NCBI GenBank assembly: GCA_965215225.1
Contig: OZ244039.1
Coordinates: 1,725,353-1,789,352 of the forward strand
DNA: 64,000 nt
Source: Gammaproteobacteria bacterium
GTDB lineage: Bacteria; Pseudomonadota; Gammaproteobacteria; CBDBNL01; JAAOII01
Reading direction: 5' to 3'
Part shown: positions 1 through 64,000 of the stretch, piece after piece
How the letters are laid out: every line of letters starts with the position of its first letter
How positions within the stretch are numbered: the first letter of the stretch is position 1
Notes under the pieces: generated by a model
Told to the model about the DNA's origin: nothing
The model's database searches: none
What the model saw: the letters and a program-made list of their open reading frames with translations, nothing else
Made by a program: the position numbers and the translations under genes

Positions 1-284
1 AGCGCTTCCTCACCTCTCAATAAAAGTTGGTCGGCAACTATTTCTACATTGCCTTTCAGTTGGAGGGTCTCATTTTGGTGGCTGATCTGCTGAACACGGA
101 TACGCAATCCTTCCTCTACTACTGGCACCTCGGCCGCTAGATAACCGCCATGACAATATGGCTTCTCTGGGTCAAACAGGTCCTCAGTCCAGCCAGGCGG
201 CAATTCATCAGCCCAAAGAGAAAATGGCAATGGAAGGAAAGCAAGAAGAAGAGGAAGTCTTTTTATCCTTTTCATCCTCTTCAT
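1..284 (-). CDS. lptD: LptD (LPS-assembly outer-membrane protein), N-terminal part (5' end of gene; continues beyond window start)
   Basis: Translation of the minus strand gives MKRIKRLPLLLAFLPLPFSLWA (signal peptide) followed by an OstA-like N-terminal domain pattern (C..GGY...P.....L.GNV.I..D.L.L) typical of LptD. The gene is divergent from the TolC-like gene. Confidence 0.45.
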   Translation of the reverse strand, partial: MKRMKRIKRLPLLLAFLPLPFSLWADELPPGWTEDLFDPEKPYCHGGYLAAEVPVVEEGLRIRVQQISHQNETLQLKGNVEIVADQLLLRGEEA

Positions 285-383
285 CACTGGAAAGATTTTA
301 TTGGTAACAACATAAAGCAGAGTCTGATAATACAAAGGTTTCTTGTTTAGGTTATAATTCCAACTAATTATAAATTCTCTAAA

Positions 384-1736
384 ATGCATAAATACCTGAT
401 ACTATTCGTTCTTTCATTAACAGTTAGCCTTAGCGCTAAGGCAGAAAAGAATATCATCCAACAGCTATTTGAGGCTGCCAGCCAACATGACGACCAGCTG
501 CAAATAGCCAAGGAACGCTTAGAAGAGACCAAAGGGCAAACGGAGGAATCCTTTGCTAGAATGTTCCCCAGTGTCTCATTTGAGTCATCCCTCAGCAATA
601 CACATATTCATGCTTGTAATCTTGGCCCTGGCTGCCCCGACGATTCCGGCATGGCTCAAAACAGTATCTCACTAAACCAGCCTATCTATAATCCAGCATT
701 ATACCTAGGCTATCAGATAAGCCTCATCCGCAGCGAACAAATGGGCTATGAATATGGGGCTGCCTATCTAGGCTTGTTTGATAGGCTATTAGAACAATAC
801 CTTAATATACTTGCCGAAAGCGATAGGGTCCGAACCATACAGGCTCAAAGAGATACCCTTAACCAACAGCTTAGATCCATTAATGCCAGAGTAGCGGCAG
901 GCGTGGCTTCTCCTATCGACCTAGCTGAGATCTCCGCTAGCCTCCAACAGGCCGAAGTGGATCTGATTCAAAGTCGTATCAACCTGCGCGTCTTTTACGA
1001 AGGCCTCAGTGAATCTACCAAATTGCCCATCAAAAATCTACCGCCTGTGAAGCGCGACCTTGAGATGCCACCCCTTGAGAACTATGATTTGGAATACTGG
1101 AAAGACTTTGCGCTCAGAGAAAACCTTAGCCTCCTAGCAGCCCGTAAGAACCTGGCGGCAGCCATAGAAGAAAGAAAACAGAGCTCGCGTAAATATTATC
1201 CAGTCGTCAATCTCTTCTCCAGCTATAGCGCCAGCGATGAAGGATTACCCGATACCTCTTCCGACCTGACCCAAAGCCAAATAGGCGTCTCACTAAGCAT
1301 CCCTCTGTATACTGGCGGGTCGCGGTCTGGTGAAGCCAAAAAAGAACGCGCCAGAATAGAACAAGCACGCCGTCAAATTAGCCTGTTAGAAACCGAAACC
1401 AAAGTGGTAATACCATCTCTGGTGCGCCTTATCAGTCAAGGGGAGAAATTCATCGATGCCGCCCGCCAATCAATGGAAGCAGCCCAACAGTCTGTCTTGC
1501 GAACTGAAACACTTTATGGGGCAGGCACTAGAACTATCAGTGAGCTATTGGAAGATTATGAAAGAAGGACACAAACCGAACAAGATTACTATGCTACCCT
1601 ATATAGTCATATCAGAAACTATGCCAACTTCTACATTAGAACCGCTCAGCTCGAAGAGGAGCAACTAGCCCACTTCTATCAGGCTGCCGACCTAACTAAC
1701 TTTGATGCAAATACCAATCCGCTTCTGAGTGAGTAG
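384..1736 (+). CDS. TolC-family outer membrane efflux protein
   Basis: 450 aa with a signal peptide. It has two internally repeated OEP-type halves, with leucine-rich coiled-coil segments (for example LNQQLRSINARVAAGVASPIDLAEISASLQQAEVDL) and a C-terminal ...LYGAGTRTISELLEDYE... segment, matching the TolC/OprM architecture. Confidence 0.8.
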   Translation: MHKYLILFVLSLTVSLSAKAEKNIIQQLFEAASQHDDQLQIAKERLEETKGQTEESFARMFPSVSFESSLSNTHIHACNLGPGCPDDSGMAQNSISLNQPIYNPALYLGYQISLIRSEQMGYEYGAAYLGLFDRLLEQYLNILAESDRVRTIQAQRDTLNQQLRSINARVAAGVASPIDLAEISASLQQAEVDLIQSRINLRVFYEGLSESTKLPIKNLPPVKRDLEMPPLENYDLEYWKDFALRENLSLLAARKNLAAAIEERKQSSRKYYPVVNLFSSYSASDEGLPDTSSDLTQSQIGVSLSIPLYTGGSRSGEAKKERARIEQARRQISLLETETKVVIPSLVRLISQGEKFIDAARQSMEAAQQSVLRTETLYGAGTRTISELLEDYERRTQTEQDYYATLYSHIRNYANFYIRTAQLEEEQLAHFYQAADLTNFDANTNPLLSE

Positions 1737-1904
1737 TCATATAATTGAGTTTAAGCATCTACAATAGTAGAAATTTTAGGGAGGCAGATTCCCATCTAAA
1801 CTGCATCACCTGTCATTATAATTGATTCCGCTGAGTTGTTGAAACACCTCAGCGGTCAGCACAACGAGAACGCTGTTGTTGCTTTTTTCACTTATTTGCT
1901 GAGC

Positions 1905-2095
1905 TTGCAAAGACCCGCTATTGTGCTGAATCTTTTGGCTAATAGTAGAAGGACAAGGATCTAAGCGCTGAGCTATAAAGCGCGTGCTCTCCTCTCATCA
2001 TTTTTTCTATCATTGTTCATTCTTTTTTTGAGATTCTTTTTACACGAAACCTCTTTGTTGATTAGAGGTGATGCATTTATAATGTAAATTCACGG
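1905..2095. repeat. roughly 190-bp repeat element (direct copy) immediately upstream of the methyltransferase start; it contains ctaatagtagaaggacaaggatctaagcgctgagctataaagcgc
   Basis: About 85% identical to the reverse complement of 5820-6030. A related hairpin module gagttgttgaaacacctc also occurs at 1821-1844 and 7382-7400. Confidence 0.8.
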
Positions 2096-2102
2096 AAAAC
2101 CA

Positions 2103-2936
2103 ATGATTAAGCTAAACAATATCTATAACGAAAACTGCATAGATACAATGAAATCTATGCCTGACGGTTTTGTGGATATGATAATAACTTCTCCTCCTTA
2201 TGATGATATGAGAAGCTATGAGGGTAACAACCTAATAGAGTTTGAAACAATTGTAACGAGCCTGTATAGAATTACAAAAGAAGGAGGCGTGGTGGTATGG
2301 GTCATAGGCGACCAAACAAAGAACTGGAACGAAAGCGGCACATCATTTAGACATGCCCTATATTTTAAGGAGGTGGGATTTAACCTGTTCGATACTATGA
2401 TCTATCTAAAAAAACCAAGAGGCGCCTGTGGCAATAATCAAAGCTATTGGCAGATTTTTGAGTATATGTTTGTTTTCAGTAAAGGGAAACCGAAAACAAT
2501 AAACCTAATTTGCGATAGAGAAAACAAGGATAGCAGGAAAGGAGATAATGGCACCAAAAGACTACACAATGGCGCGCTACATAACCATAGTAGAGGAGGA
2601 TATGGTAAATTCGGAAGACGAACAAATGTCTGGGAATATAGTATCGGTCGCGGCCATAGCACCAAAGATGATATTGCCTTTAAGCACCCTGCCATTTACC
2701 CAGAAAAACTAGTAGAAGACCATTTAATGTCTTGGAGTAACGAAGGGGACATAGTCTATGACCCATTTATGGGTTCGGGGACTACTGCCAAAGTATGTAA
2801 AATCAAAAAGAGAATCTATATAGGCAGTGAAATAAATCCTCAATATGTTAAATATTCGATGGAGAGGTTGAGTGGTGAATGGAACAATAAAACAACAAAA
2901 CAACAAAGCGCTTCTTTACTTTTGGGAATTACATAG
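2103..2936 (+). CDS. DNA methyltransferase (beta-class N6-adenine or N4-cytosine MTase), apparently orphan
   Basis: Motif IV DMIITSPPY lies N-terminal and motif I (DIVYDPFMGSGTTAKV) near the C-terminus, which is the beta-class order. The local GC is markedly low. No adjacent restriction endonuclease ORF was found. Confidence 0.8.
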   Translation: MIKLNNIYNENCIDTMKSMPDGFVDMIITSPPYDDMRSYEGNNLIEFETIVTSLYRITKEGGVVVWVIGDQTKNWNESGTSFRHALYFKEVGFNLFDTMIYLKKPRGACGNNQSYWQIFEYMFVFSKGKPKTINLICDRENKDSRKGDNGTKRLHNGALHNHSRGGYGKFGRRTNVWEYSIGRGHSTKDDIAFKHPAIYPEKLVEDHLMSWSNEGDIVYDPFMGSGTTAKVCKIKKRIYIGSEINPQYVKYSMERLSGEWNNKTTKQQSASLLLGIT

Positions 2937-3244
2937 TATCTTCCACAAATCCATAAATCCCCTTATTTTTTGCCTTCTTTTTGACGAGCGTCTGTAAAAA
3001 AAATCTGTAAAGCGGTTACTTCGCCTCCTCTATTAGCGGAAGGTCTGACCGTAAATGGTCTCGCTTTTTATAACTTCTTTACTTCGGGGCTCTCCTTTTC
3101 ATAATATTCTCTTTTGTGGAAGATTGGATATAATTCCCTTACTTTTTTTACTTTGAAAGTTGAATTTAGCTTATTCAAGTGAAAGCAGCGAACAAAGCCC
3201 TAGCTTTGCCTCTAAGGAGAAATTAACCAATCTGGCTGGATAGG

Positions 3245-5152
3245 TCAAGCCGAGAGCTCGGCTAGATTGCCCTTTTCTTCAAGCCACTGACGACGCCCCT
3301 CTACTTGCTTACGAGCGAAAAGAGTCCCCATCATGCTTCGTAAATTTGTCTGGTCTTCTAGTTTCAGTTGCACTAATTGTCTGGTTGCTGGCGCCATAGT
3401 GGTTTCCTTCAATTGCAGAGGATTCATCTCCCCTAATCCTTTGAACCTTTGAATAGTGGGAGCTCCCTTCAAGCCTTTTAGTATCCTATCCTTTTCAGCA
3501 TCATCCAATGCATAGAATACCCGCTTGCCATGATCAATACGATAGAGGGGCGGCTGGGCAACATAGACATGCCCTTCTTCAACTAGGGTGGGAAAATGAC
3601 GAACAAAAAGCGCACATAGCAAAGCCGCTATGTGCATTCCATCCGAGTCGGCATCGGCAAGAATACAAATCTTGCCATAACGAAGGCCACTCAAATCATG
3701 ACTTTCAGGTATCACCCCTATGGCTTGGACAATATTCCGCACCTCTTGCGACTCCATAATCTTGCTCTCACTCAGCTCCCAAGTATTGAGTATCTTGCCG
3801 CGCAAAGGCATTACCGCTTGAATTCGTTTATCGCGCGCCTGTTTTGCCGATCCCCCAGCCGAGTCTCCTTCCACTAGGAACAACTCCGTCTCTTCCAGCT
3901 TGCGACTAATACATGCTGCCAACTTGCTTGGCAAAGAACTCCCCAAGAGCTTTTTGCTCTTCTTCGCCAGCTTCAGATGCTCAATGCGCTCACGAGCATT
4001 ATGGATCATCATCCTCGCTAATTTCTCCGCCTGCTGCGAATGTCCGTTCAACCAATTAACAAAATTCTCTTTCGTCTGGGTCGCAACAAATGAAGTCTGT
4101 TCTTGAGATACCAGCCTCTCCTTGGTTTGCCCAGAAAAGTGCGGATTGTTCAACTTAACCGATAAGACATAATTACAATTAGCCCAGATATCTTCCGATG
4201 TCAAGCGAAGGTCCCGTGGCATCAGCTTATGATACTCACAGAACTCCTTCATCGCCTCATAAAGACCGGTGCGAAAATGATTAACATGACTGCCGCCCAA
4301 GCTGGTAGGAATAAGATTCACATAGCTTTCCGCTAGACTTTGATTGCCATCTAGATCCCATACCACTCCCCAACTGAGCTGCTTGTCCTCACTATCCATG
4401 GCAAAATCTATGGGTTGTTGAGGCAAGATATTGGCAGATTTCAAAACATCCAATAGATACTGGTTTATCCCATTTTTATAATGCCACTCCTCTTCCTCTT
4501 TCTTGCCTTGATTGTCATAAACTATGAGCCTTGTCCTCAGCCCTTGACATAGAACCGCCTTGGCCCTCAGGCTGTGTCTTAGATAGGACTCGGAAAACTT
4601 CGCGGTATCAAAATAGCCTGGCTCGGGTGTAAATACAATGCGAGTGCCGCTTGGCCTATCCTTGGCAGTTAGCTTCCTTTCGGTCAAATCGCCCTTCTTC
4701 TTTCCCTGAACAAATTCCATCTCATATTGTTTACCATCTCGCCTCACTTCTACCCTAAGATGAGACGACAATCCATTCACCACTGATACCCCTACTCCAT
4801 GCAAACCACCAGAAAATTTATAACTCTTATCAGAAAATTTAGCGCCCGAATGCAGGCGAGTCAAGATAAGCTCTACCCCTGGCTCACCATATTGCGGATG
4901 AATATCCACTGGCATCCCCCTGCCATCATCGGTAACCGCCAGCGAACCATCTTGATTGACTTCCACTAGAATCTCGCGCGCCTGCCCTATTATAGCCTCA
5001 TCAACACTATTGTCTATCACCTCTTGGGCAAGATGATTGGGGCTGGTAGTATCCGTATACATACCAGGCCGCTTACGCACCGGCTCTAAACCACTTAGAA
5101 CTTCAAGGGCGGCAGAATCGTATTTTTGTTCTGGTTTTGGCTTACTTGGCAT
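3245..5152 (-). CDS. parE: DNA topoisomerase IV subunit B
   Basis: 635 aa. The N-terminus ...LEVLSGLEPVRKRPGMYTDTTSPNHLAQEVIDNSVDEA... is nearly collinear with E. coli ParE. GHKL ATPase and TOPRIM regions are present, and the length matches ParE (about 630 aa) rather than GyrB (about 800 aa). Confidence 0.9.
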   Translation of the reverse strand: MPSKPKPEQKYDSAALEVLSGLEPVRKRPGMYTDTTSPNHLAQEVIDNSVDEAIIGQAREILVEVNQDGSLAVTDDGRGMPVDIHPQYGEPGVELILTRLHSGAKFSDKSYKFSGGLHGVGVSVVNGLSSHLRVEVRRDGKQYEMEFVQGKKKGDLTERKLTAKDRPSGTRIVFTPEPGYFDTAKFSESYLRHSLRAKAVLCQGLRTRLIVYDNQGKKEEEEWHYKNGINQYLLDVLKSANILPQQPIDFAMDSEDKQLSWGVVWDLDGNQSLAESYVNLIPTSLGGSHVNHFRTGLYEAMKEFCEYHKLMPRDLRLTSEDIWANCNYVLSVKLNNPHFSGQTKERLVSQEQTSFVATQTKENFVNWLNGHSQQAEKLARMMIHNARERIEHLKLAKKSKKLLGSSLPSKLAACISRKLEETELFLVEGDSAGGSAKQARDKRIQAVMPLRGKILNTWELSESKIMESQEVRNIVQAIGVIPESHDLSGLRYGKICILADADSDGMHIAALLCALFVRHFPTLVEEGHVYVAQPPLYRIDHGKRVFYALDDAEKDRILKGLKGAPTIQRFKGLGEMNPLQLKETTMAPATRQLVQLKLEDQTNLRSMMGTLFARKQVEGRRQWLEEKGNLAELSA

Positions 5153-5175
5153 GGGGATATTATAGCAACAAAAGA

Positions 5176-5712
5176 TTAGGTGCTTTCCAACATCAGCCGA
5201 TAGATCCTGCGCGCGGTATTAACATTACGAATGGTAAGCTGCCGATAGAGCTTGCTCCCAGCCAGCCTCATCAACCCACTCTTAGTCGTATTCTTCCTAT
5301 CCACCGACCACAAAACCGCCTTAGGAACATAGATAACCCTATCTAGGTTCGGCTTAGCATAATCCTCCACCACCTTTGGATTATCCACCTCATCCCACAA
5401 GAATAGAACATCACTCTTCATCTTCTCATTGTTCTGCCACTCATCTGGCAATGCTTCTATGATGGTCTTCATAGCCTCATAGCTGAGCACCAGAGTTGGA
5501 ATGGATAAGCCAAACTCCTTAGCAATCGCCTCTTCTATCAGTGAGGCTATCTCTTTTTCAGACTGCTCGCCACTAAAGACTAGATTACCAGAGTTGATAT
5601 AGGTGATAACCGACCTCATCCCCAAGTCCTCAACCAACTTCTTTAGACGAGGCATCTCAATCTTGTTCTTTCCTCCAACATTAATGCCCCGCAATAGGGC
5701 CGTATAGATCAT
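5176..5712 (-). CDS. DUF1697 family protein
   Basis: The N-terminus MIYTALLRGINVGGKNKIEMPRLKKLVEDLGMRSVITYINSGNLVF matches the DUF1697 signature (LLRGINVGG...YIQSGN). Confidence 0.6.
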   Translation of the reverse strand: MIYTALLRGINVGGKNKIEMPRLKKLVEDLGMRSVITYINSGNLVFSGEQSEKEIASLIEEAIAKEFGLSIPTLVLSYEAMKTIIEALPDEWQNNEKMKSDVLFLWDEVDNPKVVEDYAKPNLDRVIYVPKAVLWSVDRKNTTKSGLMRLAGSKLYRQLTIRNVNTARRIYRLMLEST

Positions 5713-5819
5713 CTGCTACTTTCTTGTTAGTGCTTTGTTAGTTTTTTATTCGTCTCCTATTAGTTCCTTGTTGGTTTTTGTTAGTCCCTTATTAATCCTC
5801 TGTGAAGCTTTCGTTAGTA

Positions 5820-6030
5820 CGCGAATTTGCATCATAAATGCATCACCTCTTTGACGGGATTATATAATCCCATCCAAGAAAATCAACAAAGAGGTTTCGT
5901 GTAAAAAGCATTATATTTCAAAAAAAGAACGAGCAATGATAGAAAAAATGAGGAGAGAAGGAAAGAGCATGCGCTTTATAGCTCGGCACTTAGATCCTTG
6001 TCCTTCTACTATTAGCCGAGAGATTCAACG
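5820..6030. repeat. inverted copy of the roughly 190-bp repeat element; it contains the palindrome GGGATTATATAATCCC
   Basis: Reverse complement of 1905-2095 at about 85% identity. The palindromic core gggattatataatccc at 5853-5868 recurs at 12642-12657. Confidence 0.8.
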
Positions 6031-6110
6031 CAATAGCGGGAACCGAGGCGGCCGTCATTTACAAGCGCATCAAACGATTCCCAAGCAAGAATGTCCTGTT
6101 TAATTGCCAT
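6012..6110 (-). pseudogene. truncated 5' fragment of the AlkD-like gene (paralog of 12730-13233), fused to the repeat element
   Basis: The minus strand reads MAIKQDILAWE..., the same first 11 codons as the 12730-13233 ORF (MAIRQDILAWD). It then diverges into repeat-element sequence and stops after 32 codons. Confidence 0.7.
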
Positions 6111-6261
6111 CTAAATGAAGTTAGGAAAGGCTCCTCTGTAAGCACTTGTGAGCATGTGTGAGCATTATAGTAAGTTAAGCGAGCCTAAGACAGAAGTTGA
6201 AAAAAGGATACCCCGAGTCTATTAGACCCAGGGTATCCAAGGTTCACCAAATAGGAAGATC

Positions 6262-7206
6262 CTACATCTTCATATCCTGATGATATTTAACAGCTCCCGC
6301 GTGGAAAGGAACGGCTGATTTCTCATCTGCCATGTCAGTTAATGCCGCCGGTAAAAACTCAACCAAGTCAGAATCGGCTGAGAAGATAGCTTCAGTCAAT
6401 GCATAGGCAATATCCTCTGCAAGACGACTGGAGCCTACCAGCTTGACCGCAACCCCAAAAGTCCTAACCGAATGGTCTTGACCCTTATAGGAACCAGCCG
6501 GAATACTAACCCATCTGTAATCTGGATTGCCACCAACTAATCTCCTAACCGGATTGCCGTCTATCCGCACTAACCTAAGCGGGCATAGATCCATCGCAGC
6601 CCTAAGCGCAGAAGCAGGATGATGAACCAGATAGATACCCGCATCTATTTCATTGTCGCAAAGTGCCTGTGTTTGTTGTTGTTGTTCTAGTTCAGACACT
6701 GCGCCAAAAGAGGTTGGCATCCACCTATAACCTATCATTAGTTTTTCCATAATGGCACGCATCTCCGACCCTACCGGACCTAGGTTCATCCGCTTGCCTC
6801 TTAGATCATAAAAAGTATCTACATCCACATCAGCACGGACCAAAACCGTGAAACTATAAGGATGGAAGGAAGCGAGGGTTCTTAGGTCGTGGAAAGCGCC
6901 ATCATCAGCAAAGAGATGAGAACCTTCATAAGCATGAGAGTGCCAGTCAGAACGAATTAGAGCTAGGTCTAATCCACCTGCCTTAAGGCTTTTAACATTA
7001 GCGGCCGTCTCTGCCATGCTATTAATCTCACAACCAATGCTGTGTTCGGCTGTCCTTTGGTTCACTGCTTGGCAAATGGAATCAGCTAGCTGATGATAGG
7101 CAGCTAGGGAATTGCCTGAACCAAGTCTAATGCTCTTTTGATCTGCAGCCATTAACGAAGTCACACTAACAACTGCTAGGATAGTAACGATTATTATTTT
7201 TTTCAT
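6262..7206 (-). CDS. TRAP transporter solute-binding protein, TAXI family (copy 1)
   Basis: 314 aa with a signal peptide. The GLDLALIRSDW motif resembles the TAXI G.D.A.VQSD core. It is about 95% identical to the 13397-14341 copy. Confidence 0.55.
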   Translation of the reverse strand: MKKIIIVTILAVVSVTSLMAADQKSIRLGSGNSLAAYHQLADSICQAVNQRTAEHSIGCEINSMAETAANVKSLKAGGLDLALIRSDWHSHAYEGSHLFADDGAFHDLRTLASFHPYSFTVLVRADVDVDTFYDLRGKRMNLGPVGSEMRAIMEKLMIGYRWMPTSFGAVSELEQQQQTQALCDNEIDAGIYLVHHPASALRAAMDLCPLRLVRIDGNPVRRLVGGNPDYRWVSIPAGSYKGQDHSVRTFGVAVKLVGSSRLAEDIAYALTEAIFSADSDLVEFLPAALTDMADEKSAVPFHAGAVKYHQDMKM

Positions 7207-7675
7207 AATTGCTATTTATTATTTTTAATAAGAAAGTATTATACCACATGAAAACTTTATCAATTAGCAATATTAAAGAAAATTATACAAAAAAAGAAAA
7301 AACATCTATTTCGGCGAAAAATTTAGGGAAGGTGGATTAACATTTAAAATGCAACTGCCAAACTATAATCTTGAGTTGTTGAAACATCTCGAATTCGAGA
7401 CATTTTCGTGGTCGGTGGTTCAATCGGTCAGTCACTTTTCTTATTTTTTGTTCGGTTAGATCTCGTAAGGACATTCCTTTCAGCAGATACTAGCGAACGA
7501 GTCCATTAGTATTTTCAGTAGCACCTCTTTCCTAGCTGTGATAGGCAGTGGCAAAGTGGTTTGCCAAATGAATTTCTCGGCAATCCTTTTACACATTTTG
7601 AAATCCCCCTATTGATTGGTTGCACTTATGATGCAAATTCATGTGATATAAAAGCTAGTAAGCTCAATACTGAGC

Positions 7676-7763
7676 TGGCGGAGAGGGAGGGATTCGAACC
7701 CCCGGACCCAAACGGGTCAACGGTTTTCAAGACCGCCGCATTCGACCACTCTGCCACCTCTCC
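7676..7763 (-). tRNA. tRNA-Ser (anticodon UGA)
   Basis: The reverse complement reads GGAGAGGTGGCAGAGTGGTCGAATGC-GGCGGTCTTGAAAACCGTTG-long variable arm-GGGGGTTCGAATCCCTCCCTCTCCGCCA. It has the TPsiC GTTCGAATC motif, a long extra arm typical of Ser, anticodon loop CTTGAAA and an encoded CCA. Confidence 0.85.
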
Positions 7764-8010
7764 AAAGAACCGCTATTATAGTCCGAGATTGAGCCAGGCT
7801 TCTGCCATCTAATGGACGGCTAATTCTAGTTTATGGCGAATTAAACAGTCTAGCTAATGATTTTGCTTGACTTACGCTACGGGTCTATCATCATTTAATT
7901 GGCGAGTTGAGACTAGTGAGATTAGCTGCTAGTGAGTTATCCTCTTCTTATTCAATCACGAGTTGAAAGTAGTGAGCTTAGCTGCTAGTCAATCCAAGAG
8001 CTTAAGCACT

Positions 8011-9290
8011 CATTCTTTATTCCGCCTCTTCATTCCGTCCCTTTATTCCGCTTCTTTATTCCAGCTCTTTATTCCGCTTCTTCATTCCAGCTCTTTATTC
8101 CGTCCCTTCATCCCACCTCTTTATTTCGCTTCTCTATTCCGTCCCTTCATTCCACCTCTTTATTCTCTTTATTCCCCTCTTCATTCCACCTCTTTATTCC
8201 GTCTCCTTATTCCGCTTCTTCATTCCGCCTCTTTATTCCGCCTCTTTATTCCGCTCCTTTATTCCGTCCCTTTATTCCGCCTCTTTATTCCGTCCCCTTA
8301 TTCCGCTTCTTCATTCCACCTCTTTATTCCGCTTCTTCATTCCAGCTCTTTATTCCGTCCCTTCATTCCACCTCTTTATTCCGCCTCTTCATTCCGTCTC
8401 TTTATTCCGTCCCTTCATTCCACCTCTTTATTTCGCTTCTCTATTCCGTCTCTTTGTTCCGCCTCTTTACTTTGCCTCTCTATTCCGTCTCTTTGTTCCG
8501 CCTCTCTATTCCGTCTCTTTGTTCCGCCTCTTTATTCCACTTCTTCATTCCAGCTCTTTATTCCGCTTCTTCATTCCACCTCTTTATTCCGCCTCTTCAT
8601 TCCGTCCCTTTATTCCGCTTCTTTATTCCAGCTCTTTATTCCGTCCCTTCATTCTACCTCTTTATTTCGTTCCTTCATTCTGCCTCTCTATTCCGTCCCT
8701 TCATTCCGCCTCTTTATTCCCCTCTTCATTTCGCCTCTTTATTCCGCCTCTTTATTCCCCTCTTTATTCGGCCTCTTTATTCGGCCTCTTTATTCGGCCT
8801 CTTTATTCCACCTCTTTATTCCCCTCTTCATTCCGTCTCTTTATTCCGCCTCTTTATTCCGCCTCTTTATTCCGTCCCTTTATTCCGCCTCTTTATTTCG
8901 TCCCCTTATTCCGCTTCTTCATTCCACCTCTTTATTCCGTCCCTTCATCCCACCTCTTTATTTCGCTTCTCTATTCCGTCCCTTCATTCCACCTCTTTAT
9001 TCCGTCTCCCTATTCCGCCTCTTCATTCCGCCTCTTCATTCCGCCTCTTCATTCCGCCTCTTCATTCCGCCTCTTCATTCCGCCTCTTCATTCCGCCTCT
9101 TTATTCCCCTCTTTATTCGGCCTCTTTATTCCACCTCTTTATTTCGCCTCTTTATTCCGCCTCTTTATTCCCCTCTTTATTCGGCCTCTTTATTCCACCT
9201 CTTTATTCCGTCTCCTTATTCCGCTTCTTCATTCCGCCTCTTTATTCCGCCTCTTTATTCCGCTCCTTTATTCCGCCTCTTTATTCCAAT
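8011..9290. repeat. 15-bp tandem repeat array (consensus CTCTTTATTCCGCCT, about 85 degenerate copies)
   Basis: Period-15 repetition is visible directly, with variants such as cttcattccgcct and ctttattcggcct. All three plus-strand frames are open only because the unit lacks stop codons. Confidence 0.9.
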
Positions 9291-9450
9291 TCTTTCGCTG
9301 CGAGTGGAACTTAAGTGCTGATTTTTCATTCCGATTCTTTCGCTGCGAGTGGAACTTAAGTGCTGATCTTTCATTCCGATTCTTTCGCTGCGAGTGGAAC
9401 TTAAGTGCTGATCTTTCACTCCGCCTCTTTCGCTGCGAGTGGATCTCAGC
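9285..9450. repeat. about 53-bp tandem repeat x3 (ttcattccgattctttcgctgcgagtggaacttaagtgctgatc) abutting the clpB 3' end
   Basis: Three near-identical units and a fourth partial unit that overlaps the clpB stop region. Confidence 0.85.
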
Positions 9451-12080
9451 TAGCTCGTCTTCTGTGCTTTTATGGGTTTCTTCTCGGCTACGGGCGACTT
9501 AATAATATAGCGCTTACCATCATAATCCACCAGAAAACTACTGCTGGATTTAAGCTGACCTCCAAGCAACTTTTCTGCCAGCATGTTCTCAACCGACCTC
9601 TGAATAGCACGCTTAAGGGGACGAGCGCCGAAGGCGGGGTCAAAGCCCATGTCCACCAACCCTTCCATCGCCTTATTAGTTAGCTCTAATTGAATTCCAT
9701 ACTCTTGCTCTAACCTATCCTCAAGAAGCTTGAGCTGTAAAGACGCTATATCCTTAACATCCTCTTTAGTGAGGCTGCGAAAGACCACAATTTCATCAAT
9801 GCGATTGATAAATTCAGGACGAAAATAGGAATGAACATGCTGCATCACCATCTCATGAAGAACTGAATAGGACTCGTCCTTGAATTTGTTGATATCCTCC
9901 GACCCAAGATTAGAAGTCATCACTATGACGCAATTACGAAAATCCACCGTCCGCCCCTGACCATCAGTGAGGCGACCATCATCCAAAACCTGTAAGAGCA
10001 CATTAAAGACATCCTTATGTGCCTTTTCCACCTCATCCAACAGGATAAGCGAATAGGGTCGCCGTCTCACCGCTTCGGTTAGCTCGCCCCCTTGCTCATA
10101 ACCGACATAACCAGGCGGGGCACCAATAAATCGAGCGACTGAATGCTTCTCCATATACTCGGACATATCTATTCTCACCATTGCATCACGGCTATCAAAC
10201 AGAAAATCCGCCAATGAGCGACAGAGCTCGGTCTTGCCAACGCCGGTAGGACCAAGAAAAAGGAAAGAGCCGTTGGGGCGGTTGGGGTCACTCAACCCCG
10301 CCCTTGACCTACGGACAGTATTTGATACTGCTTTTATCGCCTCCTTCTGTCCTATGACAGAAGCTGCCAGTTGCTTTTCCATATCCAGTAGCTTACTTCG
10401 CTCACCCGCCAACATTCGTGTTACCGGAATACCAGTCCAAGAAGAAACCACCTCAGCAATCTCATTCTCACTCACCCGACTGCGCACTTCTACTGCCTTG
10501 TCCTTCCTATCCGACTCTATCTTCTGTAAAGATTGATTCAACCGCTTTTCAAGTTCGGGAATGATTCCATATTCCAATTTTGCCACTTTGGTAAGATCTC
10601 CATCGCGATTAGCCGCCTCCTGTTCAATTCTTGTCCTATCCAACTCTGCTTTTATCTCCTGGCTGGTCTGTAATGCCGCCTTCTCTTGTTTGAACTTCTC
10701 ATTCAAGCTGGCAAAGGCCTGTTCTTGCTCGGCTATCTCCTTTTCCAACTGGGACAGCCTCTCTTTAGATGAGGCGTCTTCTTCCTGCTTTAGTGCTTCC
10801 TTCTCTATCTTCATCCGAATGAGCTCTCTTTCTAATTTGTCCAGCTTTTCTGGCTTGGAATCCATTTCCATCCGAATGCGGCTAGCAGCCTCATCCACTA
10901 AATCAATGGCTTTGTCCGGCAGTCGCCTATCACTAATGTATCTATGGGACAAGCGAACCGCTGCCACCAGGGCTGGGTCGGTGATATCTACACCATGGTG
11001 AATCTCGTATTTCTCTTTAAGACCGCGCAGTATGGCAAGCGTATCTGCCTCATCTGGCTCACCAACAAAAACCTTTTGGAAGCGCCGTTCAAGTGCACCA
11101 TCCTTCTCTATGTATTGGCGATACTCATTCAGTGTGGTAGCGCCGACACAATGTAGCTCGCCACGCGCAAGAGCGGGCTTGAGCATATTACTGGCATCCA
11201 TAGCCCCATCTGCCTTGCCCGCCCCCACCAGAGTATGCATCTCATCAATAAAGAGAATGATCTCTCCTTTGAGTTTGCGCAACTCCTTAAGCAGTGCCTT
11301 AAGCCGCTCTTCAAATTCGCCGCGGTATTTGGTGCCCGCAATCAGCATCCCCATATCTAGGGAAAGCACCCGCTTGGACTGCATAGATTGCGGAACTTCA
11401 CGGTTAACTACCCGCTGAGCCAAACCCTCTACTATGGCAGTCTTGCCGACACCCGGCTCGCCTATCAAGACTGGGTTGTTCTTTTGTCGTCTTTGTAGAA
11501 CCTGAATAGTGCGGCGAATCTCATCATCCCTCCCTATGACTGGATCTATCTCCCCCTTTTCAGCGCGTGCAGTCAGGTCTAAAGTATAAAGTGATAGCGC
11601 ATTTTCACCGCTTTCATAAGCGCTGGAATCTACCTTCTGCTCCCCCCTTATATTCTGAATGTCTTCTAGCAGTTTTTCTTTGTCTAGGCCGAGACTACGA
11701 AAAATATCCGCTTCTTTGCCACCAATATCCATGACCCCAGGCAACACCCATTCACCAGAAACATACTTATCGCCATTTTCTTGGGCATATTTTTCTGTCT
11801 TAGTCAATAGCTTAATAAAGGCTCGGCTAGCAGACATTCCAGCCGTCTTGTCGTCCTTCACTTTCGGCAGAGAATCCAATAGCTCCGTCAAGCGAGACTG
11901 AAGTTCCACAATAGAAATCCCCTGTTTGCTAATTAGACGATGAGGGAGACTTTCTTCATTCTCTACCAATGAACTAATAAGGTGCGCCGGCTCCAATTGG
12001 CTATGATCCTTCTCTATGACGAGGGATTGTGCCTGCTGAAGCGCCTCCTTTAGCTTATCGGTAAATTTTTCTACTTGCAT
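9450..12080 (-). CDS. clpB: ATP-dependent chaperone ClpB
   Basis: 876 aa. It has a Clp N-domain, two AAA+ modules (Walker [16 protein letters not shown] and [15 protein letters not shown]) and a long coiled-coil middle domain. Length and architecture are those of ClpB. Confidence 0.95.
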
Positions 12081-12729
12081 AATTCGTTCCTATAAGACTA
12101 TATGGTAATAGATAGCCTAAATACAAGTAATTTCTTGTTGCCTGTGCCTGTGCTTGCTGTGCTTGGCGGATGGTCTAAATAGGAGTGGTTTCACATAGAT
12201 GGGGTTGCGCTGGATAAGGATAGCGCAGACCCTTTTCCTCCATCACAGAAGCGGCCTCTCACAAAGGAAACTGCGTTGGATAATAAGCAATTAATCAACA
12301 ATGAACCGCCAACAAACCAATAATAAACAACAAATCAACAATTATTAGATAAAGATAACACATAAAACAATCATTCCATAACCCCCTAACAGACCATCTA
12401 TGAACAACTTATGAACAACAAATAAACAGAAAGGAAATCACCAAATTAGTTATTTTGGATAGGCTTTGTTTTCAGCTTGCTCATAATAAGCCTGCAACAG
12501 CAATGGAAGAAATTTTTGCTAAGATTTTGTATCACCTGTATCCCCCACAAGACGAGAGTGCGACTAGTTTTACTAGGTCAAATCAGTGCCCTTGTCCCTC
12601 CCCTTTTTGTTTAGACTTAGCGTCCTAGTATAGAGCTGGGATTATATAATCCCATCAAAGAGGTGATGCCATGATAGTGGGAATTTGCCATTAATAATAA
12701 GACCTTGTCCTCACAAGCGGGCCTAGCGG

Positions 12730-13233
12730 CTAGTCCTTGCCAGCCAGAATGCGCCGAATACGCGCCTTGACTGCCGGCGATTCTTCTCTCATGGCAATAG
12801 AGAATAGGTTTTGGGTTTCTTGTTGATATTGAGGATATTGACGGGAAAGTAACCAGAAGCCGTTATAGCTCCAAGCGCGAATAAATTTGTTGTCTTCATC
12901 TAGGCACTGGCGGAAGAAAGCCACTAGTTCCTCTTTGTATTCTTTAGGAATCTGAATAAAGGATAGGGATTGGAGTATGTGCAGTCTTGTTTCCCAATGG
13001 CTCAACTGGGCGAGGAGTTGAAAAAGCATAGTTGTCTCGGCTTGCCCTATTAGTCCTCCTTTGCTAAGATAGGTTTTTAATAGCCAACTGCTTCCTCTTT
13101 GACTTCTCTCTTCTGCCATAAGCCTAAGGATAGTCTTAACAAATCCAGGGTCCTGAGAGTAATTATCATAGATGGTTTGAATCATCTCAAACGATTTGCC
13201 ATCCCAAGCAAGAATGTCTTGTCTAATCGCCAT
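12730..13233 (-). CDS. hypothetical protein, possibly HEAT-repeat DNA alkylation-repair (AlkD-like)
   Basis: 167 aa with predicted helical-repeat character. The assignment is weak and unverified. Confidence 0.25.
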   Translation of the reverse strand: MAIRQDILAWDGKSFEMIQTIYDNYSQDPGFVKTILRLMAEERSQRGSSWLLKTYLSKGGLIGQAETTMLFQLLAQLSHWETRLHILQSLSFIQIPKEYKEELVAFFRQCLDEDNKFIRAWSYNGFWLLSRQYPQYQQETQNLFSIAMREESPAVKARIRRILAGKD

Positions 13234-14460
13234 CTAAATGAAGTTAGGAAAGGCTCCTCTGTAAGCACCTGTGAACATGTGTGAGCATGTGTGAGCATTA
13301 TAGTAAGTTAAGCGAGTCTAAGGACAGAAGTTAAAAAAAAGGATACCCCGAGTCTATTAGACCCAGGGTATCCAAGGTCCACCAAATAAGAAGATCTTAC
13401 ATCTTCATATCCTGATGATATTTAACAGCCCCCGCGTGGAAAGGAACGGCTGATTTCTCATCTGCCATGTCAGTTAATGCCGCTGGTAAAAACTCAACCA
13501 AGTCAGACTCGGCTGAGAAGATAGCTTCAGTCAATGCATAGGCCGTAGCCTCTGTAAGACTACTGGAGCCTACCAGCTTAACCGCAACCCCAAAAGTCCT
13601 AACCGAATGGTCTTGACCCTTATAGGAACCAGCTGGAATACTAACCCATCTGTAATCTGGATTGCCACCAACTAATCTCCTAACCGGATTGCCGTCTATC
13701 CGCACTAACCTAAGCGGGCATAGATCCATCGCAGCCCTAAGCGCAGAAGCAGGATGATGAACCAGATAGATACCCGCATCTATTTCATTGTCGCAAAGTG
13801 CCTGTGTTTGTTGTTGTTGTTCTAGTTCAGACACTGCGCCAAAAGAGGTTGGCATCCATCTATAACCTATCATTAGTTTTTCCATAATGGCACGCATCTC
13901 CGACCCTACCGGACCTAGGTTCATCCGCTTGCCTCTTAGATCATAAAAAGTATCTACATCCACATCAGCACGGGCCAAAACCGTGAAACTATAAGGATGG
14001 AAGGAAGCAAGAGTTCTTAGGTCGTGGAAAGCGCCATCATCAGCAAAGAGATGAGAACCTTCATAAGCATGAGAGTGCCAGTCAGAACGAATTAGAGCTA
14101 GGTCTAATCCACCTGTCTTAAGGCTTTTAACATTAGCGGCCGTCTCTGCCATGCTATTAATCTCACAACTAATGCTGTGTTCGACTGTTTTCTGGTTCAC
14201 TGCTTGGCAAATCAAATCAGCTAACTGATGATAGGCAGCTAGGGAATTGCCCGAACCAAGTCTAATGCTCTTTTGATCTGCAGCCATTAACGAAGTCACA
14301 CTAACAACTGCTATGACAATAACGATTATTATTTTTTTCATAATTGCTATTTATTATTTTTAATAAGAAAGTATTATACCACATGAAAACTTTATCAATT
14401 AGCAATATTAAAGAAAACTATACAAAAAAGAAAAAAACATGCATTTAGGCAAAAAATTTA
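13200..14460. repeat. segmental duplication (parental copy) of the TAXI gene plus flanks; duplicate at about 6075-7330
   Basis: Upstream and downstream flanks (catctaaatgaagttaggaaaggctcctctgtaagcac... and ...aattgctatttattatttttaataagaaagtattataccacatgaaaactttatcaattagcaatattaaagaaaa) are shared by both copies. Confidence 0.85.
13397..14341 (-). CDS. TRAP transporter solute-binding protein, TAXI family (copy 2)
   Basis: 314 aa and about 95% identical to 6262-7206. It lies directly adjacent to dctM. Confidence 0.55.
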   Translation of the reverse strand: MKKIIIVIVIAVVSVTSLMAADQKSIRLGSGNSLAAYHQLADLICQAVNQKTVEHSISCEINSMAETAANVKSLKTGGLDLALIRSDWHSHAYEGSHLFADDGAFHDLRTLASFHPYSFTVLARADVDVDTFYDLRGKRMNLGPVGSEMRAIMEKLMIGYRWMPTSFGAVSELEQQQQTQALCDNEIDAGIYLVHHPASALRAAMDLCPLRLVRIDGNPVRRLVGGNPDYRWVSIPAGSYKGQDHSVRTFGVAVKLVGSSSLTEATAYALTEAIFSAESDLVEFLPAALTDMADEKSAVPFHAGAVKYHQDMKM

Positions 14461-14502
14461 GGGAATTACATACTTGAGTGTATCAATTAATTAACAACAA
14501 AC

Positions 14503-15888
14503 CTAGCCATAGACTCGGTCGGGTAACTCGGTGGCAAGTTCAGGCCACAGCCACAGGATGACAAGCATCAAGAGTTGGAGGAGAATAAAGGGCGCAACGC
14601 CTTTGTATATCTGAATGGTTTTGACTGAAGTTGGCGCGACGCCGCGCAAATAAAAGAGAGAGAAACCGAAAGGTGGTGTGAGAAAAGAAGTCTGCAAATT
14701 AATGGCTATCATCACTCCTAGCCAGACTGGATCCAACCCTAGGGACAGAAGAGCGGGAGCAACCGTTGGAATAACTATAACAGTAATCTCAATAAAATCA
14801 AGGAAAAAGCCGAGCAGGAAGACCAACAGCATCACCAATAGAAAAGCAAATGACACTTCTCCCGGTAGGGAAAGGAGGAAGTCCTCTATTGCCCTATCCC
14901 CTTCATAACCACGAAATACCAACGAGAAGAAAGAGGCGCCAATAAAAATGAAGAATACTTGAACCGTGATAAGAGTAGTAGACCTCACCACCTGAGTCAT
15001 ATTAGCAATGGTTAGTCTGCCTTTATAGGCTGCAATTATCAGGGCGCCGATACAGCCGACTGAAGCCGCCTCGGTGGGAGTAGCATAGCCTGCCAAGATA
15101 GAACCCAAAACCAACAGGATAAGAGTAATAGGCGGAATAAGCACCAGTAGAACCTGAACAAAGAGGCTGCGGTCGCCCAGCATCTCGTCTCTTTGCTCTT
15201 TGGGAATGGCTGGAACAATCTGAGGGCGGAAAAAGCTGACAACCCCTAGATAGAGTAGATATAGAACTACTAGCCCTAGACCAGGTAACAGCGCGCCGAG
15301 AAAGAGGTCGCCTACTGAGACAGTGTCTGGCGAGAATTCGCCCCTCTCCAGCTGGGATTGTTGATAGGCAGAAGAGATGACATCGCCCAATAGGATAAGC
15401 ACTATAGAAGGTGGGATAATCTGACCGAGAGTGCCAGAAGCGCAAATAGTGCCAGTTGCAAGAGAGGAATCATAGTCCCGTTTTAGCATCACAGGTAATG
15501 ACAACAATCCCATGGTAACCACTGTTGCCCCAACTATGCCTGTGCTGGCTGCCATTAGCATCCCGACTACTACAACTGATATTCCTAAGCCGCCATTTAT
15601 GGGGCCGAATAACAATCCCATAGTATCTAGTAATTCTTCGGCGACCCGTGATCTCTGCAAGGTTACTCCCATTAGGACAAAAAGAGGAACTGCCATCAGC
15701 ACCTCATTGCCCATGATGGTATAAAGGCGATTAGGAATCGCTTCTAAAAAGTTTGGATCAAAATGCCCCAACAGAATACCGATAAAAGCGAAAACAAGCG
15801 ATACTCCTGCCAAGGTGAAGGCAACTGGATAGCCCAGTAGCAAGAAGCCGAATATAAACGCAAAAAGGAGAAAGGCAAAAAGTTCCAT
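14503..15888 (-). CDS. dctM: TRAP transporter large permease DctM
   Basis: 461 aa, polytopic membrane protein with about 12 TM segments. The N-terminus MELFAFLLFAFIFGFLLLGYPVAFTLAG is typical of DctM. Confidence 0.8.
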   Translation of the reverse strand: MELFAFLLFAFIFGFLLLGYPVAFTLAGVSLVFAFIGILLGHFDPNFLEAIPNRLYTIMGNEVLMAVPLFVLMGVTLQRSRVAEELLDTMGLLFGPINGGLGISVVVVGMLMAASTGIVGATVVTMGLLSLPVMLKRDYDSSLATGTICASGTLGQIIPPSIVLILLGDVISSAYQQSQLERGEFSPDTVSVGDLFLGALLPGLGLVVLYLLYLGVVSFFRPQIVPAIPKEQRDEMLGDRSLFVQVLLVLIPPITLILLVLGSILAGYATPTEAASVGCIGALIIAAYKGRLTIANMTQVVRSTTLITVQVFFIFIGASFFSLVFRGYEGDRAIEDFLLSLPGEVSFAFLLVMLLVFLLGFFLDFIEITVIVIPTVAPALLSLGLDPVWLGVMIAINLQTSFLTPPFGFSLFYLRGVAPTSVKTIQIYKGVAPFILLQLLMLVILWLWPELATELPDRVYG

Positions 15889-16472
15889 TAGAAGAGGCTC
15901 CCTTTCGCTTCTGCTGCTTTTGTTTCTTCTTGTGCTTTGTAATCAATCCAGCCGCATAGGAAACAACAATGTCGCCAGCCATCAGCAATGGCTTGAAGGA
16001 ACAAAATCGCTGGCATGATTAGCAGAACCGTCTTAAGCGCAAAAACCAAAGGCAATCCAGTTGATTCGCGTGACTTTTCTAAATACTGCCAAGAGCTGAT
16101 GACATACTCCCAAGCTATAAAAAAAGTAAAAATCGTGACTGGGAAAAGGAAAAAGAGGGTGCCTCCTAGATCCACCAAAGCCTGGCGGCGAGTCGACCAG
16201 CTCGAATAGAAGATATCTATGCGAACATGCTGACCCTGTTGCATACAATAGGCGGCAGCAAGCATAAACAATATTCCATGCATATAAAGGGCAGATTCTT
16301 GCAGCCAAATAGCGCCAGTACTAAAGCCATAGCGCAATATCACTACAACAAAAACTGTCAATGCCATTAGCAAGGCAAGCCAGGCAATGCTCAGCCCAAG
16401 AGTGCGATTAAACCTCTCAATCCCATAGCAACAAGCAAATAGGATGCGCCAAACTCGGCCCTTAGGCGCCAT
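15888..16472 (-). CDS. dctQ: TRAP transporter small permease DctQ (start trimmed to the internal Met)
   Basis: The ORF-track entry 15888-16640 has a non-hydrophobic extension of about 56 aa. The protein from MAPKGRVWRILFACCYGIERFNRTLGLSIAWLALLMALTVF has four TM segments, as in DctQ. Its stop overlaps the dctM start. Confidence 0.6.
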   Translation of the reverse strand: MAPKGRVWRILFACCYGIERFNRTLGLSIAWLALLMALTVFVVVILRYGFSTGAIWLQESALYMHGILFMLAAAYCMQQGQHVRIDIFYSSWSTRRQALVDLGGTLFFLFPVTIFTFFIAWEYVISSWQYLEKSRESTGLPLVFALKTVLLIMPAILFLQAIADGWRHCCFLCGWIDYKAQEETKAAEAKGSLF

Positions 16473-16579
16473 CTCCGTAAAGCTAACCTGCTGCCAGTTA
16501 TTTGTCACAGCACTATCATAAGTAGAAAATAAAAAAGAGAGATCCGAAGATCTCTCTTTTAAGAAATTAGCCTCAAAGA

Positions 16580-17707
16580 CTAGCGATCTAGAGCCGCTTT
16601 TCTTGCTTCCATATAGGGAAGTTCTGAAACACCATGCCACTCTATCGCATCATCGCGAAAAGCGCGGAAGGACTCATAGACTTCTCTAAACTGCGCATCC
16701 TCAGCCGCTAGGCTTTCTAGGGCTTGATTGCTGAGAACCGCCAGCTCATTCAAAACGCTCTGCGGGAAGCGGCGAAGTTGAACATTGTGCTCTGTTAATA
16801 ATATCCGCAAGGCGCGGTTATTATTAGCGGTAAACTCTGCCAGCATATCTTGATTTGCTACTCTGGCTGCCGTTCTTACTATCTCCTGCAGATCAGTCGG
16901 CAATGCTTCAAAGGCATCCTTATTAACCATAGCTTCCAAAGTAGTCCCTGGTTCATGCCAACCTGGATAATAGTAATAGCGGGCTGCCTTGTAGAAACCA
17001 AATGCCAGGTCGTTATAAGGACCTACCCATTCGGTTGCATCTATGGCGCCAGATTCCAGGCTTGAGAAAATCTCGCCACCAGGCAAGGCAATTGGGGTGC
17101 CGCCAGCTATTTGTATTATTTCACCTCCTAGGCCGGGGATACGCATCTTCAGACCCCTAATGTCAGCTAGGCTGTTAATTTCCTTATTGAACCAACCGCC
17201 CATTTGGACACCTGTATTACCCGCAGCCATAGGAATAAGATTAAAAGGAGCATAAACCTTCTCCCACAGCTCAAGACCACCGCCATGATAGAGCCAAGCA
17301 TTCATCTCTTGAGCGGTCAAGCCAAAAGGCACGGCCGCAAAGAACTGGACTGCTTCACCTTTGCCACGCCAGTAGTAGGCAGCGCCATGACCCATCTCAG
17401 CCGTGCCACGCGACACTGCATCAAACACTTCAAAAGCGCCTACCAGCTCGCCAGCACCATAGACCTGCACCTTAATACGCCCATTGGACATCTTCTCTAT
17501 CTGCTCGGCCAAAAAGTTAGCGCCGGTTCCAAGCCCCGGAAAATCTTTTGGCCAGGTAGTAACCATCTTCCACTCATATTGTTGAGCAGGTGCGGCCTGC
17601 CCGGCAGGTCTATCGGTTCTTTCGCCGTAACTATCCTCTTGCCTCTGCTGAGTGCAGCCTACAACAAGAAAAACAGCGGCTAGTAATAATAATAGTTTGT
17701 TAACCAT
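16580..17707 (-). CDS. dctP: TRAP transporter substrate-binding protein DctP family
   Basis: 375 aa with a lipoprotein-like signal (LVVGCTQQ). Its size and position in a dctP-dctQ-dctM order fit an extracytoplasmic solute receptor. Confidence 0.65.
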   Translation of the reverse strand: MVNKLLLLLAAVFLVVGCTQQRQEDSYGERTDRPAGQAAPAQQYEWKMVTTWPKDFPGLGTGANFLAEQIEKMSNGRIKVQVYGAGELVGAFEVFDAVSRGTAEMGHGAAYYWRGKGEAVQFFAAVPFGLTAQEMNAWLYHGGGLELWEKVYAPFNLIPMAAGNTGVQMGGWFNKEINSLADIRGLKMRIPGLGGEIIQIAGGTPIALPGGEIFSSLESGAIDATEWVGPYNDLAFGFYKAARYYYYPGWHEPGTTLEAMVNKDAFEALPTDLQEIVRTAARVANQDMLAEFTANNNRALRILLTEHNVQLRRFPQSVLNELAVLSNQALESLAAEDAQFREVYESFRAFRDDAIEWHGVSELPYMEARKAALDR

Positions 17708-17869
17708 ATCAGTTTCCTCATTAATAATAAATAATAGATAATAGATATTCTTATCAAATCCATCTTTTAATTATATCTTTTCTATGGTTTTTAAGTGCTG
17801 GAAACTGGTGAATAACTTCAACCTAAATTGGACTGGTTTTTGGTGAAAGTGCGCCACCATTTTTACTGG

Positions 17870-18148
17870 CGTGAGGGAGGGATGGAGGATAAGGAATGAG
17901 GAACGAAAGATGAGAGATGGAGGGTGAGGGATGAAAGATAAGGAATGAGGAATGAGGAATGGAGGATGAAAGATGAAGGATAGAGGATGAGGAATGAGGG
18001 ATGAGGAATGAGGAATGAGGGATGAGGAATGAGGAATGAGGAATGGAGGATGAAAGATGAAGGATAGAGGATGAGGAATGAGGGACGAAAGATGAGAGAT
18101 GAAGGATGAAGGATGAGAGATGAGAGATGAGAGATGAGAGATGAGAGC
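17870..18148. repeat. 8-bp microsatellite array (GATGARRG, about 35 units), upstream of ATPase copy 1
   Basis: Visible repetition: gatgaggaatgaggaatgagggatgaggaatg...gatgagagatgagagatgagag. Confidence 0.9.
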
Positions 18149-18342
18149 CTTCCCTATCTCAAGTCCGCTGAAGTAATTTCTCTCATTGAGTAGTTTTGCT
18201 TATTTAGTATGTATAATAAATGGCATATATTTTGAATCCATAATGGCGCCTTAATAACGCTTCAATAGGCCTCCTGTTGTGAGATCTTGTGCCTAAGGTC
18301 TGGATTCAAGCTTAAAAATAAACCAATAGCCTCGACAAAATT
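18149..18342 (+). promoter_or_regulatory. conserved roughly 200-bp leader/promoter region of the ATPase cassette (copy 1); contains TTGAGT...TATAAT-like elements
   Basis: The same block (ctctcattgagtagttttgcttatt...tataat(g/a)aatgg...gaatccataatggcgccttaataacgcttcaatagg...ttcaagcttaaaaataaacc) precedes all three ATPase genes. Confidence 0.4.
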
Positions 18343-19458
18343 ATGTTAACACGTTTTGAAGTTTCAAATTATAAGCTTTTCAAAAAGCCCCTCATTTTGA
18401 AACCCCTCCCTCAGATCTTGCTAATCGGAGGGAAAAACAATAATGGGAAAACTAGTATTTTAGAAGCCCTATTCCTAGCTTTCGATCAGTTAGAGCCAGC
18501 TATGCTCTGGAGACATTTTCGATGGAGAGGATTAGCTAAGGTTGATGCAACGTCCTTATTTGAATCGATCTATCACAACTTTGAATTGAATCGGCCCATT
18601 AAGTTTAAGTATACCTTGAATAAAAAAAAGCAAGAGGTGATATATAGATTTCACCGTGCCACTTCCCAATCTTTTGTAGAAAATAAAATCACTGATAAAG
18701 AATTTAGTAGCTTCTCCAATGAAAGTCAAAATCTATACAACCGGATAGTGATTACCGGTCTATCAGAGAACAAAAAAGTTCTAGAAATCCTTCTAATCCA
18801 AACTCAAGATGGTACTTACTTAGATTTTGGAAAAGACATGGGAATTGGAGAAAACATGGAAAAAGCCATAGAATTGATAAAGCAATTTAATCAAAACACC
18901 CGTGTTGGTTTTATCAGTGGAGTCGAATTCATAGCTGCCAAGGAAAATGCCAAGAATTATGACCAGCTAGCAAAGGCAAGGAAAACTGAAAAAATTCTTG
19001 AAGCCCTTCAGATTCTGGAACCAAAGCTAAGCTCTCTAAGCACCATTCAAATGGGGAAAAATTCTGTGATACACGGAGATGTAGAGGGACTCAAATCTTT
19101 GATTCCGTTGCCTTTGATGGGGGAAGGTATAAATCGTCTTATGTCTATTCTTCTGTCTATTTCTAACTTAGAAAATGGAATCCTCTTAATAGATGAGTTG
19201 GAAAATGGATTCCACTGTTCTCTTTTACCAAAGGTCATGAAAGTGATCGCAGAACATGCCCAGTCTAACAAAACACAGGTCATAGCCACCACACACAGTA
19301 GGGAACTGCAGCAAGCAACTCTGGAAAGCTTGCCTCATGATTTGCAAAATAAATTTCGCTATATGCGAATTGACAGAGATGGAGAGGAGTTTAAAATAAG
19401 AAACTATGATTTCGAAATTTTAACAACCGCCATTGAAATCAATTTGGAAACTCGTTAA
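18343..19458 (+). CDS. stand-alone ABC/AAA_21-type ATPase (OLD-family/AbiLi/AriA-like), copy 1
   Basis: Walker A GGKNNNGKTSILEA, an ABC-signature-like LMGEGINRLMSIL, Walker B/D-loop LLIDELENGFH and H-loop IATTHSRE. Confidence 0.75.
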   Translation: MLTRFEVSNYKLFKKPLILKPLPQILLIGGKNNNGKTSILEALFLAFDQLEPAMLWRHFRWRGLAKVDATSLFESIYHNFELNRPIKFKYTLNKKKQEVIYRFHRATSQSFVENKITDKEFSSFSNESQNLYNRIVITGLSENKKVLEILLIQTQDGTYLDFGKDMGIGENMEKAIELIKQFNQNTRVGFISGVEFIAAKENAKNYDQLAKARKTEKILEALQILEPKLSSLSTIQMGKNSVIHGDVEGLKSLIPLPLMGEGINRLMSILLSISNLENGILLIDELENGFHCSLLPKVMKVIAEHAQSNKTQVIATTHSRELQQATLESLPHDLQNKFRYMRIDRDGEEFKIRNYDFEILTTAIEINLETR

Positions 19459-19487
19459 ATATAAGTATCCATATAAAAAATATAGCA

Positions 19488-20141
19488 ATGAGTGACTCAA
19501 CAGAACACGAAAAAACCGAAACGATTGATGAAAAAAAGATTCTCATTGTGGAGGGCAAGGACGAAGAAAATTTTCTAAAAGCTCTATTTAAAATCCTAAA
19601 ACTCGAAAACATTCAAATAAAGTCGACTAGAGGGAAGGACCAAATAAATAGAAAAATAAAAGGATTGGTTCTAACCGAAGGTTGGGATGATGTCGAATCC
19701 ATAGGTCTAATTAGAGATGCAGATAAAAGTGCTAACCGCGCATTTGCTAGTCTTACTGGCGTGCTAAAAAGGAGCCGCCTTCCAATTCCGAATTCACCTG
19801 GCACTTTTTCTAGACAGATGCCAAAAAAAGGCAAACCAAGAACTGGAATTTTTATCATTCCCGATGGAAAAAATCAAGGAGCACTTGAATCCTTGTGCTT
19901 ATCCACAGTGAAGGAGGATAATCCAAAAATTGTGGAATGCATTGATAGCTTTATGAAGTGCAATAAAGATCTGAAAAGCAGATATAAAAAACCCAGAAAC
20001 GAAGATAAAGCCAGATGCAAAGCCTTTCTATCCCTTATGGAAGAGGACACCTCTTCTTTAGGGGTGGCAGCTCAAAAGAATTACTGGGATTGGAAATCAA
20101 ATGGTCTCAAACCCTTAATAGAGTTTTTAAAAGAATTATAA
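19488..20141 (+). CDS. small TOPRIM-like partner protein (AbiLii/RloB/DUF4276- or DUF4435-like), copy 1
   Basis: The N-terminal ILIVEGKDEENFL carries the TOPRIM-type acidic residue and the downstream GLIRDADK is a DxD-like motif. It has a Cys/His cluster (CLSTV...CIDSFMKC...C) and is co-oriented 29 bp after the ATPase. Confidence 0.55.
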   Translation: MSDSTEHEKTETIDEKKILIVEGKDEENFLKALFKILKLENIQIKSTRGKDQINRKIKGLVLTEGWDDVESIGLIRDADKSANRAFASLTGVLKRSRLPIPNSPGTFSRQMPKKGKPRTGIFIIPDGKNQGALESLCLSTVKEDNPKIVECIDSFMKCNKDLKSRYKKPRNEDKARCKAFLSLMEEDTSSLGVAAQKNYWDWKSNGLKPLIEFLKEL

Positions 20142-20174
20142 AACTAGGCTGCCTCTAGCTGAAATCCGATAAGA

Positions 20175-20393
20175 GCCTCCCCTATCTCGAGTCAGCCGAA
20201 ACAATTTCTCTCATTGAGTAGTTTTTGCTTATTCATTAGGTATAATGAATAGATTCTCTCTCATAAGAGGGATGAATATATTTTGAATCCATAATAGCGC
20301 CTTAATAACGCTTCAATAGGTTTCGTGTTGTGAGATCTTGTGCCTAAGGTCTGGATTCAAGCTTAAAAATAAACCAATAGCCTCGACAAAATT
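20175..20393 (+). promoter_or_regulatory. conserved leader/promoter region of the ATPase cassette (copy 2), without an 8-bp array
   Basis: Same conserved block as 18149-18342. Confidence 0.4.
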
Positions 20394-21509
20394 ATGTTAA
20401 CACGTTTTGAAGTTTCAAATTATAAGCTTTTCAAAAAGCCCCTCATTTTGAAACCCATCCCTCAGATCTTGCTAATCGGAGGGAAAAACAATAATGGGAA
20501 GACTAGTATTTTAGAAGCCCTATTCCTAGCTTTCGATCAGTTAGAGCCAGCTATGCTCTGGAGACATTTTCGATGGAGAGGATTAGCTAAGGTTGATGCA
20601 ACGTCCTTATTTGAATCGATCTATCACAACTTTGAATTGAATCGGCCCATTAAGTTTAAGTATACCTTGAATAAAAAAAAGCAAGAGGTGATATATAGAT
20701 TTCACCGTGCCACTTCCCAATCTTTTGTAGAAAATAAAATCACTGATAAAGAATTTAGTAGCTTCTCCAATGAAAGTCAAAATCTATACAACCGGATAGT
20801 GATTACCGGTCTATCAGAGAACAAAAAAGTTCTAGAAATCCTTCTAATCCAAACTCAAGATGGTACTTACTTAGATTTTGGAAAAGACATGGGAATTGGA
20901 GAAAACATGGAAAAAGCCATAGAATTGATAAAGCAATTTAATCAAAACACCCGTGTTGGTTTTATCAGTGGAGTCGAATTCATAGCTGCCAAGGAAAATG
21001 CCAAGAATTATGACCAGCTAGCAAAGGCAAGGAAAACTGAAAAAATTCTTGAAGCCCTTCAAATTCTGGAACCAAAGCTAAGCTCTCTAAGCACCATTCA
21101 AATGGGGAAAAATTCTGTGATACACGGAGATGTAGAGGGACTCAAATCTTTGATTCCGTTGCCTTTGATGGGGGAAGGTATAAATCGTCTTATGTCTATT
21201 CTTCTGTCTATTTCTAACTTAGAAAATGGAATCCTCTTAATAGATGAGTTGGAAAATGGATTCCACTGTTCTCTTTTACCAAAGGTCATGAAAGTGATCG
21301 CAGAACATGCCCAGTCTAACAAAACACAGGTCATAGCCACCACACACAGTAGGGAACTGCAGCAAGCAACTCTGGAAAGCTTGCCTCATGATTTGCAAAA
21401 TAAATTTCGCTATATGCGAATTGACAGAGATGGAGAGGAGTTTAAAATAAGAAACTATGATTTCGAAGTTTTAACAACCGCCATTGAAATCAATTTGGAA
21501 ACTCGCTAA
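20394..21509 (+). CDS. stand-alone ABC/AAA_21-type ATPase, copy 2 (about 99% identical to copy 1)
   Basis: Only a few substitutions relative to copy 1 (KPLPQ to KPIPQ, FEILT to FEVLT). Confidence 0.75.
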   Translation: MLTRFEVSNYKLFKKPLILKPIPQILLIGGKNNNGKTSILEALFLAFDQLEPAMLWRHFRWRGLAKVDATSLFESIYHNFELNRPIKFKYTLNKKKQEVIYRFHRATSQSFVENKITDKEFSSFSNESQNLYNRIVITGLSENKKVLEILLIQTQDGTYLDFGKDMGIGENMEKAIELIKQFNQNTRVGFISGVEFIAAKENAKNYDQLAKARKTEKILEALQILEPKLSSLSTIQMGKNSVIHGDVEGLKSLIPLPLMGEGINRLMSILLSISNLENGILLIDELENGFHCSLLPKVMKVIAEHAQSNKTQVIATTHSRELQQATLESLPHDLQNKFRYMRIDRDGEEFKIRNYDFEVLTTAIEINLETR

Positions 21510-21533
21510 ATATTGGTATATTATGTAAAAAAT

Positions 21534-22205
21534 ATGACAACGAGCAACTCAACAGAACGCGAAAACCTCGAAACGATTGATAAAGAAAAAATTCTCATTG
21601 TGGAAGGCAAAGACGAAGAAAATTTTCTAAAAGCTCTATTTAAGATCCCACAACTTGAACCACAACTCGAAAATATCCAAATAAAGCCACTTGAAGGGAA
21701 GGATCAATTACATAAAAGAATGAAGGCATGGGTTCTAACCTCAGGTTGGGATGATGTCAAATCCATAGGTCTAATTAGAGATGCAGATAAAAGTGCTAAG
21801 AGTGCATTTGATAGTATTGCTGGTGTGCTAAAAAGAAACGGCCTTTCAATTCCAAATTCACCTGGCACCTTTTCTAAACAGATTCCAAAAAAGGGCAAGC
21901 CAAGGACTGGGATCTTTATCATTTCCAATGGAAAAGATCATGGAACACTTGAATCCTTGTGCTTATCTACAGTGAAGGAGAATAATTCGAAAATGGTGAA
22001 ATGCATTGACAGTTTTATGAAATGCAATAAAGACCTGGACACTGAGTATGAAAAACCCAAAAACGAAGATAAAGCCAGATGCAGAGCCTTTCTCTCCCTT
22101 ATGGAAGAGGATACCCCTTCTTTAGGGGTGGCAGCTCAAAAGAATTACTGGAATTGGGAATCAAATAGTCTCAAACCCTTAATAGAGTTTTTAGAACAAT
22201 TATAA
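21534..22205 (+). CDS. small TOPRIM-like partner protein, copy 2 (about 75% aa identity to copy 1)
   Basis: The ORF track starts at 21513 (MVYYVKNM...). The Met at 21534 (MTTSNSTE...) aligns with the copy-1 start. The ILIVEGKDEENFL and IRDADKSAK motifs are conserved. Confidence 0.55.
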   Translation: MTTSNSTERENLETIDKEKILIVEGKDEENFLKALFKIPQLEPQLENIQIKPLEGKDQLHKRMKAWVLTSGWDDVKSIGLIRDADKSAKSAFDSIAGVLKRNGLSIPNSPGTFSKQIPKKGKPRTGIFIISNGKDHGTLESLCLSTVKENNSKMVKCIDSFMKCNKDLDTEYEKPKNEDKARCRAFLSLMEEDTPSLGVAAQKNYWNWESNSLKPLIEFLEQL

Positions 22206-22344
22206 AAACCAAGCTATCTCTAGCTGAAATCCATAGAGGCAATTCACTATATCTTTTCTATAGTTTTAAGTGCTAGAAACTGATGTATAACTTCAATTGG
22301 ACTGGTTTTTGGTGAAAGTGTGCCATCATTTTTGCTGGCGTGAG

Positions 22345-22615
22345 GGAGGGATGACATGATGAAGGATGAGGGATGAAAGATGAAAGATGAAAGATGAAAG
22401 ATGAAAGATGAAAGATGAAAGATGAAAGATGAAAGATGAAAGATGAGAGATGAGAGATGAGAGATGAGAGATGAAGGATGAAGGATGAAGGATGAGAGAT
22501 GAGGGATGACATGATGAAGAATGAGAGATGAAGGATGAAAGATGAAGGGTGAAAGGTGAAGAATGAAGAATGAAGGATGAGGGATGAGGGATGGAGGATG
22601 GAAGATGAAAGATAA
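22345..22615. repeat. 8-bp microsatellite array (GATGAAAG/GATGAGAG), upstream of ATPase copy 3
   Basis: gatgaaagatgaaagatgaaag... shows period 8. It is preceded by the same 60-bp block (ggactggtttttggtgaaagtg...ctggcgtgagggagggatg) as the array at 17870. Confidence 0.9.
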
Positions 22616-22847
22616 GAGACTTCTCTATCTCAAGTCCGTTGCAACAATTTCTCTCATTGAGTAGTTTTGCTTATTCATTAAGTATAATGAATGGCTTCTC
22701 TCTCATAAGAGGGATGAGTGTATTTTGAATCCATAATGATGCCTTAATACAATAACCAATAACGCTTCAATAGGCCTCTTATTGTGAGATGTAGCGTCTA
22801 TGGTTTGGGTTCAAGCTTAAAAATAAACCTATAACCTATACAAACTT
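22616..22847 (+). promoter_or_regulatory. conserved leader/promoter region of the ATPase cassette (copy 3)
   Basis: Same conserved block as at 18149 and 20175, but more diverged. Confidence 0.4.
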
Positions 22848-23951
22848 ATGTTAACACATTTTGAAGTCTCAAATTTCAAGCTTTTCAAAAAGCCCTTCAT
22901 TTTGAAATCCATCCCTCAGATTTTGCTAATTGGAGGGGAAAACAATAGTGGGAAAACTAGTATTTTGGAAGCCCTATTACTACCTTTCGATCAGTTAGAT
23001 TCGGGTATGTTCGTGAAGCATCTTCAATGGCGAGGATTAACCAATATTGAAGTGGAATCTTTATTTGAATTGATATATCACAACCTTGAATCGAATCAGC
23101 CTATTAAGTTTAAATATACCCTTAATGGAAAAAAGCAAGAGGTGACATATACATTTCACCAAGATGACTCCCCGCCTATTACAGAAACAGACGATGATAT
23201 CATTGATATTGGGAGAGAGATTCTTAGCTTATCCAGTGAAACTCAAAAGCTATACGACCGGATAGTTATTTCCTGTCTATCAAAGAACAAAGAAGTTTTT
23301 CAACTCCATCTAATGGACACCCAAGAGGGTATTTACCTAGATTTTGGCAAAAACACAAAAAAAGCTGTCGAATCGATAGCACAATTTAATCAAGATTTCT
23401 ATGTTAGTTTTATCAGTGCAACTCAACCCACATCTTCCAGAGGAAATGCCGAGAGGTTTGACCAGTTAGCAAGGGCAAGGAAAACTGAAAAGCTTCTTGA
23501 AGCCCTTCAAATTATGGAACCAAAGCTAAAATCTCTAAGCACCATTGAAATGGGGGAAGAACCGGTAATATATGGAGATATGGAGAGACTCAAGATTCCG
23601 TTGTCTTTGATGGGTGAGGGTATAAATCGTCTTATGTCCATTCTTCTATCCATTTCTTGCTCAGGAAATGGAATCACCTTAATAGATGAGTTGGAAAATG
23701 GATTCCACTATTCTCTTTTACCGAAGGTCATGAAAGTGATCGCAGAACATGCCCAGTCTAACAGGGCGCAGGTGATAGCCACCACATACAGTAGGGAACT
23801 GCTGCAGGCAACTGTGGAAAGCTTGCCTCAGGATTTACAAGATAAATTTCGCTATATGCGAATTGACAGAGATGGAGATGAGTTTAAAATAAGAAACTAT
23901 GATTTCAAAGTTTTAGCAACCTCCCTTGAAGCCAATTTCGAAACTCGCTGA
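22848..23951 (+). CDS. stand-alone ABC/AAA_21-type ATPase, copy 3 (diverged, about 70% identity; no partner gene downstream)
   Basis: Walker A GGENNSGKTSILEA, LLIDELENGFHYS and IATTYSRE (H-loop His replaced by Tyr). Confidence 0.7.
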   Translation: MLTHFEVSNFKLFKKPFILKSIPQILLIGGENNSGKTSILEALLLPFDQLDSGMFVKHLQWRGLTNIEVESLFELIYHNLESNQPIKFKYTLNGKKQEVTYTFHQDDSPPITETDDDIIDIGREILSLSSETQKLYDRIVISCLSKNKEVFQLHLMDTQEGIYLDFGKNTKKAVESIAQFNQDFYVSFISATQPTSSRGNAERFDQLARARKTEKLLEALQIMEPKLKSLSTIEMGEEPVIYGDMERLKIPLSLMGEGINRLMSILLSISCSGNGITLIDELENGFHYSLLPKVMKVIAEHAQSNRAQVIATTYSRELLQATVESLPQDLQDKFRYMRIDRDGDEFKIRNYDFKVLATSLEANFETR

Positions 23952-24039
23952 ATATCCCATCCATTCTCTTTCTTGATAAGCGCAATTAGTTAGAAGAACT
24001 ATTATTAATGCGTTTTTTAGTGCCCTGTTAGTGATGGCG

Positions 24040-24870
24040 CTAGCCGAGATCATGGGTGGAGGATATTAATGATAGATTTAGTAAGCTAGCAAGAAACTGG
24101 GAAAGAGCTCGGAGCTGGTGAGCTAGGAGGATGGGTGGGGGATATTAATGATAGCAAAAATAGGCTAGCGAGAAATTGGAAATAGCTCGGAGCTGGTGAG
24201 CTAGGATGATGGATGGGACATATTAATCATAGATTTAATAGGCTAGCAAGAAACTGGAAATGGGTCGGAGCTGGTGAGCTAGGATGATGGATGGGGGATA
24301 TTTAGGGGATATTAATGATAGATTTAATAGGCTAGAAAATAGGCTAGCAAGAAACTGGAAATGGGGCGGAGCTGGTGAGCTAGGAGGATGGATGGGAGAT
24401 ATTTAGGGGATATTAATGATAGCAAAAATAGGCTAGAAAATAATCTAGCAATAAATTAGAAATGGGGCGGAGCTGGTGAACTAGGAGGATGGATGGGGGA
24501 TATTTAGGGGATATTAATGATAGCTTTAATAGGCCAGCAATAAATTGGGAATAGCTCGGAGCTGGTGAGCTAGGAGGATGGATGGGGGATATTTAGGGGA
24601 TATTAATGATAGCTTTAATAGGCCAGCAAGAAACTGGGAATAGCTCGGAGCTGGTGAGCTAGGATGATGGATGGGGGATATTTAGGGGATATTAATGATA
24701 GCAAAAATAGGCTAGAAAATAAGCTAGCAATAAATTGGAAATGGGGCGGAGCTGGTGAGCTAGGAGGATGGATGGGGGATGGGAAATATTAATGATAGCA
24801 AAAATAGGCTAGTAAATAGGCTAGTAAGAAATTGGAAATGGGTCGGAGCTGATGAGCTAGGATGGAGGCA
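24040..24870. repeat. about 88-100-bp tandem repeat array (about 9 units: ...ggctagcaagaaactggaaatggggcggagctggtgagctaggaggatggatgggggatatttaggggatattaatgatag...)
   Basis: Visible periodic recurrence of gagctggtgagctagga and atattaatgatag. Confidence 0.85.
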
Positions 24871-26076
24871 CTAGAGTCCGAGTAGGGTCATGCCGGGATA
24901 TTCAAGGAATTCCTTAATATGGACTAGAAATTCAACTGCGGTTTTGCCATCAATCATCCTGTGGTCATAGGACAGAGCGAGATACATCATAGGCAGAATA
25001 ACCACCTCGCCATTAACAGCAACTGGGCGCTCCTGAATCTTATGCATACCGAGGATGCCAGTTTGAGGCGGATTAATGATAGGAGTAGACATTAAGGAGC
25101 CAAAGACGCCACCATTAGAAATAGTAAAGGTGCCTCCTTGTAGGTCTTCCAACGTAAGTTTCGCCTCTTGGGCTTTTTTGCCATAGCTTCTAATAGTCTC
25201 TTCAATCTGTGCCAATGACATAGATTGGGCATCCCTGAGGATAGGAACTACCAGCCCGCGAGGGGAAGAGACCGCAATGCCTATATCTTGATAATTACAA
25301 TAGACTATGTCGGTGCCATCTATATGGGCATTTACCTGCGGAAATTTATAAAGAGCAGAGCAAACTGCTTTGACAAAAAAGGACATGAAGCCCAGCCGAA
25401 CTCCATATTTCTCTTCAAACGGCTTCTTGTATCTAGTGCGCAATTCCATCACAGGTTGCATATTTACCTCGTTGAAAGTAGTGAGTATGGCAGCCTGCCG
25501 TTGTGATTCAACTAGTCTTTTTGCCACGCTCATTCGCAGCCGTGTCATAGGCACTCGCTTCTCAACTCTTTGATGGCCGCCCCTCTGTGCTATGTCCTGT
25601 TTGGTAATGAAAGGGCCTTGATTGTGGGTCTCCACTTCTACCCCGGTCTCAGCTGCCAAGCGCCGAGCGGCCGGACCCATCTTGCCAGCTAGTCTTCCAG
25701 CTAGCTCTGTTTCACTTGTTTTGGCAGCAGTTGTATGGGATGAAAGATTTTCAGTAGCCTCTGGTGGCTCGGCTAGTTTTTCCTGTGGTGCTGATTCAAT
25801 CTCACTTGATTTAGGTGGGGGCTTCTTCGCTGGCTCTTCTTTTGTCTTTTCATAATTGGCTATTACCTGTTGCGCCTTAACTGTGCTGCCTTCGGCGACA
25901 AGTATGCTAGTCATAATGCCCGAACTTGGCGCTGGCACTTCCAACACTATCTTATCGGTTTCCACATCTACTAGGGGTTCATCACGGCGGAAAGACTCGC
26001 CCTCCTTCTTATGCCAACGAGCAATGGTGCCCTCCTCTATTGATTCGGGAAAGACTGGGACTCTTATATCTGTCAT
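24871..26076 (-). CDS. sucB: dihydrolipoyllysine-residue succinyltransferase (2-oxoglutarate dehydrogenase E2)
   Basis: Lipoyl domain ([25 protein letters not shown]...[15 protein letters not shown]), an Ala/Pro-rich linker, a PSBD, and the catalytic domain ending DHRMIDG. The ORF track extends to 26121 ([21 protein letters not shown]) through the 9-bp repeats, so the start is ambiguous. Confidence 0.9.
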
Positions 26077-26079
26077 GCC

Positions 26080-26335
26080 TGCCATATCCGCCATATCCGC
26101 CATATCTGCCAGATACACCACTTCTTCTGTGTCTCTACCATATTTGCTATCTCCTTATATCCGCTATCTCTGCCATATCCGCCATACCCTCGATATCTAC
26201 CATACTCGCCATATCCGCCATAGCTGCCATATCCGCCATACCCTCGATATCTGCCATATCTGACATATCTGCCAGATACACCACTTCTTCTGTATCTCTA
26301 TCATATTTGCCATCTCCTCATATTCGCTATCTCTG
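26080..26335. repeat. 9-bp tandem repeats (GCCATATCC on the plus strand, GGAUAUGGC on the mRNA) in the sucA-sucB intergenic region
   Basis: Runs such as gccatatccgccatatccgccatatctgcc. Two blocks are separated by ccagatacaccacttcttctgt(g/a)tctct. Confidence 0.85.
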
Positions 26336-26361
26336 CTATTTCTCCATCGTCATTATATTCA

Positions 26362-29217
26362 TCACTGACTAAATGCCATATCCAAAAGCCGCAGCTGTTC
26401 TCTTTGGTGCAAAGCAAGGTAACCAGTTGCAGGTGCTGCCGAAGCTGGTCGGCCGGCAAAGGACAGATTAACATTGACAGAACAGTTGCGAGCGGCTATT
26501 TCAAGATGGTGTTTGCTACTATACCAAGCGCCCTGATTCATAGGTTCTTCTTGACACCAGACTAGTTTTTCTAACGAAGGATATTTCTTCAATCTCTCGG
26601 CCAGCTCAGCATGAGGAAAAGGGTAGAGCTGTTCAAGGCGAATGATGGCGGTATCCCAAAGGGATTCATCCTTGCGCTTTTCCTCAAGTTCATAAAAGAC
26701 CTTGCCACTGCATAGGATGACTCGCTTAACTTCTCTAGGCTTGATGCGATGAGACGCCTCTCCTATGACCGGTTTGAACCCCCCCTTAGATAGTCTGGCT
26801 AAAGGAGACGAGGCTTCTTTTTTGCGCAACAGGCTCTTAGGCATCATCACCACCAATGGCATTCTTAGTGGGCGGACTACCTGACGGCGCAACATATGAA
26901 AAACCTGAGCTGCGGTAGATGGTATGCATACCTGCATATTACTACCTGCGCAAAGTTGAAGAAATCGTTCCAACCTTGCTGAAGAATGTTCCGGCCCCTG
27001 CCCCTCATAGCCATGGGGCAAGAATAGGACCAAACCACAAAGCCGCTGCCACTTGGTCTCGCCACTGGAGAGAAACTGGTCTATTACTACTTGAGCGCCA
27101 TTGGCAAAATCGCCGAACTGTGCCTCCCATATTGCTAGGGTATTAGGGCTGGTGGTAGCATAACCATATTCAAACGCCAAAACCGCCTCCTCAGATAAGA
27201 AAGAATCGAACACCTGCACCAGCGGCTGGTCAGCAAAGAAGTTCTTTACATGATAATAGCCTTCCCCGGTCTTTTGGTCATGAATGACTGCATGACGATG
27301 TGAGAAGGTGCCGCGCCGCGAGTCCTGTCCGCTCATCCTCACCATAAATCCTTCATAGGTAAGAGAGCCATAGGCCAGTAGTTCGGCATAACCCCAATCA
27401 ACTGGCTTGTTGCCCAAGCGCATCTGTTTGCGATCTTCTAGTAGTTTCCTAACCTGACGATGAGGAGTAAAGTCAGCGGGAACCTCCTCAAGTTGCTTGC
27501 CTATCTTGGCGAGCGTCTCCTTATTCACCCCAGTTGGATAACGGCTCTTCCACTTATGATTCAAATAAGGAGTCCAATCAACATAGAGCCTAGTGTTTGG
27601 TTTCTCTACCAGACTGCGCGAAACATGGTCTCCTTTATATAGATGGTCGCGATATTCCTCCTTCATCTCGGTGAAGGCCTGCTCGGTTATTATGTCTTCT
27701 CCTATCAGCTTCTTTCCATAGATATCGCAAGGACTAGACAGCCTATTAATCTGCTGATACATCACAGGCTGAGTGATAGAAGGCTCATCCGCCTCATTAT
27801 GCCCATGCTTTCTATAACAAACCATATCCACCACCACATCGGAGTTAAACTTCATCCTATACTCCAATGCAAGCTCGGTGGCGTAAATCAGCGCCTCTGG
27901 ATCATTGCCATTGACATGAAGAATAGGCGCCTCAATAATCTTAGCAACATCAGTAGCATAAAAAGTAGAACGAGCATCGCCAGTTTTGCTAACCGTAAAA
28001 CCTATCTGATTGTTTAAGATGATATGAACAGTTCCCCCAGTCTTATAGCCGCGCAACTGAGACATCTGTAAGGTCTCCATCACTACCCCTTGACCAGAAA
28101 AGGCCGCATCACCATGAATGATAACTGGTAAGACCTCAACCCCTCTTCTATCGCCTCGCCGATCCTGCCGCGCGCGCACCGAACCTTCCACTACTGGCCC
28201 TACTATTTCCAAATGAGATGGGTTAAAGGACAAAGCCAGGTGCACCTCCCCGCCATCAGTTCTAACATTGGAAGAGAACCCCTGGTGGTATTTAACATCG
28301 CCACCGAAGTTCTCGTCATCAAAACTGAACTTGCCTTCAAATTCTTCAAATAACAATGCTGGGTTCTTCCCCAATATATTTACCAACATATTCAACCGCC
28401 CCCGATGCGCCATTCCTATGACCATTTCCTTAATACCCACCAACCCGCTCGCTTGGACTAGGCTATCCATCATAGGTATGAGCGCCTCCCCACCCTCGAG
28501 ACCAAAGCGCTTGGTGCCTGGGTACTTTGTTGCCAGTGAATGTTCGAATCCCTCGGCTGCCACCAATCTCTCTAGGATGCGTAATTTTCTGTCCTTATTA
28601 AAGTTGTAATTCCCTTGAGCGCTTTCAATTTTCTCTTGAAACCACCGCTTCTTACCCGTCTCACTAAGATACATAAACTCAGCGCCTATAGAACCGCAAT
28701 AGGTTTTCTTCAGCCTTCTCAACAGGTCTTCGATACTCAGAACAGAGCTGCCAAAGAAGGTCTTGGAGACATCATAGACCGAAGCCGAATCCTTAAGAGC
28801 CAGCCCATGCTCAACCTGCTCTAAGTCCTTACCGTCATTAATGCTTCTATACTCTAAGGGATTGACATTGGCTTTTTTGTGACCATAGGTGCGATAAGCA
28901 TTAATAAGCGCATTGACTCTCTCTTGATGAAATCCTGGCTGTTCATCCAGGACCTCAGCCAAACCATTGTCATTGCCTCCATTACGCAGCAGATCCTGAA
29001 TATCTTTTTCTACCTCTGGGTAGGAAATCTCTTGCCCATGCCCAAGTCGGTCAAAATAGGCTTGCCAGGACTGCTGCAGTTTCGCCCGCTGGTTAATATA
29101 ATCGCCATAGATAGTTTCCATATAGCCTATATTACCGGCAGCGAGATGAGAGCTGGTGTAGTCTAAATGCTCCTCTTCTTTCTGCTTCTCCGTTCTACTC
29201 CCCTCTTTCTTGGTCAT
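26362..29217 (-). CDS. sucA: 2-oxoglutarate dehydrogenase E1 component
   Basis: 951 aa. The TPP-dependent E1 region (...GHNEADEPS...) and the length fit SucA. It lies immediately upstream of sucB on the same strand. Confidence 0.9.
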   Translation of the reverse strand: MTKKEGSRTEKQKEEEHLDYTSSHLAAGNIGYMETIYGDYINQRAKLQQSWQAYFDRLGHGQEISYPEVEKDIQDLLRNGGNDNGLAEVLDEQPGFHQERVNALINAYRTYGHKKANVNPLEYRSINDGKDLEQVEHGLALKDSASVYDVSKTFFGSSVLSIEDLLRRLKKTYCGSIGAEFMYLSETGKKRWFQEKIESAQGNYNFNKDRKLRILERLVAAEGFEHSLATKYPGTKRFGLEGGEALIPMMDSLVQASGLVGIKEMVIGMAHRGRLNMLVNILGKNPALLFEEFEGKFSFDDENFGGDVKYHQGFSSNVRTDGGEVHLALSFNPSHLEIVGPVVEGSVRARQDRRGDRRGVEVLPVIIHGDAAFSGQGVVMETLQMSQLRGYKTGGTVHIILNNQIGFTVSKTGDARSTFYATDVAKIIEAPILHVNGNDPEALIYATELALEYRMKFNSDVVVDMVCYRKHGHNEADEPSITQPVMYQQINRLSSPCDIYGKKLIGEDIITEQAFTEMKEEYRDHLYKGDHVSRSLVEKPNTRLYVDWTPYLNHKWKSRYPTGVNKETLAKIGKQLEEVPADFTPHRQVRKLLEDRKQMRLGNKPVDWGYAELLAYGSLTYEGFMVRMSGQDSRRGTFSHRHAVIHDQKTGEGYYHVKNFFADQPLVQVFDSFLSEEAVLAFEYGYATTSPNTLAIWEAQFGDFANGAQVVIDQFLSSGETKWQRLCGLVLFLPHGYEGQGPEHSSARLERFLQLCAGSNMQVCIPSTAAQVFHMLRRQVVRPLRMPLVVMMPKSLLRKKEASSPLARLSKGGFKPVIGEASHRIKPREVKRVILCSGKVFYELEEKRKDESLWDTAIIRLEQLYPFPHAELAERLKKYPSLEKLVWCQEEPMNQGAWYSSKHHLEIAARNCSVNVNLSFAGRPASAAPATGYLALHQREQLRLLDMAFSQ

Positions 29218-29222
29218 AAGAA

Positions 29223-29519
29223 TTAATGATAATAGATATATTCACTTCGCGATGCAACTAGATTATCCACTATGGTGACTACAAAGGTATGATCCTTTAT
29301 AACAGTAGAATAAGACCATATTAATTTGGTTCCTCCTATATATGGCTCCTCAACATAGGGCACTCCCAGTAAATCAATCAGTTGTTGTTGTGTCATACCC
29401 ACCTCAACCTCACTTGTTCGTTCAACTGGAAAGAAGGTGCCGCTGGTATGAGTCTCAGTAGTAGCACAAGCGACCAGAAGCCCGCTCAACACCAGGGCTG
29501 CCAATATCCTAGCTGCCAT
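29223..29519 (-). CDS. small putative lipoprotein (98 aa) between sdhB and sucA
   Basis: Signal peptide with lipobox MAARILAALVLSGLLVAC. No recognisable family. Confidence 0.4.
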   Translation of the reverse strand: MAARILAALVLSGLLVACATTETHTSGTFFPVERTSEVEVGMTQQQLIDLLGVPYVEEPYIGGTKLIWSYSTVIKDHTFVVTIVDNLVASRSEYIYYH

Positions 29520-30219
29520 TTTGCAACATCATCTTACGAATATTTCCTATTGCCTTAGTTGGGTTGAGTTCCTTAGGACAGACGCTGACACAATTCATAA
29601 TACCGCGACAGCGAAAAACACTATAAGGATCTGTGAGCTCCTTTAATCTGTCTTGGGTAGCTCTGTCGCGACTGTCAGCAAGAAATCTATAGGCTTGAAG
29701 CAAACCAGCTGGACCAACAAACTTATCTGGATTCCACCAAAATGACGGGCAGGAGGTAGAACAACAGGCACAGAGGATACACTCATAGAGACCGTCCAGC
29801 TTGGCTCGTTCTTCTGGTGATTGCAATCGCTCCATTCCCTCGGTGGGCTCATCATTGATGAGATAGGGTTTCACCTTCTCATACTGACGATAGAAAGGTT
29901 CCATATCTACCACCAGATCTCTCACCACCGGCAAGCCAGGCAATGGTCGGAGAATGAGTTTATTCCTTCTCACTACTCTTGATAAAGGAGTCACACAGGC
30001 AAGGGCATTGGTGCCATTGATATTCATACCATCGGAACCACACACTCCCTCACGACAAGAACGCCGAAAGGCTAGGGAAGGTATTTTATGTTCCTTAATA
30101 AGATGAAGAACATCCAATACCATAAGGTCCTTACCAGCTGGGATCTCCACCTGAATCTTATCCATATAAGGCTTAGCATCCTTCTCTGGATCATAACGAT
30201 AAACTTCTACTTTTAGCAT
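29509..30219 (-). CDS. sdhB: succinate dehydrogenase iron-sulfur subunit
   Basis: 2Fe-2S motif CREGVCGSDGMNINGTNALAC and 4Fe-4S/3Fe-4S clusters (CILCACCSTSCP, C..VCPK). Confidence 0.9.
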   Translation of the reverse strand: MLKVEVYRYDPEKDAKPYMDKIQVEIPAGKDLMVLDVLHLIKEHKIPSLAFRRSCREGVCGSDGMNINGTNALACVTPLSRVVRRNKLILRPLPGLPVVRDLVVDMEPFYRQYEKVKPYLINDEPTEGMERLQSPEERAKLDGLYECILCACCSTSCPSFWWNPDKFVGPAGLLQAYRFLADSRDRATQDRLKELTDPYSVFRCRGIMNCVSVCPKELNPTKAIGNIRKMMLQNGS

Positions 30220-30222
30220 AAT

Positions 30223-31992
30223 TCAATAGGTCCTTGCTTGAGGCTCAAAGGTTTTCATAGTTCGGGGTTTCATATTTACCTCTCTTTTCATTAGTTCATT
30301 CGCATCCTTATAGTATATAGAATGAACCAGCCAATTTATATCATCTCTTTGAGGAAAATCCTCCCGCGCATGAGCGCCGCGACTCTCTGTTCTCTGATAA
30401 GCAGCCTGAGCAGTTGCATAAGCCACCTCAAAGAGATTATCTAGTTCAAGGGCTTCGACCCGAGCGGTGTTGAAGACCCGACTCTTGTCCGCCAATAGAC
30501 ACTTTTCAAGCCGCTCCTTCACCTCTTCAAGTTTCTTTATCCCTTCTGCCATCACATCACCTCGGCGAAAAACACCGAAATGCTTCTGCATCACCTCTTG
30601 CATATCGGCATGAACAGCCGCAGGTGACTCGCCACTAAGCGATTCTTCCCAGCGATTAAAGCGCTTACAGGCTCTGTTCAGATCCTCTTCAGTTGGTTCA
30701 GCCAGCTCGTCTCCCGCTTTCAGTGCTTGTTCAACAAACAGCCCAGTGGCGCGACCAAAGACTATGAGATCCAACAAAGAATTGCCCCCCAAGCGATTGG
30801 CGCCATGAACCGAAACACAAGCGCTCTCTCCTACCGCATAGAGACCAGGGACCACTTCATTAGGTTCTGCTGTAGTAGGCTGTAATGCTTGCCCATGAAT
30901 ATTGGTGGGGATCCCACCCATCATATAGTGGCAGGTAGGCACCACTGGAATAGGCTGCTCAGCCGGATTCACATGGGCGAAGGTCTTAGCCAACTCTACT
31001 ATGCCAGGCAATCTGCTGTGTAAAGTCTCCTCACCAAGATGGTCCAACTTCAACAGAACATGGTCTTTCTTATCGCCTATTCCCCGCCCTTCCATTATCT
31101 CCAGCATCATAGAACGAGAGACCACATCGCGACTTGCCAAATCCTTGGCATTGGGAGCATAGCGCTCCATAAACCTCTCCCCCTCACTATTGAGTAAATA
31201 ACCGCCCTCGCCGCGACAGCCTTCAGTAACCAGAACACCCGCACCATAGATACCGGTCGGATGAAACTGCCACATCTCTATATCCTGTAAAGGAAAGCCA
31301 GCTCTAAGCGCCATGCCCAAGCCATCACCGGTATTGATATGAGCATTAGTAGTGGATTGGTATATACGACCAGCTCCACCAGTTGCAAGTATGACGGCGC
31401 GAGCGCGCACAAAAACCAACTGCCCCGTCTCAAGCACCAGAGCCACGACCCCCACTACTTGCCTATCATGATTTAGCACCAGATCCACCGCGAACCACTC
31501 GTTCAGAAAATTCGTTCCATGTTTGATGTTGTTCTGAAACAGGGTATGTAATAGAGCATGGCCAGTTCTATCGGCGGCGGCGCAGGTGCGAGCCGCTTGT
31601 CCCCCTTTGCCAAAATCTTTGGATTGACCGCCAAAAGGCCGCTGATAGATGCGGCCACTCTCAGTGCGCGAGAAAGGCAGTCCCATATGCTCCATCTCAA
31701 ACACTGAACGAGGACCCTCACTACATAGATACTCTATGGCATCCTGGTCGCCGATATAGTCCGCCCCTTTCACCGTATCAAACATATGCCAGCGCCAATC
31801 ATCATCCGGATCATCACTAGCAATAGCGCAAGTAATGCCTCCCTGAGCCGAAACCGTATGGGAGCGAGTAGGATATACCTTGCTGATGACCGCAGTATTG
31901 AGACCCGAACGAGCCAGCTGCAATGAGGCGCGCAGACCAGAACCGCCTCCACCTATTATCACCGCGTCAAAATTTTCTTTATGAATAGCCAT
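30223..31992 (-). CDS. sdhA: succinate dehydrogenase flavoprotein subunit
   Basis: The FAD-binding segment [17 protein letters not shown] and the R.HT and HPTG motifs are present. The start was trimmed to [11 protein letters not shown]; the ORF track extends to 32076, but that portion overlaps sdhD. Confidence 0.9.
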
Positions 31993-32315
31993 TAGAGTCG
32001 CCAAATTGGATAGGACCAAGCAATAAGAGACAACAACATTACAATAACCAATCCTTGCAATAGTAATCTTAGCCACGACAGCTTAACATAATCGGTAAAG
32101 ACCGTCCATAGACCGACCCAGGCATGGATGCTAAGCGCCAAAACTGTCAAAAAAGAAAATAGCTTCACAAGGTTATTATCAAAGAATTCGCTCCAAACAG
32201 AATAAGAAATCGATGGATTGAGGGCAAAGAAAACCACCATTATCAAAGAATAGACCAGCAGCACTATGGCAGAAAAGCGCTGCAACATCCAATCTCTCAG
32301 TCCAGTCCTATCCAT
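31992..32315 (-). CDS. sdhD: succinate dehydrogenase hydrophobic membrane anchor subunit
   Basis: 107 aa with three TM helices, in the expected position between sdhC and sdhA. Confidence 0.75.
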
Positions 32316-32699
32316 TTAGATTAAATAGAAAAACAATCCAGCCGAGCCCAGCAGGCTGAGCCCCAATAGGACCCAAGCAAGAGAACTACCAGCTGGCAGT
32401 CCCTCACCCACACCCAAATCCATTAGCAAATGTCTGATACCAGCAAGCATATGGTAAAGAAAGCAACTTAAATAAAGCCATAGAGATATCCGAATGGGCA
32501 GGTCTTGTATCAGGGTGACAATGAAAGCAAAGGAACCCGAATCTCTTAATGACAGCTGCCATGCCCAAATAATCAGAGGCAAGCCAAGAAAAAGCACCAC
32601 CCCTGTGATACGATGGATAATGGAAACTATAGCAGTAACCGGAAAATGAAAGGCAAACAAATTGACATTTGCCGTCCCCTTGGCATTATGGCGTGGCAT
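32316..32699 (-). CDS. sdhC: succinate dehydrogenase cytochrome b556 subunit
   Basis: 127 aa with three TM helices and the conserved His in SIIHRITGV. It is the first gene of the sdhCDAB order. Confidence 0.8.
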   Translation of the reverse strand: MPRHNAKGTANVNLFAFHFPVTAIVSIIHRITGVVLFLGLPLIIWAWQLSLRDSGSFAFIVTLIQDLPIRISLWLYLSCFLYHMLAGIRHLLMDLGVGEGLPAGSSLAWVLLGLSLLGSAGLFFYLI

Positions 32700-32846
32700 G
32701 GTCAGACTAGATAAAAGAACATCTTGGTATTATACCTAAAAACTAGGATCCATAGAAAAAAATCATAACCTTATTTTTGGGCTAAATAGGGTAAAACACA
32801 AGCATAGTTAAGCAAATTAGTGAATTTTTACTCACTTTTTCTCATT

Positions 32847-34220
32847 CTAGCCTTGCAAACGAGCAATAAGAGGAGTCAAGACCCTATGGGCAGCCCCATT
32901 TGACATTAGCACCAGGGTATCTCCCTCTTTTGCCTTATCACCAAGATAATCAACCAGATCTTTCGCTTGATTAAATAACTGACTGTCCTTGCCTTTCAAC
33001 TGACGAATGGCTGAAACAGATTTGGCAGGGTTGGATAGAAACCATAAAACCTCATCTGCTTGATTGGCTGCTTCAATCAGGTCGCCATGTGTCCCCATCC
33101 TCATGCTGTGAGAAGCCAAATCCACTATAGCGCGCAGTTTCCCTTTTCTCTTGTATTCGGCAAGAGTAGTTATAGTAGCCTTAATAGAGGTAGGATGGTG
33201 GGCAAAATCACTAATGACCTCAATGCCATTAAACACACCCAGAGTCTGCAGCCTTCTTGCCACGCCGCTGAACTCAGCTGCCGCCAGTTTAATATTGGCT
33301 GGCGAGACTCCAATAGCATAGGCGGTAGCAGCTGCCGCCAAAAGATTAGTGGCATTATGCCTTCCCTTGAGCTGCCAGCTAATTTCTAGGTTCGAATCAG
33401 GTAGATGGATAGTAATTTTTTCTCTGCCCTCCTCCATCAGGTCCCTACTACAGAGAATCTCTCCTTGAGAATAGCCAGAAGAAGCCTCACCCTTATTTAG
33501 CATGACCAGTCTATGCTTGGTTGCCAAACAATCCATATCAATAACCTTCTCTAGCGAACTATTGGCAGAGATGAAAAAGACATCCCCTTTGGCTGGCACT
33601 GTCCGAAGCAGATGGCAAAATTGCTTCTCAACCGCCGCCAGATCCTCATAGATATCAGCGTGATCATATTCAAGGCTGGTAAGTATCAAGCAGTTAGGAC
33701 GATAGTGAATGAATTTAGCGCGCTTATCGAAGAAGGCAGAGTCATATTCATCGGCTTCAAGGACAAATTCGTCGCCTTTTCCTAAGTCGGCTGGCAGAGC
33801 AAAATCGCGCCCAGCACCAGCAATAAGATAGCCCGGCTCACGCCCATCCATGATCAAGAGTTTTGTCAATAAAGCGGTCGTGGTAGTCTTGCCATGAGTT
33901 CCTGCTACAGCTAATACTCTCCTGCCCTTTAGGACATTTTCAGCAAGCCATTGAGGCGCGGATATATAAGGACGATCCTCATTCAATAGCTGCTCTATGA
34001 TTGGCATCCCCCTTGTCATCACATTGCCGACTATATAGAGATCTGCATCGGGCAATTCATCATAGCCATTCAGACACTGAATAGCTTGAGTGGCAAGTAT
34101 CTCACTCATAGGAGGATAGCTATTGCTATCTGAGCCAGTCACCCTATGTCCTTGTTGGCGTGCCAACAAAGCAATACCAGTCATAAAGGTTCCGCCTATA
34201 CCCAAGAGGTGAAGATGCAC
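32847..34220 (-). CDS. mpl: UDP-N-acetylmuramate:L-alanyl-gamma-D-glutamyl-meso-diaminopimelate ligase
   Basis: Mur-ligase motifs (AVAGTHGKTTTTALL) are present. The N-terminus VHLHLLGIGGTFMTGIALLARQQGHRVTGSDSNSYPPMS aligns with E. coli Mpl from a GTG start at 34218-34220. The ORF-track ATG at 34394 would add 58 non-homologous residues. Confidence 0.8.
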   Translation of the reverse strand: MHLHLLGIGGTFMTGIALLARQQGHRVTGSDSNSYPPMSEILATQAIQCLNGYDELPDADLYIVGNVMTRGMPIIEQLLNEDRPYISAPQWLAENVLKGRRVLAVAGTHGKTTTTALLTKLLIMDGREPGYLIAGAGRDFALPADLGKGDEFVLEADEYDSAFFDKRAKFIHYRPNCLILTSLEYDHADIYEDLAAVEKQFCHLLRTVPAKGDVFFISANSSLEKVIDMDCLATKHRLVMLNKGEASSGYSQGEILCSRDLMEEGREKITIHLPDSNLEISWQLKGRHNATNLLAAAATAYAIGVSPANIKLAAAEFSGVARRLQTLGVFNGIEVISDFAHHPTSIKATITTLAEYKRKGKLRAIVDLASHSMRMGTHGDLIEAANQADEVLWFLSNPAKSVSAIRQLKGKDSQLFNQAKDLVDYLGDKAKEGDTLVLMSNGAAHRVLTPLIARLQG

Positions 34221-34224
34221 GAAA

Positions 34225-35214
34225 CTAAGGAATGAGGATAGTAGATGCGGTAGTCTTTCTCGCTGCCAGATCCTTATGTGCCCTGGCAACCTGGGCAAGA
34301 GGATATTCTTGATGAATAGATATTTCCAGTCCGGCGCGGCAAGCAGCAAAAAGACGGGCAGCGCTCTCGCGCCTTTCGCCCTCACTAGCAGCATAGTGCA
34401 TAAGGCTCGGGCGAGTCAAGAAGAGCGAACCCTTTTCCGCCAATAGACTTGGGGCAACCGGAGGCACTGGCCCTGAAGCATTGCCATAGGAAACCATCAT
34501 ACCGCGCGGCCTTAAGGCATCTAAGGACGACATAAATGTATCCTTGCCAATAGAATCATAAACCACATCCACTCCTTTTCCTTTGGTCAATTCTCTGACT
34601 TGCTTTGCCAGGTCCCCTTCACCGTGAATGATTACCTCATCACAACCATAGCTCCTAGCCAATTCAGCCTTTTCCTTTGTGCTAGCAGTTCCTATCACAA
34701 AGACCCCCAGTTGCTTTAACCATTGTAGCGCGATTAGACCCACCCCGCCAGCTATGGCGTGAAAGAGAACCAGATGGTCTCGCTTCACTCGAAAGGTTCG
34801 GTGGATAAGATATTCTGCTGTCATTCCCTTAAGCATCATAGCCGCCGCCTGCTTAGTGCTGATATGAGTTGGCAAGAGAATCAACTGCCCACTAGCTATA
34901 TGCCTCCTCTGACTATAAGAGCCTAGTGATGTGCAATAGGCTACCCTATCGCCTATATGAAAATCCCGAACCCTCTTGCCTACCTCCTCTACTATTCCAG
35001 CAGCCTCCATCCCCAAAACAGCCGGTAAATTAAGCGGATAAAGGCCGGTGCGATGATAGATGTCAATGAAATTAATTCCGACTGCCTCATGTCTGACGAC
35101 AACTTCTTCTTCTCCTAGCTCAGCAGCTAAGGGCGCATATTCCCACCTCAAGCAAGACTCATCGCCAGTCTGATAAAGGAAAATCGCCTTGTTCGATTTG
35201 TTCGCCTTGTTCAT
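34225..35214 (-). CDS. qor: NADPH:quinone oxidoreductase (zinc-type ADH/MDR superfamily)
   Basis: 329 aa with a GroES-like N-domain (VVVRHEAVGINFIDIY) and a Rossmann fold (LFHAIAGGVGLIALQWLKQLG). Confidence 0.8.
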   Translation of the reverse strand: MNKANKSNKAIFLYQTGDESCLRWEYAPLAAELGEEEVVVRHEAVGINFIDIYHRTGLYPLNLPAVLGMEAAGIVEEVGKRVRDFHIGDRVAYCTSLGSYSQRRHIASGQLILLPTHISTKQAAAMMLKGMTAEYLIHRTFRVKRDHLVLFHAIAGGVGLIALQWLKQLGVFVIGTASTKEKAELARSYGCDEVIIHGEGDLAKQVRELTKGKGVDVVYDSIGKDTFMSSLDALRPRGMMVSYGNASGPVPPVAPSLLAEKGSLFLTRPSLMHYAASEGERRESAARLFAACRAGLEISIHQEYPLAQVARAHKDLAARKTTASTILIP

Positions 35215-35575
35215 TTAATCTTAGCGGGTGAAGATGACCAAATGAAATTAACTACCTCTTCCACCGCCTCATGTCTGACGACAACCTCCTCTTCCTTTAG
35301 CTCAGCTGCTAAGGACGCATATTCCCACCTCAAGCAGGACTCATCGCCGGTCTGATGAAGAAAAATTGCCCTATTCATATTGTTCATCTAATCTTATCAG
35401 ATTGTTTGTTTAATCTTATCGGAGAAAGAAAGACCAAGTGTCTTCAACACTCCAACCAGTTCATCTAAAAAGTCAATGAAATTAACTACCACCTTCCACC
35501 GCCTCATGCCTAACACAAACTTCTTCCTCCCCCAGCTCAGCCAAAGGCGCGTCTTCCCATTGCATACAAGACTCA

Positions 35576-36244
35576 TCACCCGACCCCTGAGTAGACTTCC
35601 CACAGCGGGACGAGCCCAACGAGCAACGACCTGGTCCGGTCGAGGAAGGCCGGGGCGTCCGCCGCGACCTCGGCCGGTTCGCAGGTCCGCAGCGCACAGA
35701 GGTGCGGCCCCTCGAGGAAGCTCTCCGCTTTCGTCGCGTCGAGTTGGCGATCGATCTCGCCATACTTCTTGCAGGCGATCAAATCCGTCGAGGCGCCGAG
35801 CCCGACCTCCCGGCCGAGCGTCACGACGCGCGCGGCGTCGCGTCGAAGTGCCGCCGCCATCGGAGCGTCTTCGCTCAGCAGCGGGGGCGGTACATAGAGT
35901 CCGGCCCAGACCCCATCGGGCTGCAATCCGACGAAGAGCTGCGCGTCTTCCTTCTTCCGGCCTTCCCGGTAGAAGAGCGCCAGCATGTTGTTCTTGTAGG
36001 GGCTCTGCCCTCTTGCAAACCGCATGTCCCGATTGATCCGGGTGATGGTCCTGTTGACGTTCGGCCGGATCTCGCAATCGGGAATGTGCTCGCGCAGGGC
36101 CGGCCCGATATCGCCGACAGCGCTGCGCAAGGGACCAAGCAGGTTGCTCTCGTAGCGATCGCGGTTCGCCTCGAACCACGCTTTGTCGCGATGCGCGTTC
36201 AGATCGTCGAGAAAACGGAACGTCTCCGCCGAAAAATACTTCAT
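35576..36244 (-). CDS. DUF2461 (TIGR02453) family protein, on a high-GC horizontally acquired island
   Basis: 222 aa. The N-terminus FSAETFRFLDDLNAHRDKAWFEANRDRYE matches the DUF2461 signature (F.FL..L..NN...WF..N...Y). The local GC is about 66% against about 42% in the flanks. Confidence 0.7.
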   Translation of the reverse strand: MKYFSAETFRFLDDLNAHRDKAWFEANRDRYESNLLGPLRSAVGDIGPALREHIPDCEIRPNVNRTITRINRDMRFARGQSPYKNNMLALFYREGRKKEDAQLFVGLQPDGVWAGLYVPPPLLSEDAPMAAALRRDAARVVTLGREVGLGASTDLIACKKYGEIDRQLDATKAESFLEGPHLCALRTCEPAEVAADAPAFLDRTRSLLVGLVPLWEVYSGVG

Positions 36245-36387
36245 AGTGTCACCTCTTCCTTCGCCTTGTATTTGACGATAACTTCTTCTTCCCCCAACTC
36301 AGCCAAAGTCTCCTCCTTTTCCTCCCACTTCAAGCAAGTCTCATCGCCGGTCTGATAAAGGAAAATCGCCTTGTTCATCTTGTTCAT
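36241..36387 (-). CDS. 48-aa leader ORF derived from the qor N-terminus, translationally coupled to the DUF2461 gene (ATGA overlap)
   Basis: Minus-strand translation gives MNKMNKAIFLYQTGDETCLKWEEKEETLAELGEEEVIVKYKAKEEVTL-stop. Its TGA overlaps the ATG of the DUF2461 gene (ctATGAag). Confidence 0.4.
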   Translation of the reverse strand: MNKMNKAIFLYQTGDETCLKWEEKEETLAELGEEEVIVKYKAKEEVTL

Positions 36388-36849
36388 TTAATCTTATCAA
36401 GTTGTTTGTTTAATTTTATCGGAGAAAGAAAGGCCCAGTGTCTTCAACACTCCATCCAATTCATCCAAATAATCAATGAAATTAACTACCATCTTCCTTC
36501 GCCTCATGTTTGACGATAACTTCTTCTTCCCCCAGCTCAGCCAAAGGCTCCTCCCTCTCCTCCTCCCACTTCAAGCAGGACTCATCGCCGGTCTGATAAA
36601 GGAAAATCGCCTTATTCATATTGTTCATCTAATCTTATCAGGTTGTTTGTTTAATTTTATCGGAGAAAGAAAGACCCAGCGTCTTCAACACTCCATCCAA
36701 TTCTTCTTCTCCTAGCTCAGCAGCTAAGGGCGTATCCTCCCACTTCAAGCAAGTCTCATCGCCGGTCTGATGAAGGAAAACCGCCTTGTTCGATTTGTTC
36801 GCCTTGTTCGCCTTCGCCTTATTCACCTTATTCACCTTATTCATCCTGC

Positions 36850-37722
36850 TCATTTAATCTTATCGGGGGAAGAAAGACCCAGTGTCTTCAACACTCCATC
36901 CAGTTCATCTAAGGAGTTGTAATGAACTACCATCTTTCCTTTACCACTATGGGTATATTGAAACTTAACCTGCACCCCCAATTTGTCGCTAATATCTTCT
37001 TGAAGTGACAGAATATTGACATCCATTTGCCGCCGTTTGCGCGGCCCCTTATGAAAGCGAATAACCAGCTTCTCTGTTTGACGGACGGTTAGTCTCTTGT
37101 TAACAACTTCCTCAGCAGCCCTTATTTGTTCCTTGTCCTCAAGCCCCAATAGCACCTTAGCATGTCCTAGTTCCAATTTGCCAGCCTTAACCATTTCTCC
37201 TACTGGGTCTTCCAACCTTAACAAGCGAATAATATTTGCCACAGCCACGCGCGACATACCTACCATGTCCGCCAGCTGTTTCTGAGTATAGTTGTAATTA
37301 GAGCGTAAGGATTCAAAGGCTTCTGCTTGTTCATAAGCATTAAGGTCATCGCGCTGAACATTCTCAACCAGCGCCAGAACAGCAAGCGACCTGTCATCTA
37401 CTTCACGCACTACCGCAGGCATATGACTTAGACCCACCATTTTTGCCGCCCGCCACCTTCTTTCACCAGCAATCAGCTCATACTCACTTGCTGTCTCCTG
37501 CTTAGGGCGAACTACTATGGGTTGAAGGACTCCCTGTGTCTGAATAGAAGAAGCCAGTTCTCTTAATGAATCGGTTCTAAAGTCATTGCGAGGCTGATAA
37601 GGATTAGGATGAATCTCATTAAGGGAAAGCTCAATAAGACTCTTGTCTTCTACCTTCTCTACATTAATGTCTTCTAAGAGAGCAGACAGATCCTTTCCTA
37701 AGGCTTTTCTTTTCTTTGCCAT
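36850..37722 (-). CDS. parB: chromosome partitioning protein ParB
   Basis: ParB-box residues LIAGERRWRAAKMVGL are present, with an HTH, and parA lies upstream. Confidence 0.9.
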   Translation of the reverse strand: MAKKRKALGKDLSALLEDINVEKVEDKSLIELSLNEIHPNPYQPRNDFRTDSLRELASSIQTQGVLQPIVVRPKQETASEYELIAGERRWRAAKMVGLSHMPAVVREVDDRSLAVLALVENVQRDDLNAYEQAEAFESLRSNYNYTQKQLADMVGMSRVAVANIIRLLRLEDPVGEMVKAGKLELGHAKVLLGLEDKEQIRAAEEVVNKRLTVRQTEKLVIRFHKGPRKRRQMDVNILSLQEDISDKLGVQVKFQYTHSGKGKMVVHYNSLDELDGVLKTLGLSSPDKIK

Positions 37723-37724
37723 AA

Positions 37725-38525
37725 TTATCTTTCCTCATGACGACGGACAAATTCTCCTGCCAGAGCCAAATAGGTAATCGCACCAACCGACCTTCTATCA
37801 TAGCTAACTGCAGGAAGCCCATGGCTGGGTGCTTCCGCCAAGCGCACATTGCGCGGAATAATAACATTGTATACCTCAGAGGCAAAAGATTGAAGTAATT
37901 GATGAGAAACTTCGCGCGCTAACCGATTTCTTTTATCATACATGGTGCGCAATATGCCTTCAAATTCAAGCTTTGAATTAATAGTGGCCTTCACTCCTTC
38001 AACGGTTCTCATTAGTTCGGTCAGGCCGCGCAAAGCAAAATATTCACATTGGATTGGAACAAGAATACTATCGGCGGCGCCCATACTATTGATAGTCAAT
38101 ATATTCAATGATGGGGGGCAATCTATCATTATGTAATTATAGTCAGTTCTTAAAGAAGCCAAAGCACTACGAAGCGCGAAGGGTCTTCTTTTGCCAGTAA
38201 TGAGCTCTATCTCAGCTGCGGTGAGGTCGCGATTAGAAGGCAATAGGTCATATAGGGCGGGTGTGTCAGGCACTATGGCCTGGGTTGGTTTTTTCTTCTT
38301 CATCAGAACATCATAGATGGTCACCGTCCCCATCTTCTTCTCTATGCCGCTGCCGACAGTAGCATTTGCTTGTGGGTCCATATCCACAACCAATACCTTG
38401 CGATTAATTGCCACCAGCCCAGCCGCCAAGTTAATACAGGTTGTTGTCTTTGCCACTCCACCTTTTTGATTGGTAATGGCAACTATATGAGCCTGATGAG
38501 CCGGCTGCTTCAGCTTTTTTGCCAT
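37725..38525 (-). CDS. parA: chromosome partitioning ATPase ParA/Soj
   Basis: Deviant Walker A: IVAITNQKGGVAKTTTCINLA. Confidence 0.9.
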   Translation of the reverse strand: MAKKLKQPAHQAHIVAITNQKGGVAKTTTCINLAAGLVAINRKVLVVDMDPQANATVGSGIEKKMGTVTIYDVLMKKKKPTQAIVPDTPALYDLLPSNRDLTAAEIELITGKRRPFALRSALASLRTDYNYIMIDCPPSLNILTINSMGAADSILVPIQCEYFALRGLTELMRTVEGVKATINSKLEFEGILRTMYDKRNRLAREVSHQLLQSFASEVYNVIIPRNVRLAEAPSHGLPAVSYDRRSVGAITYLALAGEFVRRHEER

Positions 38526-39187
38526 ACCAATACCGAGAGCTTCATTGATTCTTCATTTGCTTTCAAAGGAGGAATAGTTATTTTGTTGATAGTCATTGTC
38601 TGCCAGGGTTCAACTAGGTCGTTCAGTTCAGTTTGGCGAACCTTCCCTTTCATTGCCAATAGCCTGCCACTTCTTTTTAGCAGAGGCCAAGCAAGACGAC
38701 ACAAGACAAGGCAGCTGCCAAGGGCGCGGGCTGTTATTGTTTGAAAGCTGTTCTTCTCCTTAGCATCCTGAGCTAGGTCCTCTGCCCGTTTGTGGACTAT
38801 CCTCAGATTAGACAGTTCCAGCTCGCTTTTAACTCTTAATAGAAAAGATGCCTTTTTGTTGTTCTTCTCTATCAGGGTCCAACTATTCTCGCGCGCCATT
38901 AAAGCAAGTGGAATGGCAGGCAGGCCTGCCCCACTTCCTATATCGGCTAATTGGCTAGGAGCGGAAGGCAGAAAAGAGAACAGGCTGAAACTATCCATAA
39001 TATGCCGCCTCACCCAATCAGATGGTGGAATTGAAGTAAGGCCAACCAGCTTGTTCCACTCTGCCATTAGGTTGAGATAGAGCCACAATTGGTCAATCAG
39101 ATCAACAGCTGGCGGCAATCCCATCAGCTCCACTGCCTTTATCAACTCCCCCTTTGTCCCCTTAGCTAAGCGCATTTGCCAAGCCAT
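38510..39187 (-). CDS. rsmG: 16S rRNA (guanine527-N7)-methyltransferase RsmG (GidB)
   Basis: SAM-MTase motif DIGSGAGLPAIPLAL, 225 aa, in the conserved rsmG-parA-parB arrangement. Confidence 0.85.
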   Translation of the reverse strand: MAWQMRLAKGTKGELIKAVELMGLPPAVDLIDQLWLYLNLMAEWNKLVGLTSIPPSDWVRRHIMDSFSLFSFLPSAPSQLADIGSGAGLPAIPLALMARENSWTLIEKNNKKASFLLRVKSELELSNLRIVHKRAEDLAQDAKEKNSFQTITARALGSCLVLCRLAWPLLKRSGRLLAMKGKVRQTELNDLVEPWQTMTINKITIPPLKANEESMKLSVLVWQKS

Positions 39188-40226
39188 TGAGAAATGAGCG
39201 GTTCTCTTCTGGTAATCCTATGGACACTCTTAGGCAATTAGCCAATAAAGGATGGCTATTATGAAGATTGCGCACCAGGATCTTCTGCTCTTTCAAGAGG
39301 TCAAAAACTTCTTGAGCCGATTTGTTCAAACAACGAAAGAGCAGAAAATTGGTCTGACTAGGATAGACTTCGACGGAAGCCATTGATTGCATATCTTGAT
39401 AGAGCTGCTCCCTTTGCTCGACTATCAATCTTGCCTTAGCGTAAAAATAATCTAACTGGCCTAGTGCCCACTCAACACTGGCAAGGGTTAATGCATTGAT
39501 GTTATAGGGAAGACGAATCTTCTGAAGCTCGCCAATGAGGTAAGGATCGGCCGCCAAGAAACCAAACCGAAGCCCTGCCAGCCCCAACTTAGAAAGAGTC
39601 CTCATTAATACTAGATTATTATGCCGTTTTAGAGATGGCAAGGAAAGGGAATCGGCAAAGAAACAATAGGCTTGATCTACCACTACCAGCCCCTCAGTCG
39701 CTTGAAGGGTCTGTTCTACTAGGTCGGCAGAGAAGAAGTTACCAGTCGGGTTGTTCGGCAGAGAAAGAAAGATGAGTTCTGGTTTATGCTGCCTAACCGC
39801 CTGAACGAATTTTTCTGTTGATAGGGAAAAATCCTCCTCTAAGGAAACACCTATATATGTCGCTCCTACTACACGGGCCAAATGTTCATACATTACAAAA
39901 CTTGGGCTAGGACTGAGTAGTTTTTTGCTGCCGGTTAGAAGCAATAACAACAGAATAAGTTCATCTGAGCCATTCCCCAGCAATAGACTATCAGGCAAAT
40001 CGAAAGAACGGGCAAGAGAACGAAGAAAGTCGCGCTGATGAGAAATAGGATAGCGATTGATTTCCGCTTTCTTCAATGCAGCCAGCCACTTGGATTCTAG
40101 CTCTTCGAGCCCATAAGGACTTTCCATCGCATTGAGGCGAACACTAGCTGGCGAACTGGCGCGTAGAGCCTCATAGGGCGGCAGCTTGCCAAGAGCAAAG
40201 GGGATGAGTTTGCTTAGGTCTGTCAT
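39162..40226 (-). CDS. hisC: histidinol-phosphate aminotransferase
   Basis: Class I/II aminotransferase, 354 aa, with a PLP-site region (...LRTLSKLGLAGLRFGF...). It lies directly downstream of hisD. Confidence 0.75.
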   Translation of the reverse strand: MTDLSKLIPFALGKLPPYEALRASSPASVRLNAMESPYGLEELESKWLAALKKAEINRYPISHQRDFLRSLARSFDLPDSLLLGNGSDELILLLLLLTGSKKLLSPSPSFVMYEHLARVVGATYIGVSLEEDFSLSTEKFVQAVRQHKPELIFLSLPNNPTGNFFSADLVEQTLQATEGLVVVDQAYCFFADSLSLPSLKRHNNLVLMRTLSKLGLAGLRFGFLAADPYLIGELQKIRLPYNINALTLASVEWALGQLDYFYAKARLIVEQREQLYQDMQSMASVEVYPSQTNFLLFRCLNKSAQEVFDLLKEQKILVRNLHNSHPLLANCLRVSIGLPEENRSFLNGLANALS

Positions 40227-40264
40227 CTAAGTTCTTATATTTGGCTAAAAGCTCTCATGCTTGG

Positions 40265-41575
40265 CTAAAGGCTCTTATCTGGCTGAAGGCTCTCTTGGCT
40301 CAGGGCTCTTAATTTAGCCGAGAGAGAATGGGCAAACAGCCCTTCGGTCTCGGCTAGGGTTTGGGCAGGACCTGCCAACTCAGCCGCCGCTTCCTTATTG
40401 AGATTCACTAATGAAACCCTCTTGACAAAATCATAAACTCCTAAGGGAGAAGAGAAAGTACCAGCAGGTGAGGTAGGCAGAATATGGTTGGTGCCAATAC
40501 AGTAATCACCAAAAACAACTGGGCTATGATAGCCGCAAAAAATAGCTGGTGGGCGAGTGAGCAATCTGCTATGCTCCTCGCTGTTTGCTGTCATCAACTG
40601 GGTATGCTCGGCAGCCAACTGATTAACGAGAATTAAGGCTTCTTCTATATCGCGGGTTTTAATGGCAAGACCGCGATTTTCTAATGACTGTTCAATAATC
40701 GAACGGCGAGGTTGACTAGCCACAAGTTCTTTGATACTAAGCGCCACTTCTGCCAATAGGTCTTCATAGGGCGAAAAGAGAAAGGCACCGGCATAGGGAT
40801 CATGTTCTGCTTGAGCACATAGGTCTGCCGCTACCCATTCGGGCGGCGCCTGCTCATCTGCCACTATGGCAACCTCCGAAGGACCAGCTATGAGGTCTAT
40901 GCCTACCTTGCCATAGACCAGCCTCTTTGCTTCGGCAACATAAGAATTGCCCGGCCCCACTATCTTAGCAACAGGTTCAATCGTCTGTGTGCCATAGGCC
41001 ATGGCGGCTATAGCCTGAGCGCCTCCCAAACAATAGAGCCTGGTGATTGCTGGATTCATATGAGCACAAGCGAGAATGATATCGGATGGGCGACCATTGG
41101 TAGCTGGACTGAATACTACTAGCTCCTTAACGCCAGCAAGTTGGGCGGGAATAGCAGCCATCAACAGACTAGAAGGATAACAAGCACTACCGCCAGGAAC
41201 ATAGATTCCCACCCTTTCTAAAGGGAAAACAAGCTGTCGGAGCGAGCCCTTGGTTAGATTGGCGGGAAGCTCTTGACGAGAGTGATAAGCGGTGATATTG
41301 TCAGCAGCCGTCTGTAAGGCAGTCATAATAGCAGGGGGAATTCTCTCGGCCGCCGAGGCAAAAGCCGACCTCTCATATATTAGCTCTTCTACATTCTCAG
41401 CCCTAACGCCATCGTATTTTGCCGCCAATTCTAATAGGGCCCTATCCCCCTTTTGAGACACCGCCTCAAGAATGGCAAGAACCCTCTGAGTCAAAGCTTG
41501 TGGTTGTCTAGCGCGCTCTTGTATCCTAGCCCAGCAAGCAAGAAAGTCCGATTGGTCAGTGCTAAGTGATCTCAT
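40265..41575 (-). CDS. hisD: histidinol dehydrogenase
   Basis: 436 aa with the conserved HisD block IYVPGGSACYPSSLLMAAIPAQLAGV and His/Glu metal ligands (QAEHD). Confidence 0.9.
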   Translation of the reverse strand: MRSLSTDQSDFLACWARIQERARQPQALTQRVLAILEAVSQKGDRALLELAAKYDGVRAENVEELIYERSAFASAAERIPPAIMTALQTAADNITAYHSRQELPANLTKGSLRQLVFPLERVGIYVPGGSACYPSSLLMAAIPAQLAGVKELVVFSPATNGRPSDIILACAHMNPAITRLYCLGGAQAIAAMAYGTQTIEPVAKIVGPGNSYVAEAKRLVYGKVGIDLIAGPSEVAIVADEQAPPEWVAADLCAQAEHDPYAGAFLFSPYEDLLAEVALSIKELVASQPRRSIIEQSLENRGLAIKTRDIEEALILVNQLAAEHTQLMTANSEEHSRLLTRPPAIFCGYHSPVVFGDYCIGTNHILPTSPAGTFSSPLGVYDFVKRVSLVNLNKEAAAELAGPAQTLAETEGLFAHSLSAKLRALSQESLQPDKSL

Positions 41576-41675
41576 AATGAGATTATATGCTTTGTTTAAG
41601 GTTTGCTAATTCAACTGAAAAGATAGCCGATTAAAAGAAGAAGCTATGAGAATTCAGCCGCGCCAGAATTTCTTG

Positions 41676-42479
41676 TTATAGATTTTGGTTGAGGAAATCT
41701 ATGGTTCTTTTATAAGCCAGATTGGCTGCCTCTTGATTATAGCTAGGATTGTCTGGATTGGCAAAACCATGCCCGGCATTAGGATAGATGAAAACCTGAT
41801 GGTCGCCGGCAAGAGTTTTCAGTTTGATCTGAAATTGTTTAACATCACTGACCTTAATGCTTCTGTCCTCTTCACCAAAATGACCTAATATACTCGCCCT
41901 CATCTTATCAAGGTCATCGGCTGGGTTAAATCTACCATAATAGATTACCGAAGCCTTGGCACCTAAATTGTTCTTGGCTATCTGATAAGACCAGCCACCA
42001 CCAAAGCACCAGCCGACCGAAGCGAGCTTATCCGCCTGGACGCGAGGATGTTCTTTCAAATAGGAAAAAGCAGCGCGCAGATTGGCAAAAGCGCCTTCCA
42101 TATTTCCTCTCACTCGCCCAGCAAGTTGGCGAGCCTGAGCTGGTGTGCTACCATACTCACCATCATAAAGATCTACCGCCAGGGCCACATAGCCCTCACT
42201 AGCAAATTGACGCGCCTTAGCACGAATGTCGTCATTTAATCCCCACCATTCATGGATAAGAACAACAGCAGGATAGCTGTTTTGCAAAGCTGGGAAGGCA
42301 AGGTAGCCTTGGACCTTGGCACTTGGGGTGGAATGATAAACCACCTCCGCTGTCTCTATCTTAATTTCTGCAACTTCCGCAATTTCTGCTTCCGCCTTGA
42401 TTAAGGCTAGCGGCAGAAAAGACAAGACAGCAAATAAAATTTTCAAATATGACATTGTCTTCATTTCAACCATTTTCAA
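41676..42479 (-). CDS. dienelactone hydrolase family protein (secreted)
   Basis: Signal peptide, then VVLIHEWWGLNDDIRAKARQFASEGYVALAVDLY and GWCFGG (nucleophile elbow), typical of the DLH fold. Confidence 0.75.
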   Translation of the reverse strand: MKMVEMKTMSYLKILFAVLSFLPLALIKAEAEIAEVAEIKIETAEVVYHSTPSAKVQGYLAFPALQNSYPAVVLIHEWWGLNDDIRAKARQFASEGYVALAVDLYDGEYGSTPAQARQLAGRVRGNMEGAFANLRAAFSYLKEHPRVQADKLASVGWCFGGGWSYQIAKNNLGAKASVIYYGRFNPADDLDKMRASILGHFGEEDRSIKVSDVKQFQIKLKTLAGDHQVFIYPNAGHGFANPDNPSYNQEAANLAYKRTIDFLNQNL

Positions 42480-42656
42480 TTCTTCTCTTTATTATAAAGA
42501 GAAAGGTTTGATTAATTCATTTATTCTAACTAATGAGCGTCTTTGAAGATTGAAATTGAGCGGCCAATCAAAATGAGTCATCTATTTTGAGGAGGGAAGC
42601 AGACTAGCCAAACGGGTTTATTTGGAGTGCCCCTGTCCTAGCCGTTTCGGTTGGAG

Positions 42657-44972
42657 CTAGGGAAACAGCTCGTCTAAACGGGTCTGATTTAGTTCGGGTT
42701 GTCCAGTGCTATTCAAATACCACCAGCTACGCCATTCGGCAGGAGCTATGGGAGTGCATTCAATAGCGGGATACTCATCCGACTCACCAAAATCCCAGAT
42801 AAGATTGGCATCGATGTCTTCACCAGTTTCAATGCTCCCACTATTATCCCTATCACACCAAACAGCTAATGGTTCGTCAATCATACTACCATCGTCAAAC
42901 ACAACTGGGTTCTCGTCCCATTTGACATAAATCCCTGTATAGGGAGTTGGCATCTGAAGTTGACTACTAGTCTTGGCTTCACCATGGTTGCCATCAGCAT
43001 GAGTGACGCCAGTAGCATTGTACCAATAGGAATTAACTCCAGCCCCACTTCCTTCCCCAACCAGCATACGAGTAATACTGCCTGAGACCACATAAGAATA
43101 AGCAACCTTGCTAGAAGAGTCAAATCTTCCCGCCAGACCACCTATCGGATTCAGCCCGCTCAACTCATCCACCACAACCGATGAAGAATAAATCTGAGCC
43201 GATGGACCCCACCCCACCAGACCGCCTATATAAAGACCATTAATCCCACTCACTTCACCCGCCACAACCGAAGATGAAAAAACACGAGCTGAAGCACCAA
43301 ACCCCACCAGACCGCCTATAACATTACCAACCCCTCCCACCGCACCTGCCACAACCGATGAAGAATGAATCAGGCTCCCTTCACCATTCCCTACCAGACC
43401 GCCTATATTACCAGCACCCCCAAACACCATACCCATCACAACCGATGAAGAATAAATCCGAGCGGATTGACCATGGCCCACCAGACCACCCACATTTTGA
43501 GCCCCGGACGTCTCACCCACCACAACTGAAGAAGAATAAATCCGAACGGATTGACCATGGCCCACCAGACTACCTATATGGCTGCCAATACCTCTCACCC
43601 TATCCACCACAACCGAAGCAGAATGAATCCGAGCCGATTCACCATCCCCTACCAAACCGCCTACCCTAATCCTACCTATCACTGCCTCGGCACTAAGAGT
43701 CAAATTACGAATCTCTGAATTATCAGCTATATGGCCAAACAAACCCACACAATCCTCACCTGAACGACTGATATTCAAATCACTAATCATAAAACCATTG
43801 CCTTCAAAGGTCCCACTAAAAGCAGTTCCTTGACATCCGGGACCACTAGCTGTATCATGACCCAAGGGTTGCCAGCCTTTGCCGCCATCGTCATCCGCAT
43901 AGTCCGCAAGACTTATATTCGCAACCAGCTCATAACCAGAACAAGAAGTGATGCCGTCGGCACCACCACAGCCAGTTTGGTCAAGGTTGCCACCCGCCAT
44001 GGAACGATAGCCGCTGCCATCCAGTTGATGACGGACCGCATTTAATTCCTCATGTGTTCTTATCTCTATCAACCCATCCCCATCATCATCTACATCCTCC
44101 ACCGCATCCTCACAACCATCGCCATCTTTGTCGTTGTCAGAGGTAGAGACAAAATTTGAATTTTGACTGGTAGGACATTGGTCTGAATCATCTCTTATAC
44201 CGTCATTATCGTCATCATCACTGGGACCACCTGTTCCCGGATCGCCATTCCCAGGATCAGGCGGGGGCTCCGGCTCCCCAGCTAACTTCTCATCTAAAAA
44301 GTCCGCTATGCCATTGCCATCTCCATCCTCCCCTATGGCTATCCGCCCACGAACCGAACCACCTGTCGTATCATTATAGTCCGCTAAATTCCTCTCTACC
44401 GGCCGCCACGCTATTCCCCTATCACCAACCCGAGCACCATCCGCCAGTGTCTCTTCATAGGAAAAAGTAAATTCATATTCCCTCCCCGACACAAGACCCC
44501 CAAAAATATAACCCGATATCAAATCCTCCAACGAAAGACCTGGACTCATCTCCTGTCCAGTAAGCTTCCCTTCCGCATCATAAGACCTGGCATTAATACG
44601 GACCGCCGTTATGTTCCTACCAGCATAGGCCGCCCCATTTGTCAAAGTAATACTAACCCCGCCATCAAAAGGACTGAACGCTAATACAAAGGGGTCGTCT
44701 TCCGAACTGTCACTCCCCGAACCACCGCCTGAACCTCCACCGCCGCCGCCAGCACAAGCAGTAAAAACAACTGATAAGAAACCCGCCGCAACTAAGAAGA
44801 AGAGAAACCGTCCCAGCCGACTAAGCGGAATCAAGGGGGTATGATCTAGGCACAAGGCCAGATAAGAGAAGTAGAAGCGGAACCTAGCCGCTCCGAATAA
44901 TAAAAATTGGGTTGCTTTTGCCAATTTTACATTTGCCATAATAATTCTTTTTGTCATTTTCATCTTCACCAT
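42657..44972 (-). CDS. surface lipoprotein with thrombospondin type-3 Ca-binding repeats and GLUG repeats (paralog 1, 771 aa)
   Basis: Lipobox (FLSVVFTAC), a poly-Gly/Ser linker, Asp-rich TSP3-like repeats (DDDDNDGIRDDSDQCP...DNDKDGDGCEDAVEDVDDDGDGL), about 10 GLUG units (GGLVG.G.SARI.SSSVV) and a conserved C-terminal domain (AVWCD.DNSGSIE...IWDFGESDEYPAI.CTP.AP..WR.WW). Confidence 0.75.
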   Translation of the reverse strand: MVKMKMTKRIIMANVKLAKATQFLLFGAARFRFYFSYLALCLDHTPLIPLSRLGRFLFFLVAAGFLSVVFTACAGGGGGGSGGGSGSDSSEDDPFVLAFSPFDGGVSITLTNGAAYAGRNITAVRINARSYDAEGKLTGQEMSPGLSLEDLISGYIFGGLVSGREYEFTFSYEETLADGARVGDRGIAWRPVERNLADYNDTTGGSVRGRIAIGEDGDGNGIADFLDEKLAGEPEPPPDPGNGDPGTGGPSDDDDNDGIRDDSDQCPTSQNSNFVSTSDNDKDGDGCEDAVEDVDDDGDGLIEIRTHEELNAVRHQLDGSGYRSMAGGNLDQTGCGGADGITSCSGYELVANISLADYADDDGGKGWQPLGHDTASGPGCQGTAFSGTFEGNGFMISDLNISRSGEDCVGLFGHIADNSEIRNLTLSAEAVIGRIRVGGLVGDGESARIHSASVVVDRVRGIGSHIGSLVGHGQSVRIYSSSVVVGETSGAQNVGGLVGHGQSARIYSSSVVMGMVFGGAGNIGGLVGNGEGSLIHSSSVVAGAVGGVGNVIGGLVGFGASARVFSSSVVAGEVSGINGLYIGGLVGWGPSAQIYSSSVVVDELSGLNPIGGLAGRFDSSSKVAYSYVVSGSITRMLVGEGSGAGVNSYWYNATGVTHADGNHGEAKTSSQLQMPTPYTGIYVKWDENPVVFDDGSMIDEPLAVWCDRDNSGSIETGEDIDANLIWDFGESDEYPAIECTPIAPAEWRSWWYLNSTGQPELNQTRLDELFP

Positions 44973-45334
44973 AATTTGCTATTAATAAAAAAGATTAAAG
45001 TCCTTCAACCAAAGGTAGAATTCATTATACCCCTTTTGGTCTTTTCTTCCATCTTTTTCATCTTTTTTTTTTGCATCTTTCTCGTCTTTTTTTTCATCTT
45101 TTTGTCTTTTTATTTCCAAACGAAAACTAGGTTCATAAGGATAACTGGTTTATCATTATACTCAAATTAAGGCAGCCATAGAACAAATAGCAAGAAATCT
45201 TTGGTTGATTAACAAGAAACCTTTGATTATTCTGACTAATGAAAGCCTTTTGTAGATTGAAATAAAACCACCGGCTATGCCATTCCCCATTCAAATAGCT
45301 GGGGGAGGGTCTAAGTCAAAGTAAGTTGTCAGTT

Positions 45335-46990
45335 TGAGAAGGGAAGAAAAGAAGCAGATTAGCCAAAGGGGGCTAGTTGGAGTGGGCCTGTCCTAGCTGT
45401 TTGGGTTGAGGCTAGGGAAGCAGATTAACCAAAGGGGCTAGTTGGAGTGGGACTGTCCTAGCCGTTTCGGTTGAGGCTAGGGAAGCAGATTAGCCAAAGG
45501 GGGTTAGTTGGAGTGGGCCTGTCCTAGCTGTTTGGGTTGAGGCTAGGGAAGTAAATTAGCCAAAGGGGGCTGGTTGGAATGGGTCTGTCCTAGCCTTTTG
45601 GGTTGAGGCTAGGGAAGTAAATTAGCCAAAGGGGGCTGGTTGGAATGGGTCTGTCCTAGCTGTTTGGGTTGCAGCTAGGGAAGCAAATTAGCCAAAGGGG
45701 GCTAGTTGGAGTGGGTTTGTCCTAGCTGTTTGGGTTGAGGCTAGGGAAGCAAATTAGCCAAAGGGAGCTAGTTGGAGTGGGACTGTCCTAGCCGTTTCGG
45801 TTGAGGCTAGGGAAGTAAATTAGCCAAAGGGGGCTGGTTGGAGTGGGTCTGTCCTAGCCTTTTGGGTTGAGGCTAGGGAAGTAAATTAGCCAAAGGGGGC
45901 TGGTTGGAATGGGTCTGTCCTAGCCTTTTGGGTTGAGGCTAGGGAAGTAAATTAGCCAAAGGGGGCTGGTTGGAATGGGTCTGTCCTAGCTGTTTGGGTT
46001 GAGGCTAGGGAAGCAGATTAGCCAAAGGGGGCTAGTTGGAGTGGGCCTGTCCTAGCCGTTTCGGTTGAGGCTAGGGAAGCAAATTAACCAAAGGGGGCTA
46101 GTTGGAGTGGGACTGTCCTAGCCGTTTCGGTTGAGGCTAGGGAAGCAGATTAACCAAAGGGGGCTAGTTGGAGTGGGACTGTCCTAGCTGTTTGGGTTGA
46201 GGCTAGGGAAGCAAATTAGCCAAAGGAAGCTAGTTGGAGTGGGACTGTCCTAGCTGTTTGGGTTGCAGCTAGGGAAGCAGATTAACCAAAGGGGGCTAGT
46301 TGGAGTGGGCCTGTCCTAGCTGTTTGGGTTGAGGCTAGGAAAGCAAATTAGCCAAAGGGGGCTAGTTGGAGTGGGTCTGTCCTAGCCGTTTGGGTTGAGG
46401 CTAGGAAAGCAGATTAACCAAAGGGGGTTAGTTGGAGTGGGCCTGTCCTGGCCGTTTCGGTTGAGGCTAGGGAAGCAGATTAGCCAAAGGGGTCTAGTTG
46501 GAGTGGGTCTGTCCTAGCTGTTTGGGTTGAGGCTAGGGAAGTAAATTAGCCAAAGGGGGCTAGTTGGAGTGGGACTGTCCTAGCTGTTTGGGTTGAGGCT
46601 AGGGAAGCAAATTAGCCAAAGGGGGCTAGTTGGAGTGGGCCTGTCCTAGCTGTTTGAGTTGAGGCTAGGGAAGCAGATTAGCCAAAGGGGGCTAGTTGGA
46701 GTGGGCCTGTCCTAGCTGTTTGAGTTGAGGCTAGGGAAGCAAATTAACCAAAGGGGGCTAGTTGGAGTGGGCCTGTCCTAGCTGTTTGGGTTGCAGCTAG
46801 GGAAGCAAATTAGCCAAAGGGGGTTAGTTGGAGTGGGTCTGTCCTAGCCGTTTCGGTTGAGGCTAGGGAAGCAAATTAACCAAAGGGGGCTAGTTGGAGT
46901 GGGTCTGTCCTAGCTGTTTGGGTTGAAGCTAGGGAAGCAGACTAGCCAAACGGGTTTATTTGGAGTGCCCCTGTCCTAGCCGTTTCGGTT
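45335..46990. repeat. 66-bp tandem repeat array (about 25 units; consensus GGCTAGGGAAGCAGATTAGCCAAAGGGGGCTAGTTGGAGTGGGCCTGTCCTAGCTGTTTGGGTTGA)
   Basis: Visible periodicity. Each unit has inverted elements gctaggg/cctagc and derives from the 3'-terminal coding sequence of the adjacent GLUG gene. Confidence 0.9.
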
Positions 46991-46994
46991 GGAG

Positions 46995-48929
46995 CTATTG
47001 AAGCAGATCGTCCAAACGAGCCCGGTCTAGTTCGGGTTTGCCACTCGCATTCAAAGACCACCAATCACGCCAATCGTCAGGAGCTAGCGGAGTGCAGCGA
47101 ATGGCGGGATATTGACTTGAAGTGCCGAAGTTCCAGATGAGATTGCCAGGGGTTTGTTCATCTGACTCTATGCTCCCACTGTTATCTTCATCACACCAGA
47201 CCGCCAATGGCACGTTCCCATCACCAAACAGATCTGTGTTATCGTCCCAAGTGGCATAAATATCTGTATAGTTAGTTGGACTGCGGAGATCGCTAGTGGT
47301 CTTGGCTTCACCATGATTGCCATTAGTGACGCCACTAGTATCACTGTCCCAATAGGAAGCAACTCCAGTCCCACTTCCTTGCCCAACCAGCGGCATAGTA
47401 GCACTGCCTGAGACCATGTAAGAATAAGCAACCCGACCAGCAGCAAAATCTCCCACCAGACCACCCGTAGGAATACCCCCTCTCACCTCACCCACCACAA
47501 CCGAAGAAGAATGAATTCGAGCACCTAGACCAGCCCCCACCAGACCACCTGTACTACTCTGTCCACTCACCTGAGCCGCTATAGCCGAAGAAGAAAAAAT
47601 GCTAGCATTTTGACCAAATCCTACCAGTCCGCCTGAATAAATACCAGCTACATCTGACGCTCTCACCTCAGCTGCCACAACCGAAGAAGAATAAATTCGA
47701 GCATTTGAACCATCCCCCACCAGACCACCTATAGTACTACTCCCGCTCACCTCAGCTGCCACCACCGAAGAAGAAACAATCCGAGCCGAGTTACCATCCC
47801 CCACCAGACCACCTACCCCAAACTTACCTATCACTGCCTCGGCACGAAGAATCAAATTGCGAATGGTTGCACCAGGGGCAAGATGCCCAAATAAACCCAC
47901 ACAATCTTCACCTGAACGACTAATGCTCAAATTGCTAATCATAAAACCATTGCCTTCAAAGGTCCCACTAAAAGCAGTTCCTTGACATCCTCTGGCAACT
48001 CTATCTGTATCTTGACCCAAGGGCTGCCAGCCTTTGCCGCTATCATAATCCACATAGTCTGCCAGACTTATATTATCAACCAGCTCATAACCAGAACAAG
48101 AAGTGATGCCGCCGGTACCACCACAGCCAGTGGTGTCGGCCGCCCCAGTATCCAATAGCTTGCGCCCGCTACCATCCAGTTGATGACGCACCGCATTTAA
48201 TTCCTCATGTGTTCTTATCTCTATCAACCCATCCCCATCATCATCTACATCAACATCATCTAGATAGGCATCATTATCATCATTATCATCTACACTATCC
48301 GCTCGCCTATCTCCATCCGTATCCAGCCCCGACCGAATACCGTCCCCGGCGTGATCATCATGATTCTCAGGCCAAACAAAAACTATATTCACCTCCTGCT
48401 CCCTGCTATCGCTAAGAATCCCAGTAATCTGAAACTTCCAATCTCGGTCAGCTAGCCCAGTAAAATCATAGCTGTCATTAGCAAATTCGTCTATGTTGAT
48501 ACTTCTCTCTACAACCTCGCTTCCACTAGTTGCCGTAATCTTCAAAGAAGTGAAACTGCTAAAGTCCGATTGGCTGCCTATTTGAAACCCACCCCTTATA
48601 GGAGCAAAAGTGAGACTCGCGTTAAAAACTCCCAGAACCATCGCGCCGTTTCCTGGACCATTGCCATCCATCGAACTATTGTTTACCGGACCACCATCAC
48701 CCGAACTGCCACCACCCCCGCCGCCAGCACAAGCAGTAAGAACAACTGATAAGAAACCAGCCGCAACTAAGAAGAAGAGGAACCGTCCCAGCCTACTAAG
48801 CAGAGTCAGGGGGGCATGATAAGAGAAATAGAAGCAGAACCTAGCCGCTCCGAATAATAAGAATTGGGTTGCTTTTGCCATTTTTATATTTGCCATAATA
48901 GTTCCTTTTACCATTTTTACATTCTCCAT
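46995..48929 (-). CDS. surface lipoprotein with TSP3-like and GLUG repeats (paralog 2, 644 aa)
   Basis: Same N-terminal region, lipobox LTAC and conserved C-terminal domain as paralog 1, with a different central region. It has Asp-rich DDNDDNDAYLDDVDVDDDGDGL and GLUG units. Confidence 0.75.
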   Translation of the reverse strand: MENVKMVKGTIMANIKMAKATQFLLFGAARFCFYFSYHAPLTLLSRLGRFLFFLVAAGFLSVVLTACAGGGGGGSSGDGGPVNNSSMDGNGPGNGAMVLGVFNASLTFAPIRGGFQIGSQSDFSSFTSLKITATSGSEVVERSINIDEFANDSYDFTGLADRDWKFQITGILSDSREQEVNIVFVWPENHDDHAGDGIRSGLDTDGDRRADSVDDNDDNDAYLDDVDVDDDGDGLIEIRTHEELNAVRHQLDGSGRKLLDTGAADTTGCGGTGGITSCSGYELVDNISLADYVDYDSGKGWQPLGQDTDRVARGCQGTAFSGTFEGNGFMISNLSISRSGEDCVGLFGHLAPGATIRNLILRAEAVIGKFGVGGLVGDGNSARIVSSSVVAAEVSGSSTIGGLVGDGSNARIYSSSVVAAEVRASDVAGIYSGGLVGFGQNASIFSSSAIAAQVSGQSSTGGLVGAGLGARIHSSSVVVGEVRGGIPTGGLVGDFAAGRVAYSYMVSGSATMPLVGQGSGTGVASYWDSDTSGVTNGNHGEAKTTSDLRSPTNYTDIYATWDDNTDLFGDGNVPLAVWCDEDNSGSIESDEQTPGNLIWNFGTSSQYPAIRCTPLAPDDWRDWWSLNASGKPELDRARLDDLLQ

Positions 48930-49319
48930 AATTGGTTTTAATAAAAAAATCCTTCAACTAAAGGTGGAATTTATTATACCCTTTTTTGTCTTCTTTTCGT
49001 CTTTTCTGTCTTTTTTTTCAACTTTTTTGCTTTTTTTCCATCTTTTTGTTCTCTTTTGGTCTTTTTTTCATCTTTTTGTTTTTTTTTTCCAAACGAAAAC
49101 TAGGTTCATAAGGATAACTGGTTTATCATTATACTCAAATTAAGGCAGCCATAGAACAAATAGCAAGAAATCTTTGGTTGATTAACAAGAAACCTTTGAT
49201 TATTCTGACTAATGAAAGCCTTTTGTAGATTGAAATAAAACCACCGGCTATGCCATTCCCCATTCAAATAGCTGGGGGAGGGTCTAAGTCAAAGTAAGTT
49301 GTCAGTTTGAGAAGGGAAG

Positions 49320-50900
49320 AAAAGAAGCAGATTAGCCAAAGGGGGCTAGTTGGAGTGGGTCTGTCCTAGCTGTTTGGGTTGAAGCTAGGGAAGCAAATTA
49401 GCCAAAGGGGGCTAGTTGGAGTGGGCCTGTCCTAGCTGTTTGGGTTGAGGCTAGGGAAGCAGATTAACCAAAGGGGCTAGTTGGAGTGGGACTGTCCTAG
49501 CCGTTTCGGTTGAGGCTAGGGAAGCAGATTAGCCAAAGGGGGTTAGTTGGAGTGGGTCTGTCCTAGCTGTTTGGGTTGCAGCTAGGGAAGCAGATTAACC
49601 AAAGGGGGCTAGTTGAAGTGGGCATGTCCTAGCTGTTTGGGTTGAAGCTAGGGAAGCAAATTAACCAAAGGGGGCTAGTTGGAGTGGGTCTGTCCTAGCC
49701 TTTTGGGTTGAGGCTAGGGAAGTAAATTAGCCAAAGGGGGCTAGTTGGAGTGGGTCTGTCCTAGCTGTTTGGGTTGCAGCTAGGGAAGCAAATTAGCCAA
49801 AGGGGGCTAGTTGGAGTGGGTCTGTCCTAGCTGTTTGGGTTGCAGCTAGGGAAGCAGATTAGCCAAAGGGGGCTGGTTGGAGTGGGTCTGTCCTAGCCGT
49901 TTGGGTTGCAGCTAGGGAAGCAAATTAGCCAAAGGGAGCTAGTTGGGGTGGGGCTGTCCTAGCTGTTTGGGTTGCAGCTAGGGAAGCAAATTAGCCAAAG
50001 GGGGCTAGTTGGAGTGGGCCTGTCCTAGCTGTTTGGGTTGAGGCTAGGGAAGCAAATTAGCCAAAGGGGGCTAGTTGAAGTGGGCATGTCCTAGCTGTTT
50101 GGGTTGAAGCTAGGGAAGCAAATTAACCAAAGGGGGCTAGTTGGAGTGGGCCTGTCCTAGCTGTTTCGGTTGAAGTTGAGGGTCTCAGCCAAAGCAAGTT
50201 GTCAGTTTGAGAAGGGAAGAAAAGAAGCAGACTAGCCAAAGGGGGCTAGTTGGAGTGGGTCTGTCCTAGCTGTTTGGGTTGCAGCTAGGGAAGCAAATTA
50301 GCCAAAGGGGGCTAGTTGGAGTGGGACTGTCCTAGCCGTTTCGGTTGAGGCTAGGGAAGCAGATTAGCCAAAGGGGGCTAGTTGGAGTGGGTCTGTCCTA
50401 GCTGTTTGGGTTGAAGCTAGGGAAGCAAATTAGCCAAAGGGGGCTAGTTGGAGTGGGTCTGTCCTAGCTGTTTGGGTTGCAGCTAGGGAAGTAAATTAAC
50501 CAAAGGGGGTTAGTTGGAGTGGGCCTGTCCTAGGTGTTTAGGTTGAGGCTAGGGAAGCGAATTAGCCAAAGGGAGCTAGTTGGAGTGAGTCTGTCCTAGC
50601 TGTTTGGGTTGAGGCTAGGGAAGCAAATTAACCAAAGGGGGTTAGTTGGAGTGGGCCTGTCCTAGCTGTTTGGGTTGAAGTTGAGGGTCTAAGTCGAAGC
50701 AAGTTGTCAGTTTGAGAAGGGAAGAAAAGAAGCAGACTAGCCAAAGGGGGCTAGTTGGAGTGGGTCTGTCCTAGCTGTTTCGGTTGAAGTTGAGGGTCTA
50801 AGCCAAAGCAAGTTGTCAGTTTGAGAAGGGAAGAAAAGAAGCAGACTAGCCAAATGGGGCTAGTTGGAGTGGGTCTGTCCTAGCCGTTTGGGTTGAGGCT
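49320..50900. repeat. 66-bp tandem repeat array, second copy (about 24 units in 3-4 sub-arrays)
   Basis: Same unit as 45335-46990. Sub-array boundaries are marked by gttgtcagtttgagaagggaagaaaagaagcag. Confidence 0.9.
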
Positions 50901-53061
50901 AGGGAAGTAGATTGTCTAAACGGTCCCAGTTTAATCTGGGTTTGGCAGGCGTCCCCTCCAAAGACCACCAGTCACGCCAGTCTTCGGGATCTAGCGGAGT
51001 GCAGCGAATGGCGGGATATTCATCCGACTCGCCGAAATCCCAGATGAGATTGTCATTGGTTCGTTCATCTGATTCTATACTCCCACTATTATCCTTATCA
51101 CACCAGACCGCCAGTGGCTCATCACTCATCCCATCGTTAAATATATTTATGTCATCGTCCCACTCTTCATAAATCCCTGTATAGTCAGTTGGCTCGCGAA
51201 GATCATTGCTGGTCTTGGCTTCACCATAATTGCCATTAGTGACGCCACTAGTCTCACTGTCCCAATAAGAAGCAACTCCAGTCCCACTTCCTCTCCCAAC
51301 CAGCATAGAAGTCATACTGCCTGAGACCACATAAGAATAAGCAACCTGGCTAAAGGTCAATGCTCCCACCAAACCGCCTAGATCAATACTCCCTTCTAGC
51401 TCACCCACCACAACCGAAGAAGAAACAATCTGAGTACCACTACCAGATCCTATCAGACCGCCTAGCTGACCAGTTCCTCTCACCTCGCCTGCCACAACTG
51501 AAGAAGAAGCAATCCGAGCCGATGTACCATCCCCTACCAAACCCCCTATAGACTGACCCCCTCTCAGACTACCCAGCACAACCGAAGAAGAAGCAATCCA
51601 AACTGATGTACCAGACCCTACCAGACCGCCTATACTAAGTTTAAAATTATCAATCTCGCTCACCACCCCAGCTGCCACAACCGAAGAAGAAGCAATCCGA
51701 GCCGATGAACCCAACCCCACCAAACCCCCTACAGCATTATCCCCTTTCACCTCACCCACCATAACCGAAGAAGAAACAATCCGAGATCCTGAACCATCCC
51801 CCACCAGAGTGCCTACTCTATTCCTAGCTGTCACTGCCTCGGCACTAAGAGTCAGATTGCGAATCTCTGAACTCGCGGTTATATGACCAAACAGACCTAC
51901 ACAATCCTCATCTGAACGACTAATATTCAAATCACTAATCGTCCAGCCATTGCCTTCAAAAATCCCATCAAAAGCATCTCCTTGACATCCAATGGTGCCA
52001 CTAGCTGTGTCATGACCCAAGGGTTGCCAGCCTTTGCCTCCATCAGCGCTCATATAGGTTGCAAGACTGATATTTGCAACCAGCTCATAGCCAGAACAAG
52101 AAGCAGTAGTGCCATTGCCACAGCCAGTGGAGTCGAGCGCCTCGCTCGCCGTTAGCTTCCTCCCTACGCCATTCAAAGCATAACGCACCGCATCCAGCTG
52201 CGCCGCTGTGGCTATCTCTATCAACCCATCGCCATCATCATCTATGTCCGTTCCATCCATCGAATTGTCATTATCGCAATCGTTATCCTGGACACATTCA
52301 GCTGCTGCCTCATCTCCATCGCGGACATGATCATCATCGCAATCGGCTTTCATTACACAGGCTGCCGCTACTTCATCCCCATCGCGGACATGATCATCGT
52401 CGCAATCGGCTTTTATCACACAGGCTGCCGCTACTTCATCCCCATCGCGGACATGATCATCGTCGCAATCGGCTTTTATCACACAGGCTGCCGCTACTTC
52501 ATCTATATCCATGACACTATCCCCATCGCAATCCACCAACAGCGAACATCTCACCTCATCTGAATTAGTCTGTCGCTCTCTCTCATCAACATCATCCAAC
52601 CCATCATTATCATCATCCTCATCACAAACATCGCCCTCACCATCCTTATCTGTATTAGTCTGGTCGGGATTTGCAACAAGCGGACAATTATCCATAGCAT
52701 TCTCCATGCCATCATTATCATCATCACTGGAAGCATCGCTTCCCGAACCATTGTCGCCCGAACCATTGTCGCCCGGACCACTGTCTCCCGAACCATCGGT
52801 CATCGAACCATTGCCTATTAAACCGATGCTGCTTGAACTGCCGCCAGCACAAGCAGTGAGAACAGCTGATAAGAAACCAGCCGCAACTAAGAAGAAGAGG
52901 AACCGTCCCAGCCTACTAAGCAGAGTCAGGGGGGCATGATCTAGGCTCGGGGCTAGATAAGGGGCCAGATAAGAAAAATAGCAGCGAAACCTAGCCGCCC
53001 CGAATAAAAATCGATTTACATCTGTCATATTTACATTTGTCATAATAATTCCCTCCCGCAT
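50899..53061 (-). CDS. surface lipoprotein with TSP3-like and GLUG repeats (paralog 3, 720 aa)
   Basis: Canonical TSP3 repeats (DDDNDGMENAMDNCPLVANPDQTNTDKDGEGDVCDEDDDNDGLDD), a 20-aa x3 internal repeat (CVIKADCDDDHVRDGDEVAAA), GLUG units and the conserved C-terminal domain. Confidence 0.75.
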   Translation of the reverse strand: MREGIIMTNVNMTDVNRFLFGAARFRCYFSYLAPYLAPSLDHAPLTLLSRLGRFLFFLVAAGFLSAVLTACAGGSSSSIGLIGNGSMTDGSGDSGPGDNGSGDNGSGSDASSDDDNDGMENAMDNCPLVANPDQTNTDKDGEGDVCDEDDDNDGLDDVDERERQTNSDEVRCSLLVDCDGDSVMDIDEVAAACVIKADCDDDHVRDGDEVAAACVIKADCDDDHVRDGDEVAAACVMKADCDDDHVRDGDEAAAECVQDNDCDNDNSMDGTDIDDDGDGLIEIATAAQLDAVRYALNGVGRKLTASEALDSTGCGNGTTASCSGYELVANISLATYMSADGGKGWQPLGHDTASGTIGCQGDAFDGIFEGNGWTISDLNISRSDEDCVGLFGHITASSEIRNLTLSAEAVTARNRVGTLVGDGSGSRIVSSSVMVGEVKGDNAVGGLVGLGSSARIASSSVVAAGVVSEIDNFKLSIGGLVGSGTSVWIASSSVVLGSLRGGQSIGGLVGDGTSARIASSSVVAGEVRGTGQLGGLIGSGSGTQIVSSSVVVGELEGSIDLGGLVGALTFSQVAYSYVVSGSMTSMLVGRGSGTGVASYWDSETSGVTNGNYGEAKTSNDLREPTDYTGIYEEWDDDINIFNDGMSDEPLAVWCDKDNSGSIESDERTNDNLIWDFGESDEYPAIRCTPLDPEDWRDWWSLEGTPAKPRLNWDRLDNLLP

Positions 53062-53270
53062 TCAAAGAAGAACAAGTCCCTCTTGACTACAAAATAGGGA
53101 CAAAAACAACAAAAATGCGACTTAGATGCCCCCAATCAACACTCAATTCCAACCTCTAAAAACGCCTTTATTAGTTAGAATAGACTAATTAAGGGCTTCA
53201 AAGAAAATTAGTATTAGTAGCCTTTAAAGACCTATTGACTTCATAAAATAGAAAGCAATGATAAGAAATA

Positions 53271-54173
53271 ATGATGAGTGAAAAGAATCAAACCATTCAA
53301 GGAAGCATGGTTGCTTTGGTAACTCCCATGCTAGCCGAAAGTCATGAGATTGATTGGCAAACCTTAGAACAACTAATAGACTGGCATATCGAACAGGGAA
53401 CTGATGCCATCATCGCGGTGGGGACTACTGGCGAGTCTTCTACCCTAAGCCATAGGGAACACATAGCAATAGTAGCAAAGATAGTCAAGCAAGCAGATGG
53501 CAAGATACCCATCATCGCTGGGACAGGTTCGAACTCTACCCGTGAAGCCATCGACCTGACCAAAGCCGCCGAACAAGCAGGGGCAGACGCTGCCCTCTTG
53601 ATGGTGCCCTATTACAACAAGCCGCCCCAGCAGGGACTCATAAGGCATTTTCTCGCGATTGCTGATGCGGTTGATATGCGGCAGATTATCTATAATGTTC
53701 CAAGTCGCACCATTACCGACATACTACCAGAAACTCTGGCGGAGACAAGCCATCATCCCAATATTATCGGCATCAAGGAAGCTACTGGCGATATTAGCCG
53801 CGTAGAAAAAATACATCGGTTATGTGGGGAAGGTTTCCTCATCTATTCGGGAGATGACGCCAGTTGTGTAGAACTAATGCTTGCTGGTGGCAAAGGATGT
53901 ATTTCGGTAACTGCCAATGTTGTCCCAGCACTGATGCACCAACTATGTCAATTAGCCATTGAAGGAGAAGCAGACAAGGCAAGGCAGTTGAACGAAACCC
54001 TGAGTGCGCTGCACTCGGTTCTCTTTGTTGAGTCAAATCCCATCCCAGTCAAATATGCCCTCTATCTATGTAAGAGAATACAAAACGCCATTCGCTTGCC
54101 CCTGTTGCCGCTATTGTCCAGTCATCATCCACAACTCAAAGCAATATTAAAAGAACTCTCTTTACTTCATTAA
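53271..54173 (+). CDS. dapA: 4-hydroxy-tetrahydrodipicolinate synthase
   Basis: VALVTPM...GTDAIIAVGTTGESSTLSHREH...YNVPSRT... matches the DapA motifs, and a Lys occurs at the expected catalytic position (IKEATGD). Confidence 0.9.
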   Translation: MMSEKNQTIQGSMVALVTPMLAESHEIDWQTLEQLIDWHIEQGTDAIIAVGTTGESSTLSHREHIAIVAKIVKQADGKIPIIAGTGSNSTREAIDLTKAAEQAGADAALLMVPYYNKPPQQGLIRHFLAIADAVDMRQIIYNVPSRTITDILPETLAETSHHPNIIGIKEATGDISRVEKIHRLCGEGFLIYSGDDASCVELMLAGGKGCISVTANVVPALMHQLCQLAIEGEADKARQLNETLSALHSVLFVESNPIPVKYALYLCKRIQNAIRLPLLPLLSSHHPQLKAILKELSLLH

Positions 54174-54721
54174 TGTCAATCAGGCTAGGTGCTATCTTTG
54201 TCTGCCTCATCTATAGCTTCATCTATATAGGATGCAGTGCCAAGAAAGACGGCTTCTTAGCCGCTAGGGATGGTAGGCAAGACTTTAGCCTGCCTAATCA
54301 AACGCTTTCTTCTCTTTATCCAGTGCCCGCTTTGAATGGATCCGCGCCAGCTCCGATAGATTTCGTCAGACGGCCGCGACCTCAGGCTAGTTTTATTGGC
54401 CGGCCGCCATCACCCTATCTAGAGGAAACGACTCGCTTGGAAGAAGAGCGCCTGCTGTTATTTAAGTTAGGATACAACACCAACCGAGATGCTGCCCTAT
54501 TCATTGAACCCTACCAGCAGGAGGACCTTGTCATTCTAGAGAAGCTATTGGGCGAGTTTGGCTTTAGGAAACAAGAAGAATCCCTCTATGTGGCGGCAGA
54601 GACTTCTATCCAACTGGGCTTTTATCCTTCTGCCCTTCTACTGAGTCTGATTGCTACTGGCCAAACTGAGGATAGCTTTGCTCTGTTAGACCAGATGAGA
54701 AGGGCTTGGCAAGAACTATGA
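54173..54721 (+). CDS. lipoprotein, possibly a BamC/NlpB-like fragment (by synteny between dapA and purC)
   Basis: Lipobox YIGCS, 182 aa. In E. coli the dapA-bamC-purC neighbourhood is conserved, but this protein is only half the BamC length. Confidence 0.35.
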   Translation: MSIRLGAIFVCLIYSFIYIGCSAKKDGFLAARDGRQDFSLPNQTLSSLYPVPALNGSAPAPIDFVRRPRPQASFIGRPPSPYLEETTRLEEERLLLFKLGYNTNRDAALFIEPYQQEDLVILEKLLGEFGFRKQEESLYVAAETSIQLGFYPSALLLSLIATGQTEDSFALLDQMRRAWQEL

Positions 54722-54739
54722 TGCACCTATGAAACTCCT

Positions 54740-55447
54740 ATGAAGCAGCAAGAGCACCTCTATTCTGGTAAGGCAAAGAGTCTCTTTAAGACTAATGACC
54801 CTAATCGGCTCATCATGCAATTTCGCGACCAGCTAACTGCCTTTGATGGCAAGAAAAAATCTGACTGTGCTGGCAAGGGAATCTATAACAACAAGATTAA
54901 CGCCCATCTGATGTCCCACCTTCAAAATAAGAAGATCAGAGTTCATTTCATTGAGAAGCTAGACGACCGAAGATCCCTAGTCCATAGCTTGTCAATGATT
55001 AAATTAGAGTTCATTTTGCGTAATCGGGCAGCTGGCAGCATTTGTTCCCGACTGGGCTTGCCCAAAGGACAGAATTTCTCTCAACCTGTTTTTGAGATCT
55101 GTCTGAAGAGCGATGAGCTGGGCGACCCTCTGATTAATGACTCTCATATTGAGCTGCTCGACTACTCGTTGCAACTGGTTGATGATGCAAGAAAAATAGC
55201 ACTCAGCATCAATAGCCATTTGATTAAATTGTTTGATAAAGCAGGAATAGAACTAGTCGACCTGAAGCTTGAGTTTGGTCTAGACCATAAGAAGCAGCTG
55301 TGTCTTGGCGATGAAATATCACCAGATAGCTGTCGCCTGTGGGATAAGAATTCCCACACTCCTCTTGATAAGGATCTATTCCGCTTTGATTTGGGAGACC
55401 TGCTTGATGGCTATAAACTGGTTGCCGAAAGACTAGGCATTGCCTAA
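54740..55447 (+). CDS. purC: phosphoribosylaminoimidazole-succinocarboxamide synthase
   Basis: 235 aa with an N-terminus LYSGKAKSLF.T.DP...M.FRD..TAFDG.KK typical of PurC (SAICAR synthetase). Confidence 0.85.
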   Translation: MKQQEHLYSGKAKSLFKTNDPNRLIMQFRDQLTAFDGKKKSDCAGKGIYNNKINAHLMSHLQNKKIRVHFIEKLDDRRSLVHSLSMIKLEFILRNRAAGSICSRLGLPKGQNFSQPVFEICLKSDELGDPLINDSHIELLDYSLQLVDDARKIALSINSHLIKLFDKAGIELVDLKLEFGLDHKKQLCLGDEISPDSCRLWDKNSHTPLDKDLFRFDLGDLLDGYKLVAERLGIA

Positions 55448-56521
55448 GAGCCGCCGAACAAAACTTCTATCAAGATAGTTTTTCCAATACCACACCCAAT
55501 AGCCAGTAAAAGAGAAGCTGCCCCTTTGCCCTAAGGCAGCCTTGTTTCCTAAGGATAGTAGGGTGAGGAATTCCTGCTGAGGATGATAAGAGTTCAATTC
55601 CTTTTCCGCTGCCATGGCCAAGAGGTTATGGCCAAGACAGGGAGCCTGCCGAACGGCAAAGACCCCTGCTTTTGGTAAATTATGTCCTGTCAGACTAGCT
55701 ATATCCCCAGCCGCAAAAATATTAGGATGAGAAAGAGATTGTAAGCGGTCATTTACCTTGACAAAACCGTCTTCATCAAGCTGTAAAGGGCTCTCTTTAA
55801 GCCAATGAGGAGGAACCCCATTGGTTGCCCAAAAGACATAGTCTGCCGCCACTCTGGTCTCAGTAGAATCAGCCGACCGAATCAGCAGACTCTTATCTTG
55901 CCATGCCATGACCCAGCTTTGTTCTCTCAGTTGAACATTTGCATCGCTCAACTTTTGTCTAGCCAGCTTGACTAGTCGCTCAGCATAACCGGGCAATAGG
56001 TTATCGGCTGTAATTAAGCTCAGCTGGCAGTCTTTGCGCCGCCAAGCAAGTGCCAGGGCAACCTCCAGGCTAGCCGCCCCACCGCCCACTACAGCAAGAT
56101 GCATCCGACCTTTATGCTCAAGTAGGGATTCCCACTTTGAGATAAATTCAGTGACCGGTTTGAGTGGCAAGGAATCTTCTGTTTGGGTATTGGCAGGCAA
56201 GGAAGAAGACACACCCAGATTAAGCGAGGCAATATCAAAACCCAGCGCCCCCCTATCCGTGATAATGGAATCATCATTAATAGCCTCGACCCTAGCAAGG
56301 AAAAACTCAACCCCGACTTTCTGACAGAGTCGCGGCAGGCTGATACTGATGTCTTCTATCCCATAGTGACCGGCGATGAAGCCAGGTAGCATGCCAGTAT
56401 AAAGCAGCGCCTGGGATTCGCTAACCAGAGTAATATGGTGAGCACAGGGTTTGAGAGCTCTTAATACCAGTGCATGGGTATGGCCGCCGCCAAGAAGGAC
56501 TATCTTTTTCTTTGTCATCAA
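55433..56521 (-). CDS. FAD-dependent pyridine nucleotide-disulfide oxidoreductase family protein (SQR/NDH-2-like)
   Basis: An N-terminal dinucleotide-binding fingerprint KKIVLLGGGHTHALVL and a second motif HLAVVGGGAASLEVALAL, 362 aa. Confidence 0.5.
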   Translation of the reverse strand: MMTKKKIVLLGGGHTHALVLRALKPCAHHITLVSESQALLYTGMLPGFIAGHYGIEDISISLPRLCQKVGVEFFLARVEAINDDSIITDRGALGFDIASLNLGVSSSLPANTQTEDSLPLKPVTEFISKWESLLEHKGRMHLAVVGGGAASLEVALALAWRRKDCQLSLITADNLLPGYAERLVKLARQKLSDANVQLREQSWVMAWQDKSLLIRSADSTETRVAADYVFWATNGVPPHWLKESPLQLDEDGFVKVNDRLQSLSHPNIFAAGDIASLTGHNLPKAGVFAVRQAPCLGHNLLAMAAEKELNSYHPQQEFLTLLSLGNKAALGQRGSFSFTGYWVWYWKNYLDRSFVRRLLGNA

Positions 56522-57055
56522 TAGGCTATTTAATCCGCAAATGATAATATCATATGGCTAAAAATTATTAAACTTAGCATTTAATTATGACAAGAAAATG
56601 GCAAGGATCTGCAATACCAGTGCATGGTTATGGCCGCCGCCAAGAAGGACTATCTTTTTCTTTATCATCAATAGGCTATTTAATCCGCAAATGATAATAT
56701 CATATGGCTAAAAATTATTAAACTTAGCATTTAATTATGACAAGAAAATGGCAAGGATCTGCAATACCAGTGCATGGGTATGACCGCCGCCAAGAAGGAC
56801 TATCTTTTTCTTTGTCATCAACAGGCTATTTAATCCGCAAATGATAATATCATATGGCTAAAAATTATTAAACTTAGCATTTAATTATGACAAGAAAATG
56901 GCAAGGATCTGCAATACCAGTGCATGGGTATGGCCGCCGCCAAGAAGGACTATCTTTTTCTTTATCATCAATAGGCTATTTAATCCGCAAATGATAATAT
57001 CATATGGCTAAAAATTATTAAACTTAGCATTTAATTATGACAAGAAAATGGCAAG
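56455..57055. repeat. 150-bp tandem repeat x4 spanning the divergent promoter region and the first codons of both flanking genes
   Basis: The unit ...caataccagtgcatgggtatggccgccgccaagaaggactatctttttctttgtcatcaataggctatttaatccgcaaatgataatatcatatggctaaaaattattaaacttagcatttaattatgacaagaaaatggcaaggatctg recurs at 56461, 56611, 56761 and 56911. Confidence 0.9.
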
Positions 57056-58064
57056 GATCTGCGCTTTAATCACTGGCGGCACCATTGGGATGATAACCAG
57101 AGGCAACTCCAGTCTTATGCCAGCCCAGCCTCTAGACTATAGCAGGTTCTTCCCCCATCTTGCTGAGCTGGCTGAAATAGACTATCATCTGGTCTTCTAT
57201 TTAGACAGCAGTGCAGTCGGCGCGCCTCAATGGCGCGAGCTAGCGACGGCTATAGAGAAACGGCTGGATAAATATGATGGCTTTGTGGTCTGTCATGGGA
57301 CGGATACCATGGCATACTCGGCTTCTGCCTTGGCCTATGCCTTTGGCAGCTGTCTTAATCATCCTATAGTTTTTACTGGCTCCCAGCGAACGCCTGATTC
57401 GCCAGCTAGTGATGCCCAAGCCAACCTAGTTGCTTCTATCAAGTTGGCTTCGAGCCAGCTAGCGGAAGTGGCTATAGCCTTTGACAAGCTAGCCTGGCGA
57501 GCCTGCCGCACCATTAAGGTATCTAACTCTCAAGACGCTGCCTTCGTCTCCCCCAAGACACCACCTCTAGCCCGGCTGGATACAAGATGCACCTTGACTT
57601 TAACCCCAACGGCTAGAAGACAATCTCCCCAGCAAAAGACTGGCAAGCCAATCAGCGATTTCAGCAATCGCTTAGCCTTCTTCTATGCCGTCCCTTCTCA
57701 TGAACCAACCAGTTTAATTCAGCAGGCGAAGAGCGCCAGCTGGCAAGTAGGATTAGTAGTGGGTTTAGGCAATGGTAATCTTCCCCCGCGATTTCTGTCC
57801 TTCATTCGAGCAGCAAAAGAACATCATAAGCAGATCATCATCGCCTCAGCAAATTGTGACCCATCTCCCACTTCCTATCCACCATTAAGAGAAGCACTAG
57901 AACAGGGCGCTATCTATGCTGGCGGCTATAGCCTGCCGGGCCTATGGACGAAACTTTGCTGGCTGATACCCCAAAGTGAAAAGCTCAAAAACAACCAACA
58001 AGAAGCCTTCTTCAAAGCGGCATTGGCAAAATCCTATGTAGGAGAATTAGAAATAGAACCTTAA
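57048..58064 (+). CDS. L-asparaginase (type I, AnsA-like)
   Basis: The LITGGTIGM threonine motif and the HGTDTMAYSASAL signature are collinear with E. coli AnsA, at 338 aa. Confidence 0.75.
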   Translation: MARICALITGGTIGMITRGNSSLMPAQPLDYSRFFPHLAELAEIDYHLVFYLDSSAVGAPQWRELATAIEKRLDKYDGFVVCHGTDTMAYSASALAYAFGSCLNHPIVFTGSQRTPDSPASDAQANLVASIKLASSQLAEVAIAFDKLAWRACRTIKVSNSQDAAFVSPKTPPLARLDTRCTLTLTPTARRQSPQQKTGKPISDFSNRLAFFYAVPSHEPTSLIQQAKSASWQVGLVVGLGNGNLPPRFLSFIRAAKEHHKQIIIASANCDPSPTSYPPLREALEQGAIYAGGYSLPGLWTKLCWLIPQSEKLKNNQQEAFFKAALAKSYVGELEIEP

Positions 58065-58187
58065 TAATGCTTAAGAATAAGGCTTAAGTTAAGCTATAAT
58101 AGCTGATAATTTACTGCGTATAGTCAATCATACAAATAGCATGAAAGAAATAGAACACTCAATATTTATCAAACTTGAAATATTCAT

Positions 58188-59387
58188 ATGAAGAAGATCT
58201 TAATTAGCTGCTTATGCTCGCTAGTTCTTCTCACTAGCTACGCTCAAGTAGTTGCAGAGGACTGGCAAGAAACATTAACCAAAGCCAAAGGACAGACAGT
58301 CTATTGGCACGCTTGGGGCGGAAGTCCGACCATCAATAGTTATATAGCCTGGATAGGAGAGGAAGTCGATAAGCTTTATGGCATAAAACTACATCACGCT
58401 AAGGTGGTGGATATCGCCCATGTGGTCTCCAAGGTCTTAGCGGAAAAGACGGCCGGCAAAGATACTCAAGGCTCAGTTGATCTAGTATGGATCAATGGTG
58501 AGAATTTTAGGTCTATGAAAGAAAATGGCCTACTCTTCGGCCCCTTTGCTCAAAGGCTGCCAAACTTCTCCTATGTAGATACAGAAAACAAGCCCACTAC
58601 CCTAGTAGACTTCACTATTCCTACCGACGGATATGAATCTCCTTGGGGAATGGCATATCTGAATTTTATTTACGACAGCGCCAGGCTACCAATCCCTCCA
58701 CAGTCGATCCAATCTTGGCTTGCCTATGCCCGAAATAACCCTGGTCGCTTGACCTATCCCGCGCCGCCAGACTTCATAGGTAGCACCTTTCTCAAACAGG
58801 TTCTTTATGCCACTATTGACAACCCAGCCGACCTACAACAACCGCCGCAAGAAGGAAATCTGGCTCAGAACCTAGCCAGCCTTTTTGCTTATCTCGATCA
58901 ACTCAATCCTTATCTGTGGCAGCAGGGGAAGAATTATCCTAAGAATCTAACCGAATTGGAGAGGCTGCTTGGCGACAGAGAGGTAGATATAGCCATTAGC
59001 TTCAATCCCGGCCAGGCCTCAGAGGCAATTAACAATGGCAGACTCCCTGCTTCAGTTCGCACCTATGTGATGGAGGAAGGGGCGATAGGCAATAGTCATT
59101 TCGTTGCCATCCCTTATAACGCCAAGGCAAAAGAAGCCGCTCAGGTAGTGGCTAATTTCTTGTTGTCGCCAGCTGCCCAGTTACGTAAGAGTGACCCAAC
59201 TATCTGGGGAGATCCAACTGTCCTTGCAATTGACAAGCTGCCAGCAGCAGATCAAAGGGCTTTTGCCAATCTAGATATGGGACCTGCTGGGCTCTCACCC
59301 AAAGACATCAAGCGGATATTACCCGAACCCCATCCTCTCTGGATGGAAGCAATTGAGGAGAGGTGGTTGCAAAAATATGCGCGATGA
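58188..59387 (+). CDS. periplasmic ABC-transporter substrate-binding protein (YnjB-like)
   Basis: 399 aa with a signal peptide. Its size and composition suit an SBP. The specific family is uncertain. Confidence 0.4.
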   Translation: MKKILISCLCSLVLLTSYAQVVAEDWQETLTKAKGQTVYWHAWGGSPTINSYIAWIGEEVDKLYGIKLHHAKVVDIAHVVSKVLAEKTAGKDTQGSVDLVWINGENFRSMKENGLLFGPFAQRLPNFSYVDTENKPTTLVDFTIPTDGYESPWGMAYLNFIYDSARLPIPPQSIQSWLAYARNNPGRLTYPAPPDFIGSTFLKQVLYATIDNPADLQQPPQEGNLAQNLASLFAYLDQLNPYLWQQGKNYPKNLTELERLLGDREVDIAISFNPGQASEAINNGRLPASVRTYVMEEGAIGNSHFVAIPYNAKAKEAAQVVANFLLSPAAQLRKSDPTIWGDPTVLAIDKLPAADQRAFANLDMGPAGLSPKDIKRILPEPHPLWMEAIEERWLQKYAR

Positions 59388-61084
59388 AAAGAAATATCCT
59401 TCGTCGCTGCCAAGATTTTAGTAAGAGCCATTTCACCAGTGACCTGCCCAAACTAATAGAAAGGGTTCTCATAGGTCGCGACATATATAGTGATAAGGAA
59501 ATAGACTTCAGCCTTGCTGGTCTGCCTTCCCCTACTTCTCCCAATGGATTAAAAGATATAGACAAGGCGGCTGCTCTGCTTGCCGATGCTATCATTAATA
59601 AAACAAAGATTGTCATAGTCGCCGATTATGATGTTGATGGCGCTTGCTCGGCCACTTTGGCTATGAAGGTTTTAGCGAAGATGCAAGCGGAGAATCTAAG
59701 GCTCGTCATGCCATCTCGCGCTGATGATGGCTATGGACTTAGTGAGAAACTGGCGCGCAAGGCTATTCTCCCCGAATTACCGGCTCTGGTGATGACAGTG
59801 GATAATGGTATTAAGAGTCATGCAGCTGTCCAACTAATCAAAGATGCCGGCTCACAGGTTCTTATCACAGATCATCACCAGGCGGGTGATAGTCTGCCGC
59901 CAGCCGATGCAATAGTTAATCCCAATCGATTGGACTGCTCCTTCCCAGCAGTTCATTTGGCTGGCGTGGGGGTATGCTTCTATCTCTTATGTCAGCTGCG
60001 TAATCACTTGGTTAAGAAGAACTACTTTCTCTTTCAAGGCATGCTTCCCCCTAAATTAGCAGATTTCTTGGATCTAGTAGCCTTAGGAACAATCGCTGAT
60101 GTGGTGTCAATGGACCGAACCAATCGCATACTGACTGAGCAGGGCTTGCGCCGAATCAGAAGACGGAAGACCTCGGCCGGTATCCTGGCTTTAATTAAAC
60201 AAAAGGACCTTGCCCAGCTTAGCACCGAGGATCTCGCTTTCGGTATCATTCCCTGCCTCAACGCGGTAGGAAGACTAGGCAATATGGAACTAGCTGTTAA
60301 ATGCCTCCTTGCTGAAACAGAAGAAGAAGCCAAAGAGCTGGCAAAAGAAATCTTTGCCTTGAATGAAAGGCGCAAAAAGATAGCAGCCCAAATGAGAGAA
60401 AGCGCAAGAGCACTAGCACAAGAGGATATGGAACAGCCAGCCCTTTGCCTTTATGATGAGAGCTGGCAACTAGGACTAATAGGCCCTCTGGCCGGCTCAC
60501 TTAGAGACATGACGAATCGGCCGGTTATCCTATTTGCCAAGTCCCAAGCGGATATGCTAACTGGTTCAGGCAGATCCTTAGATGGCATATGCATGCATAG
60601 TTTGATACAACAGCTAGAACAAGAAAGACCGGGTCTCATCATAAGATTTGGCGGCCATAGTCGCGCGGTTGGCTTAACCATTGCCGCCAATCACTTTGAC
60701 GAGTTTAAGAAGCTCTATCTTGGTCTGATTGGCAAAGCGCAAATACACCAACCTGAATATCTCACTGACGGCGAACTCAGTCCTGAAGAACTAAATAGCC
60801 AGACCGCTAATTTGCTGGTTAATTTTGCCCCTTGGGGTAAGGACTTCCCCCCGCCTCTCTTTGATGGCGAATTCCAAATAGTCCATCAAAGCATAACACC
60901 CTCCCTGCATCTCAAACTTCAACTAAGATACCGGGATTTTGAACCGCTACTCATCGGATTCAAGTTCCATCACGGCAACTATCCGCTTGACAACCAGCAT
61001 ATTAAACTAGTCTATCGTCTAGCCACCTATCCCCATTCAAATGATTCCTTCTATCTAAAAATAGAACATCTTCAACCTCTATGA
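59384..61084 (+). CDS. recJ: single-stranded-DNA-specific exonuclease RecJ
   Basis: DHH motifs (IVIVADYDVDGACS, DNGIKSHAAV, ITDHHQAGD) and the DHHA1 domain are collinear with E. coli RecJ. The likely start is at 59384 (ATGA overlap with the preceding stop); the ORF track begins at 59363. Confidence 0.85.
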   Translation: MKRNILRRCQDFSKSHFTSDLPKLIERVLIGRDIYSDKEIDFSLAGLPSPTSPNGLKDIDKAAALLADAIINKTKIVIVADYDVDGACSATLAMKVLAKMQAENLRLVMPSRADDGYGLSEKLARKAILPELPALVMTVDNGIKSHAAVQLIKDAGSQVLITDHHQAGDSLPPADAIVNPNRLDCSFPAVHLAGVGVCFYLLCQLRNHLVKKNYFLFQGMLPPKLADFLDLVALGTIADVVSMDRTNRILTEQGLRRIRRRKTSAGILALIKQKDLAQLSTEDLAFGIIPCLNAVGRLGNMELAVKCLLAETEEEAKELAKEIFALNERRKKIAAQMRESARALAQEDMEQPALCLYDESWQLGLIGPLAGSLRDMTNRPVILFAKSQADMLTGSGRSLDGICMHSLIQQLEQERPGLIIRFGGHSRAVGLTIAANHFDEFKKLYLGLIGKAQIHQPEYLTDGELSPEELNSQTANLLVNFAPWGKDFPPPLFDGEFQIVHQSITPSLHLKLQLRYRDFEPLLIGFKFHHGNYPLDNQHIKLVYRLATYPHSNDSFYLKIEHLQPL

Positions 61085-61536
61085 GTTCCTATCGCCCATG
61101 TGTAGCAATGTTGATAATCCACCAAGGAAGGACTCTATTGTTTGAACGAAAAGACCTACCTAACAACTGGCAGTTTCCTCAGGGAGGTATTGAAAGCAAC
61201 GAAACCCCCGAGCAGGCTATGAAAAGAGAACTAGAAGAAGAGATTGGCATTTCAGCAGTCCGCATAATCGCAACCACCAAAGATTTTTTATACTATAGGA
61301 TCCCCCCACAGTATCAACGCTCCCGCCAAAAATATATTGGCCAAAAGCAAAAATGGTTTCTCCTTGCTATGAATGAACCCTTAAGTTCCATTAAATTGGA
61401 TGAAACAAGAGAATTTAGTAACTGGGCTAGGGTCTCCTATTGGCATCCTTTGACCCAAATAGTATCCTTTAAGCAAGAAGTCTATCGCCAGGCACTGGTT
61501 GAACTATTGCCCGCATCCCTCAAAGCTGGCATATGA
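61081..61536 (+). CDS. rppH: RNA pyrophosphohydrolase (Nudix hydrolase, RppH/NudH-like)
   Basis: Nudix box GGIESNETPEQAMKRELEEEIGI (GX5EX7REUXEEXGU), 151 aa. Confidence 0.8.
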   Translation: MSSYRPCVAMLIIHQGRTLLFERKDLPNNWQFPQGGIESNETPEQAMKRELEEEIGISAVRIIATTKDFLYYRIPPQYQRSRQKYIGQKQKWFLLAMNEPLSSIKLDETREFSNWARVSYWHPLTQIVSFKQEVYRQALVELLPASLKAGI

Positions 61537-62127
61537 TTAGCTAGCCAATTTCAATAGACCAAAATAGGTCTGCCCTCTTTTACTCTCTTTATGAAAAACA
61601 AACTGACTGGGTTCTAGTTTCGCCGCCCTCTTAGCATGGGTTTCATAATAGATTAGGGTATTCTCATCAATCAGGGGTTGAGGCAAGTCTTTACTCATAT
61701 AGAGCAGCTCTAAACTCTGGGTCAGATAGTCTAGACTATAGGGTGGGTCTATAAATATCAGGTCCATCTTATGATGCTCCTCGGCTCTTCTCAACCACTT
61801 GAAGGCATCAACACAGAAGATGGCTATTCTATCTTCTAATGATCTTTGGGCATCCCCCAGTGTTTTGAACTGCTTCGACAGATTTGAGCAGGTGCGCCGA
61901 TTCTTTTCTATCAAATAGATTCTTTCAGCACCGCGCGACAATGCTTCCCATCCCAATATACCACTGCCAGCAAAGAGGTCCAAACAATAGCAGCCGCTCA
62001 AATCATTGCCTAACCAGTTGAAGAGAACATCTCTCACTATGGCCGCCGTGGGTCTTATAGGATGATTGCCATCAAACCATATTTTTTTCCGCTGCAGCAT
62101 TCCCCCTTGAACCCGAACATAGGACAT
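61537..62127 (-). CDS. rsmD: 16S rRNA (guanine966-N2)-methyltransferase RsmD
   Basis: LDLFAGSGILGWEALSRGA (SAM binding) and FIDPPY (the DPPY catalytic motif), 196 aa. Confidence 0.8.
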   Translation of the reverse strand: MSYVRVQGGMLQRKKIWFDGNHPIRPTAAIVRDVLFNWLGNDLSGCYCLDLFAGSGILGWEALSRGAERIYLIEKNRRTCSNLSKQFKTLGDAQRSLEDRIAIFCVDAFKWLRRAEEHHKMDLIFIDPPYSLDYLTQSLELLYMSKDLPQPLIDENTLIYYETHAKRAAKLEPSQFVFHKESKRGQTYFGLLKLAS

Positions 62128-62273
62128 GGATTTATATGTTCATATTGGAAATGCCCGGCTAGCAGCCTTCACACACAAACCATAGAACCATAGGTTAAAC
62201 AGAAAACCGGCATTACGCCGGTCTTCCTATCCTGGTCATGAAAGCTGCTTTAATATGTCAATATATCAATATA

Positions 62274-62849
62274 CTAATATATCACCACAGCTCGCCTATT
62301 TTTAGCCCAGGCTTCCTCATTCGCTGCTGGATCAACTGGATCCCACTCTCCATAGCTCACTGTCTCTATGCTATCAGCTGGGATACCCTGCACTCTTAAA
62401 TAGCGACTCACGGCCTCAGCCCGTCTTTGACCCAAAGCATCATTGTATTCAGCTGAGCCTCTTTCATCACAATGTCCCTCAATAATGACAAACACACTGG
62501 GATCGGCTGCTATGGCTTGTTTGATTACTTCAGCATGCTGATCCAGAGCAATATAGGCTTGAGGCATGATAGTGGACTTATCAAAATCAAAGTAGAAAAC
62601 ACTATCAATATCAGGCACTACTGGTTCTAGCGGCACTGGATTTGGAATAAGAACGGCTATAGGCTCTATATCAGGAACCTCAGGTTCTTCAACTACAGGC
62701 TCTGGCTCAGGCTCTGGCTCCACTACGGCAACAGGCTCTGGCTCAGGCTCTGGCTGATCTGGTTCTTCCACTTGTTGTGGCGTAGTTCCGCAAGCAACAA
62801 GAAAGAATAACGAGAACAACAGAACATAAAAAGAATATATTTTTTTCAT
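62274..62849 (-). CDS. OmpA-family peptidoglycan-associated lipoprotein (Pal-like) with a Pro/Glu-rich linker
   Basis: Lipobox LVAC, an EPEPEP linker and a C-terminal OmpA domain (IEGHCDERGSAEYNDALGQRRAEAV). Confidence 0.8.
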   Translation of the reverse strand: MKKIYSFYVLLFSLFFLVACGTTPQQVEEPDQPEPEPEPVAVVEPEPEPEPVVEEPEVPDIEPIAVLIPNPVPLEPVVPDIDSVFYFDFDKSTIMPQAYIALDQHAEVIKQAIAADPSVFVIIEGHCDERGSAEYNDALGQRRAEAVSRYLRVQGIPADSIETVSYGEWDPVDPAANEEAWAKNRRAVVIY

Positions 62850-62968
62850 GGATTACTCCTCATAATTCACATCTATAACATTAATTTATCATCTACACTA
62901 GGCAGATAACTATTATTATAAGGAATTTTGACAAAAAATAAAGTTTTTTTGCCAAAAAAACACATAAA

Positions 62969-63622
62969 TTAATAGTTTATTTCTACCCTTCTATTCTCCT
63001 GCCAGGCTATCTCACCAGACCCTGAACTGGCTGGACGAGTTTCACCATAGCTTATTGATTCAAGTTGTGTAGCTGCAATCCCTTGTAATATCATATAACG
63101 AGTGACACTATCTGCCCTTCTTTGTCCTAGCGCCAGATTATACTCATTACTGCCCCTCTCATCTGTATGTCCCTCAACCCGAATATTAAGAATCTCATTA
63201 GTCAGCGCTAATTCATCCTTAATATCGGCAATAATCCGGTCCAGCGTTGTCCGTCCATCTAGAGCCAAGAATGCACTATCAAAATCAAAATAAATGACTA
63301 TTCGTGACTCTCTATTCCTACCTAGATAACTACTAATCACACTTTGCTCAGCCGCCCTGATAAATGGATCATCAAAATCTTCAAAATCATCCAGCGTCTC
63401 TACTTCTTCTTCGCTCACTGGGGTTGCTGATTCTTCTATGATAGTTACCAATCCTTCTTCCTCAACATCTGCCTCTTCACTAACTTCTTCAACAGCATCT
63501 GCAGAATCTGGAGAATCTGGAGATCCTGGAGATTCTGAAGGAGTAGAGGCACAGGAAACATATAGGGTGGAAATTCCTATAACCAACACCAGCTTGATAA
63601 ATAAATCATCAATCATAAGCAT
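62969..63622 (-). CDS. OmpA-family lipoprotein (second Pal-like paralog)
   Basis: Lipobox YVSC, an acidic linker and an OmpA domain (VEGHTDERGSNEYNLALGQRRADSV). Confidence 0.8.
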   Translation of the reverse strand: MLMIDDLFIKLVLVIGISTLYVSCASTPSESPGSPDSPDSADAVEEVSEEADVEEEGLVTIIEESATPVSEEEVETLDDFEDFDDPFIRAAEQSVISSYLGRNRESRIVIYFDFDSAFLALDGRTTLDRIIADIKDELALTNEILNIRVEGHTDERGSNEYNLALGQRRADSVTRYMILQGIAATQLESISYGETRPASSGSGEIAWQENRRVEINY

Positions 63623-63779
63623 TATTCTATATTAAATATTATTACACGAAGCCTTAACTTTCAACAGCTTTCTACAAAGAATTATATAGATAACTTAGCA
63701 AAATACCAGCAAAATAGAATAGATTATTTGGCAAATTCCTATATCCAACTCTCATAAATTTCGCTTATAGAATTCAGTC

Positions 63780-64000
63780 AAAGCAAGTCATCAGCTGTCA
63801 GTTGTCAATTTAAGGAGGGAAGCGGCTCTTCTAAACATCAACAAATCAAACAAAGAACTAAGTTGTCAGTTTAAGGAGGGAAGCAGCTCTTCTAAACAGA
63901 AGCTGGCCCAAGCCAATACTAGCGTCATCAGTTTGTGGGGGAAAGCAGCTGGTCTAAATGGGCTTGGTTTAGTTGGGGTTTGCCATTAACCAAAGACCAC
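63780..64000. repeat. beginning of another array of the 66-bp repeat family plus the 3' end of a fourth GLUG-lipoprotein paralog (minus strand), running off the window
   Basis: gttgtcagtttaaggagggaagcagctcttctaaaca units. The terminal ...ggtttgccattaaccaaagaccac matches the reverse complement of the C-terminal coding sequence seen at 46996-47060. Confidence 0.6.

Follow-up and report, generated by a model that had tools for sequence, protein, structure and literature searches.

Strain-variable heptamer arrays upstream of two copies of an AbiL-like ATPase/TOPRIM cassette in an uncultured gammaproteobacterium

Short tandem repeats that lie immediately upstream of a promoter raise the question of whether their length serves the genes that follow or is merely tolerated there. 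This question is posed by a 64,000-bp stretch of a gammaproteobacterial genome (contig OZ244039.1 of assembly GCA_965215225.1, positions 1,725,353 to 1,789,352; referred to here as the window), where arrays of a short repeat precede the first and third of three tandem copies of an ATPase gene. By its ParE, this uncultured bacterium, whose source contig measures 2.32 Mb, is a divergent gammaproteobacterium, Solemya symbionts and Thiotrichales being its nearest named relatives at about 59%. A first-pass annotation of these letters had proposed that the arrays are prone to slipped-strand changes in length, and that they could modulate promoter spacing or activity as a contingency locus would, or bind a regulator.

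The locus is a tandem triplication of a two-gene cassette, composed of an ATPase and a TOPRIM partner. It is flanked by two sets of minus-strand genes, the TRAP transporter operon dctPQM, whose start codon is at 17707, and sucB/sucA. The features discussed here are the following, where L029 is an outgroup locus described below.

17772..17867, no strand assigned: upstream block, copy 1; dctP-ATPase intergenic DNA, conserved in L029
17868..18147, + strand: heptamer array 1; 280 bp, a GGCGTGAGGGAGGG head and about 38 GATGARR units
18148..18342, + strand: shared leader and putative promoter region, copy 1, with the 19-mer and TATAAT at 18212-18217
18343..19458, + strand: ATPase copy 1; AAA_15/AAA_21, best PADLOC matches AbiLi and PDC-M38A
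19488..20141, + strand: DUF3226 / OLD-like TOPRIM partner, copy 1; PDC-M38B
20142..20393, + strand: upstream region, copy 2, without block or array; leader TATAAT at 20241-20246
20394..21509, + strand: ATPase copy 2; 99.5% protein identity to copy 1
21513..22205, + strand: DUF3226 / TOPRIM partner, copy 2
22248..22336, no strand assigned: upstream block, copy 2; duplicated dctP-side intergenic piece, now 3' of the copy-2 TOPRIM gene
22337..22618, + strand: heptamer array 3; 282 bp, the same GGCGTGAGGGAGGG head and about 38 units
22619..22847, + strand: shared leader and putative promoter region, copy 3; TATAAT at 22683-22688
22848..23951, + strand: ATPase copy 3; 67% protein and 81% DNA identity to copy 1, no partner

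The ATPase matches the Pfam families AAA_15 (2e-22) and AAA_21 (6e-19) and, among the PADLOC models, AbiLi (E = 6e-45) and PDC-M38A (E = 3e-40), with a weaker match to AriA (E = 1e-21). In copies 1 and 2 the partner gene lies 3-29 bp downstream of the co-oriented ATPase, and its product matches DUF3226 (2e-37), weakly an OLD-like TOPRIM domain, and PDC-M38B (E = 6e-17), the remaining PADLOC matches being weak only (AriAB, mad4, Old). By these profile matches the cassette would be an AbiL-like or PDC-M38-like pair of ATPase and TOPRIM protein of the anti-phage type. This is like the AbiL, PDC-M38 and PARIS modules, in which an AAA_15/AAA_21 ATPase is followed by a TOPRIM protein, as opposed to which the cassette described here is present in three tandem copies, one of them partnerless, and has DUF3226 as its partner. 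ATPase copy 3 is an old paralogue, as divergent from copy 1 as the outgroup ATPase is, and a search of the DNA 3' of it found no DUF3226 remnant. In a second strain, L001, the copy-1 TOPRIM gene is interrupted by a stop at codon 4 and by a frameshift. With copy 3 orphaned and this gene broken, the cassettes would seem to be in decay.

Both arrays lie where the first-pass annotation had placed them. Tandem Repeats Finder (TRF) reports array 1 at 17877-18145 with a period of 7 and 38.4 copies, and array 3 at 22358-22613 with a period of 7 and 36.4 copies, while the full extents given above were taken between fixed anchors. Base-identity autocorrelation of the arrays reaches 0.74-0.82 at lags of 7, 14, 21 and 28, as opposed to 0.24-0.44 at other lags, with lag 8 at 0.28-0.30. 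Autocorrelation and TRF period together establish that the unit is a heptamer, GATGARR. The 8-bp unit GATGARRG that had been read there is thus rejected, and arises when the G that opens each following unit is counted double; likewise, the earlier estimate of about 35 units per array becomes about 38 after the GGCGTGAGGGAGGG head when measured from anchor to anchor. The chance level for lag 7 was obtained from 2000 mononucleotide shuffles, which gave 0.38 +/- 0.03 and a maximum of 0.49. When (GATGARR)3 was searched for with at most two mismatches, all 56 matches in the window fell within the two arrays, whereas shuffles expect 0. Both arrays are real and far above chance, and the GATGARR unit occurs at these two paralogous sites only within the 64-kb window, 195-229 bp from the ATG.

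The arrays are mosaics rather than pure tracts. The promoter-proximal end of array 1 is a perfect (ATGAGAG)x5 run, and array 3 consists mostly of (ATGAAAG)x10, (ATGAGAG)x4 and (ATGAAGG)x3, with GATGAAA as its dominant unit. Purines make up 84-86% of the plus strand. Arrays 1 and 3 have only 9 of 40 aligned units in common, and each has turned over internally since the duplication.

Upstream, each array is preceded by a copy of the same block, as had been noted at first pass, although its shared length is about 95 bp as opposed to the 60 bp reported there. Setting aside two indels, of 6 bp and 1 bp, the two copies agree at roughly 90% of positions, and a 24-mer core of the block occurs only twice in the window. 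The block probably holds the dctP promoter, because a perfect TATAAT on its minus strand (17775->17770) precedes the start codon of dctP by 62 nt. At 17841-17866 the block also contains a weak hairpin and T-run resembling a terminator, and such a hairpin precedes the array at both sites. ATPase copy 3 has only 81% DNA identity to copy 1, while the block copies are about 90% identical.

Downstream, both arrays run directly into a leader, 195-229 bp long, that is common to all three cassette copies, which bears out their placement directly upstream of the conserved cassette leader. Its 19-mer, AATTTCTCTCATTGAGTAG (18175-18193 in copy 1), is invariant across the three copies, and the copy-1 leader also contains a long-range complementarity, TTTGAATCCA/TGGATTCAAG. 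The leader RNA has a conserved long-range stem, essentially without covariation, and an Rfam search of the locus and of the whole window returned one tRNA and nothing else. A conserved TATAAT (18212, 20241 and 22683 in copies 1 to 3) is the only one of its kind that is conserved and, as we infer, the putative core promoter of the cassette. The arrays end 64 bp upstream of it and do not lie between putative promoter hexamers. A consensus scan found no ATPase-facing promoter-like site in or before the arrays, and promoter-like matches across the region number 19, against 18.8 in shuffles. The difference between copies was also seen correctly, in that copies 1 and 3 are preceded by arrays and copy 2 is not; a single unit, GATAAGA, is kept there at 20168-20174, joined 26 bp after the stop codon of the copy-1 TOPRIM gene.

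Whether the arrays change in length was addressed with related loci retrieved via exact-protein look-ups in other assemblies. One such locus, L001 (ENA ERZ25070776), is a 1.8-Mb contig about 95% identical to the window, which has the same three-copy layout with arrays at both sites and none at copy 2, where it keeps one unit as the window does. A second, L030 (ENA ERZ25070786), has ATPase DNA 98% identical to that of the window and covers copy 1 but not array 3; here, the intergenic region before copy 1 measures 1344 bp, as opposed to 636 bp in the window. The array lengths are as follows.

Array 1: window, 280 bp (about 39 units); L001, 287 bp (about 40 units); L030, 981 bp (about 139 units)
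Array 3: window, 282 bp; L001, 268 bp

Strains about 98% identical can thus differ in array length by a factor of up to 3.5, and the predicted proneness to slipped-strand length change is upheld by three assemblies for array 1 and two for array 3; invariance across strains, which the first-pass annotation had named as evidence against its proposal, is not what was found. Between the window and L001, array 1 differs by 11 unit indels and 1 substituted unit, and array 3 by 4 unit indels and 2 substituted units. Almost all differences are gains or losses of whole units within runs of identical units, such that ATGAGAG is found x5, x11 or x14-17, ATGAAAG x10 or x8, and ATGAAGA x1 or x3, and multi-unit block duplications also occur among them. 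These runs, perfect over 5-17 units, are part of an array that is otherwise degenerate and totals about 38-139 units. In array 1 the first 9 units are the same in the window and L001, and one of them differs in L030. The flanks (160 bp on one side, 195-229 bp on the other) differ between strains by 0-6 substitutions and a single 8-bp indel, and the 13.4 kb of the window at 25790-39224 is 97.9% identical to the assembly of L030 with 9 gaps only. The whole-unit indels, taken together with stable flanks, show that the arrays are strong unit-wise indel hot spots. Such a pattern is what slipped-strand mispairing or unequal exchange predicts, and slippage is the mechanism that we infer. In every strain that could be checked, arrays are kept at the two paralogous sites.

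The origin of the arrays is illuminated by the outgroup L029 (JGI 3300007064), whose ATPase is 71% identical in protein. In this locus, gene order is dctPQM, one cassette and sucB/sucA, as in the window but with a single cassette, and the spacer between dctP and the ATPase carries the homologous block and leader but no array, TRF finding none in it. In place of the array, about 115 bp of unique sequence separates block from leader and terminates in GATGGAGGATGGATTGGGGATG (4419-4440), directly before TTCCCTATC. This comparison shows the array to be a young, lineage-specific expansion of a proto-repeat of 2-3 units. Since block and leader are both present in the array-free outgroup, the block is ancestral intergenic DNA and not a mobile element; a mobile element or MITE had been considered and was rejected on these grounds, the block moreover being confined to two sites in the window. 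The combination of block, array and leader before ATPase copy 3 would have arisen through duplication or conversion. The array has also been found to be separable from the cassette, as first proposed: it is missing at copy 2 in both strains that could be checked, and the single cassette of L029 is apparently intact and array-free. Copy 2 and L029 together show the array to be dispensable for an intact-looking cassette.

The search was extended beyond these loci. Exact-protein look-ups of the window's DctP, of ATPase copy 3 and of P0001 gave no matches, and Logan short-read contigs retrieved for P0005 and P0006 begin within the leader, short of any array. In a scan of GTDB genomes with the ATPase, the nearest relatives were 40-44% identical (MAGs labelled Bdellovibrionales) and had no upstream heptamer array; one of these ATPase relatives, L006, has unrelated repeats of 50 bp and 33 bp upstream. 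A metagenome scan with the 19-mer of the 5' junction, CTGGCGTGAGGGAGGGATG, gave six matches, all of them due to chance and without arrays, and a scan of viral contigs for (GATGARA)5 gave one 6-unit match, which is unrelated.

To what, then, are these arrays owed? The explanation that we favour, and to which we give an even chance, is that they are a tolerated, non-adaptive microsatellite whose length drifts rapidly, the absence of a selected function being read from the genomic context; it is at least as likely as a regulatory role. On this explanation, a proto-repeat of 2-3 units (GATGGAGGATGGA..), some 60-70 bp upstream of the conserved TATAAT of the cassette, would have expanded via replication slippage and unequal exchange, while about 95 bp of unique spacer disappeared. 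A later copying event would have placed the enlarged stretch, along with part of the dctP-side block, before the third ATPase paralogue. Length would still be changing in whole 7-bp units, mostly in the pure promoter-proximal runs, while the older, degenerate 5' units stay fixed. Because the arrays lie outside the putative core promoter, the extra DNA would do little harm at these sites. Its physical effect would be to push the core promoter 280-980 bp away from the DNA upstream. At array 1 this DNA is the divergent dctP promoter, and at array 3 it is where the copy-2 operon ends, with its weak terminator-like hairpin. Whatever influence the arrays had on expression would be a graded, incidental one, as opposed to a selected switch.

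The arrays may in this way be a by-product of a genome that gathers tandem arrays everywhere. Tandem arrays make up 13.3% of the window (TRF score >= 100), and include, besides the heptamers, a 13-bp repeat x99, 66-bp repeats x25 and x24, repeats of 78-101 bp, a 150-bp repeat x4 and more. One array of 815 bp occupies the convergent, promoter-less gap between ATPase copy 3 and sucB. The L029 locus contains one long tandem array only.

The main competitor to this tolerated-microsatellite explanation is a selected contingency locus, or rheostat, in which unit number sets transcription of the ATPase and TOPRIM genes, either in a graded manner or ON/OFF at long lengths, so that a population hedges phage protection against the self-toxicity of a costly abortive-infection-type module. 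This we regard as possible, though doubtful. It draws on the 3.5-fold polymorphism in unit number between strains about 98% identical, on perfect runs of 5-17 units, which are lengths typical of hypermutable tracts, on the retention of arrays at both sites in all strains checked, and on a position immediately 5' of the leader conserved in a cassette of the defence type, potentially toxic defence genes being a class whose expression is often phase-variable. A more specific form of it, in which slippage over about 36-139 units tunes or silences each copy independently while the array-less copy 2 is constitutive, would be unlikely.

The closest functional precedent is found at the hmw1A and hmw2A promoters of nontypeable Haemophilus influenzae, where a heptanucleotide simple sequence repeat (SSR) of 9-63 units changes through slipped-strand mispairing and expression falls as repeat number rises. 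In this system, the tract overlaps the -10 of promoter P2 and the -35 of promoter P1, and P2 transcripts contain it. The two cases are alike in having a 7-bp tandem repeat upstream of a gene at two paralogous loci per genome, and in a wide range of unit number among isolates, 9-63 in hmw and about 36-139 here. The sequence itself is also alike, in that (ATCTTTC)n equals (TGAAAGA)n, a rotation of the GATGAAA duplex and thus of the dominant unit of array 3; the organism is unrelated, and this common heptamer is convergence or coincidence, not homology. As opposed to the arrays described here, the tract of hmw is a pure repeat placed between two promoters that have been mapped, and the orientation is apparently opposite, the purine-rich strand being the sense strand here while the hmw papers write ATCTTTC. 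The precedent supports a rheostat through its GATGAAA duplex and its length-dependent expression. Unlike the hmw tract, however, the arrays stop 64 bp short of the TATAAT without overlapping putative promoter hexamers, and the consensus scan found no ATPase-facing promoter-like site upstream of them.

Several further observations count against a selected switch. Block and leader show no constant helical phase, the distance between them amounting to 26.7, 27.3 and 93.4 turns for array 1 and to 26.9 and 25.5 turns for array 3. Each array is for the most part degenerate and static, neither copy 2 nor the outgroup has one, the cassettes are apparently decaying (the orphaned copy 3 and the L001 TOPRIM gene of copy 1), and many arrays of this genome are unrelated to promoters. 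Neither position nor genomic context favours the regulatory role that was first proposed.

Phase variation through SSRs is known from other defence genes, such as the mod and hsdS genes of Type I and Type III restriction-modification systems and pglX of BREX/Pgl. These are like the present case in that hypermutable repeats are tied to costly anti-phage genes, although their tracts are mostly intragenic and switch the reading frame, whereas the present tract is non-coding and precedes the putative promoter. Another example of intergenic heptamer direct repeats is the TAACTGA repeat of Beggiatoaceae, cyanobacteria and Bacteroidetes (MacGregor 2015, PMC4679880), which occurs at about 170 sites per genome, usually in 2-6 copies and a few nucleotides from start codons (PMC4679880). 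It is likewise found in Gammaproteobacteria, with up to 43 copies in some genomes (PMC4679880), but consists of one fixed, dispersed unit, as opposed to GATGARR at two paralogous sites in 64 kb; with this unit, two sites and a distance of 195-229 bp from the ATG, the arrays were not assigned to dispersed repeats of the TAACTGA type.

It is improbable that the arrays are a multi-site binding platform or architectural element, that is, a target for a regulator, a nucleoid-associated silencer, an insulator or a non-B structure of the purine strand, which would separate the cassette promoter from the dctP promoter at array 1 and from copy-2 read-through at array 3. The roughly 38 near-identical 7-bp sites with their strong strand asymmetry (84-86% purine) would suit such a role, as would the location of array 1 between divergent promoters and the terminator-like hairpin before both arrays. 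A conserved operator, however, would not be expected to drift as this unit does, which varies freely within and between strains (GATGAGG, AATGAGG, GATGAAA, GATAAGA, GGTAAGA); moreover, no candidate binding protein is encoded nearby, and the array is missing from the outgroup and from copy 2.

Still less probable is a role as a transcribed element, whether as a long 5' UTR with GGAG/AUG/UGA mini-ORFs, as an antisense pyrimidine-rich RNA or as a repeat peptide encoded on the minus strand. Every plus-strand unit does contain an ATG overlapping a TGA, and a minus-strand promoter-like site (18367->18340) aims at array 1, its equivalent (20418->20391) fronting the array-less copy 2. Promoter-like matches are as frequent in shuffles as in the region (18.8 and 19). 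On the minus strand of array 3 an ORF of 79 codons is open (22273-22512), whereas none of at least 60 aa is present over array 1; as coding sequence the former was rejected, being a mechanical product of a stop-free pyrimidine repeat. The reading frame shifts with each 7-bp unit, TGA is present in all three plus-strand frames, unit indels between strains would scramble any frame downstream, and no Rfam match was obtained.

An assembly or sequencing artefact is very improbable. Repeats of this type do challenge assemblers, and the short-read Logan contigs of related cassettes stop within the leader, but in three independent assemblies the arrays occupy the same positions, begin with the same units and have identical flanks, and their differences are clean multiples of 7 bp.

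Its association with a defence cassette and its allelic range make the locus a good and inexpensive test case. It provides a natural allelic series, from an array-less, ancestor-like state (0) through 1, about 38 and about 40 to about 139 units, which is suited to reporter tests, and it is usable as a sensitive marker for strain typing. If the arrays do not tune expression, they would document a clean, dated birth of a microsatellite, from 2-3 units to about 40 and then to about 140, which bears on how array-tolerant genomes, with 13% of the window in tandem arrays, lose control of repeat expansion. If they do tune expression, repeat-driven variation would extend beyond the surface antigens and restriction-modification genes of cultured pathogens, and an ATPase/TOPRIM module of the abortive-infection type from an uncultured bacterium would be added to the systems subject to phase or rheostat variation. 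A true rheostat would imply population-level bet-hedging of a toxic defence system and a convergent re-invention of the hmw heptamer.

In the window, the ATPases of copies 1 (18343-19458) and 2 (20394-21509) share 99.5% protein identity, while their TOPRIM partners share 75% protein identity and 83% DNA identity, and in L001, the locus of the related strain, ATPase copies 1 and 2 are only ~90% identical in DNA. The comparison points to a recent gene conversion in the window lineage, which would have been confined to the leader and the ATPase. In L001, the DUF3226/TOPRIM partner of cassette 1 (11145-11798, corresponding to window 19488-20141) is a pseudogene: codon 4 reads TAA instead of TCA (window position 19498), and one nucleotide is missing beside an A7 run (window position 19821). 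The cassette-1 ATPase protein of L001 is the same as that of the window.

The shared leader carries a conserved 10-bp long-range complementarity, TTTGAATCCA/TGGATTCAAG, at ~18232-18318 in copy 1 and at matching places in the other two copies. In copies 2 and 3 it also holds a 22-nt hairpin-like insert, TTCTCTCTCATAAGAGGGATGA, which is deleted from copy 1 and of which a variant, CCTCTCTCATAAGAGAAATAAG, is found in the leader of the single-cassette outgroup locus L029. Covariation is almost nil, and therefore a leader structure is neither supported nor refuted.

After ATPase copy 3, neither a TOPRIM partner nor a remnant of one was found (22848-24862), and the gap to sucB is occupied by 815 bp of 78-101-bp repeats, a stretch that has a different length in L001. 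Among distant relatives of the cassette, tandem repeats directly upstream of the ATPase were found only in L006, where the ATPase is 43% identical and the source MAG is labelled Bdellovibrionales; these repeats (50-bp x2.3 and 33-bp x3.4, at 5135-5248 and 5807-5919) bear no relation to those of the window.

Tandem arrays, counted at a TRF score of at least 100, make up 13.3% of the window, a repeat load that is unusually high for a bacterial genome of ~2.3 Mb. The stretch that separates a tRNA from the 3' end of clpB holds 99 repeats of a 13-bp unit, TCTTTATTCCGCC; elsewhere, 66-bp units occur x25 and x24. Such arrays lie at:

8014-9443, tandem array
24048-24862, tandem array
26081-26274, tandem array
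36254-36703, tandem array
45351-47005, long 66-bp array, spacer between ORFs of the second triplication
49324-50896, long 66-bp array, spacer between ORFs of the second triplication
56463-57062, tandem array

This second tandem gene triplication consists of three large paralogous ORFs, which contain internal 84-87-bp repeats and match no Pfam family except for one weak TSP_3 match:

42657-44972, minus strand, paralogous ORF
46995-48929, minus strand, paralogous ORF
50899-53061, minus strand, paralogous ORF

T-rich arrays of ~20 bp lie immediately upstream of two of the three.

Two NMT1_3 solute-binding genes (6262-7206 and 13397-14341) form a duplicate pair with ~95% DNA identity, and TGTGAGCATG repeats follow each gene (6147-6165; 13270-13298). 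Between clpB and a 167-aa ORF, L001 (1884-4013) has an additional SocA_Panacea gene and two N6_N4 methyltransferase ORFs, which are missing from window 12080-12730; the clpB-sucAB interval thus behaves like a variable defence island.

Follow-up and report, generated by a model that had tools for sequence, protein, structure and literature searches.

Near-identical ATPase genes beside diverged partner genes in a tandem ATPase–Toprim candidate defence cassette: recombination between paralogous units as the probable cause

Several phage defence systems combine an ATPase with a Toprim nuclease. In PARIS the two are encoded by separate, adjacent genes (PMC10568477), and the ATPase-plus-Toprim systems are structurally distinct from each other (PMC10802264). 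Class 1 and class 2 OLD nucleases (P2 Old, the OLD proteins of Burkholderia and Xanthomonas, GajA) carry both parts on one polypeptide. Lactococcus AbiL is again a two-gene pair of an ATPase and a Toprim-like protein, and PADLOC lists the pair PDC-M38, a bioinformatic candidate only. A literature search for DUF3226 and PDC-M38 yielded no papers. The cassette studied here lies in a 64,000-nt stretch of gammaproteobacterial contig OZ244039.1 (the window, to which all positions refer). Its proteins, A (ATPase) and B (partner), both match the PDC-M38 models and are encoded adjacently, in the order A-then-B, on the same strand. The window differs in that the operon is triplicated and includes an orphan ATPase, an arrangement not present in the other loci examined.

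By structure match the ATPase is of the ABC/Rad50-like type, and the first copy (A1) shows the Walker A motif GGKNNNGKTS, the Walker B motif ILLIDELE and the H-loop TTHS. The best PADLOC match of A1 was AbiLi (PDLC02336, E 5.9e-45, full length), followed by PDC-M38A (PDLC04611, E 2.9e-40). AriA models of PARIS matched at E 1e-21, weaker than either, and the match to AriA in the PDB (E 5e-4) covered the Walker B region only. With 371 aa and about 42 kDa, the window ATPase is some 100 aa shorter than AriA (about 53–55 kDa). The partner was assigned to Pfam DUF3226 (PF11536) with 129.4 bits for the first copy, B1 (E 2e-37), and 123.3 bits for the second, B2, at a gathering threshold of 27 bits; the PADLOC match of B1 was PDC-M38B (PDLC04624, E 5.8e-17). 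In NCBIfam, neither protein scored above a model cut-off. The partner, of about 220 aa, is not the AriB/DUF4435 protein of PARIS (about 35 kDa): Pfam found no DUF4435, and the sole PARIS match was to the fused AriAB model (E 0.002, residues 14–82, about 70 residues). The likeness to AbiL ends at the partner, which had no AbiLii/RloB match at E ≤ 0.01 and falls into DUF3226, not RloB.

When the AF2 model of B1 (pLDDT 93.6) was compared by Foldseek, class 2 OLD proteins ranked first through their C-terminal Toprim region (6NK8, E 2.5e-4, and 6NJX), with probability 1.0 and a TM score of about 0.5. The E...DxD signature is conserved, but sequence identity is 14–16%. The model also weakly resembled chain 8ux9_A of the PARIS complex (E 0.05), and the family profile weakly matched PH0156 (PDB 2P62, E 2e-5). 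B1 carries E22, D77-x-D79 and Cys137/151/158; among 57 sequences D77 was invariant, with E22 and D79 nearly so. One sister strain encodes a nuclease with the catalytic Glu changed to Gly.

The pair is widespread. Of 70 loci, drawn from many phyla, 68 kept the A-then-B gene order, the cassette was single-copy in all 68 other loci with the pair, and in every locus examined ATPase and partner were two separate ORFs with their own start and stop; in the window, a gap of 29 nt lies between A1 and B1, which share a strand. Relatives of the pair adjoin NYN, AbiEi, methylase and IS genes. Among named relatives of the cassette the closest, at 40–49% aa identity, came from metagenome-assembled genomes labelled Bdellovibrionales bacterium. 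The initial annotation had treated the locus as a defence system, a framing that is reasonable by homology only, namely to the PADLOC candidate and to the OLD-like Toprim fold. On the same grounds, its mode of action is probably that of the split OLD-family systems, PARIS among them: an ATPase oligomer would keep the Toprim nuclease in check until a signal from a phage led to its ATP-dependent release (PMC10802264, PMC10568477).

The genes dctP and sucB bracket a low-GC island (37% GC in the cassette, 47–48% in the flanks) that carries three tandem units, all genes and leaders on the forward strand. Units 1 and 2 consist of an ATPase gene and a DUF3226 Toprim-like partner gene, unit 3 of an ATPase gene alone. 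Unit 1 is preceded by a heptanucleotide simple-sequence repeat (GATGAGG-like, 17846–18179, no strand assigned), which extends over about 1 kb in strain L003 and is thus polymorphic in length. Its leader L1 (18140–18342) has a conserved TATAAT at 18212–18217 and lacks a 22-nt segment found in the leaders L2 and L3 and in the single-copy relative. It is followed by A1 (18343–19458, 371 aa; Pfam AAA_15/AAA_21, AAA_15 E 2e-22) and B1 (19488–20141, 217 aa). The spacer and leader L2 of unit 2 (20142–20393) are 85–87% identical to L1 except for the last 68 nt, which are identical, and lead to A2 (20394–21509, 371 aa) and B2 (21534–22205, 223 aa). The start of B2 had first been placed at a TTG at 21513; the true start is the ATG at 21534, homologous to the start of B1.

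The third unit had been overlooked. Here a second heptanucleotide array (22316–22623, no strand assigned) and leader L3 (22611–22847) precede the orphan ATPase gene A3 (22848–23951, 367 aa), which has 83% nt and 69% aa identity to A1/A2. In A3 the H-loop His is replaced by Tyr, the sole case among 34 aligned family members. A tandem array of 78–101-nt repeats (24048–24880, no strand assigned) separates A3 from sucB; it is not present in the single-unit relative L002 and contains no partner-gene remnant. A decayed third partner 3' of A3 was sought with blastn and tblastn, and none was found. An Rfam scan of 17600–25000 gave chance-level matches only, hence no known RNA element in leaders or repeats. 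Promoter and terminator scans gave no more sites than shuffled sequence; no function is therefore claimed for a conserved promoter-like site (11 of 12 positions) in the 3' end of each ATPase gene.

A very uneven divergence between units 1 and 2 had been noticed at the outset, the ATPases being put at about 99% identity and the partners at about 85% (nt) and 75% (aa). Recalculation bore this out: A1 and A2 are 99.6% identical in nucleotides (5 of 1116 differ) and 99.5% in amino acids (2 of 371 differ), whereas B1 and B2 share 86.5% and 76%, respectively. Both partner frames are intact and co-linear, and the sole indels, one of 2 aa at the N-terminus and one of 4 aa at PQLE, stay in frame, which rules out frameshift artefacts as the source of the differences. 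The VEGKDEE and RDADKS motifs and three invariant Cys are kept in B1 and B2 alike, as annotated. What looked like an extra PQLEPQLE insertion in B2 is really a loss of 4 aa from B1; the partner of L002 and the unit-2 partner of assembly L001 have the long form too.

Identity is not uniform across the unit. The best fragment, 1180 bp long, pairs 18275–19454 with 20326–21505 on the forward strand and has 4 mismatches, whereas divergence outside it is 13.8%. In 10,000 permutations such a tract was never reached (binomial P 4e-69). Its flanks are 87.4% identical on the 5' side and 86.0% on the 3' side, and its ends coincide with the ATPase gene boundaries to within 68 nt (5') and 4 nt (3'). The initial annotation had described the whole 200-bp leaders as nearly identical. 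This applies to the last 68 nt (18275–18342), but not to the next 135 nt or so upstream, which show 87% identity and a 22–23-nt indel.

The dS was 0.013 for A1–A2, 0.268 for B1–B2, and 0.26–0.27 for A1/A2 against A3, thus the values for A1–A2 and B1–B2 are about 20-fold apart. Since the partner dS equals that between A1/A2 and A3, the partner divergence is the baseline between paralogous units; the partner is neither anomalous nor unusually fast. What is out of line is the ATPase pair, with low dS restricted to that gene. We consider it very probable that the near-identity of the ATPases reflects recent recombination (gene conversion) over about 1.18 kb between paralogous units, and not selection on the partner. 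This had been one of two explanations proposed beforehand, and it is supported by the sharp limits of the tract on both sides, the fall of dS from about 0.27 to 0.013, and the haplotypes of L001 and L003 described below. On this reading the mosaic arises from unequal coalescence times and not from unequal selective regimes.

The other proposal was diversifying (positive) selection, by which the partner, as an effector or sensor, was sped up against phage anti-defence proteins while the ATPase was merely conserved. In its favour, the omega of the cassette genes, 0.45–0.70, is far above the 0.02–0.18 of the flanking housekeeping genes, partner codons 41–80 have pN about equal to pS, and at least three deep partner lineages (B1, B2 and the L001 unit-2 partner) coexist in the population. 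Selection on a protein, however, cannot produce a 20-fold gap in dS. The partner omega of 0.45 is below 1 and below that of the unconverted ATPase pairs (about 0.66, range 0.57–0.70), so that the per-gene comparison gave no excess for the partner; the non-coding leader diverges as much as the partner gene, and the family-invariant residues are all retained. Diversifying selection as the cause is accordingly very unlikely.

Orthologous loci in relatives were compared, and one-unit, unhomogenised unit-2 and switched haplotypes were found, in line with conversion. The additional haplotypes were obtained by exact-protein look-ups only, giving four haplotypes in total; a clade-specific ATPase alignment had no matches among genome and metagenome contigs, and an exact 30-mer common to all ATPase copies had none among metagenome contigs. 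In L002 the syntenic locus dctMQP-A-B-sucB has one unit at the same position. The dS among the paralogs is 0.15–0.34, compared with 0.35–0.57 to the L002 ortholog; the paralogs are closer to each other than to this ortholog, which indicates duplication in place.

Assembly L001 has three units. Its unit 1 is 100% identical to that of the window in every 100-column window of the alignment but two (98.9% and 99.0%), and 99.6% identity holds for unit 3. In unit 2 the ATPase has only 90% identity to A1, with a 100–200-nt patch at 96–100%. Unit 2 of L001 thus shows the unhomogenised state with smaller patches. This assembly also bears on whether the pattern is an assembly or polishing artefact, with two strain haplotypes of one unit joined in tandem or repeats falsely homogenised in a metagenome-assembled genome. 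The source is seemingly a metagenome-assembled chromosome, and strain mixtures exist, one sample having yielded both L003 and L004, each fragmented at the locus. The three-unit order and the B1-to-L2 junction, however, are repeated in L001, an independent assembly, so that this junction occurs in two assemblies. The A1 states recur in L001 and the A2 states in L003, independently, and cross-polishing of 86%-identical copies would not stop at one gene. An artefact can be regarded as a highly improbable source of the mosaic.

Strain L003 combines an L1-type leader, an ATPase in which the five A2-specific states are all present, and a B2 with 99.9% nt identity, and its switch from unit 1 to unit 2 falls within the identical tract. 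When A1 and A2 were compared with the L003 ATPase, 19 sites grouped A1 with A2, and all but one of these clustered at gene positions 651–892; five other sites grouped A2 with L003. No single tree can account for this spatial clustering. The grouping of A2 with L003 is based on one clear shared-derived site and the flanking B2 orthology. Phylogenetic incongruence with positional orthologs was thus observed among four haplotypes only.

The same haplotypes allow a second recombinational history. Here a recent duplication of the whole unit would have been followed by replacement of B1 and L2 (about 19459–20325) with a diverged allele that came from another strain by homologous recombination, both ATPase genes serving as anchors; L003 could then be the ancestral single unit and not a deletion product. 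The divergent material between the identical ATPases is indeed one contiguous block, and recombination between strains is evident from the comparison of window and L001, with 99.6–100% identity in units 1 and 3, 96–97% in dctM and 79–92% in unit 2. The L1 leader, ATPase and B2 of L003 could also fit an unduplicated ancestor. Replacement, however, requires a donor with a tandem array already flanked by A-type ATPases, and it explains the 5' difference of L1 and L2 and the difference of B2 and B1 no better than conversion does. Moreover, L003 shares five A2 states against A1, and the patch at 651–892 needs a separate conversion. We regard replacement as rather unlikely; being recombinational too, it would give the same answer, that the cause is not selection.

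For the preferred reading, conversion between paralogous units, the probable course is as follows. A two-gene operon encoding an ABC-type ATPase together with a DUF3226 Toprim-like nuclease would have been tripled in place, and the third copy would have lost its nuclease gene. The copies would have diverged to about 83–87% nt identity (dS about 0.27) before homologous recombination between ATPase genes overwrote about 1.18 kb of one unit with its counterpart in the other. The overwritten stretch starts 68 nt before the ATPase start codon and reaches the last codon. The event would have been a non-reciprocal gene conversion or an equivalent double crossover, after which the leaders and partner genes on either side retained their older divergence. 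We infer that it took place between units 1 and 2, in either direction (A1 to A2 or A2 to A1); among the sampled strains, none pairs B1 or B2 with a clearly "native" non-A-type ATPase. The process presumably goes on in the population, the identical tract serving as a substrate for unequal crossing-over that removes or swaps units.

The locus resembles known cases of concerted evolution of tandem paralogs in its bounded near-identity tract, the collapse of dS, the incompatible site patterns and the unequal-crossover variants. Nothing is unusual here except the tract ends at the ATPase gene boundaries, which could hint at selection on which tracts survive. A far-reaching and improbable view would regard the array as a modular immune locus, in which conversion keeps one ATPase type for several diverged Toprim effectors (B1, B2), A3 with its H-loop Tyr acts as a hydrolysis-impaired regulator or decoy, the tract ends reflect selection on surviving tracts and not chance, and strains reshuffle sensor and effector modules by unequal crossing-over.

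The evolutionary process described here is a known one; the candidate defence system in which it occurs is uncharacterised. The locus documents an ATPase and DUF3226 pair, widespread and strictly linked in many phyla, in the form of a tandem array that varies between strains. Its natural variants could serve as leads for experiments: one ATPase type that occurs with two diverged nucleases, an orphan ATPase whose H-loop is altered, and a Glu-to-Gly nuclease. The case removes the arms-race reading of the effector: recombination alone can make neighbouring genes of a duplicated defence cassette diverge unequally, and synonymous divergence is worth checking before selection is invoked.

The locus consists of three tandem units, bordered on one side by the dctMQP TRAP-transporter genes (minus strand, up to 17707) and on the other by sucB/sucA (minus strand, 24871 onwards), with a GC content of 37 % versus 47-48 % in the flanking genes. 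Units 1 and 2 each comprise an ATPase gene (A1, 18343-19458, and A2, 20394-21509, both 371 aa) followed by a partner gene (B1, 19488-20141, 217 aa; B2, 21534-22205, 223 aa, with an ATG start that corresponds by homology to that of B1), while A3 (22848-23951, 367 aa) is the sole gene of unit 3. A remnant of a third partner gene was sought in the array of 78-101-nt repeats 3' of A3 (24048-24880), and none was found. The ATPase is an ABC/Rad50-like P-loop protein (Pfam AAA_15, AAA_21) with best PADLOC matches to AbiLi (E 6e-45) and PDC-M38A (E 3e-40); among solved structures, PtuA, OLD, GajA, AriA and Rad50/RecF are nearest to it in sequence. The partner is a DUF3226 protein (E 2e-37) matching PDC-M38B (E 6e-17). 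Its AF2 model is confident (pLDDT 93.6) and best matched the C-terminal Toprim region of class 2 OLD nucleases (6NK8, 6NJX; probability 1.0, TM ~0.5), and the Toprim glutamate, the DxD motif and three cysteines are invariant or nearly so among 57 homologues. Across many phyla, 68 of 70 loci have the DUF3226 gene directly 3' of the ATPase gene, with one pair per locus throughout; in two relatives, the surroundings contain NYN nucleases, AbiEi, a ThiF/ubiquitin-like module, IS elements and a methylase. By the membership tests the partner is neither an AbiLii nor an AriB protein, thus the system is neither AbiL nor PARIS. The description that suits it best is that of a split OLD-like ATPase-plus-Toprim system, listed by PADLOC as the candidate PDC-M38. 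In PARIS, whose split gene arrangement is remarked on in PMC10568477, the AriA ATPase sequesters the Toprim nuclease AriB and frees it once a phage protein is sensed (PMC10802264, PMC11464382). By analogy, the ATPase probably keeps the partner nuclease inactive until a trigger arrives.

The contrast between near-identical ATPases and diverged partners described in the initial annotation was confirmed: between A1 and A2 there are 5 changes in 1116 nt and 2 in 371 aa, whereas B1 and B2 share 86.5 % nucleotide and 76 % amino acid identity. Frameshift artefacts do not explain the divergence of the partners, as each ORF is uninterrupted and the two align co-linearly, with two in-frame indels. The PQLE insertion reported for B2 proved to be a 4-aa deletion in B1, as the long form occurs in a single-copy relative and in another partner allele. 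Units 1 and 2 share a single, sharply bounded tract of 1180 bp with 4 mismatches (18275-19454 and 20326-21505), flanked by 87.4 % identity over 135 aligned nt upstream and 86.0 % over 713 nt downstream; a comparable fragment appeared in none of 10,000 permutations (binomial P 4e-69). The ~200-nt leaders L1 (18140-18342) and L2 (20168-20393) had been described as almost identical, which is correct for their last 68 nt only; further upstream the identity falls to 87 % with a 22-23-nt indel.

For these patterns, gene conversion of the ATPases or diversifying selection on the partner had been suggested. Nei-Gojobori estimates for each gene placed the anomaly in the ATPase pair. The dS of B1 and B2 (0.268, omega 0.45) equals that of A1/A2 against the third copy A3 (0.26-0.27, omega 0.66), which the initial annotation had left unused, so the partner's synonymous divergence is the baseline for paralogous units. 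The outlier is A1 versus A2 with a dS of 0.013, a 20-fold lower silent-site divergence. The 68-nt leader part is identical between units 1 and 2, and the divergence of the remaining leader matches that of the partner. Silent and non-coding differences cannot be removed by selection that acts on the protein. Nor does the partner evolve faster than the ATPase: in unconverted copies the ATPase changes more at the same dS (69 % amino acid identity), with pN about equal to pS across codons 41-200 in the middle of the protein. The data do not support diversifying selection on the partner. Omega of both cassette genes is well above that of the flanking dctP, dctM, sucA and sdhB across related genomes (0.02-0.18) but below 1, which, with few sequences, fits relaxed constraint or site-limited positive selection alike.

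Orthologous loci for comparison came from three further haplotypes obtained by exact-protein look-ups. L002, a JGI metagenome contig with 87-90 % identical flanks and conserved synteny, carries one unit between dctP and sucB. At silent sites, the window paralogs differ less from one another (dS 0.15-0.34) than from this ortholog (0.35-0.57), thus the triplication arose in place after the split from L002. Three units are also present in the sister strain L001 (ENA assembly, with flanks of 96-99 % identity). Its unit 1 is 100 % identical to the window's in almost every 100-column window and its unit 3 is 99.6 % identical, whereas unit 2 is a different allele throughout. As the unit-2 ATPase shares 90 % identity with A1, apart from a 100-200-nt patch of 96-100 %, the ATPases are not homogenised in this strain; the identity of the unit-2 partner with B1 and B2 is 82-86 %. 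The 6.5-kb contig L003 reads dctP, heptamer repeat, L1-type leader, ATPase, partner. Its ATPase has all five A2-specific states, its partner is 99.9 % identical to B2, and the switch from unit 1 to unit 2 falls between 18275 and 18405, within the identical tract. Such an arrangement is expected from unequal crossing-over between A1 and A2; L003 could also be an ancestral single unit, but this is less parsimonious. An assembly or polishing artefact was rejected: L001 reproduces the A1 states and L003 the A2 states, so both copies are real. Five ATPase sites group A2 with L003. Of the 19 sites that unite A1 and A2 against L003, 18 fall together at gene positions 651-892, four of them shared-derived; conflicting patterns clustered in this way require at least one additional exchange among the ATPase copies. 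Sharp tract borders, the collapse of dS from 0.268 to 0.013 and the related haplotypes support gene conversion. Since the dS between A1 and A2 is below that of the flanks between strains (0.04-0.14), the exchange is very recent. In the most likely history, a low-GC two-gene operon would have been acquired and duplicated twice in place, and the units would have diverged to ~85 % identity before recombination between ATPase paralogs replaced ~1.18 kb in one unit by the other's sequence; the identical tract would now promote unequal crossing-over. A mirror-image history, in which the unit was duplicated recently and the contiguous B1-plus-L2 block was then replaced by DNA from another strain, is a less likely alternative, and likewise invokes recombination rather than selection.

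The leader is retained even in single-copy L002 (4400-4632), as TTCCCTATCTC...AATTTCTCTCATTGAGTAG...GTATAAT...ATTTTGAATCCATAATG...GTGAGAT...TTCAAGCTTAAAAATAAACC. A 22-nt segment with a short palindrome is missing from L1 only and present in L2 and L3 (22611-22847). The leader had no match in Rfam; it could be a regulatory 5' UTR. GATGAGR-like heptanucleotide arrays precede the leaders of unit 1 (17846-18179) and unit 3 (22316-22623). The former is highly polymorphic, with ~330 nt in the window versus ~1 kb in L003 (3250-4280), and an effect of these arrays on cassette expression is possible. A sigma-70-like site (11 of 12; TTGACA, 16-nt spacer, TAAAAT) is conserved inside the 3' end of every ATPase copy (19370-19397, 21421-21448, 23863-23890), ~90 nt upstream of the partner start, in the part where ATPase synonymous divergence is lowest (codons 281-360). 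It may act as an internal promoter of the nuclease gene. Long tandem repeat arrays are unusually abundant in the window (8014-9287, 43164-43663, 45351-47005, 47482-47814, 49324-50896, 51403-51636, 56463-57062), with units of 13 nt (x ~99), 66 nt (x ~25 at one site, ~13+7 at another) and 150 nt (x 4), and related 84-87-nt repeats at three sites. At 26057-26342 (minus strand), 9-nt repeats (GCCATATCC-like) run from upstream into the annotated sucB ORF and give it a repetitive N-terminus, which suggests a mis-called start or a repeat-variable N-terminus.

Several copies show signs of decay. In A3, the H-loop TTHS is changed to TTYS at codon ~314, also in L001, while the other 33 sequences in an alignment of 34 family members keep the histidine; thus A3 may not hydrolyse ATP normally. 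In L001, the unit-1 partner (11146-11795) is a pseudogene with a stop at codon 4 (TCA to TAA) and a 1-nt deletion, and the unit-2 partner (13186-13866) reads IVGGKDEE, with glycine in place of the catalytic Toprim glutamate. Together these lesions argue for some relaxation of constraint. L001 also carries an insertion of ~2.8 kb (1884-4013) between clpB and the NMT1_3 gene, absent from the window (~12450-12690), that encodes a SocA/Panacea-domain protein and two N6_N4 methyltransferases, one with T5orf172/MUG113; it marks another strain-variable, defence-like spot, ~6 kb away from the cassette. PDC-M38 is an already catalogued, uncharacterised candidate system, and the phenomenon observed here is ordinary concerted evolution, with the tandem triplication and its orphan, H-loop-altered ATPase as a local curiosity.

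Follow-up and report, generated by a model that had tools for sequence, protein, structure and literature searches.

A tandem array of parB/qor junction fragments interrupted by a DUF2461 gene in a gammaproteobacterial genome

Introduction

A gammaproteobacterial contig carrying hisD, hisC, rsmG, parA, parB, qor, mpl and sdh in one neighbourhood raises the question of what fills the roughly 1.6 kb separating parB from qor, and how it came to be there. An initial sequence-only reading of the 64,000-nucleotide stretch under analysis (hereafter the window) described this interval as built throughout of five to six repeated chimeric units, each joining the parB 3′ end to the qor 5′ end and able to encode mini-ORFs of 45–70 aa, and asked whether the copies of the ParB C-terminus are expressed. 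The analysis reported here suggests a somewhat different picture, in which sub-genic duplications, each spanning the parB stop and the qor start, probably form a tandem array that is fixed and slowly decaying and that later captured a foreign gene. The processes involved are known and ordinary, and it is the record they have left that is unusually clear.

Anatomy of the parB–qor interval

Both parent genes are intact and, like the repeat units and the gene embedded among them, lie on the minus strand. The parB gene (36850–37722) appears in the ORF table as a 290-aa protein with Pfam domains ParB_N, HTH_ParB and ParB_C, and its TGA stop shares an ATGA with the ATG of the first repeat unit. Its product is identical to P0250, a protein from a 2.32-Mb NCBI/ENA contig; the nearest named matches are MAGs at 56–57% identity, a search of ParB against genome and metagenome contigs returned distant matches only, and exact look-ups of the ParB and Qor proteins gave no record. 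The qor gene (34225–35214) encodes a 329-aa member of the NADPH:quinone reductase family with Pfam domains ADH_N and ADH_zinc_N, scoring 331 bits against NF008024, under the 348-bit cut-off of that model.

When the parB tail and qor head were compared with the interval by BLAST, five chimeric units emerged, accounting for about 58% of its length. They comprise five extra qor 5′ heads (36809–36698, 36626–36501, 36385–36273, 35580–35494 and 35385–35259) and four extra parB 3′ tails (36707–36650, 36499–36409, 35495–35409 and 35234–35211), matching the parent genes at 77–92% identity with E values of 1e-5 to 1e-42. A tandem period of 241 bp at 91% identity was found by TRF, and in a repeat search the qor-head core occurred six times in register. 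The proposed amplification of the junction into chimeric units with start codons is borne out. In every unit the qor head precedes the parB tail, the order expected if a parB-tail/qor-head segment was duplicated. The units are far from uniform, ranging in size from 174 to 241 bp, diverging by 8–23% from the parent genes and from one another, and differing in their joints; units A, C, D and E have each been altered by deletion or truncation.

Proceeding from parB towards qor, unit A (36638–36853) is a 174-bp deletion derivative of the 241-bp type, with a head 92% and a tail 90% identical to the parents. It encodes the 71-aa m1, in which the qor head (36853–36698) and the parB tail (36707–36638) are fused in frame at GAAGAA/TTGGATGG, a reading frame found exactly as first described. 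Its 5′ end contains an expanded 9-bp repeat, AAYAAGGYG (N-K-A/V/S; 36785–36843, minus strand, TRF period 9), the copy number of which is strain-dependent, as seen in an indel at 36835–36843 between the window and two other strains (L010 and L013, described below); the real qor has three copies, that of the relative L003 one, and that of L005 none. Unit B (36397–36628) retains the full 241-bp form, with a qor head (36628–36501; m2, 48 aa) and a parB tail (36499–36397; m3, 36 aa) whose reading frames are offset from each other by an 8-nt parB-derived patch (GAAGGAAGATGGTAGTT). Unit C (36265–36387) consists of a qor head only (m4, 48 aa), truncated by the insert described in the next section, with the start of which its stop codon overlaps (ATGA). 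Unit D (35397–35580), cut by the same insert, joins a 5′-truncated qor head (35580–35494) to a parB tail (35495–35397), and its 59-aa ORF m5, annotated as a 59-aa gene in L010, begins within a TGATGA at the stop codon of the inserted gene. Finally, in unit E (35211–35387) the qor head is fused to a parB tail bearing an internal deletion, and the resulting m6 (58 aa) ends in a stop that shares an ATGA with the start of the real qor.

One joint, qor GTTAATTTCATTGA to parB TTTAGATGAA, is common to units B and D and to an extra unit found in L003, and is absent from the relatives L005 and L006; it is in frame and lies at a short imperfect microhomology (AGTT.ATT / CATT). The head of the real qor itself occurs in two types among strains, LAEL in L010 and LAAEL in the window and L013, of which the former matches units B, C and D and the latter units A and E.

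A DUF2461 gene of foreign origin

Reading the entire 1.6 kb as repeat units overlooked a non-repeated foreign segment of 691 bp (35574–36264, minus strand, 42% of the interval), whose GC content of 64–68% stands against 45% for the window. It holds a complete DUF2461 gene (35576–36244, minus strand, 222 aa, matching Pfam DUF2461 and TIGR02453), full-length in comparison with homologues of 222–223 aa, together with 20 nt upstream of its start that include the strong Shine-Dalgarno sequence of the donor. Two high-GC contigs, L007 and L012, match the segment at 97.1–97.25% nucleotide identity along precisely its 691 nt, and L012, a 68%-GC contig of 5.05 Mb, is from the same sample as the recipient strain L013. 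Homology to the donor stops abruptly at both joints, beyond which the donor flanks are unrelated to the window. Composition and donor match together indicate that the gene is a horizontal acquisition from a GC-rich bacterium. As for its role, comparison with the PADLOC defence families gave no match, and in the literature DUF2461 is mentioned just in passing, in four papers.

Microhomologies are directly visible at both ends of the insert. The upstream joint (GCGAAGGAAGA, 11 nt, 36254–36264, minus strand) is common to the donor and to the chimeric Q-to-P joint of the array, whereas the downstream joint (GGGTGATG, 35574–35581, minus strand), which holds the donor stop codon, is common to the donor and the qor-head motif GG(C/T)GATGAG. 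The downstream microhomology, GG(G)TGATG, amounts to 7–8 nt, or to 4–6 nt if the recipient carried GGCGATG like the other units. Transformation may have been the route by which the insert was taken up.

Duplicated gene ends beside a lone foreign ORF recall att-site duplications and cassette arrays, and a mobile element that integrated at the parB/qor boundary, restoring the gene ends, and then decayed, or an integron-like cassette system targeting that boundary, could leave such scars. This explanation is extremely improbable. Both gene ends occur head-to-tail in every unit, as is characteristic of tandem duplication, and the insert stops at microhomologies with the chromosomal context of the donor instead of at a recombination site. 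Concomitantly, no integrase or transposase lies within about 10 kb, no integrase or other recombinase appears among the genes and Pfam matches within ±5–8 kb of the locus in L003, L010 and L013, and a search of 34200–37800 returned zero pairs of inverted repeats or attC-like palindromes; the sole tRNA of the window (7679–7763) is not near the array.

The substitution pattern in the insert points to a subsequent life in the recipient. Of the sixteen changes that are derived in the recipient, 15 run in the GC→AT direction; in the coding sequence, 4 non-synonymous changes since entry compare with 11 synonymous ones, and the ATGA shared with m4 arose from two substitutions beside the start codon (CCATGC to CTATGA). 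Judging by these figures and by its presence in three strains, the insert is resident in the recipient, not a contaminant or chimera, and the gene appears to be drifting towards the AT bias of its host while under purifying selection.

The array in related genomes

Comparison with related genomes, which had been proposed as a check, bears out the amplification and captures its intermediate states. A lone parB–ATGA–qor junction with no extra unit is found in two relatives, L005 (ParB identity 86%) and L006 (ParB identity 72%). The closer L003 (91%) carries one extra unit, decayed by an in-frame stop and a frameshift, and this unit is without the parB-derived patch of the window units. Array and insert are both present, colinear, in L010 (ERZ25070776, the 1.8-Mb contig_12) and L013 (ERZ25070786, the 48.7-kb ctg147362l), with flanks that are 95–98% identical to the window, and since these differ by 2–5% the three sequences belong to different strains. 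All three have five units, and the only length differences within the array are 9-bp and 3-bp indels, the sole trace of the copy-number instability expected of a recombination-driven amplification. Copy-number variation between close strains, a trait expected of active amplifications and not a defining one of old fixed arrays, was not seen among these three strains. The ParB and DUF2461 protein clusters trace to the same contigs, and among 5.8 billion proteins the chimeric mini-ORFs occur in these three assemblies only.

These observations also settle the concern that the array is an assembly artefact, in which a single junction was wrongly expanded and the high-GC part mis-joined from reads of another organism. 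Misassembly is typical at repeats and at abrupt changes of GC content, the short-read Logan contig of a sister lineage (L004) ends within the repeat, and donor-type and recipient genomes co-occur in one sample. Nonetheless, three separate assemblies of different strains are colinear in spite of the divergence of their flanks, the units are too far apart in sequence to be identical copies collapsed or expanded, and the 16 lineage-specific substitutions in the insert, nearly all in one direction, are not to be expected of a chimera with donor reads. A collapse to a single junction is thus ruled out for practical purposes, and the array is a real genome feature at which short-read assemblies break.

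Array and insert coincide with a trough of diversity, with 10 segregating sites where 69.5 would be expected and at least 42 in every other segment of the same size. A gene-specific sweep was the first reading of this trough and has been downgraded, as recombination has left the flanks a mosaic in which long blocks show zero differences; the trough is compatible both with a recent sweep and with neutral junk in a clonal frame.

Chimeric reading frames and ParB peptide copies

Short chimeric ORFs are indeed present in the array, with lengths of 36–71 aa and not 45–70, and with the head and tail of one unit (B) separated by a frameshift. All of m1–m6 have kept start codons, positioned like that of native qor, and they tile the array almost without gaps, in the order parB-ATGA-m1-9nt-m2-(overlap)-m3-9nt-m4-ATGA-DUF2461-TGATGA-m5-9nt-m6-ATGA-qor. 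They are probably by-products of the duplicated stop/start core that are not needed as proteins, and they may be translated by coupling.

The same arrangement could be taken as a selected translational relay or expression platform, in which short ORFs pass ribosomes from parB to DUF2461 and on to qor, and in which the array and its cargo were then swept. Consistent with this, each ORF starts 9 nt past the previous stop or overlaps it, the Shine-Dalgarno sequence of qor is weak to the point of near absence (TAAGAT), the two start-proximal substitutions gave the DUF2461 gene its overlap with m4, and the diversity trough falls exactly over array and insert. However, tiling is automatic where the duplicated segment includes the stop/start core, the start of m3, 26 nt upstream of the m2 stop, breaks a simple relay, and the DUF2461 gene arrived with a strong Shine-Dalgarno sequence of its own. 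The changes near its start are GC→AT, as are the other changes, and the trough can also be explained by imports from array-less strains being unable to recombine across the locus, within flanks that are mosaic. A relay selected as such is therefore unlikely.

A second functional reading holds that the mini-ORFs are small proteins, the copies of the ParB C-terminal peptide possibly binding the dimerisation domain and tuning assembly of the partition complex. Its attraction lies in the peptide DGVLKTLGLSFSDKIK, near-identical in three units with most differences there synonymous, and in the placement of the starts as in native qor. Yet of the 50 residues in the ParB_C dimerisation domain the parB-tail copies hold only 15–32, a frameshift interrupts unit B, unit E lacks the conserved core, the L003 unit has a stop as well as a frameshift, and no homologues occur beyond the species-level lineage. 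Among units, the 16 codons of the tail peptide show about 4 synonymous against 3 non-synonymous changes, counts that are small, fall below significance and include some divergence from functional parent genes. No family match was obtained for m1 against Pfam and NCBIfam, or for m5 and m6 against NCBIfam, and the fold of the unit gave no signal over shuffled sequence (z = 0.13). The suggestion that the peptide copies matter thus went unsupported, the sequences giving no sign of a peptide function, and small proteins of this kind are a very improbable account of the array. Peptide conservation and ORF tiling do allow for some selection, whether acting on translation or on the peptide.

Searches for other signals were likewise negative. 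Within the array there is no minus-strand promoter-like or terminator-like site, and the one plus-strand match to each is at chance level; no parS palindrome (TGTTNCACGTGAAACA) occurs in the window at up to 3 mismatches, and Rfam gave no match at E ≤ 1 over 35100–36950.

A proposed history of the locus

The preferred reading, of a decaying junction array with a later capture, would begin with an ancestor in which parB and qor overlapped at ATGA, a state kept in two relatives. A microhomology-mediated tandem duplication of ~170–180 bp, with one breakpoint within the last ~25 parB codons and the other close to qor codon 48, would then have produced the first extra unit, and it would have been tolerated because ends falling in two adjacent genes leave both of them intact. 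The single decayed unit of the sister lineage, with the same joint, would represent this founder step. Microhomology at the founder joint is weak, and slippage, template switch and unequal exchange are all candidate mechanisms. Because the L003 unit is without the parB-derived patch, a single founder event shared by L003 and the window is plausible and no stronger than that, and recurrent duplication at the same parB/qor site is possible.

In the lineage of the window, the unit would have gained the parB-derived patch, and its stop/start core a 22-bp micro-duplication, before expanding to five units, presumably through unequal homologous exchange, with subsequent trimming by deletions between GA(A/T)GAA repeats and by 9-bp and 3-bp slippage. 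The 691-bp piece from a 68%-GC bacterium would then have replaced one parB tail and the start of the next qor head, entering by double illegitimate recombination through the 11-nt and ~7–8-nt microhomologies, without a recombinase. The DUF2461 gene could have been expressed at once, because it would lie within a parA–parB–qor transcription unit and the array has neither a promoter nor a terminator signal. Whereas the anatomy of the locus, its intermediate states in relatives, the donor match, the microhomologies at the joints, the pattern of substitutions and the occurrence in three strains are directly observed, the recombination pathways, co-transcription and the lack of a peptide function are inferred.

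Comparison with known systems and implications

Tandem duplications arising in the laboratory usually span kilobases to hundreds of kilobases, are unstable, and are lost without selection. In contrast, the unit described here is sub-genic, of a few hundred base pairs at most, has become fixed in at least three strains, and shows the considerable divergence between copies given above. It nevertheless resembles the Salmonella and E. coli duplications of Roth and Andersson in being head-to-tail, with a novel joint at short homology, intact parents and single-copy relatives. Duplications confirmed by Sun et al. 2012 (PMC3411829) have short direct homologous repeats at their endpoints, and the founder microhomology of the present locus is weaker than at those junctions, where it exceeds 10 bp. 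Chimeric genes formed by partial duplication across gene boundaries have been reviewed by Katju 2012 (PMC3449122), and they share with the locus breakpoints in two neighbours that yield a head-of-B::tail-of-A ORF between intact parents. The cases in that literature are mostly eukaryotic and concern whole new genes, whereas the chimeras of this locus are short, show no sign of function and are repeated five-fold. Integron cassette arrays provide a functional analogy at most, since they too place a promoterless foreign ORF between repeats with a resident promoter upstream, but the locus has no intI, attC or attI, pieces of the flanking genes make up its repeats, and its joints are microhomologies.

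With regard to the insert, double illegitimate recombination in Acinetobacter baylyi is reported to have been described by Hülter and Wackernagel in 2008. A related process in A. baylyi, SPDIR (Liljegren et al., bioRxiv 10.1101/2023.11.22.568220), likewise integrates foreign DNA in place of a short resident stretch, using microhomology at either end and neither homologous anchor nor recombinase; unlike the short microindels of SPDIR, the patch seen here is natural, comprises a whole gene over 691 bp, and is matched at 97% identity by a donor-type genome from the same sample. Horizontally transferred genes can also capture promoters when microhomology mediates a deletion or an amplification (Li & Bock 2019, PMC6614815), and such rearrangements similarly bring a promoterless foreign gene behind a resident promoter, where it becomes expressed. 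In that system activation follows integration, whereas here the act of integration would itself have set the gene within an operon, inside repeat sequence that is dispensable.

Successively closer relatives, with zero, one and five units, together amount to a step-by-step record of a boundary-spanning duplication, and the same locus records the remodelling of duplicates and the uptake of a foreign gene. The DUF2461 transfer is the more useful part of this record, as it involves a single ORF with both joints readable and a directional GC→AT amelioration, and clean transfers by illegitimate recombination into core operons are seldom seen beyond laboratory settings. A practical point for annotation is that all six mini-ORFs called in the parB–qor interval represent gene fragments.

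A further proposal is that arrays of this kind act as recombinase-free pads for gene capture. Duplication over two co-transcribed genes would generate filler that is dispensable, transcribed and translationally coupled, on which foreign ORFs could land by microhomology with immediate expression, and a subsequent sweep of pad and DUF2461 cargo together would explain the diversity trough. We regard this as doubtful; if it were true, and general in tandem-repeat-rich genomes, it would constitute an unrecognised route for single-gene transfer into core operons.

The window contains a second junction amplification at 56463–57062, four copies of 150 bp at 98% identity over the heads of two divergent genes, and this array, with many further tandem arrays, marks the genome as duplication-prone.

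Repeated parB-qor junctions

On the minus strand, rsmG (38510-39187), parA (37725-38525), parB (36850-37722) and qor (34225-35214) are followed by mpl, and parB and qor are separated by an interval at 35215-36849. With the terminal 126 nt of parB and the initial 218 nt of qor as queries, a search of this interval recovered five extra qor 5' parts, or heads (36809-36698, 36626-36501, 36385-36273, 35580-35494 and 35385-35259), and four extra parB 3' parts, or tails (36707-36650, 36499-36409, 35495-35409 and 35234-35211), at 77-92% identity to the parent genes, the lowest E-value being 1e-42. Tandem Repeats Finder reported a period of 241 bp at 91% identity. A repeat search of the array region detected the qor-head core six times in register and the parB tail four times, and no inverted repeats. 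The junction repeats proposed by the sequence-only reading are thus far beyond chance, but only part of the interval is made of units, since 35574-36264 is non-repeat sequence; the 71-aa ORF quoted in that reading is exact in the ORF table. The longest mpl ORF (32847-34394) would run 170 nt into qor (34225-34394), an annotation caveat; mpl is 445 aa in relatives, and its true start probably lies near 34184.

Five units, all on the minus strand, make up the array. Unit A (36853-36638), a 174-bp deletion derivative, fuses head and tail in frame at GAAGAA/TTGGATGG to give the 71-aa mini-ORF m1, and its head carries an expanded 9-bp repeat encoding N-K-A/V/S. Unit B (36628-36397) is of the full 241-bp type, with a parB-derived patch GAAGGAAGATGGTAGTT that is 8 nt longer, just ahead of the qor-derived AATTTCATTGA, so that its tail (m3) is not in frame with its head (m2). 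Unit C (36387-36265) is a head alone (m4), ended by the insert; unit D (35580-35397) combines a head missing 51 nt at its 5' end with a tail (m5), and unit E (35387-35211) a head with an internally deleted tail (m6). The stop/start core is micro-duplicated (22 bp) in three units (GATAAAATTAAACAAACAAC-TGATAAGATTARATG). Because this core sat within the duplicated segment, ORFs tile the array in the chain parB-ATGA-m1-9 nt-m2-(26-nt overlap)-m3-9 nt-m4-ATGA-DUF2461-TGATGA-m5-9 nt-m6-ATGA-qor.

Occurrence in other strains

The window's ParB (P0250) and DUF2461 (P0265) proteins are both encoded on a 2,317,988-bp NCBI/ENA contig. An identical DUF2461 protein is found on a 1,806,920-bp contig (L010, ERZ25070776), and a variant differing at two residues on a 48.7-kb contig (L013, ERZ25070786), and both contigs are colinear with the window across the entire array and insert. 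Neighbouring genes differ from the window by 1-5% (identities of 95.5-96.2% for hisC, 96.2-96.3% for parB and 95.4-98.4% for qor), so the three represent different strains, and this colinearity rules out the assembly artefact that the sequence-only reading had named as its refutation. Contig names and sizes suggest that the underlying assemblies are long-read. Within the array the strains differ by one 9-bp repeat unit, two 3-bp indels and a few substitutions, and a consensus-unit search of 5.8 billion proteins returned the chimeric mini-ORFs from these three contigs only.

Origin of the duplication

A ParB search with contig look-ups yielded four related loci. In two of them (L005 and L006, ParB 86% and 72% identical) parB and qor overlap by ATGA with nothing between. 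A third (L003, ParB 91%, JGI 3300007064) contains a single additional unit, decayed by an in-frame TAG and a frameshift, whose qor-to-parB joint GTTAATTTCATT|AATTTTTCAGGTGAA aligns with that of window units B and D; the fourth (L004) is a short-read contig of the same lineage ending inside the repeat. These states, zero units or one unit with the same joint, point to a duplication of the parB-qor junction as founder, an event that would have copied some 170-180 bp from roughly parB codon 268 to roughly qor codon 48, and that probably predates the split between the L003 and window lineages. It is also possible that the duplication recurred at the same weakly similar site (AGTTCATTA vs AGTTAATTTCATT). 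The window heads are nearer to qor of the window itself than to qor of L003. They form two classes, LAEL and LAAEL, corresponding to two alleles that the head of the real qor shows across strains. This match between head classes and qor alleles suggests that units and the live gene have undergone gene conversion or exchange.

The DUF2461 insert and its transfer

Between units C and D, at 35574-36264, GC content rises from about 44% to 64-68%, and this segment encodes a complete 222-aa DUF2461/TIGR02453 protein with many full-length homologues of 222-223 aa. Over exactly 691 nt (36264-35574) its DNA is 97.1% and 97.25% identical to two donor-side high-GC loci, L007 and L012, respectively; the latter, a locus of 68% GC, lies on a 5.05-Mb contig (ERZ25070786) from the same sample as recipient strain L013. 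Homology starts at GCGAAGGAAGA, 11 nt that the donor, whose Shine-Dalgarno region they include, shares with the array's chimeric head-to-tail joint and that are absent from native parB and qor. It ends at GGGTGATG, matching GG(C/T)GATGAG of the qor head, and the resident sequence replaced is one parB tail plus 51 nt at the start of the head that follows. Double illegitimate recombination is a known route by which foreign DNA integrates at microhomology, and entry of the insert is interpreted as such an event.

When substitutions in the insert were polarised with four donor-side sequences, 16 were derived in the recipient lineage, 15 of them GC→AT, a pattern that excludes a chimera of donor reads. 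Changes in the ORF comprise four non-synonymous (Q2K, A142T, R167Q, A206S) and 11 synonymous ones, consistent with amelioration under purifying selection. DUF2461 gave no match in PADLOC, and in the literature the family was found only as passing mentions. A DUF2461 copy 87-89% identical lies at 4945-5669 of L008 (ERZ19489004 contig_1, 1.36 Mb), where it forms a patch of 63% GC within another genome whose GC content is 45-55%, adjoining an IS3-family transposase and with a near-consensus parS-like TTCACGTGAAAC just upstream. This gene may have undergone more than one transfer.

A trough in diversity

Among the three strains, array and insert contain 10 segregating sites in 1626 columns, against 69.5 expected from the flank density of 4.28 per 100 bp (Poisson P = 5e-19), and non-overlapping windows of equal size all have at least 42. 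A sweep, in which homologous recombination recently spread the segment, fits this trough. So does a constraint on exchange, in which imports from array-less lineages cannot replace the array without deleting it, and the flanks are indeed a recombination mosaic of alternating zero-difference and high-difference blocks. In the 9.7-kb strain alignment, polymorphism peaks in the qor 5' head (35000-35200), at 7-12 segregating sites per 100 bp.

Expression and peptide function

No minus-strand promoter-like or terminator-like site occurs in the array, leaving co-transcription with parAB as the default reading; on the plus strand there is one match of each kind, counts at chance level. The array likewise has no parS, no Rfam match and no RNA fold signal (z = 0.13). 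The qor Shine-Dalgarno is weak (TAAGAT), and qor was ancestrally coupled to parB through ATGA; a strong Shine-Dalgarno, GGAAGAGGTGA, came with DUF2461. The mini-ORFs may be translated in passing. A function of their peptides is weakly supported: array tails cover only 15-32 of the 50 ParB_C residues, unit B has a frameshift, the unit of L003 is broken, and the synonymous excess among unit differences is small and confounded by divergence from time spent in functional genes.

Relation to known systems

The mechanism class behind the array is already established. Duplications are known whose endpoints carry short direct repeats (PMC3411829), chimeric ORFs can come from partial duplications (PMC3449122), foreign DNA integrates at microhomology (SPDIR in Acinetobacter baylyi; Liljegren et al., bioRxiv 10.1101/2023.11.22.568220), and transferred genes have been shown to capture promoters through microhomology (PMC6614815). 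Tested as an integron, att-site scar, parS cluster and RNA element, the parB-qor locus fails every time; it is well documented, and the horizontal transfer within it is previously unreported. That such arrays serve as pads on which core operons capture single genes without a recombinase seems to us rather improbable.

Other repeats in the window

The window is rich in tandem arrays, and a second junction amplification occupies 56463-57062 (150 bp × 4, 98-99% identity), its unit spanning about the first 20 codons of a Pyr_redox_2 oxidoreductase gene (55433-56521, minus) and the first 5 codons of a divergent asparaginase gene (57048-58064, plus). Its copies yield chimeric mini-ORFs, e.g. MMIKKKIVLLGGGHTHALVLQILAIFLS and MARICNTSAWVWPPP..., and this amplification is far more recent than the one between parB and qor. 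The parB-qor array is thus one result of a tendency to short tandem duplication across the genome, and duplicated copies persist where genes stay unbroken.

A 13-bp repeat, TCTTTATTCCGCC, fills 8014-9287 (about 99 copies, 77% identity) just downstream of a tRNA gene (7679-7763, minus), and is followed by a 45-bp × 3.7 array; the combined span, 8014-9443, shows strong negative GC and AT skew and long ORFs in several frames that have no Pfam match. Arrays of a 66-bp unit (90-92% identity) at 45351-47005 (about 25 copies) and 49324-50680 (about 20 copies; a span to 50896 is also given) sit between three paralogous large minus-strand ORFs (42657-44972, 46995-48929 and 50899-53061), likewise lacking a Pfam match, and a single unit copy lies at 42587-42668.

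Arrays with 7-bp, 21-bp and 78-190-bp periods cluster around 17900-24860. There a two-gene module, an AAA_15/AAA_21 ATPase with a DUF3226/OLD-like TOPRIM protein, is tandemly triplicated (18225-23955; copies 1 and 2 94% identical, copy 3 about 82%) and looks like an amplified defence-type ATPase-nuclease pair. GATGA-rich 7-bp and 21-bp microsatellites (17909-18145, 22358-22613) flank the module, whose region has the lowest GC in the window (37%), and a complex nested repeat with periods of 78, 89, 101 and 190 bp, apparently non-coding, occupies 24048-24862. A 1.26-kb dispersed direct repeat (6079-7330 and 13202-14465, 95.7% identity), rejected as an IS element, is a gene duplicate carrying a 314-aa NMT1-like substrate-binding protein gene, and an inverted repeat of 77-160 nt links 1914-2063 with 5881-6040.

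Follow-up and report, generated by a model that had tools for sequence, protein, structure and literature searches.

To our knowledge, no function has been established for any member of the DUF2461/TIGR02453 family or of YktB/DUF1054, whose fold (PDB 2a8e, 3mqz) together with that family constitutes the nearest known protein systems to the gene described here. The closest described counterparts to the way in which this gene appears to have been acquired are forms of illegitimate recombination, along with the capture of gene cassettes by integrons. One such form, homology-facilitated illegitimate recombination (HFIR), said to have been described by de Vries and Wackernagel in 2002, reportedly requires a homologous anchor of ~100 bp or more on one side. 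Double illegitimate recombination has an experimental precedent in Acinetobacter baylyi (Hulter and Wackernagel 2008, cited in PMC10291446). For SPDIR, recombination at microhomologies is described, with laboratory events of 3 to ~100 bp (bioRxiv 10.1101/2023.11.22.568220).

Here we analyzed a stretch of bacterial DNA of 64,000 nucleotides (hereafter, the window) in which a first-pass annotation, made from the sequence alone, had noticed a DUF2461 gene of unusual composition inside a tandem repeat array. The explanation that we consider probable overall is that a 691-nt fragment of high-GC DNA was integrated into the array at microhomologies, that its gene is expressed by read-through and that its sequence has since been undergoing amelioration.

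A high-GC gene and its donor-type loci

The coding sequence of the DUF2461 gene has a GC content of 64.7% (GC1, GC2 and GC3 of 66, 46 and 82%, respectively), compared with 45.4% for the window and a GC3 of 42–47% in the genes qor, parB, parA and mpl. When the whole 64 kb was scanned in 300-nt windows, a GC content of at least 0.57 was reached only at 35451–36300, and the compositional anomaly reported in the first-pass annotation was therefore upheld on recount, the gene being in the sole high-GC stretch. The encoded 222-residue protein matched the Pfam DUF2461 profile (E = 1.2e-26; 94.4 bits versus a gathering threshold of 22.8), which supports the family assignment that had been made, although the correct accession is PF09365 and the one originally given, PF09946, is wrong. 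An N-terminal DUF2461/TIGR02453 signature had also been claimed. The Pfam half of that claim stands, as the match covers profile positions 1–114 of 208 only, that is, the N-terminal half, but the score to TIGR02453 (NCBIfam) was 89 bits, below the curated cut-off of 105.4. Because of this low TIGR02453 score and the restriction of the Pfam match to the N-terminal half of the profile, the protein is assigned to a related but divergent subfamily. Its fold is YktB/DUF1054-like. Its end-to-end alignment with 21 full-length relatives was gap-free and gave no indication of truncation. Among the 22 aligned sequences 51 columns are invariant, all of which are kept by the window protein, as are the subfamily core residues RINRDMRF...PYK and LVPLW...Y. 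No sequence match to the protein was found in the PDB, searches with PADLOC and PHROGs returned zero matches, and the literature on DUF2461 that was found consists of incidental mentions.

The gene is foreign to the genome in which it resides and, as the first-pass annotation proposed, was acquired horizontally from an organism of high GC content: copies with 97% nucleotide identity to it are found in contexts of 66–69% GC, and relatives of the recipient have an empty site. That the best BLAST matches would be in high-GC taxa had been anticipated in that annotation. One of the donor-type copies, L086, is on a 5.05-Mb contig (ERZ25070786 ctg150457l) in which the gene is 66% GC, matching the composition of its surroundings (16.7 kb of this contig was retrieved and is 69% GC), and another, L004, is on an independent SPAdes contig with flanks of 64–67% GC. 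Comparison to these two loci by blastn placed the ends of the insert 20 nt 5' of the ATG and 2 nt beyond the stop codon. Outside of 36264..35574 there is no relation between the window and either L086 or L004, the homology ending on both sides. The donor-type loci are mutually homologous past the ORF, as L086 and a third locus, L005, align over 1010 nt and into the downstream gene; the sequence common to the window and the donor-type loci is only 691 nt.

The closest proteins to the window's DUF2461 protein have 97, 89, 87 and 84% identity to it. Its nearest named relatives, based on GTDB representative genomes, are from Dadabacteria/Thermodesulfobacteriota MAGs and have 68–74% identity, and the aldehyde dehydrogenase that adjoins the donor-type gene has named matches only at 65–67% identity, from mixed phyla. 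After subtraction of the changes that occurred in the recipient, the inferred inserted sequence has 3 differences in 691 nt relative to L086 and 4 relative to L004, which places the donor in the L086/L004 population.

With L005 as an outgroup, 16 substitutions were found to be private to the window relative to L086 and L004, 15 of them GC->AT. When only the coding sequence was considered and was compared with a majority-rule ancestor, the recipient branch had 18 changes, 16 of which were GC->AT. At compositional equilibrium, GC->AT and AT->GC changes are equally frequent, and the observed excess is therefore far beyond expectation. The pattern is that expected of a GC-rich gene evolving in an AT-biased genome, not of a chimeric join, and such a bias in the coding sequence indicates that the gene has been resident in the low-GC genome. 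In addition, 12 of the changes on the recipient branch are synonymous and 6 non-synonymous, whereas random GC->AT mutation should give a synonymous fraction of 0.40 (P = 0.019). As this synonymous excess suggests purifying selection, it provides modest support for DUF2461 being a working gene, and the gene may have had some selective value to its recipient.

The parB-qor array and the two junctions

The order on the minus strand is parB, five diverged repeat units and qor, with the 222-residue ORF located between the third and fourth unit (Table 1), in agreement with the earlier placement of the insertion within a repeat array. The units are copies of the ancestral junction between the 3' end of parB and the 5' end of qor. 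In each, a fragment of the qor N-terminus (MNK..AIFLYQTGDESCLKWE..LAELGEEEV..HEA..) comes first and a parB-like tail (..LDELDGVLKTLGLSFSDKIK..) second. A 59-aa ORF (35397..35576, minus strand) begins on the DUF2461 stop codon. There are many tandem arrays throughout the window, and such crowding fits a genome that is prone to slippage and illegitimate joining. The possibility that the parB-qor array is a parS array was considered and rejected because there is no parS site in the window. The nearest named relatives of its ParB are gammaproteobacterial and have 56–57% identity to it.

Table 1. Features of the parB-qor region and of the insert within it, in window coordinates.
Feature	Coordinates	Strand	Description
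parB, 290 aa	36850..37722	-	Pfam ParB_N, HTH_ParB, ParB_C; parB-like tails of the array units derive from its 3' end
Array unit A, 71-aa ORF	36638..36853	-	qor 5' fragment with NK-repeat expansion and parB-like tail
Array unit B, 48-aa qor-N-terminus ORF	36482..36628	-	Sister of unit C, 91% identical
Array unit C, left flank, "leader" ORF of 48 aa	36241..36387	-	TGA overlaps the DUF2461 ATG (ATGA)
Transferred donor segment, 691 nt	35574..36264	-	blastn identity of 97.25% to L086 and 97.1% to L004
Left junction microhomology, GCGAAGGAAGA	36254..36264	-	11 nt exact, donor upstream sequence versus unit B; up to 14 nt with a 1-nt difference
Shine-Dalgarno-like GAGGTGA	36249..36255	-	4 nt 5' of the ATG; also in L086 and L004; putative function
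DUF2461 CDS	35576..36244	-	222 aa, intact
Right junction microhomology	35574..35582	-	GATG exact, 4 nt; up to 8–9 nt by the form in relatives
Partial array unit D, right flank	35397..35573	-	GDES codons of the qor fragment, then parB-like tail
Array unit E, 58-aa ORF	35211..35387	-	From the ORF list
qor, zinc-type quinone oxidoreductase, 329 aa, intact	34225..35214	-	Pfam ADH_N, ADH_zinc_N; array units derive from its 5' end

Units C and D are spaced 768 nt apart versus the normal 232–241 nt, which implies that ~150–160 nt of the array may have been replaced by the insert. Scans of JGI metagenome contigs, one with the left junction and one with a motif restricted to units B and C, turned up no genome in which the C-D array is intact. 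The lengths of the microhomologies were consequently taken from sister units and from relatives of the recipient, which stand in for units C and D as they were before the insertion, with unit B serving as the proxy for unit C. At the left joint the donor has ..ATCAGCGAAGGAAGAGGTGACACC.. and unit B has ..GAGGCGAAGGAAGATGGTAGTT.., the common sequence being GCGAAGGAAGA. A match of 11 nt would be long for the SPDIR class, and a later gene conversion from unit C to unit B could have inflated it. At the right joint the donor has ..GGGGTCGGGTGATGGTG.., the array ..CCGGCGATGAGTC.. and the relatives ..CGGGTGATGAGTC.., with 4 to 9 nt in common. The 8-nt version of this joint, GGGTGATG, is the form of the relatives L087, L089 and L090, and the 9-nt version, CGGGTGATG, is the form of L089 and L090. 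Two features of double illegitimate recombination are seen at this locus, namely microhomology at both joints (11 nt and 4–9 nt) and donor homology that is limited to 691 nt. This class of event is further characterized by its dependence on DNA uptake and on annealing at the replication fork, and by its suppression through RecA, RecJ and other factors. We infer the manner of joining, as well as the route by which the DNA entered the cell, and the junctions point to double illegitimate recombination at two microhomologies, with the probable replacement of ~150 nt of the array.

Two other accounts of how the gene came to be in the array were weighed. The sequence GDE(S/T)C..WE..LAELGEEEV..EA is present on both sides of the insert, and the first-pass annotation had described direct repeats of about 60 nt there and had interpreted them as a target duplication, as would result if a mobile element or a site-specific event had put the gene into one array unit and produced a target-site duplication of ~60–90 bp. 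Direct repeats do flank the insert, but at ~94–100 nt they are longer than the 60 nt stated, and their identity is no higher than 71%, with an indel of 6 nt. This pair, C and D, is the least similar of all pairs of array units, and the left copy is closest to unit B. The insert, by comparison, has diverged from the donor lineage by only 2.3%. As flanks that are 71% identical are far older than an insert with so little divergence, they are two older and distinct array units, and the insertion cannot have produced them by duplication. The interval 34800–37200 is free of inverted repeats, terminal or otherwise. Over 6 kb on either side of the insert all Pfam-annotated genes are housekeeping genes, with neither a transposase nor an integrase among them. 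An attC site was not found and would have no room, the insert ending 2 nt after the stop codon. We therefore regard a target-site duplication as very improbable. A considerably less remote prospect, though still an unlikely one, is that a larger donor fragment was inserted, perhaps by one-sided or end-joining recombination, and was later trimmed to the ORF by microhomology-mediated deletions in the slippage-prone array. The present junctions would then have been left by deletions and would differ from the joints formed at integration, which we consider unlikely to the same degree. The ends of the insert are unusually neat, being no more than 20 nt from the start codon and 2 nt from the stop codon, and the locus is prone to duplication and slippage, as seen from its 241-nt units, a 22-nt duplication and 9-nt repeats of NK codons, besides the tandem arrays elsewhere in the window. 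In addition, a further locus, L001, has a similar donor-type segment that stops elsewhere on its 3' side, 57 nt inside the downstream gene. However, trimming requires at least three events versus one, the junctions in the window are identical to those of a second strain (L091, described below) with no intermediate having been found, and there are no donor-derived remnants outside of 35574..36264.

Known classes of mobile DNA were also considered. An origin as a transposon or IS insertion was rejected based on the 71% identity of the flanks and on the lack of inverted repeats and of a transposase in the intervals given above. A classical genomic island was rejected as there is no integrase near the insert and the sole tRNA in the window is at 7679–7763.

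Empty sites and a second haplotype

The first-pass annotation had suggested that relatives be checked for the presence of the island. Relatives of the recipient keep the gene order hisD-hisC-gidB-parA-parB-qor-mpl-sdh, and DUF2461 is absent from all four of them (L087, L088, L089 and L090). In L089, whose ParB is 86% identical to that of the window, the parB stop codon directly overlaps the qor start codon as ATGA, with no scar. L087 and L088 (ParB 91% identical) have one degenerate extra unit, whereas L090 (ParB 72% identical) has no array. Since none of the four has the expanded array or the DUF2461 gene, both the array expansion and the insertion are specific to the lineage of the window. 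The second strain, L091 (ERZ25070786 ctg147362l, 48.7 kb), shares its array, insert and junctions with the window. It is a different haplotype, 97.9% identical to the window over 6.2 kb, and carries all 16 of the substitutions that are private to the window insert relative to the donor-type loci. The two inserts have about 2–3 further differences, and the two additions in L091 are both GC->AT.

These comparisons bear on two explanations in which there was no transfer into the recipient at all. The first-pass annotation had itself raised the objection that the island might be a contaminant or a chimeric assembly, with reads of a high-GC co-occurring bacterium being mis-joined into a low-GC contig. 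Chimeric joins are frequent at microhomologies, and the donor-like L086 and a recipient strain, L091, are indeed both in one metagenome assembly, ERZ25070786. Such an artefact would nevertheless need two precise joins that both lead back into one array without a change of orientation, the ORF is intact, and the insert has 16 substitutions, 15 of them GC->AT, that are missing from both donor-type sequences. The same structure is also in a second contig, L091, of another assembly. Between the shared AT-biased substitutions and this second assembly, the objection was not borne out, and we judge a chimera to be extremely improbable. We give just as little credence to the gene having been ancestral in the recipient lineage and lost from its relatives, or having been transferred from a low-GC to a high-GC genome. 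Nothing specific favors either, other than that the relatives with empty sites could in principle be deletions. Those relatives, however, show a clean ATGA overlap of parB and qor without a scar, and the GC3 of 82% is found in a genome whose genes have a GC3 of ~45%. The gene also fits the composition of L086, where it continues into a conserved downstream region, and with L005 as the outgroup the donor state is seen to be the older one at the substituted positions and the recipient state the derived one.

The divergence between the window and L091 varies considerably along the region, being 1.1% in parA, 3.8% in parB, 3.7% in unit A, 0.27% in units B–C, 0.29% in the insert, 0% in units D–E, 4.85% in qor and 1.8% in mpl. 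The low-divergence tract, 36637..35141 (1.5 kb), has 0–0.3% divergence versus 3.7–4.9% in its neighbors parB, unit A and qor (Fisher P = 6e-18). It reflects either recent homologous recombination between strains or a haplotype switch by the assembler. A more speculative idea, which we find doubtful, is that the parB-qor array is a landing pad that captures promoterless foreign ORFs by microhomology and has them expressed from the partition operon, and that a gene-specific sweep then carried the DUF2461 tract from strain to strain through homologous recombination. If this were true, the small-genome bacteria here would gain useful genes from co-residents without a mobile element.

Expression and relationship to known recombination systems

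The overlap of the leader ORF's TGA with the DUF2461 ATG, which the first-pass annotation had pointed out, was evident both in the ORF list and in the sequence. The donor has CCATGCAG at this position, and the stop codon is the product of a C->A change at 36241 (Q2K) that is found only in the recipient. The ATGA overlap was thus absent at insertion and arose later. GAGGTGA, on the other hand, lies within the 20 upstream nucleotides that are donor-derived, and the predicted RNA structure at the start codon is not unusual (z = 0.73). In the parB–qor interval the minus strand has no sigma-70-like promoter or terminator-like site. Given this, and the ATGA coupling of parB and qor in relatives, the DUF2461 mRNA most likely arises by read-through of the resident partition (parAB-qor) operon. 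The earlier proposal, in which expression of the gene depends on the resident start region, is thus upheld in part: the insert has no promoter-like site, but it imported a GAGGTGA of its own and the ATGA was formed later.

The course of events that we favor, in which the fragment was integrated directly at its present joints, would have begun with a 691-nt fragment of a high-GC bacterium that brought with it one complete gene (DUF2461) and a ribosome-binding site, and nothing else. The recipient of this fragment, a bacterium of 45% GC that is probably a gammaproteobacterium, is represented by a chromosome-scale contig of 1.8 Mb. There the fragment would have been integrated by illegitimate recombination at two microhomologies inside a pre-existing tandem parB-3'/qor-5' array, of which ~150 nt may have been replaced, apparently with no mobile-element machinery being involved. 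The gene would thereby have come to be in the sense orientation within the gidB-parA-parB-...-qor string, where it is most likely transcribed by read-through and translated from the imported Shine-Dalgarno sequence, the later C->A mutation having added the ATGA stop/start overlap with the upstream 48-aa ORF. After the transfer the gene has remained intact while drifting toward the AT-rich composition of the recipient, and it exists in at least two strain-level haplotypes.

As an instance of horizontal gene transfer the case is clean but ordinary. Natural transfers are seldom so well resolved, however, with respect to the donor lineage, both joints to the base, the empty sites and the direction of mutation, and the case also represents a dated example of amelioration in progress. 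It suggests that a single functional ORF can pass between unrelated bacteria by microhomology alone, in a segment of 691 nt that is longer than the described laboratory SPDIR events.

There are similarities between this locus and each of the systems considered at the outset. As in SPDIR, fully heterologous DNA was apparently joined at two microhomologies with replacement of the recipient segment between them, and neither a true homology anchor nor mobile-element functions were needed. It differs from the described laboratory events in the size of the insert, 691 nt versus 3 to ~100 bp, and in being a natural event deduced from sequence. The likeness to HFIR is in the integration of foreign DNA with an illegitimate joint at a microhomology, whereas the homology between the window and the donor stops at both ends of the 691 nt. 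An integron gene cassette is likewise a single promoterless ORF in the sense orientation downstream of resident transcription, but the insert is without attC, as it ends so close to its stop codon, there is no attI or IntI near it, and its junctions are microhomologies and not a recombination core site. The event at the parB-qor array is consequently of a kind that is already known and is not a new kind of system, with its closest counterparts being the double illegitimate recombination of A. baylyi and SPDIR.

A low-divergence tract around the insert

When the window was compared with L091, the second recipient haplotype carrying the same array and insert, only 3 of ~1500 positions were found to differ across array units B–E and the insert (window 36637..35141), whereas divergence in the neighbouring parB, unit A and qor is 3.7–4.9%. 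The contrast between the insert-bearing tract and these adjoining sequences is highly significant (Fisher P = 6e-18). Such low divergence reflects either a recent recombination or sweep of that tract, or else a haplotype switch in the assembly.

The junction array and other tandem repeats

Judging from the parB-qor loci compared, the array of parB/qor junction units is specific to the lineage, as none of the three recipient relatives, L087, L089 and L090, has more than one degenerate extra unit (see table). Four of the five window units retain open ORFs of 48–71 aa, and 9-nt repeats coding NK-rich runs are present in unit A and in qor. In L090, the qor located 3' of parB (5885..6442) was called at 185 aa with an ADH_N domain only, and may be a truncated or decaying copy.

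Tandem repeats in the window and junction units in relatives
Repeat unit	Location	Copies	Remarks
parB/qor junction	window 35211..36853	five	
parB/qor junction	L087 5874..6043	one	degenerate, in-frame stops
parB/qor junction	L089 (5845)	zero extra	
parB/qor junction	L090	zero extra	
13-nt, TCTTTATTCCGCC	window 8014..9287	~99	
45-nt	window 9278..9443	3.7	follows 13-nt array
21-nt	window 17909..18145	11	
7-nt	window 22358..22613	36	
78–101-nt	window 24048..24862		G-rich
66-nt, GAAGCAAATTAGCCAAAGGGGGCTAGTTGG...	window 45351..47005	25	
66-nt, GAAGCAAATTAGCCAAAGGGGGCTAGTTGG...	window 49324..50896	~20	unit common to both arrays
150-nt	window 56463..57062	4	98% identity

The tandem-repeat content of the genome is, on this sequence, unusually high. 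The + strand of the 13-nt array is nearly devoid of purines (GC skew -0.7, AT skew -0.65), and long ORFs in three frames overlap it. Copies within the two large 66-nt arrays are 90–92% identical; both arrays are located upstream of large ORFs on the minus strand (46995..48929 and 50899..53061), which themselves hold internal repeats of 84–87 nt.

DUF2461 genes elsewhere

L001 (from ERZ19489004 contig_1, 1.36 Mb) carries at 5987..6726 a DUF2461 gene whose product is 89% identical in aa sequence to that of the window gene. The 741-nt segment holding this gene matches the donor-type locus L086 at 87% identity and has a GC content of ~65%, versus ~45–55% in its flanks. It also takes in 57 nt of the gene that lies downstream in the donor, and an IS3-type transposase adjoins it. 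The same DUF2461 gene may have been transferred a second time here, independently of the event in the window. Some distant DUF2461 proteins (P0078 and P0104) have a GIY-YIG nuclease domain (PF01541) as fusion partner, and these fusions hint at a link between the DUF2461 family and nucleic acids.
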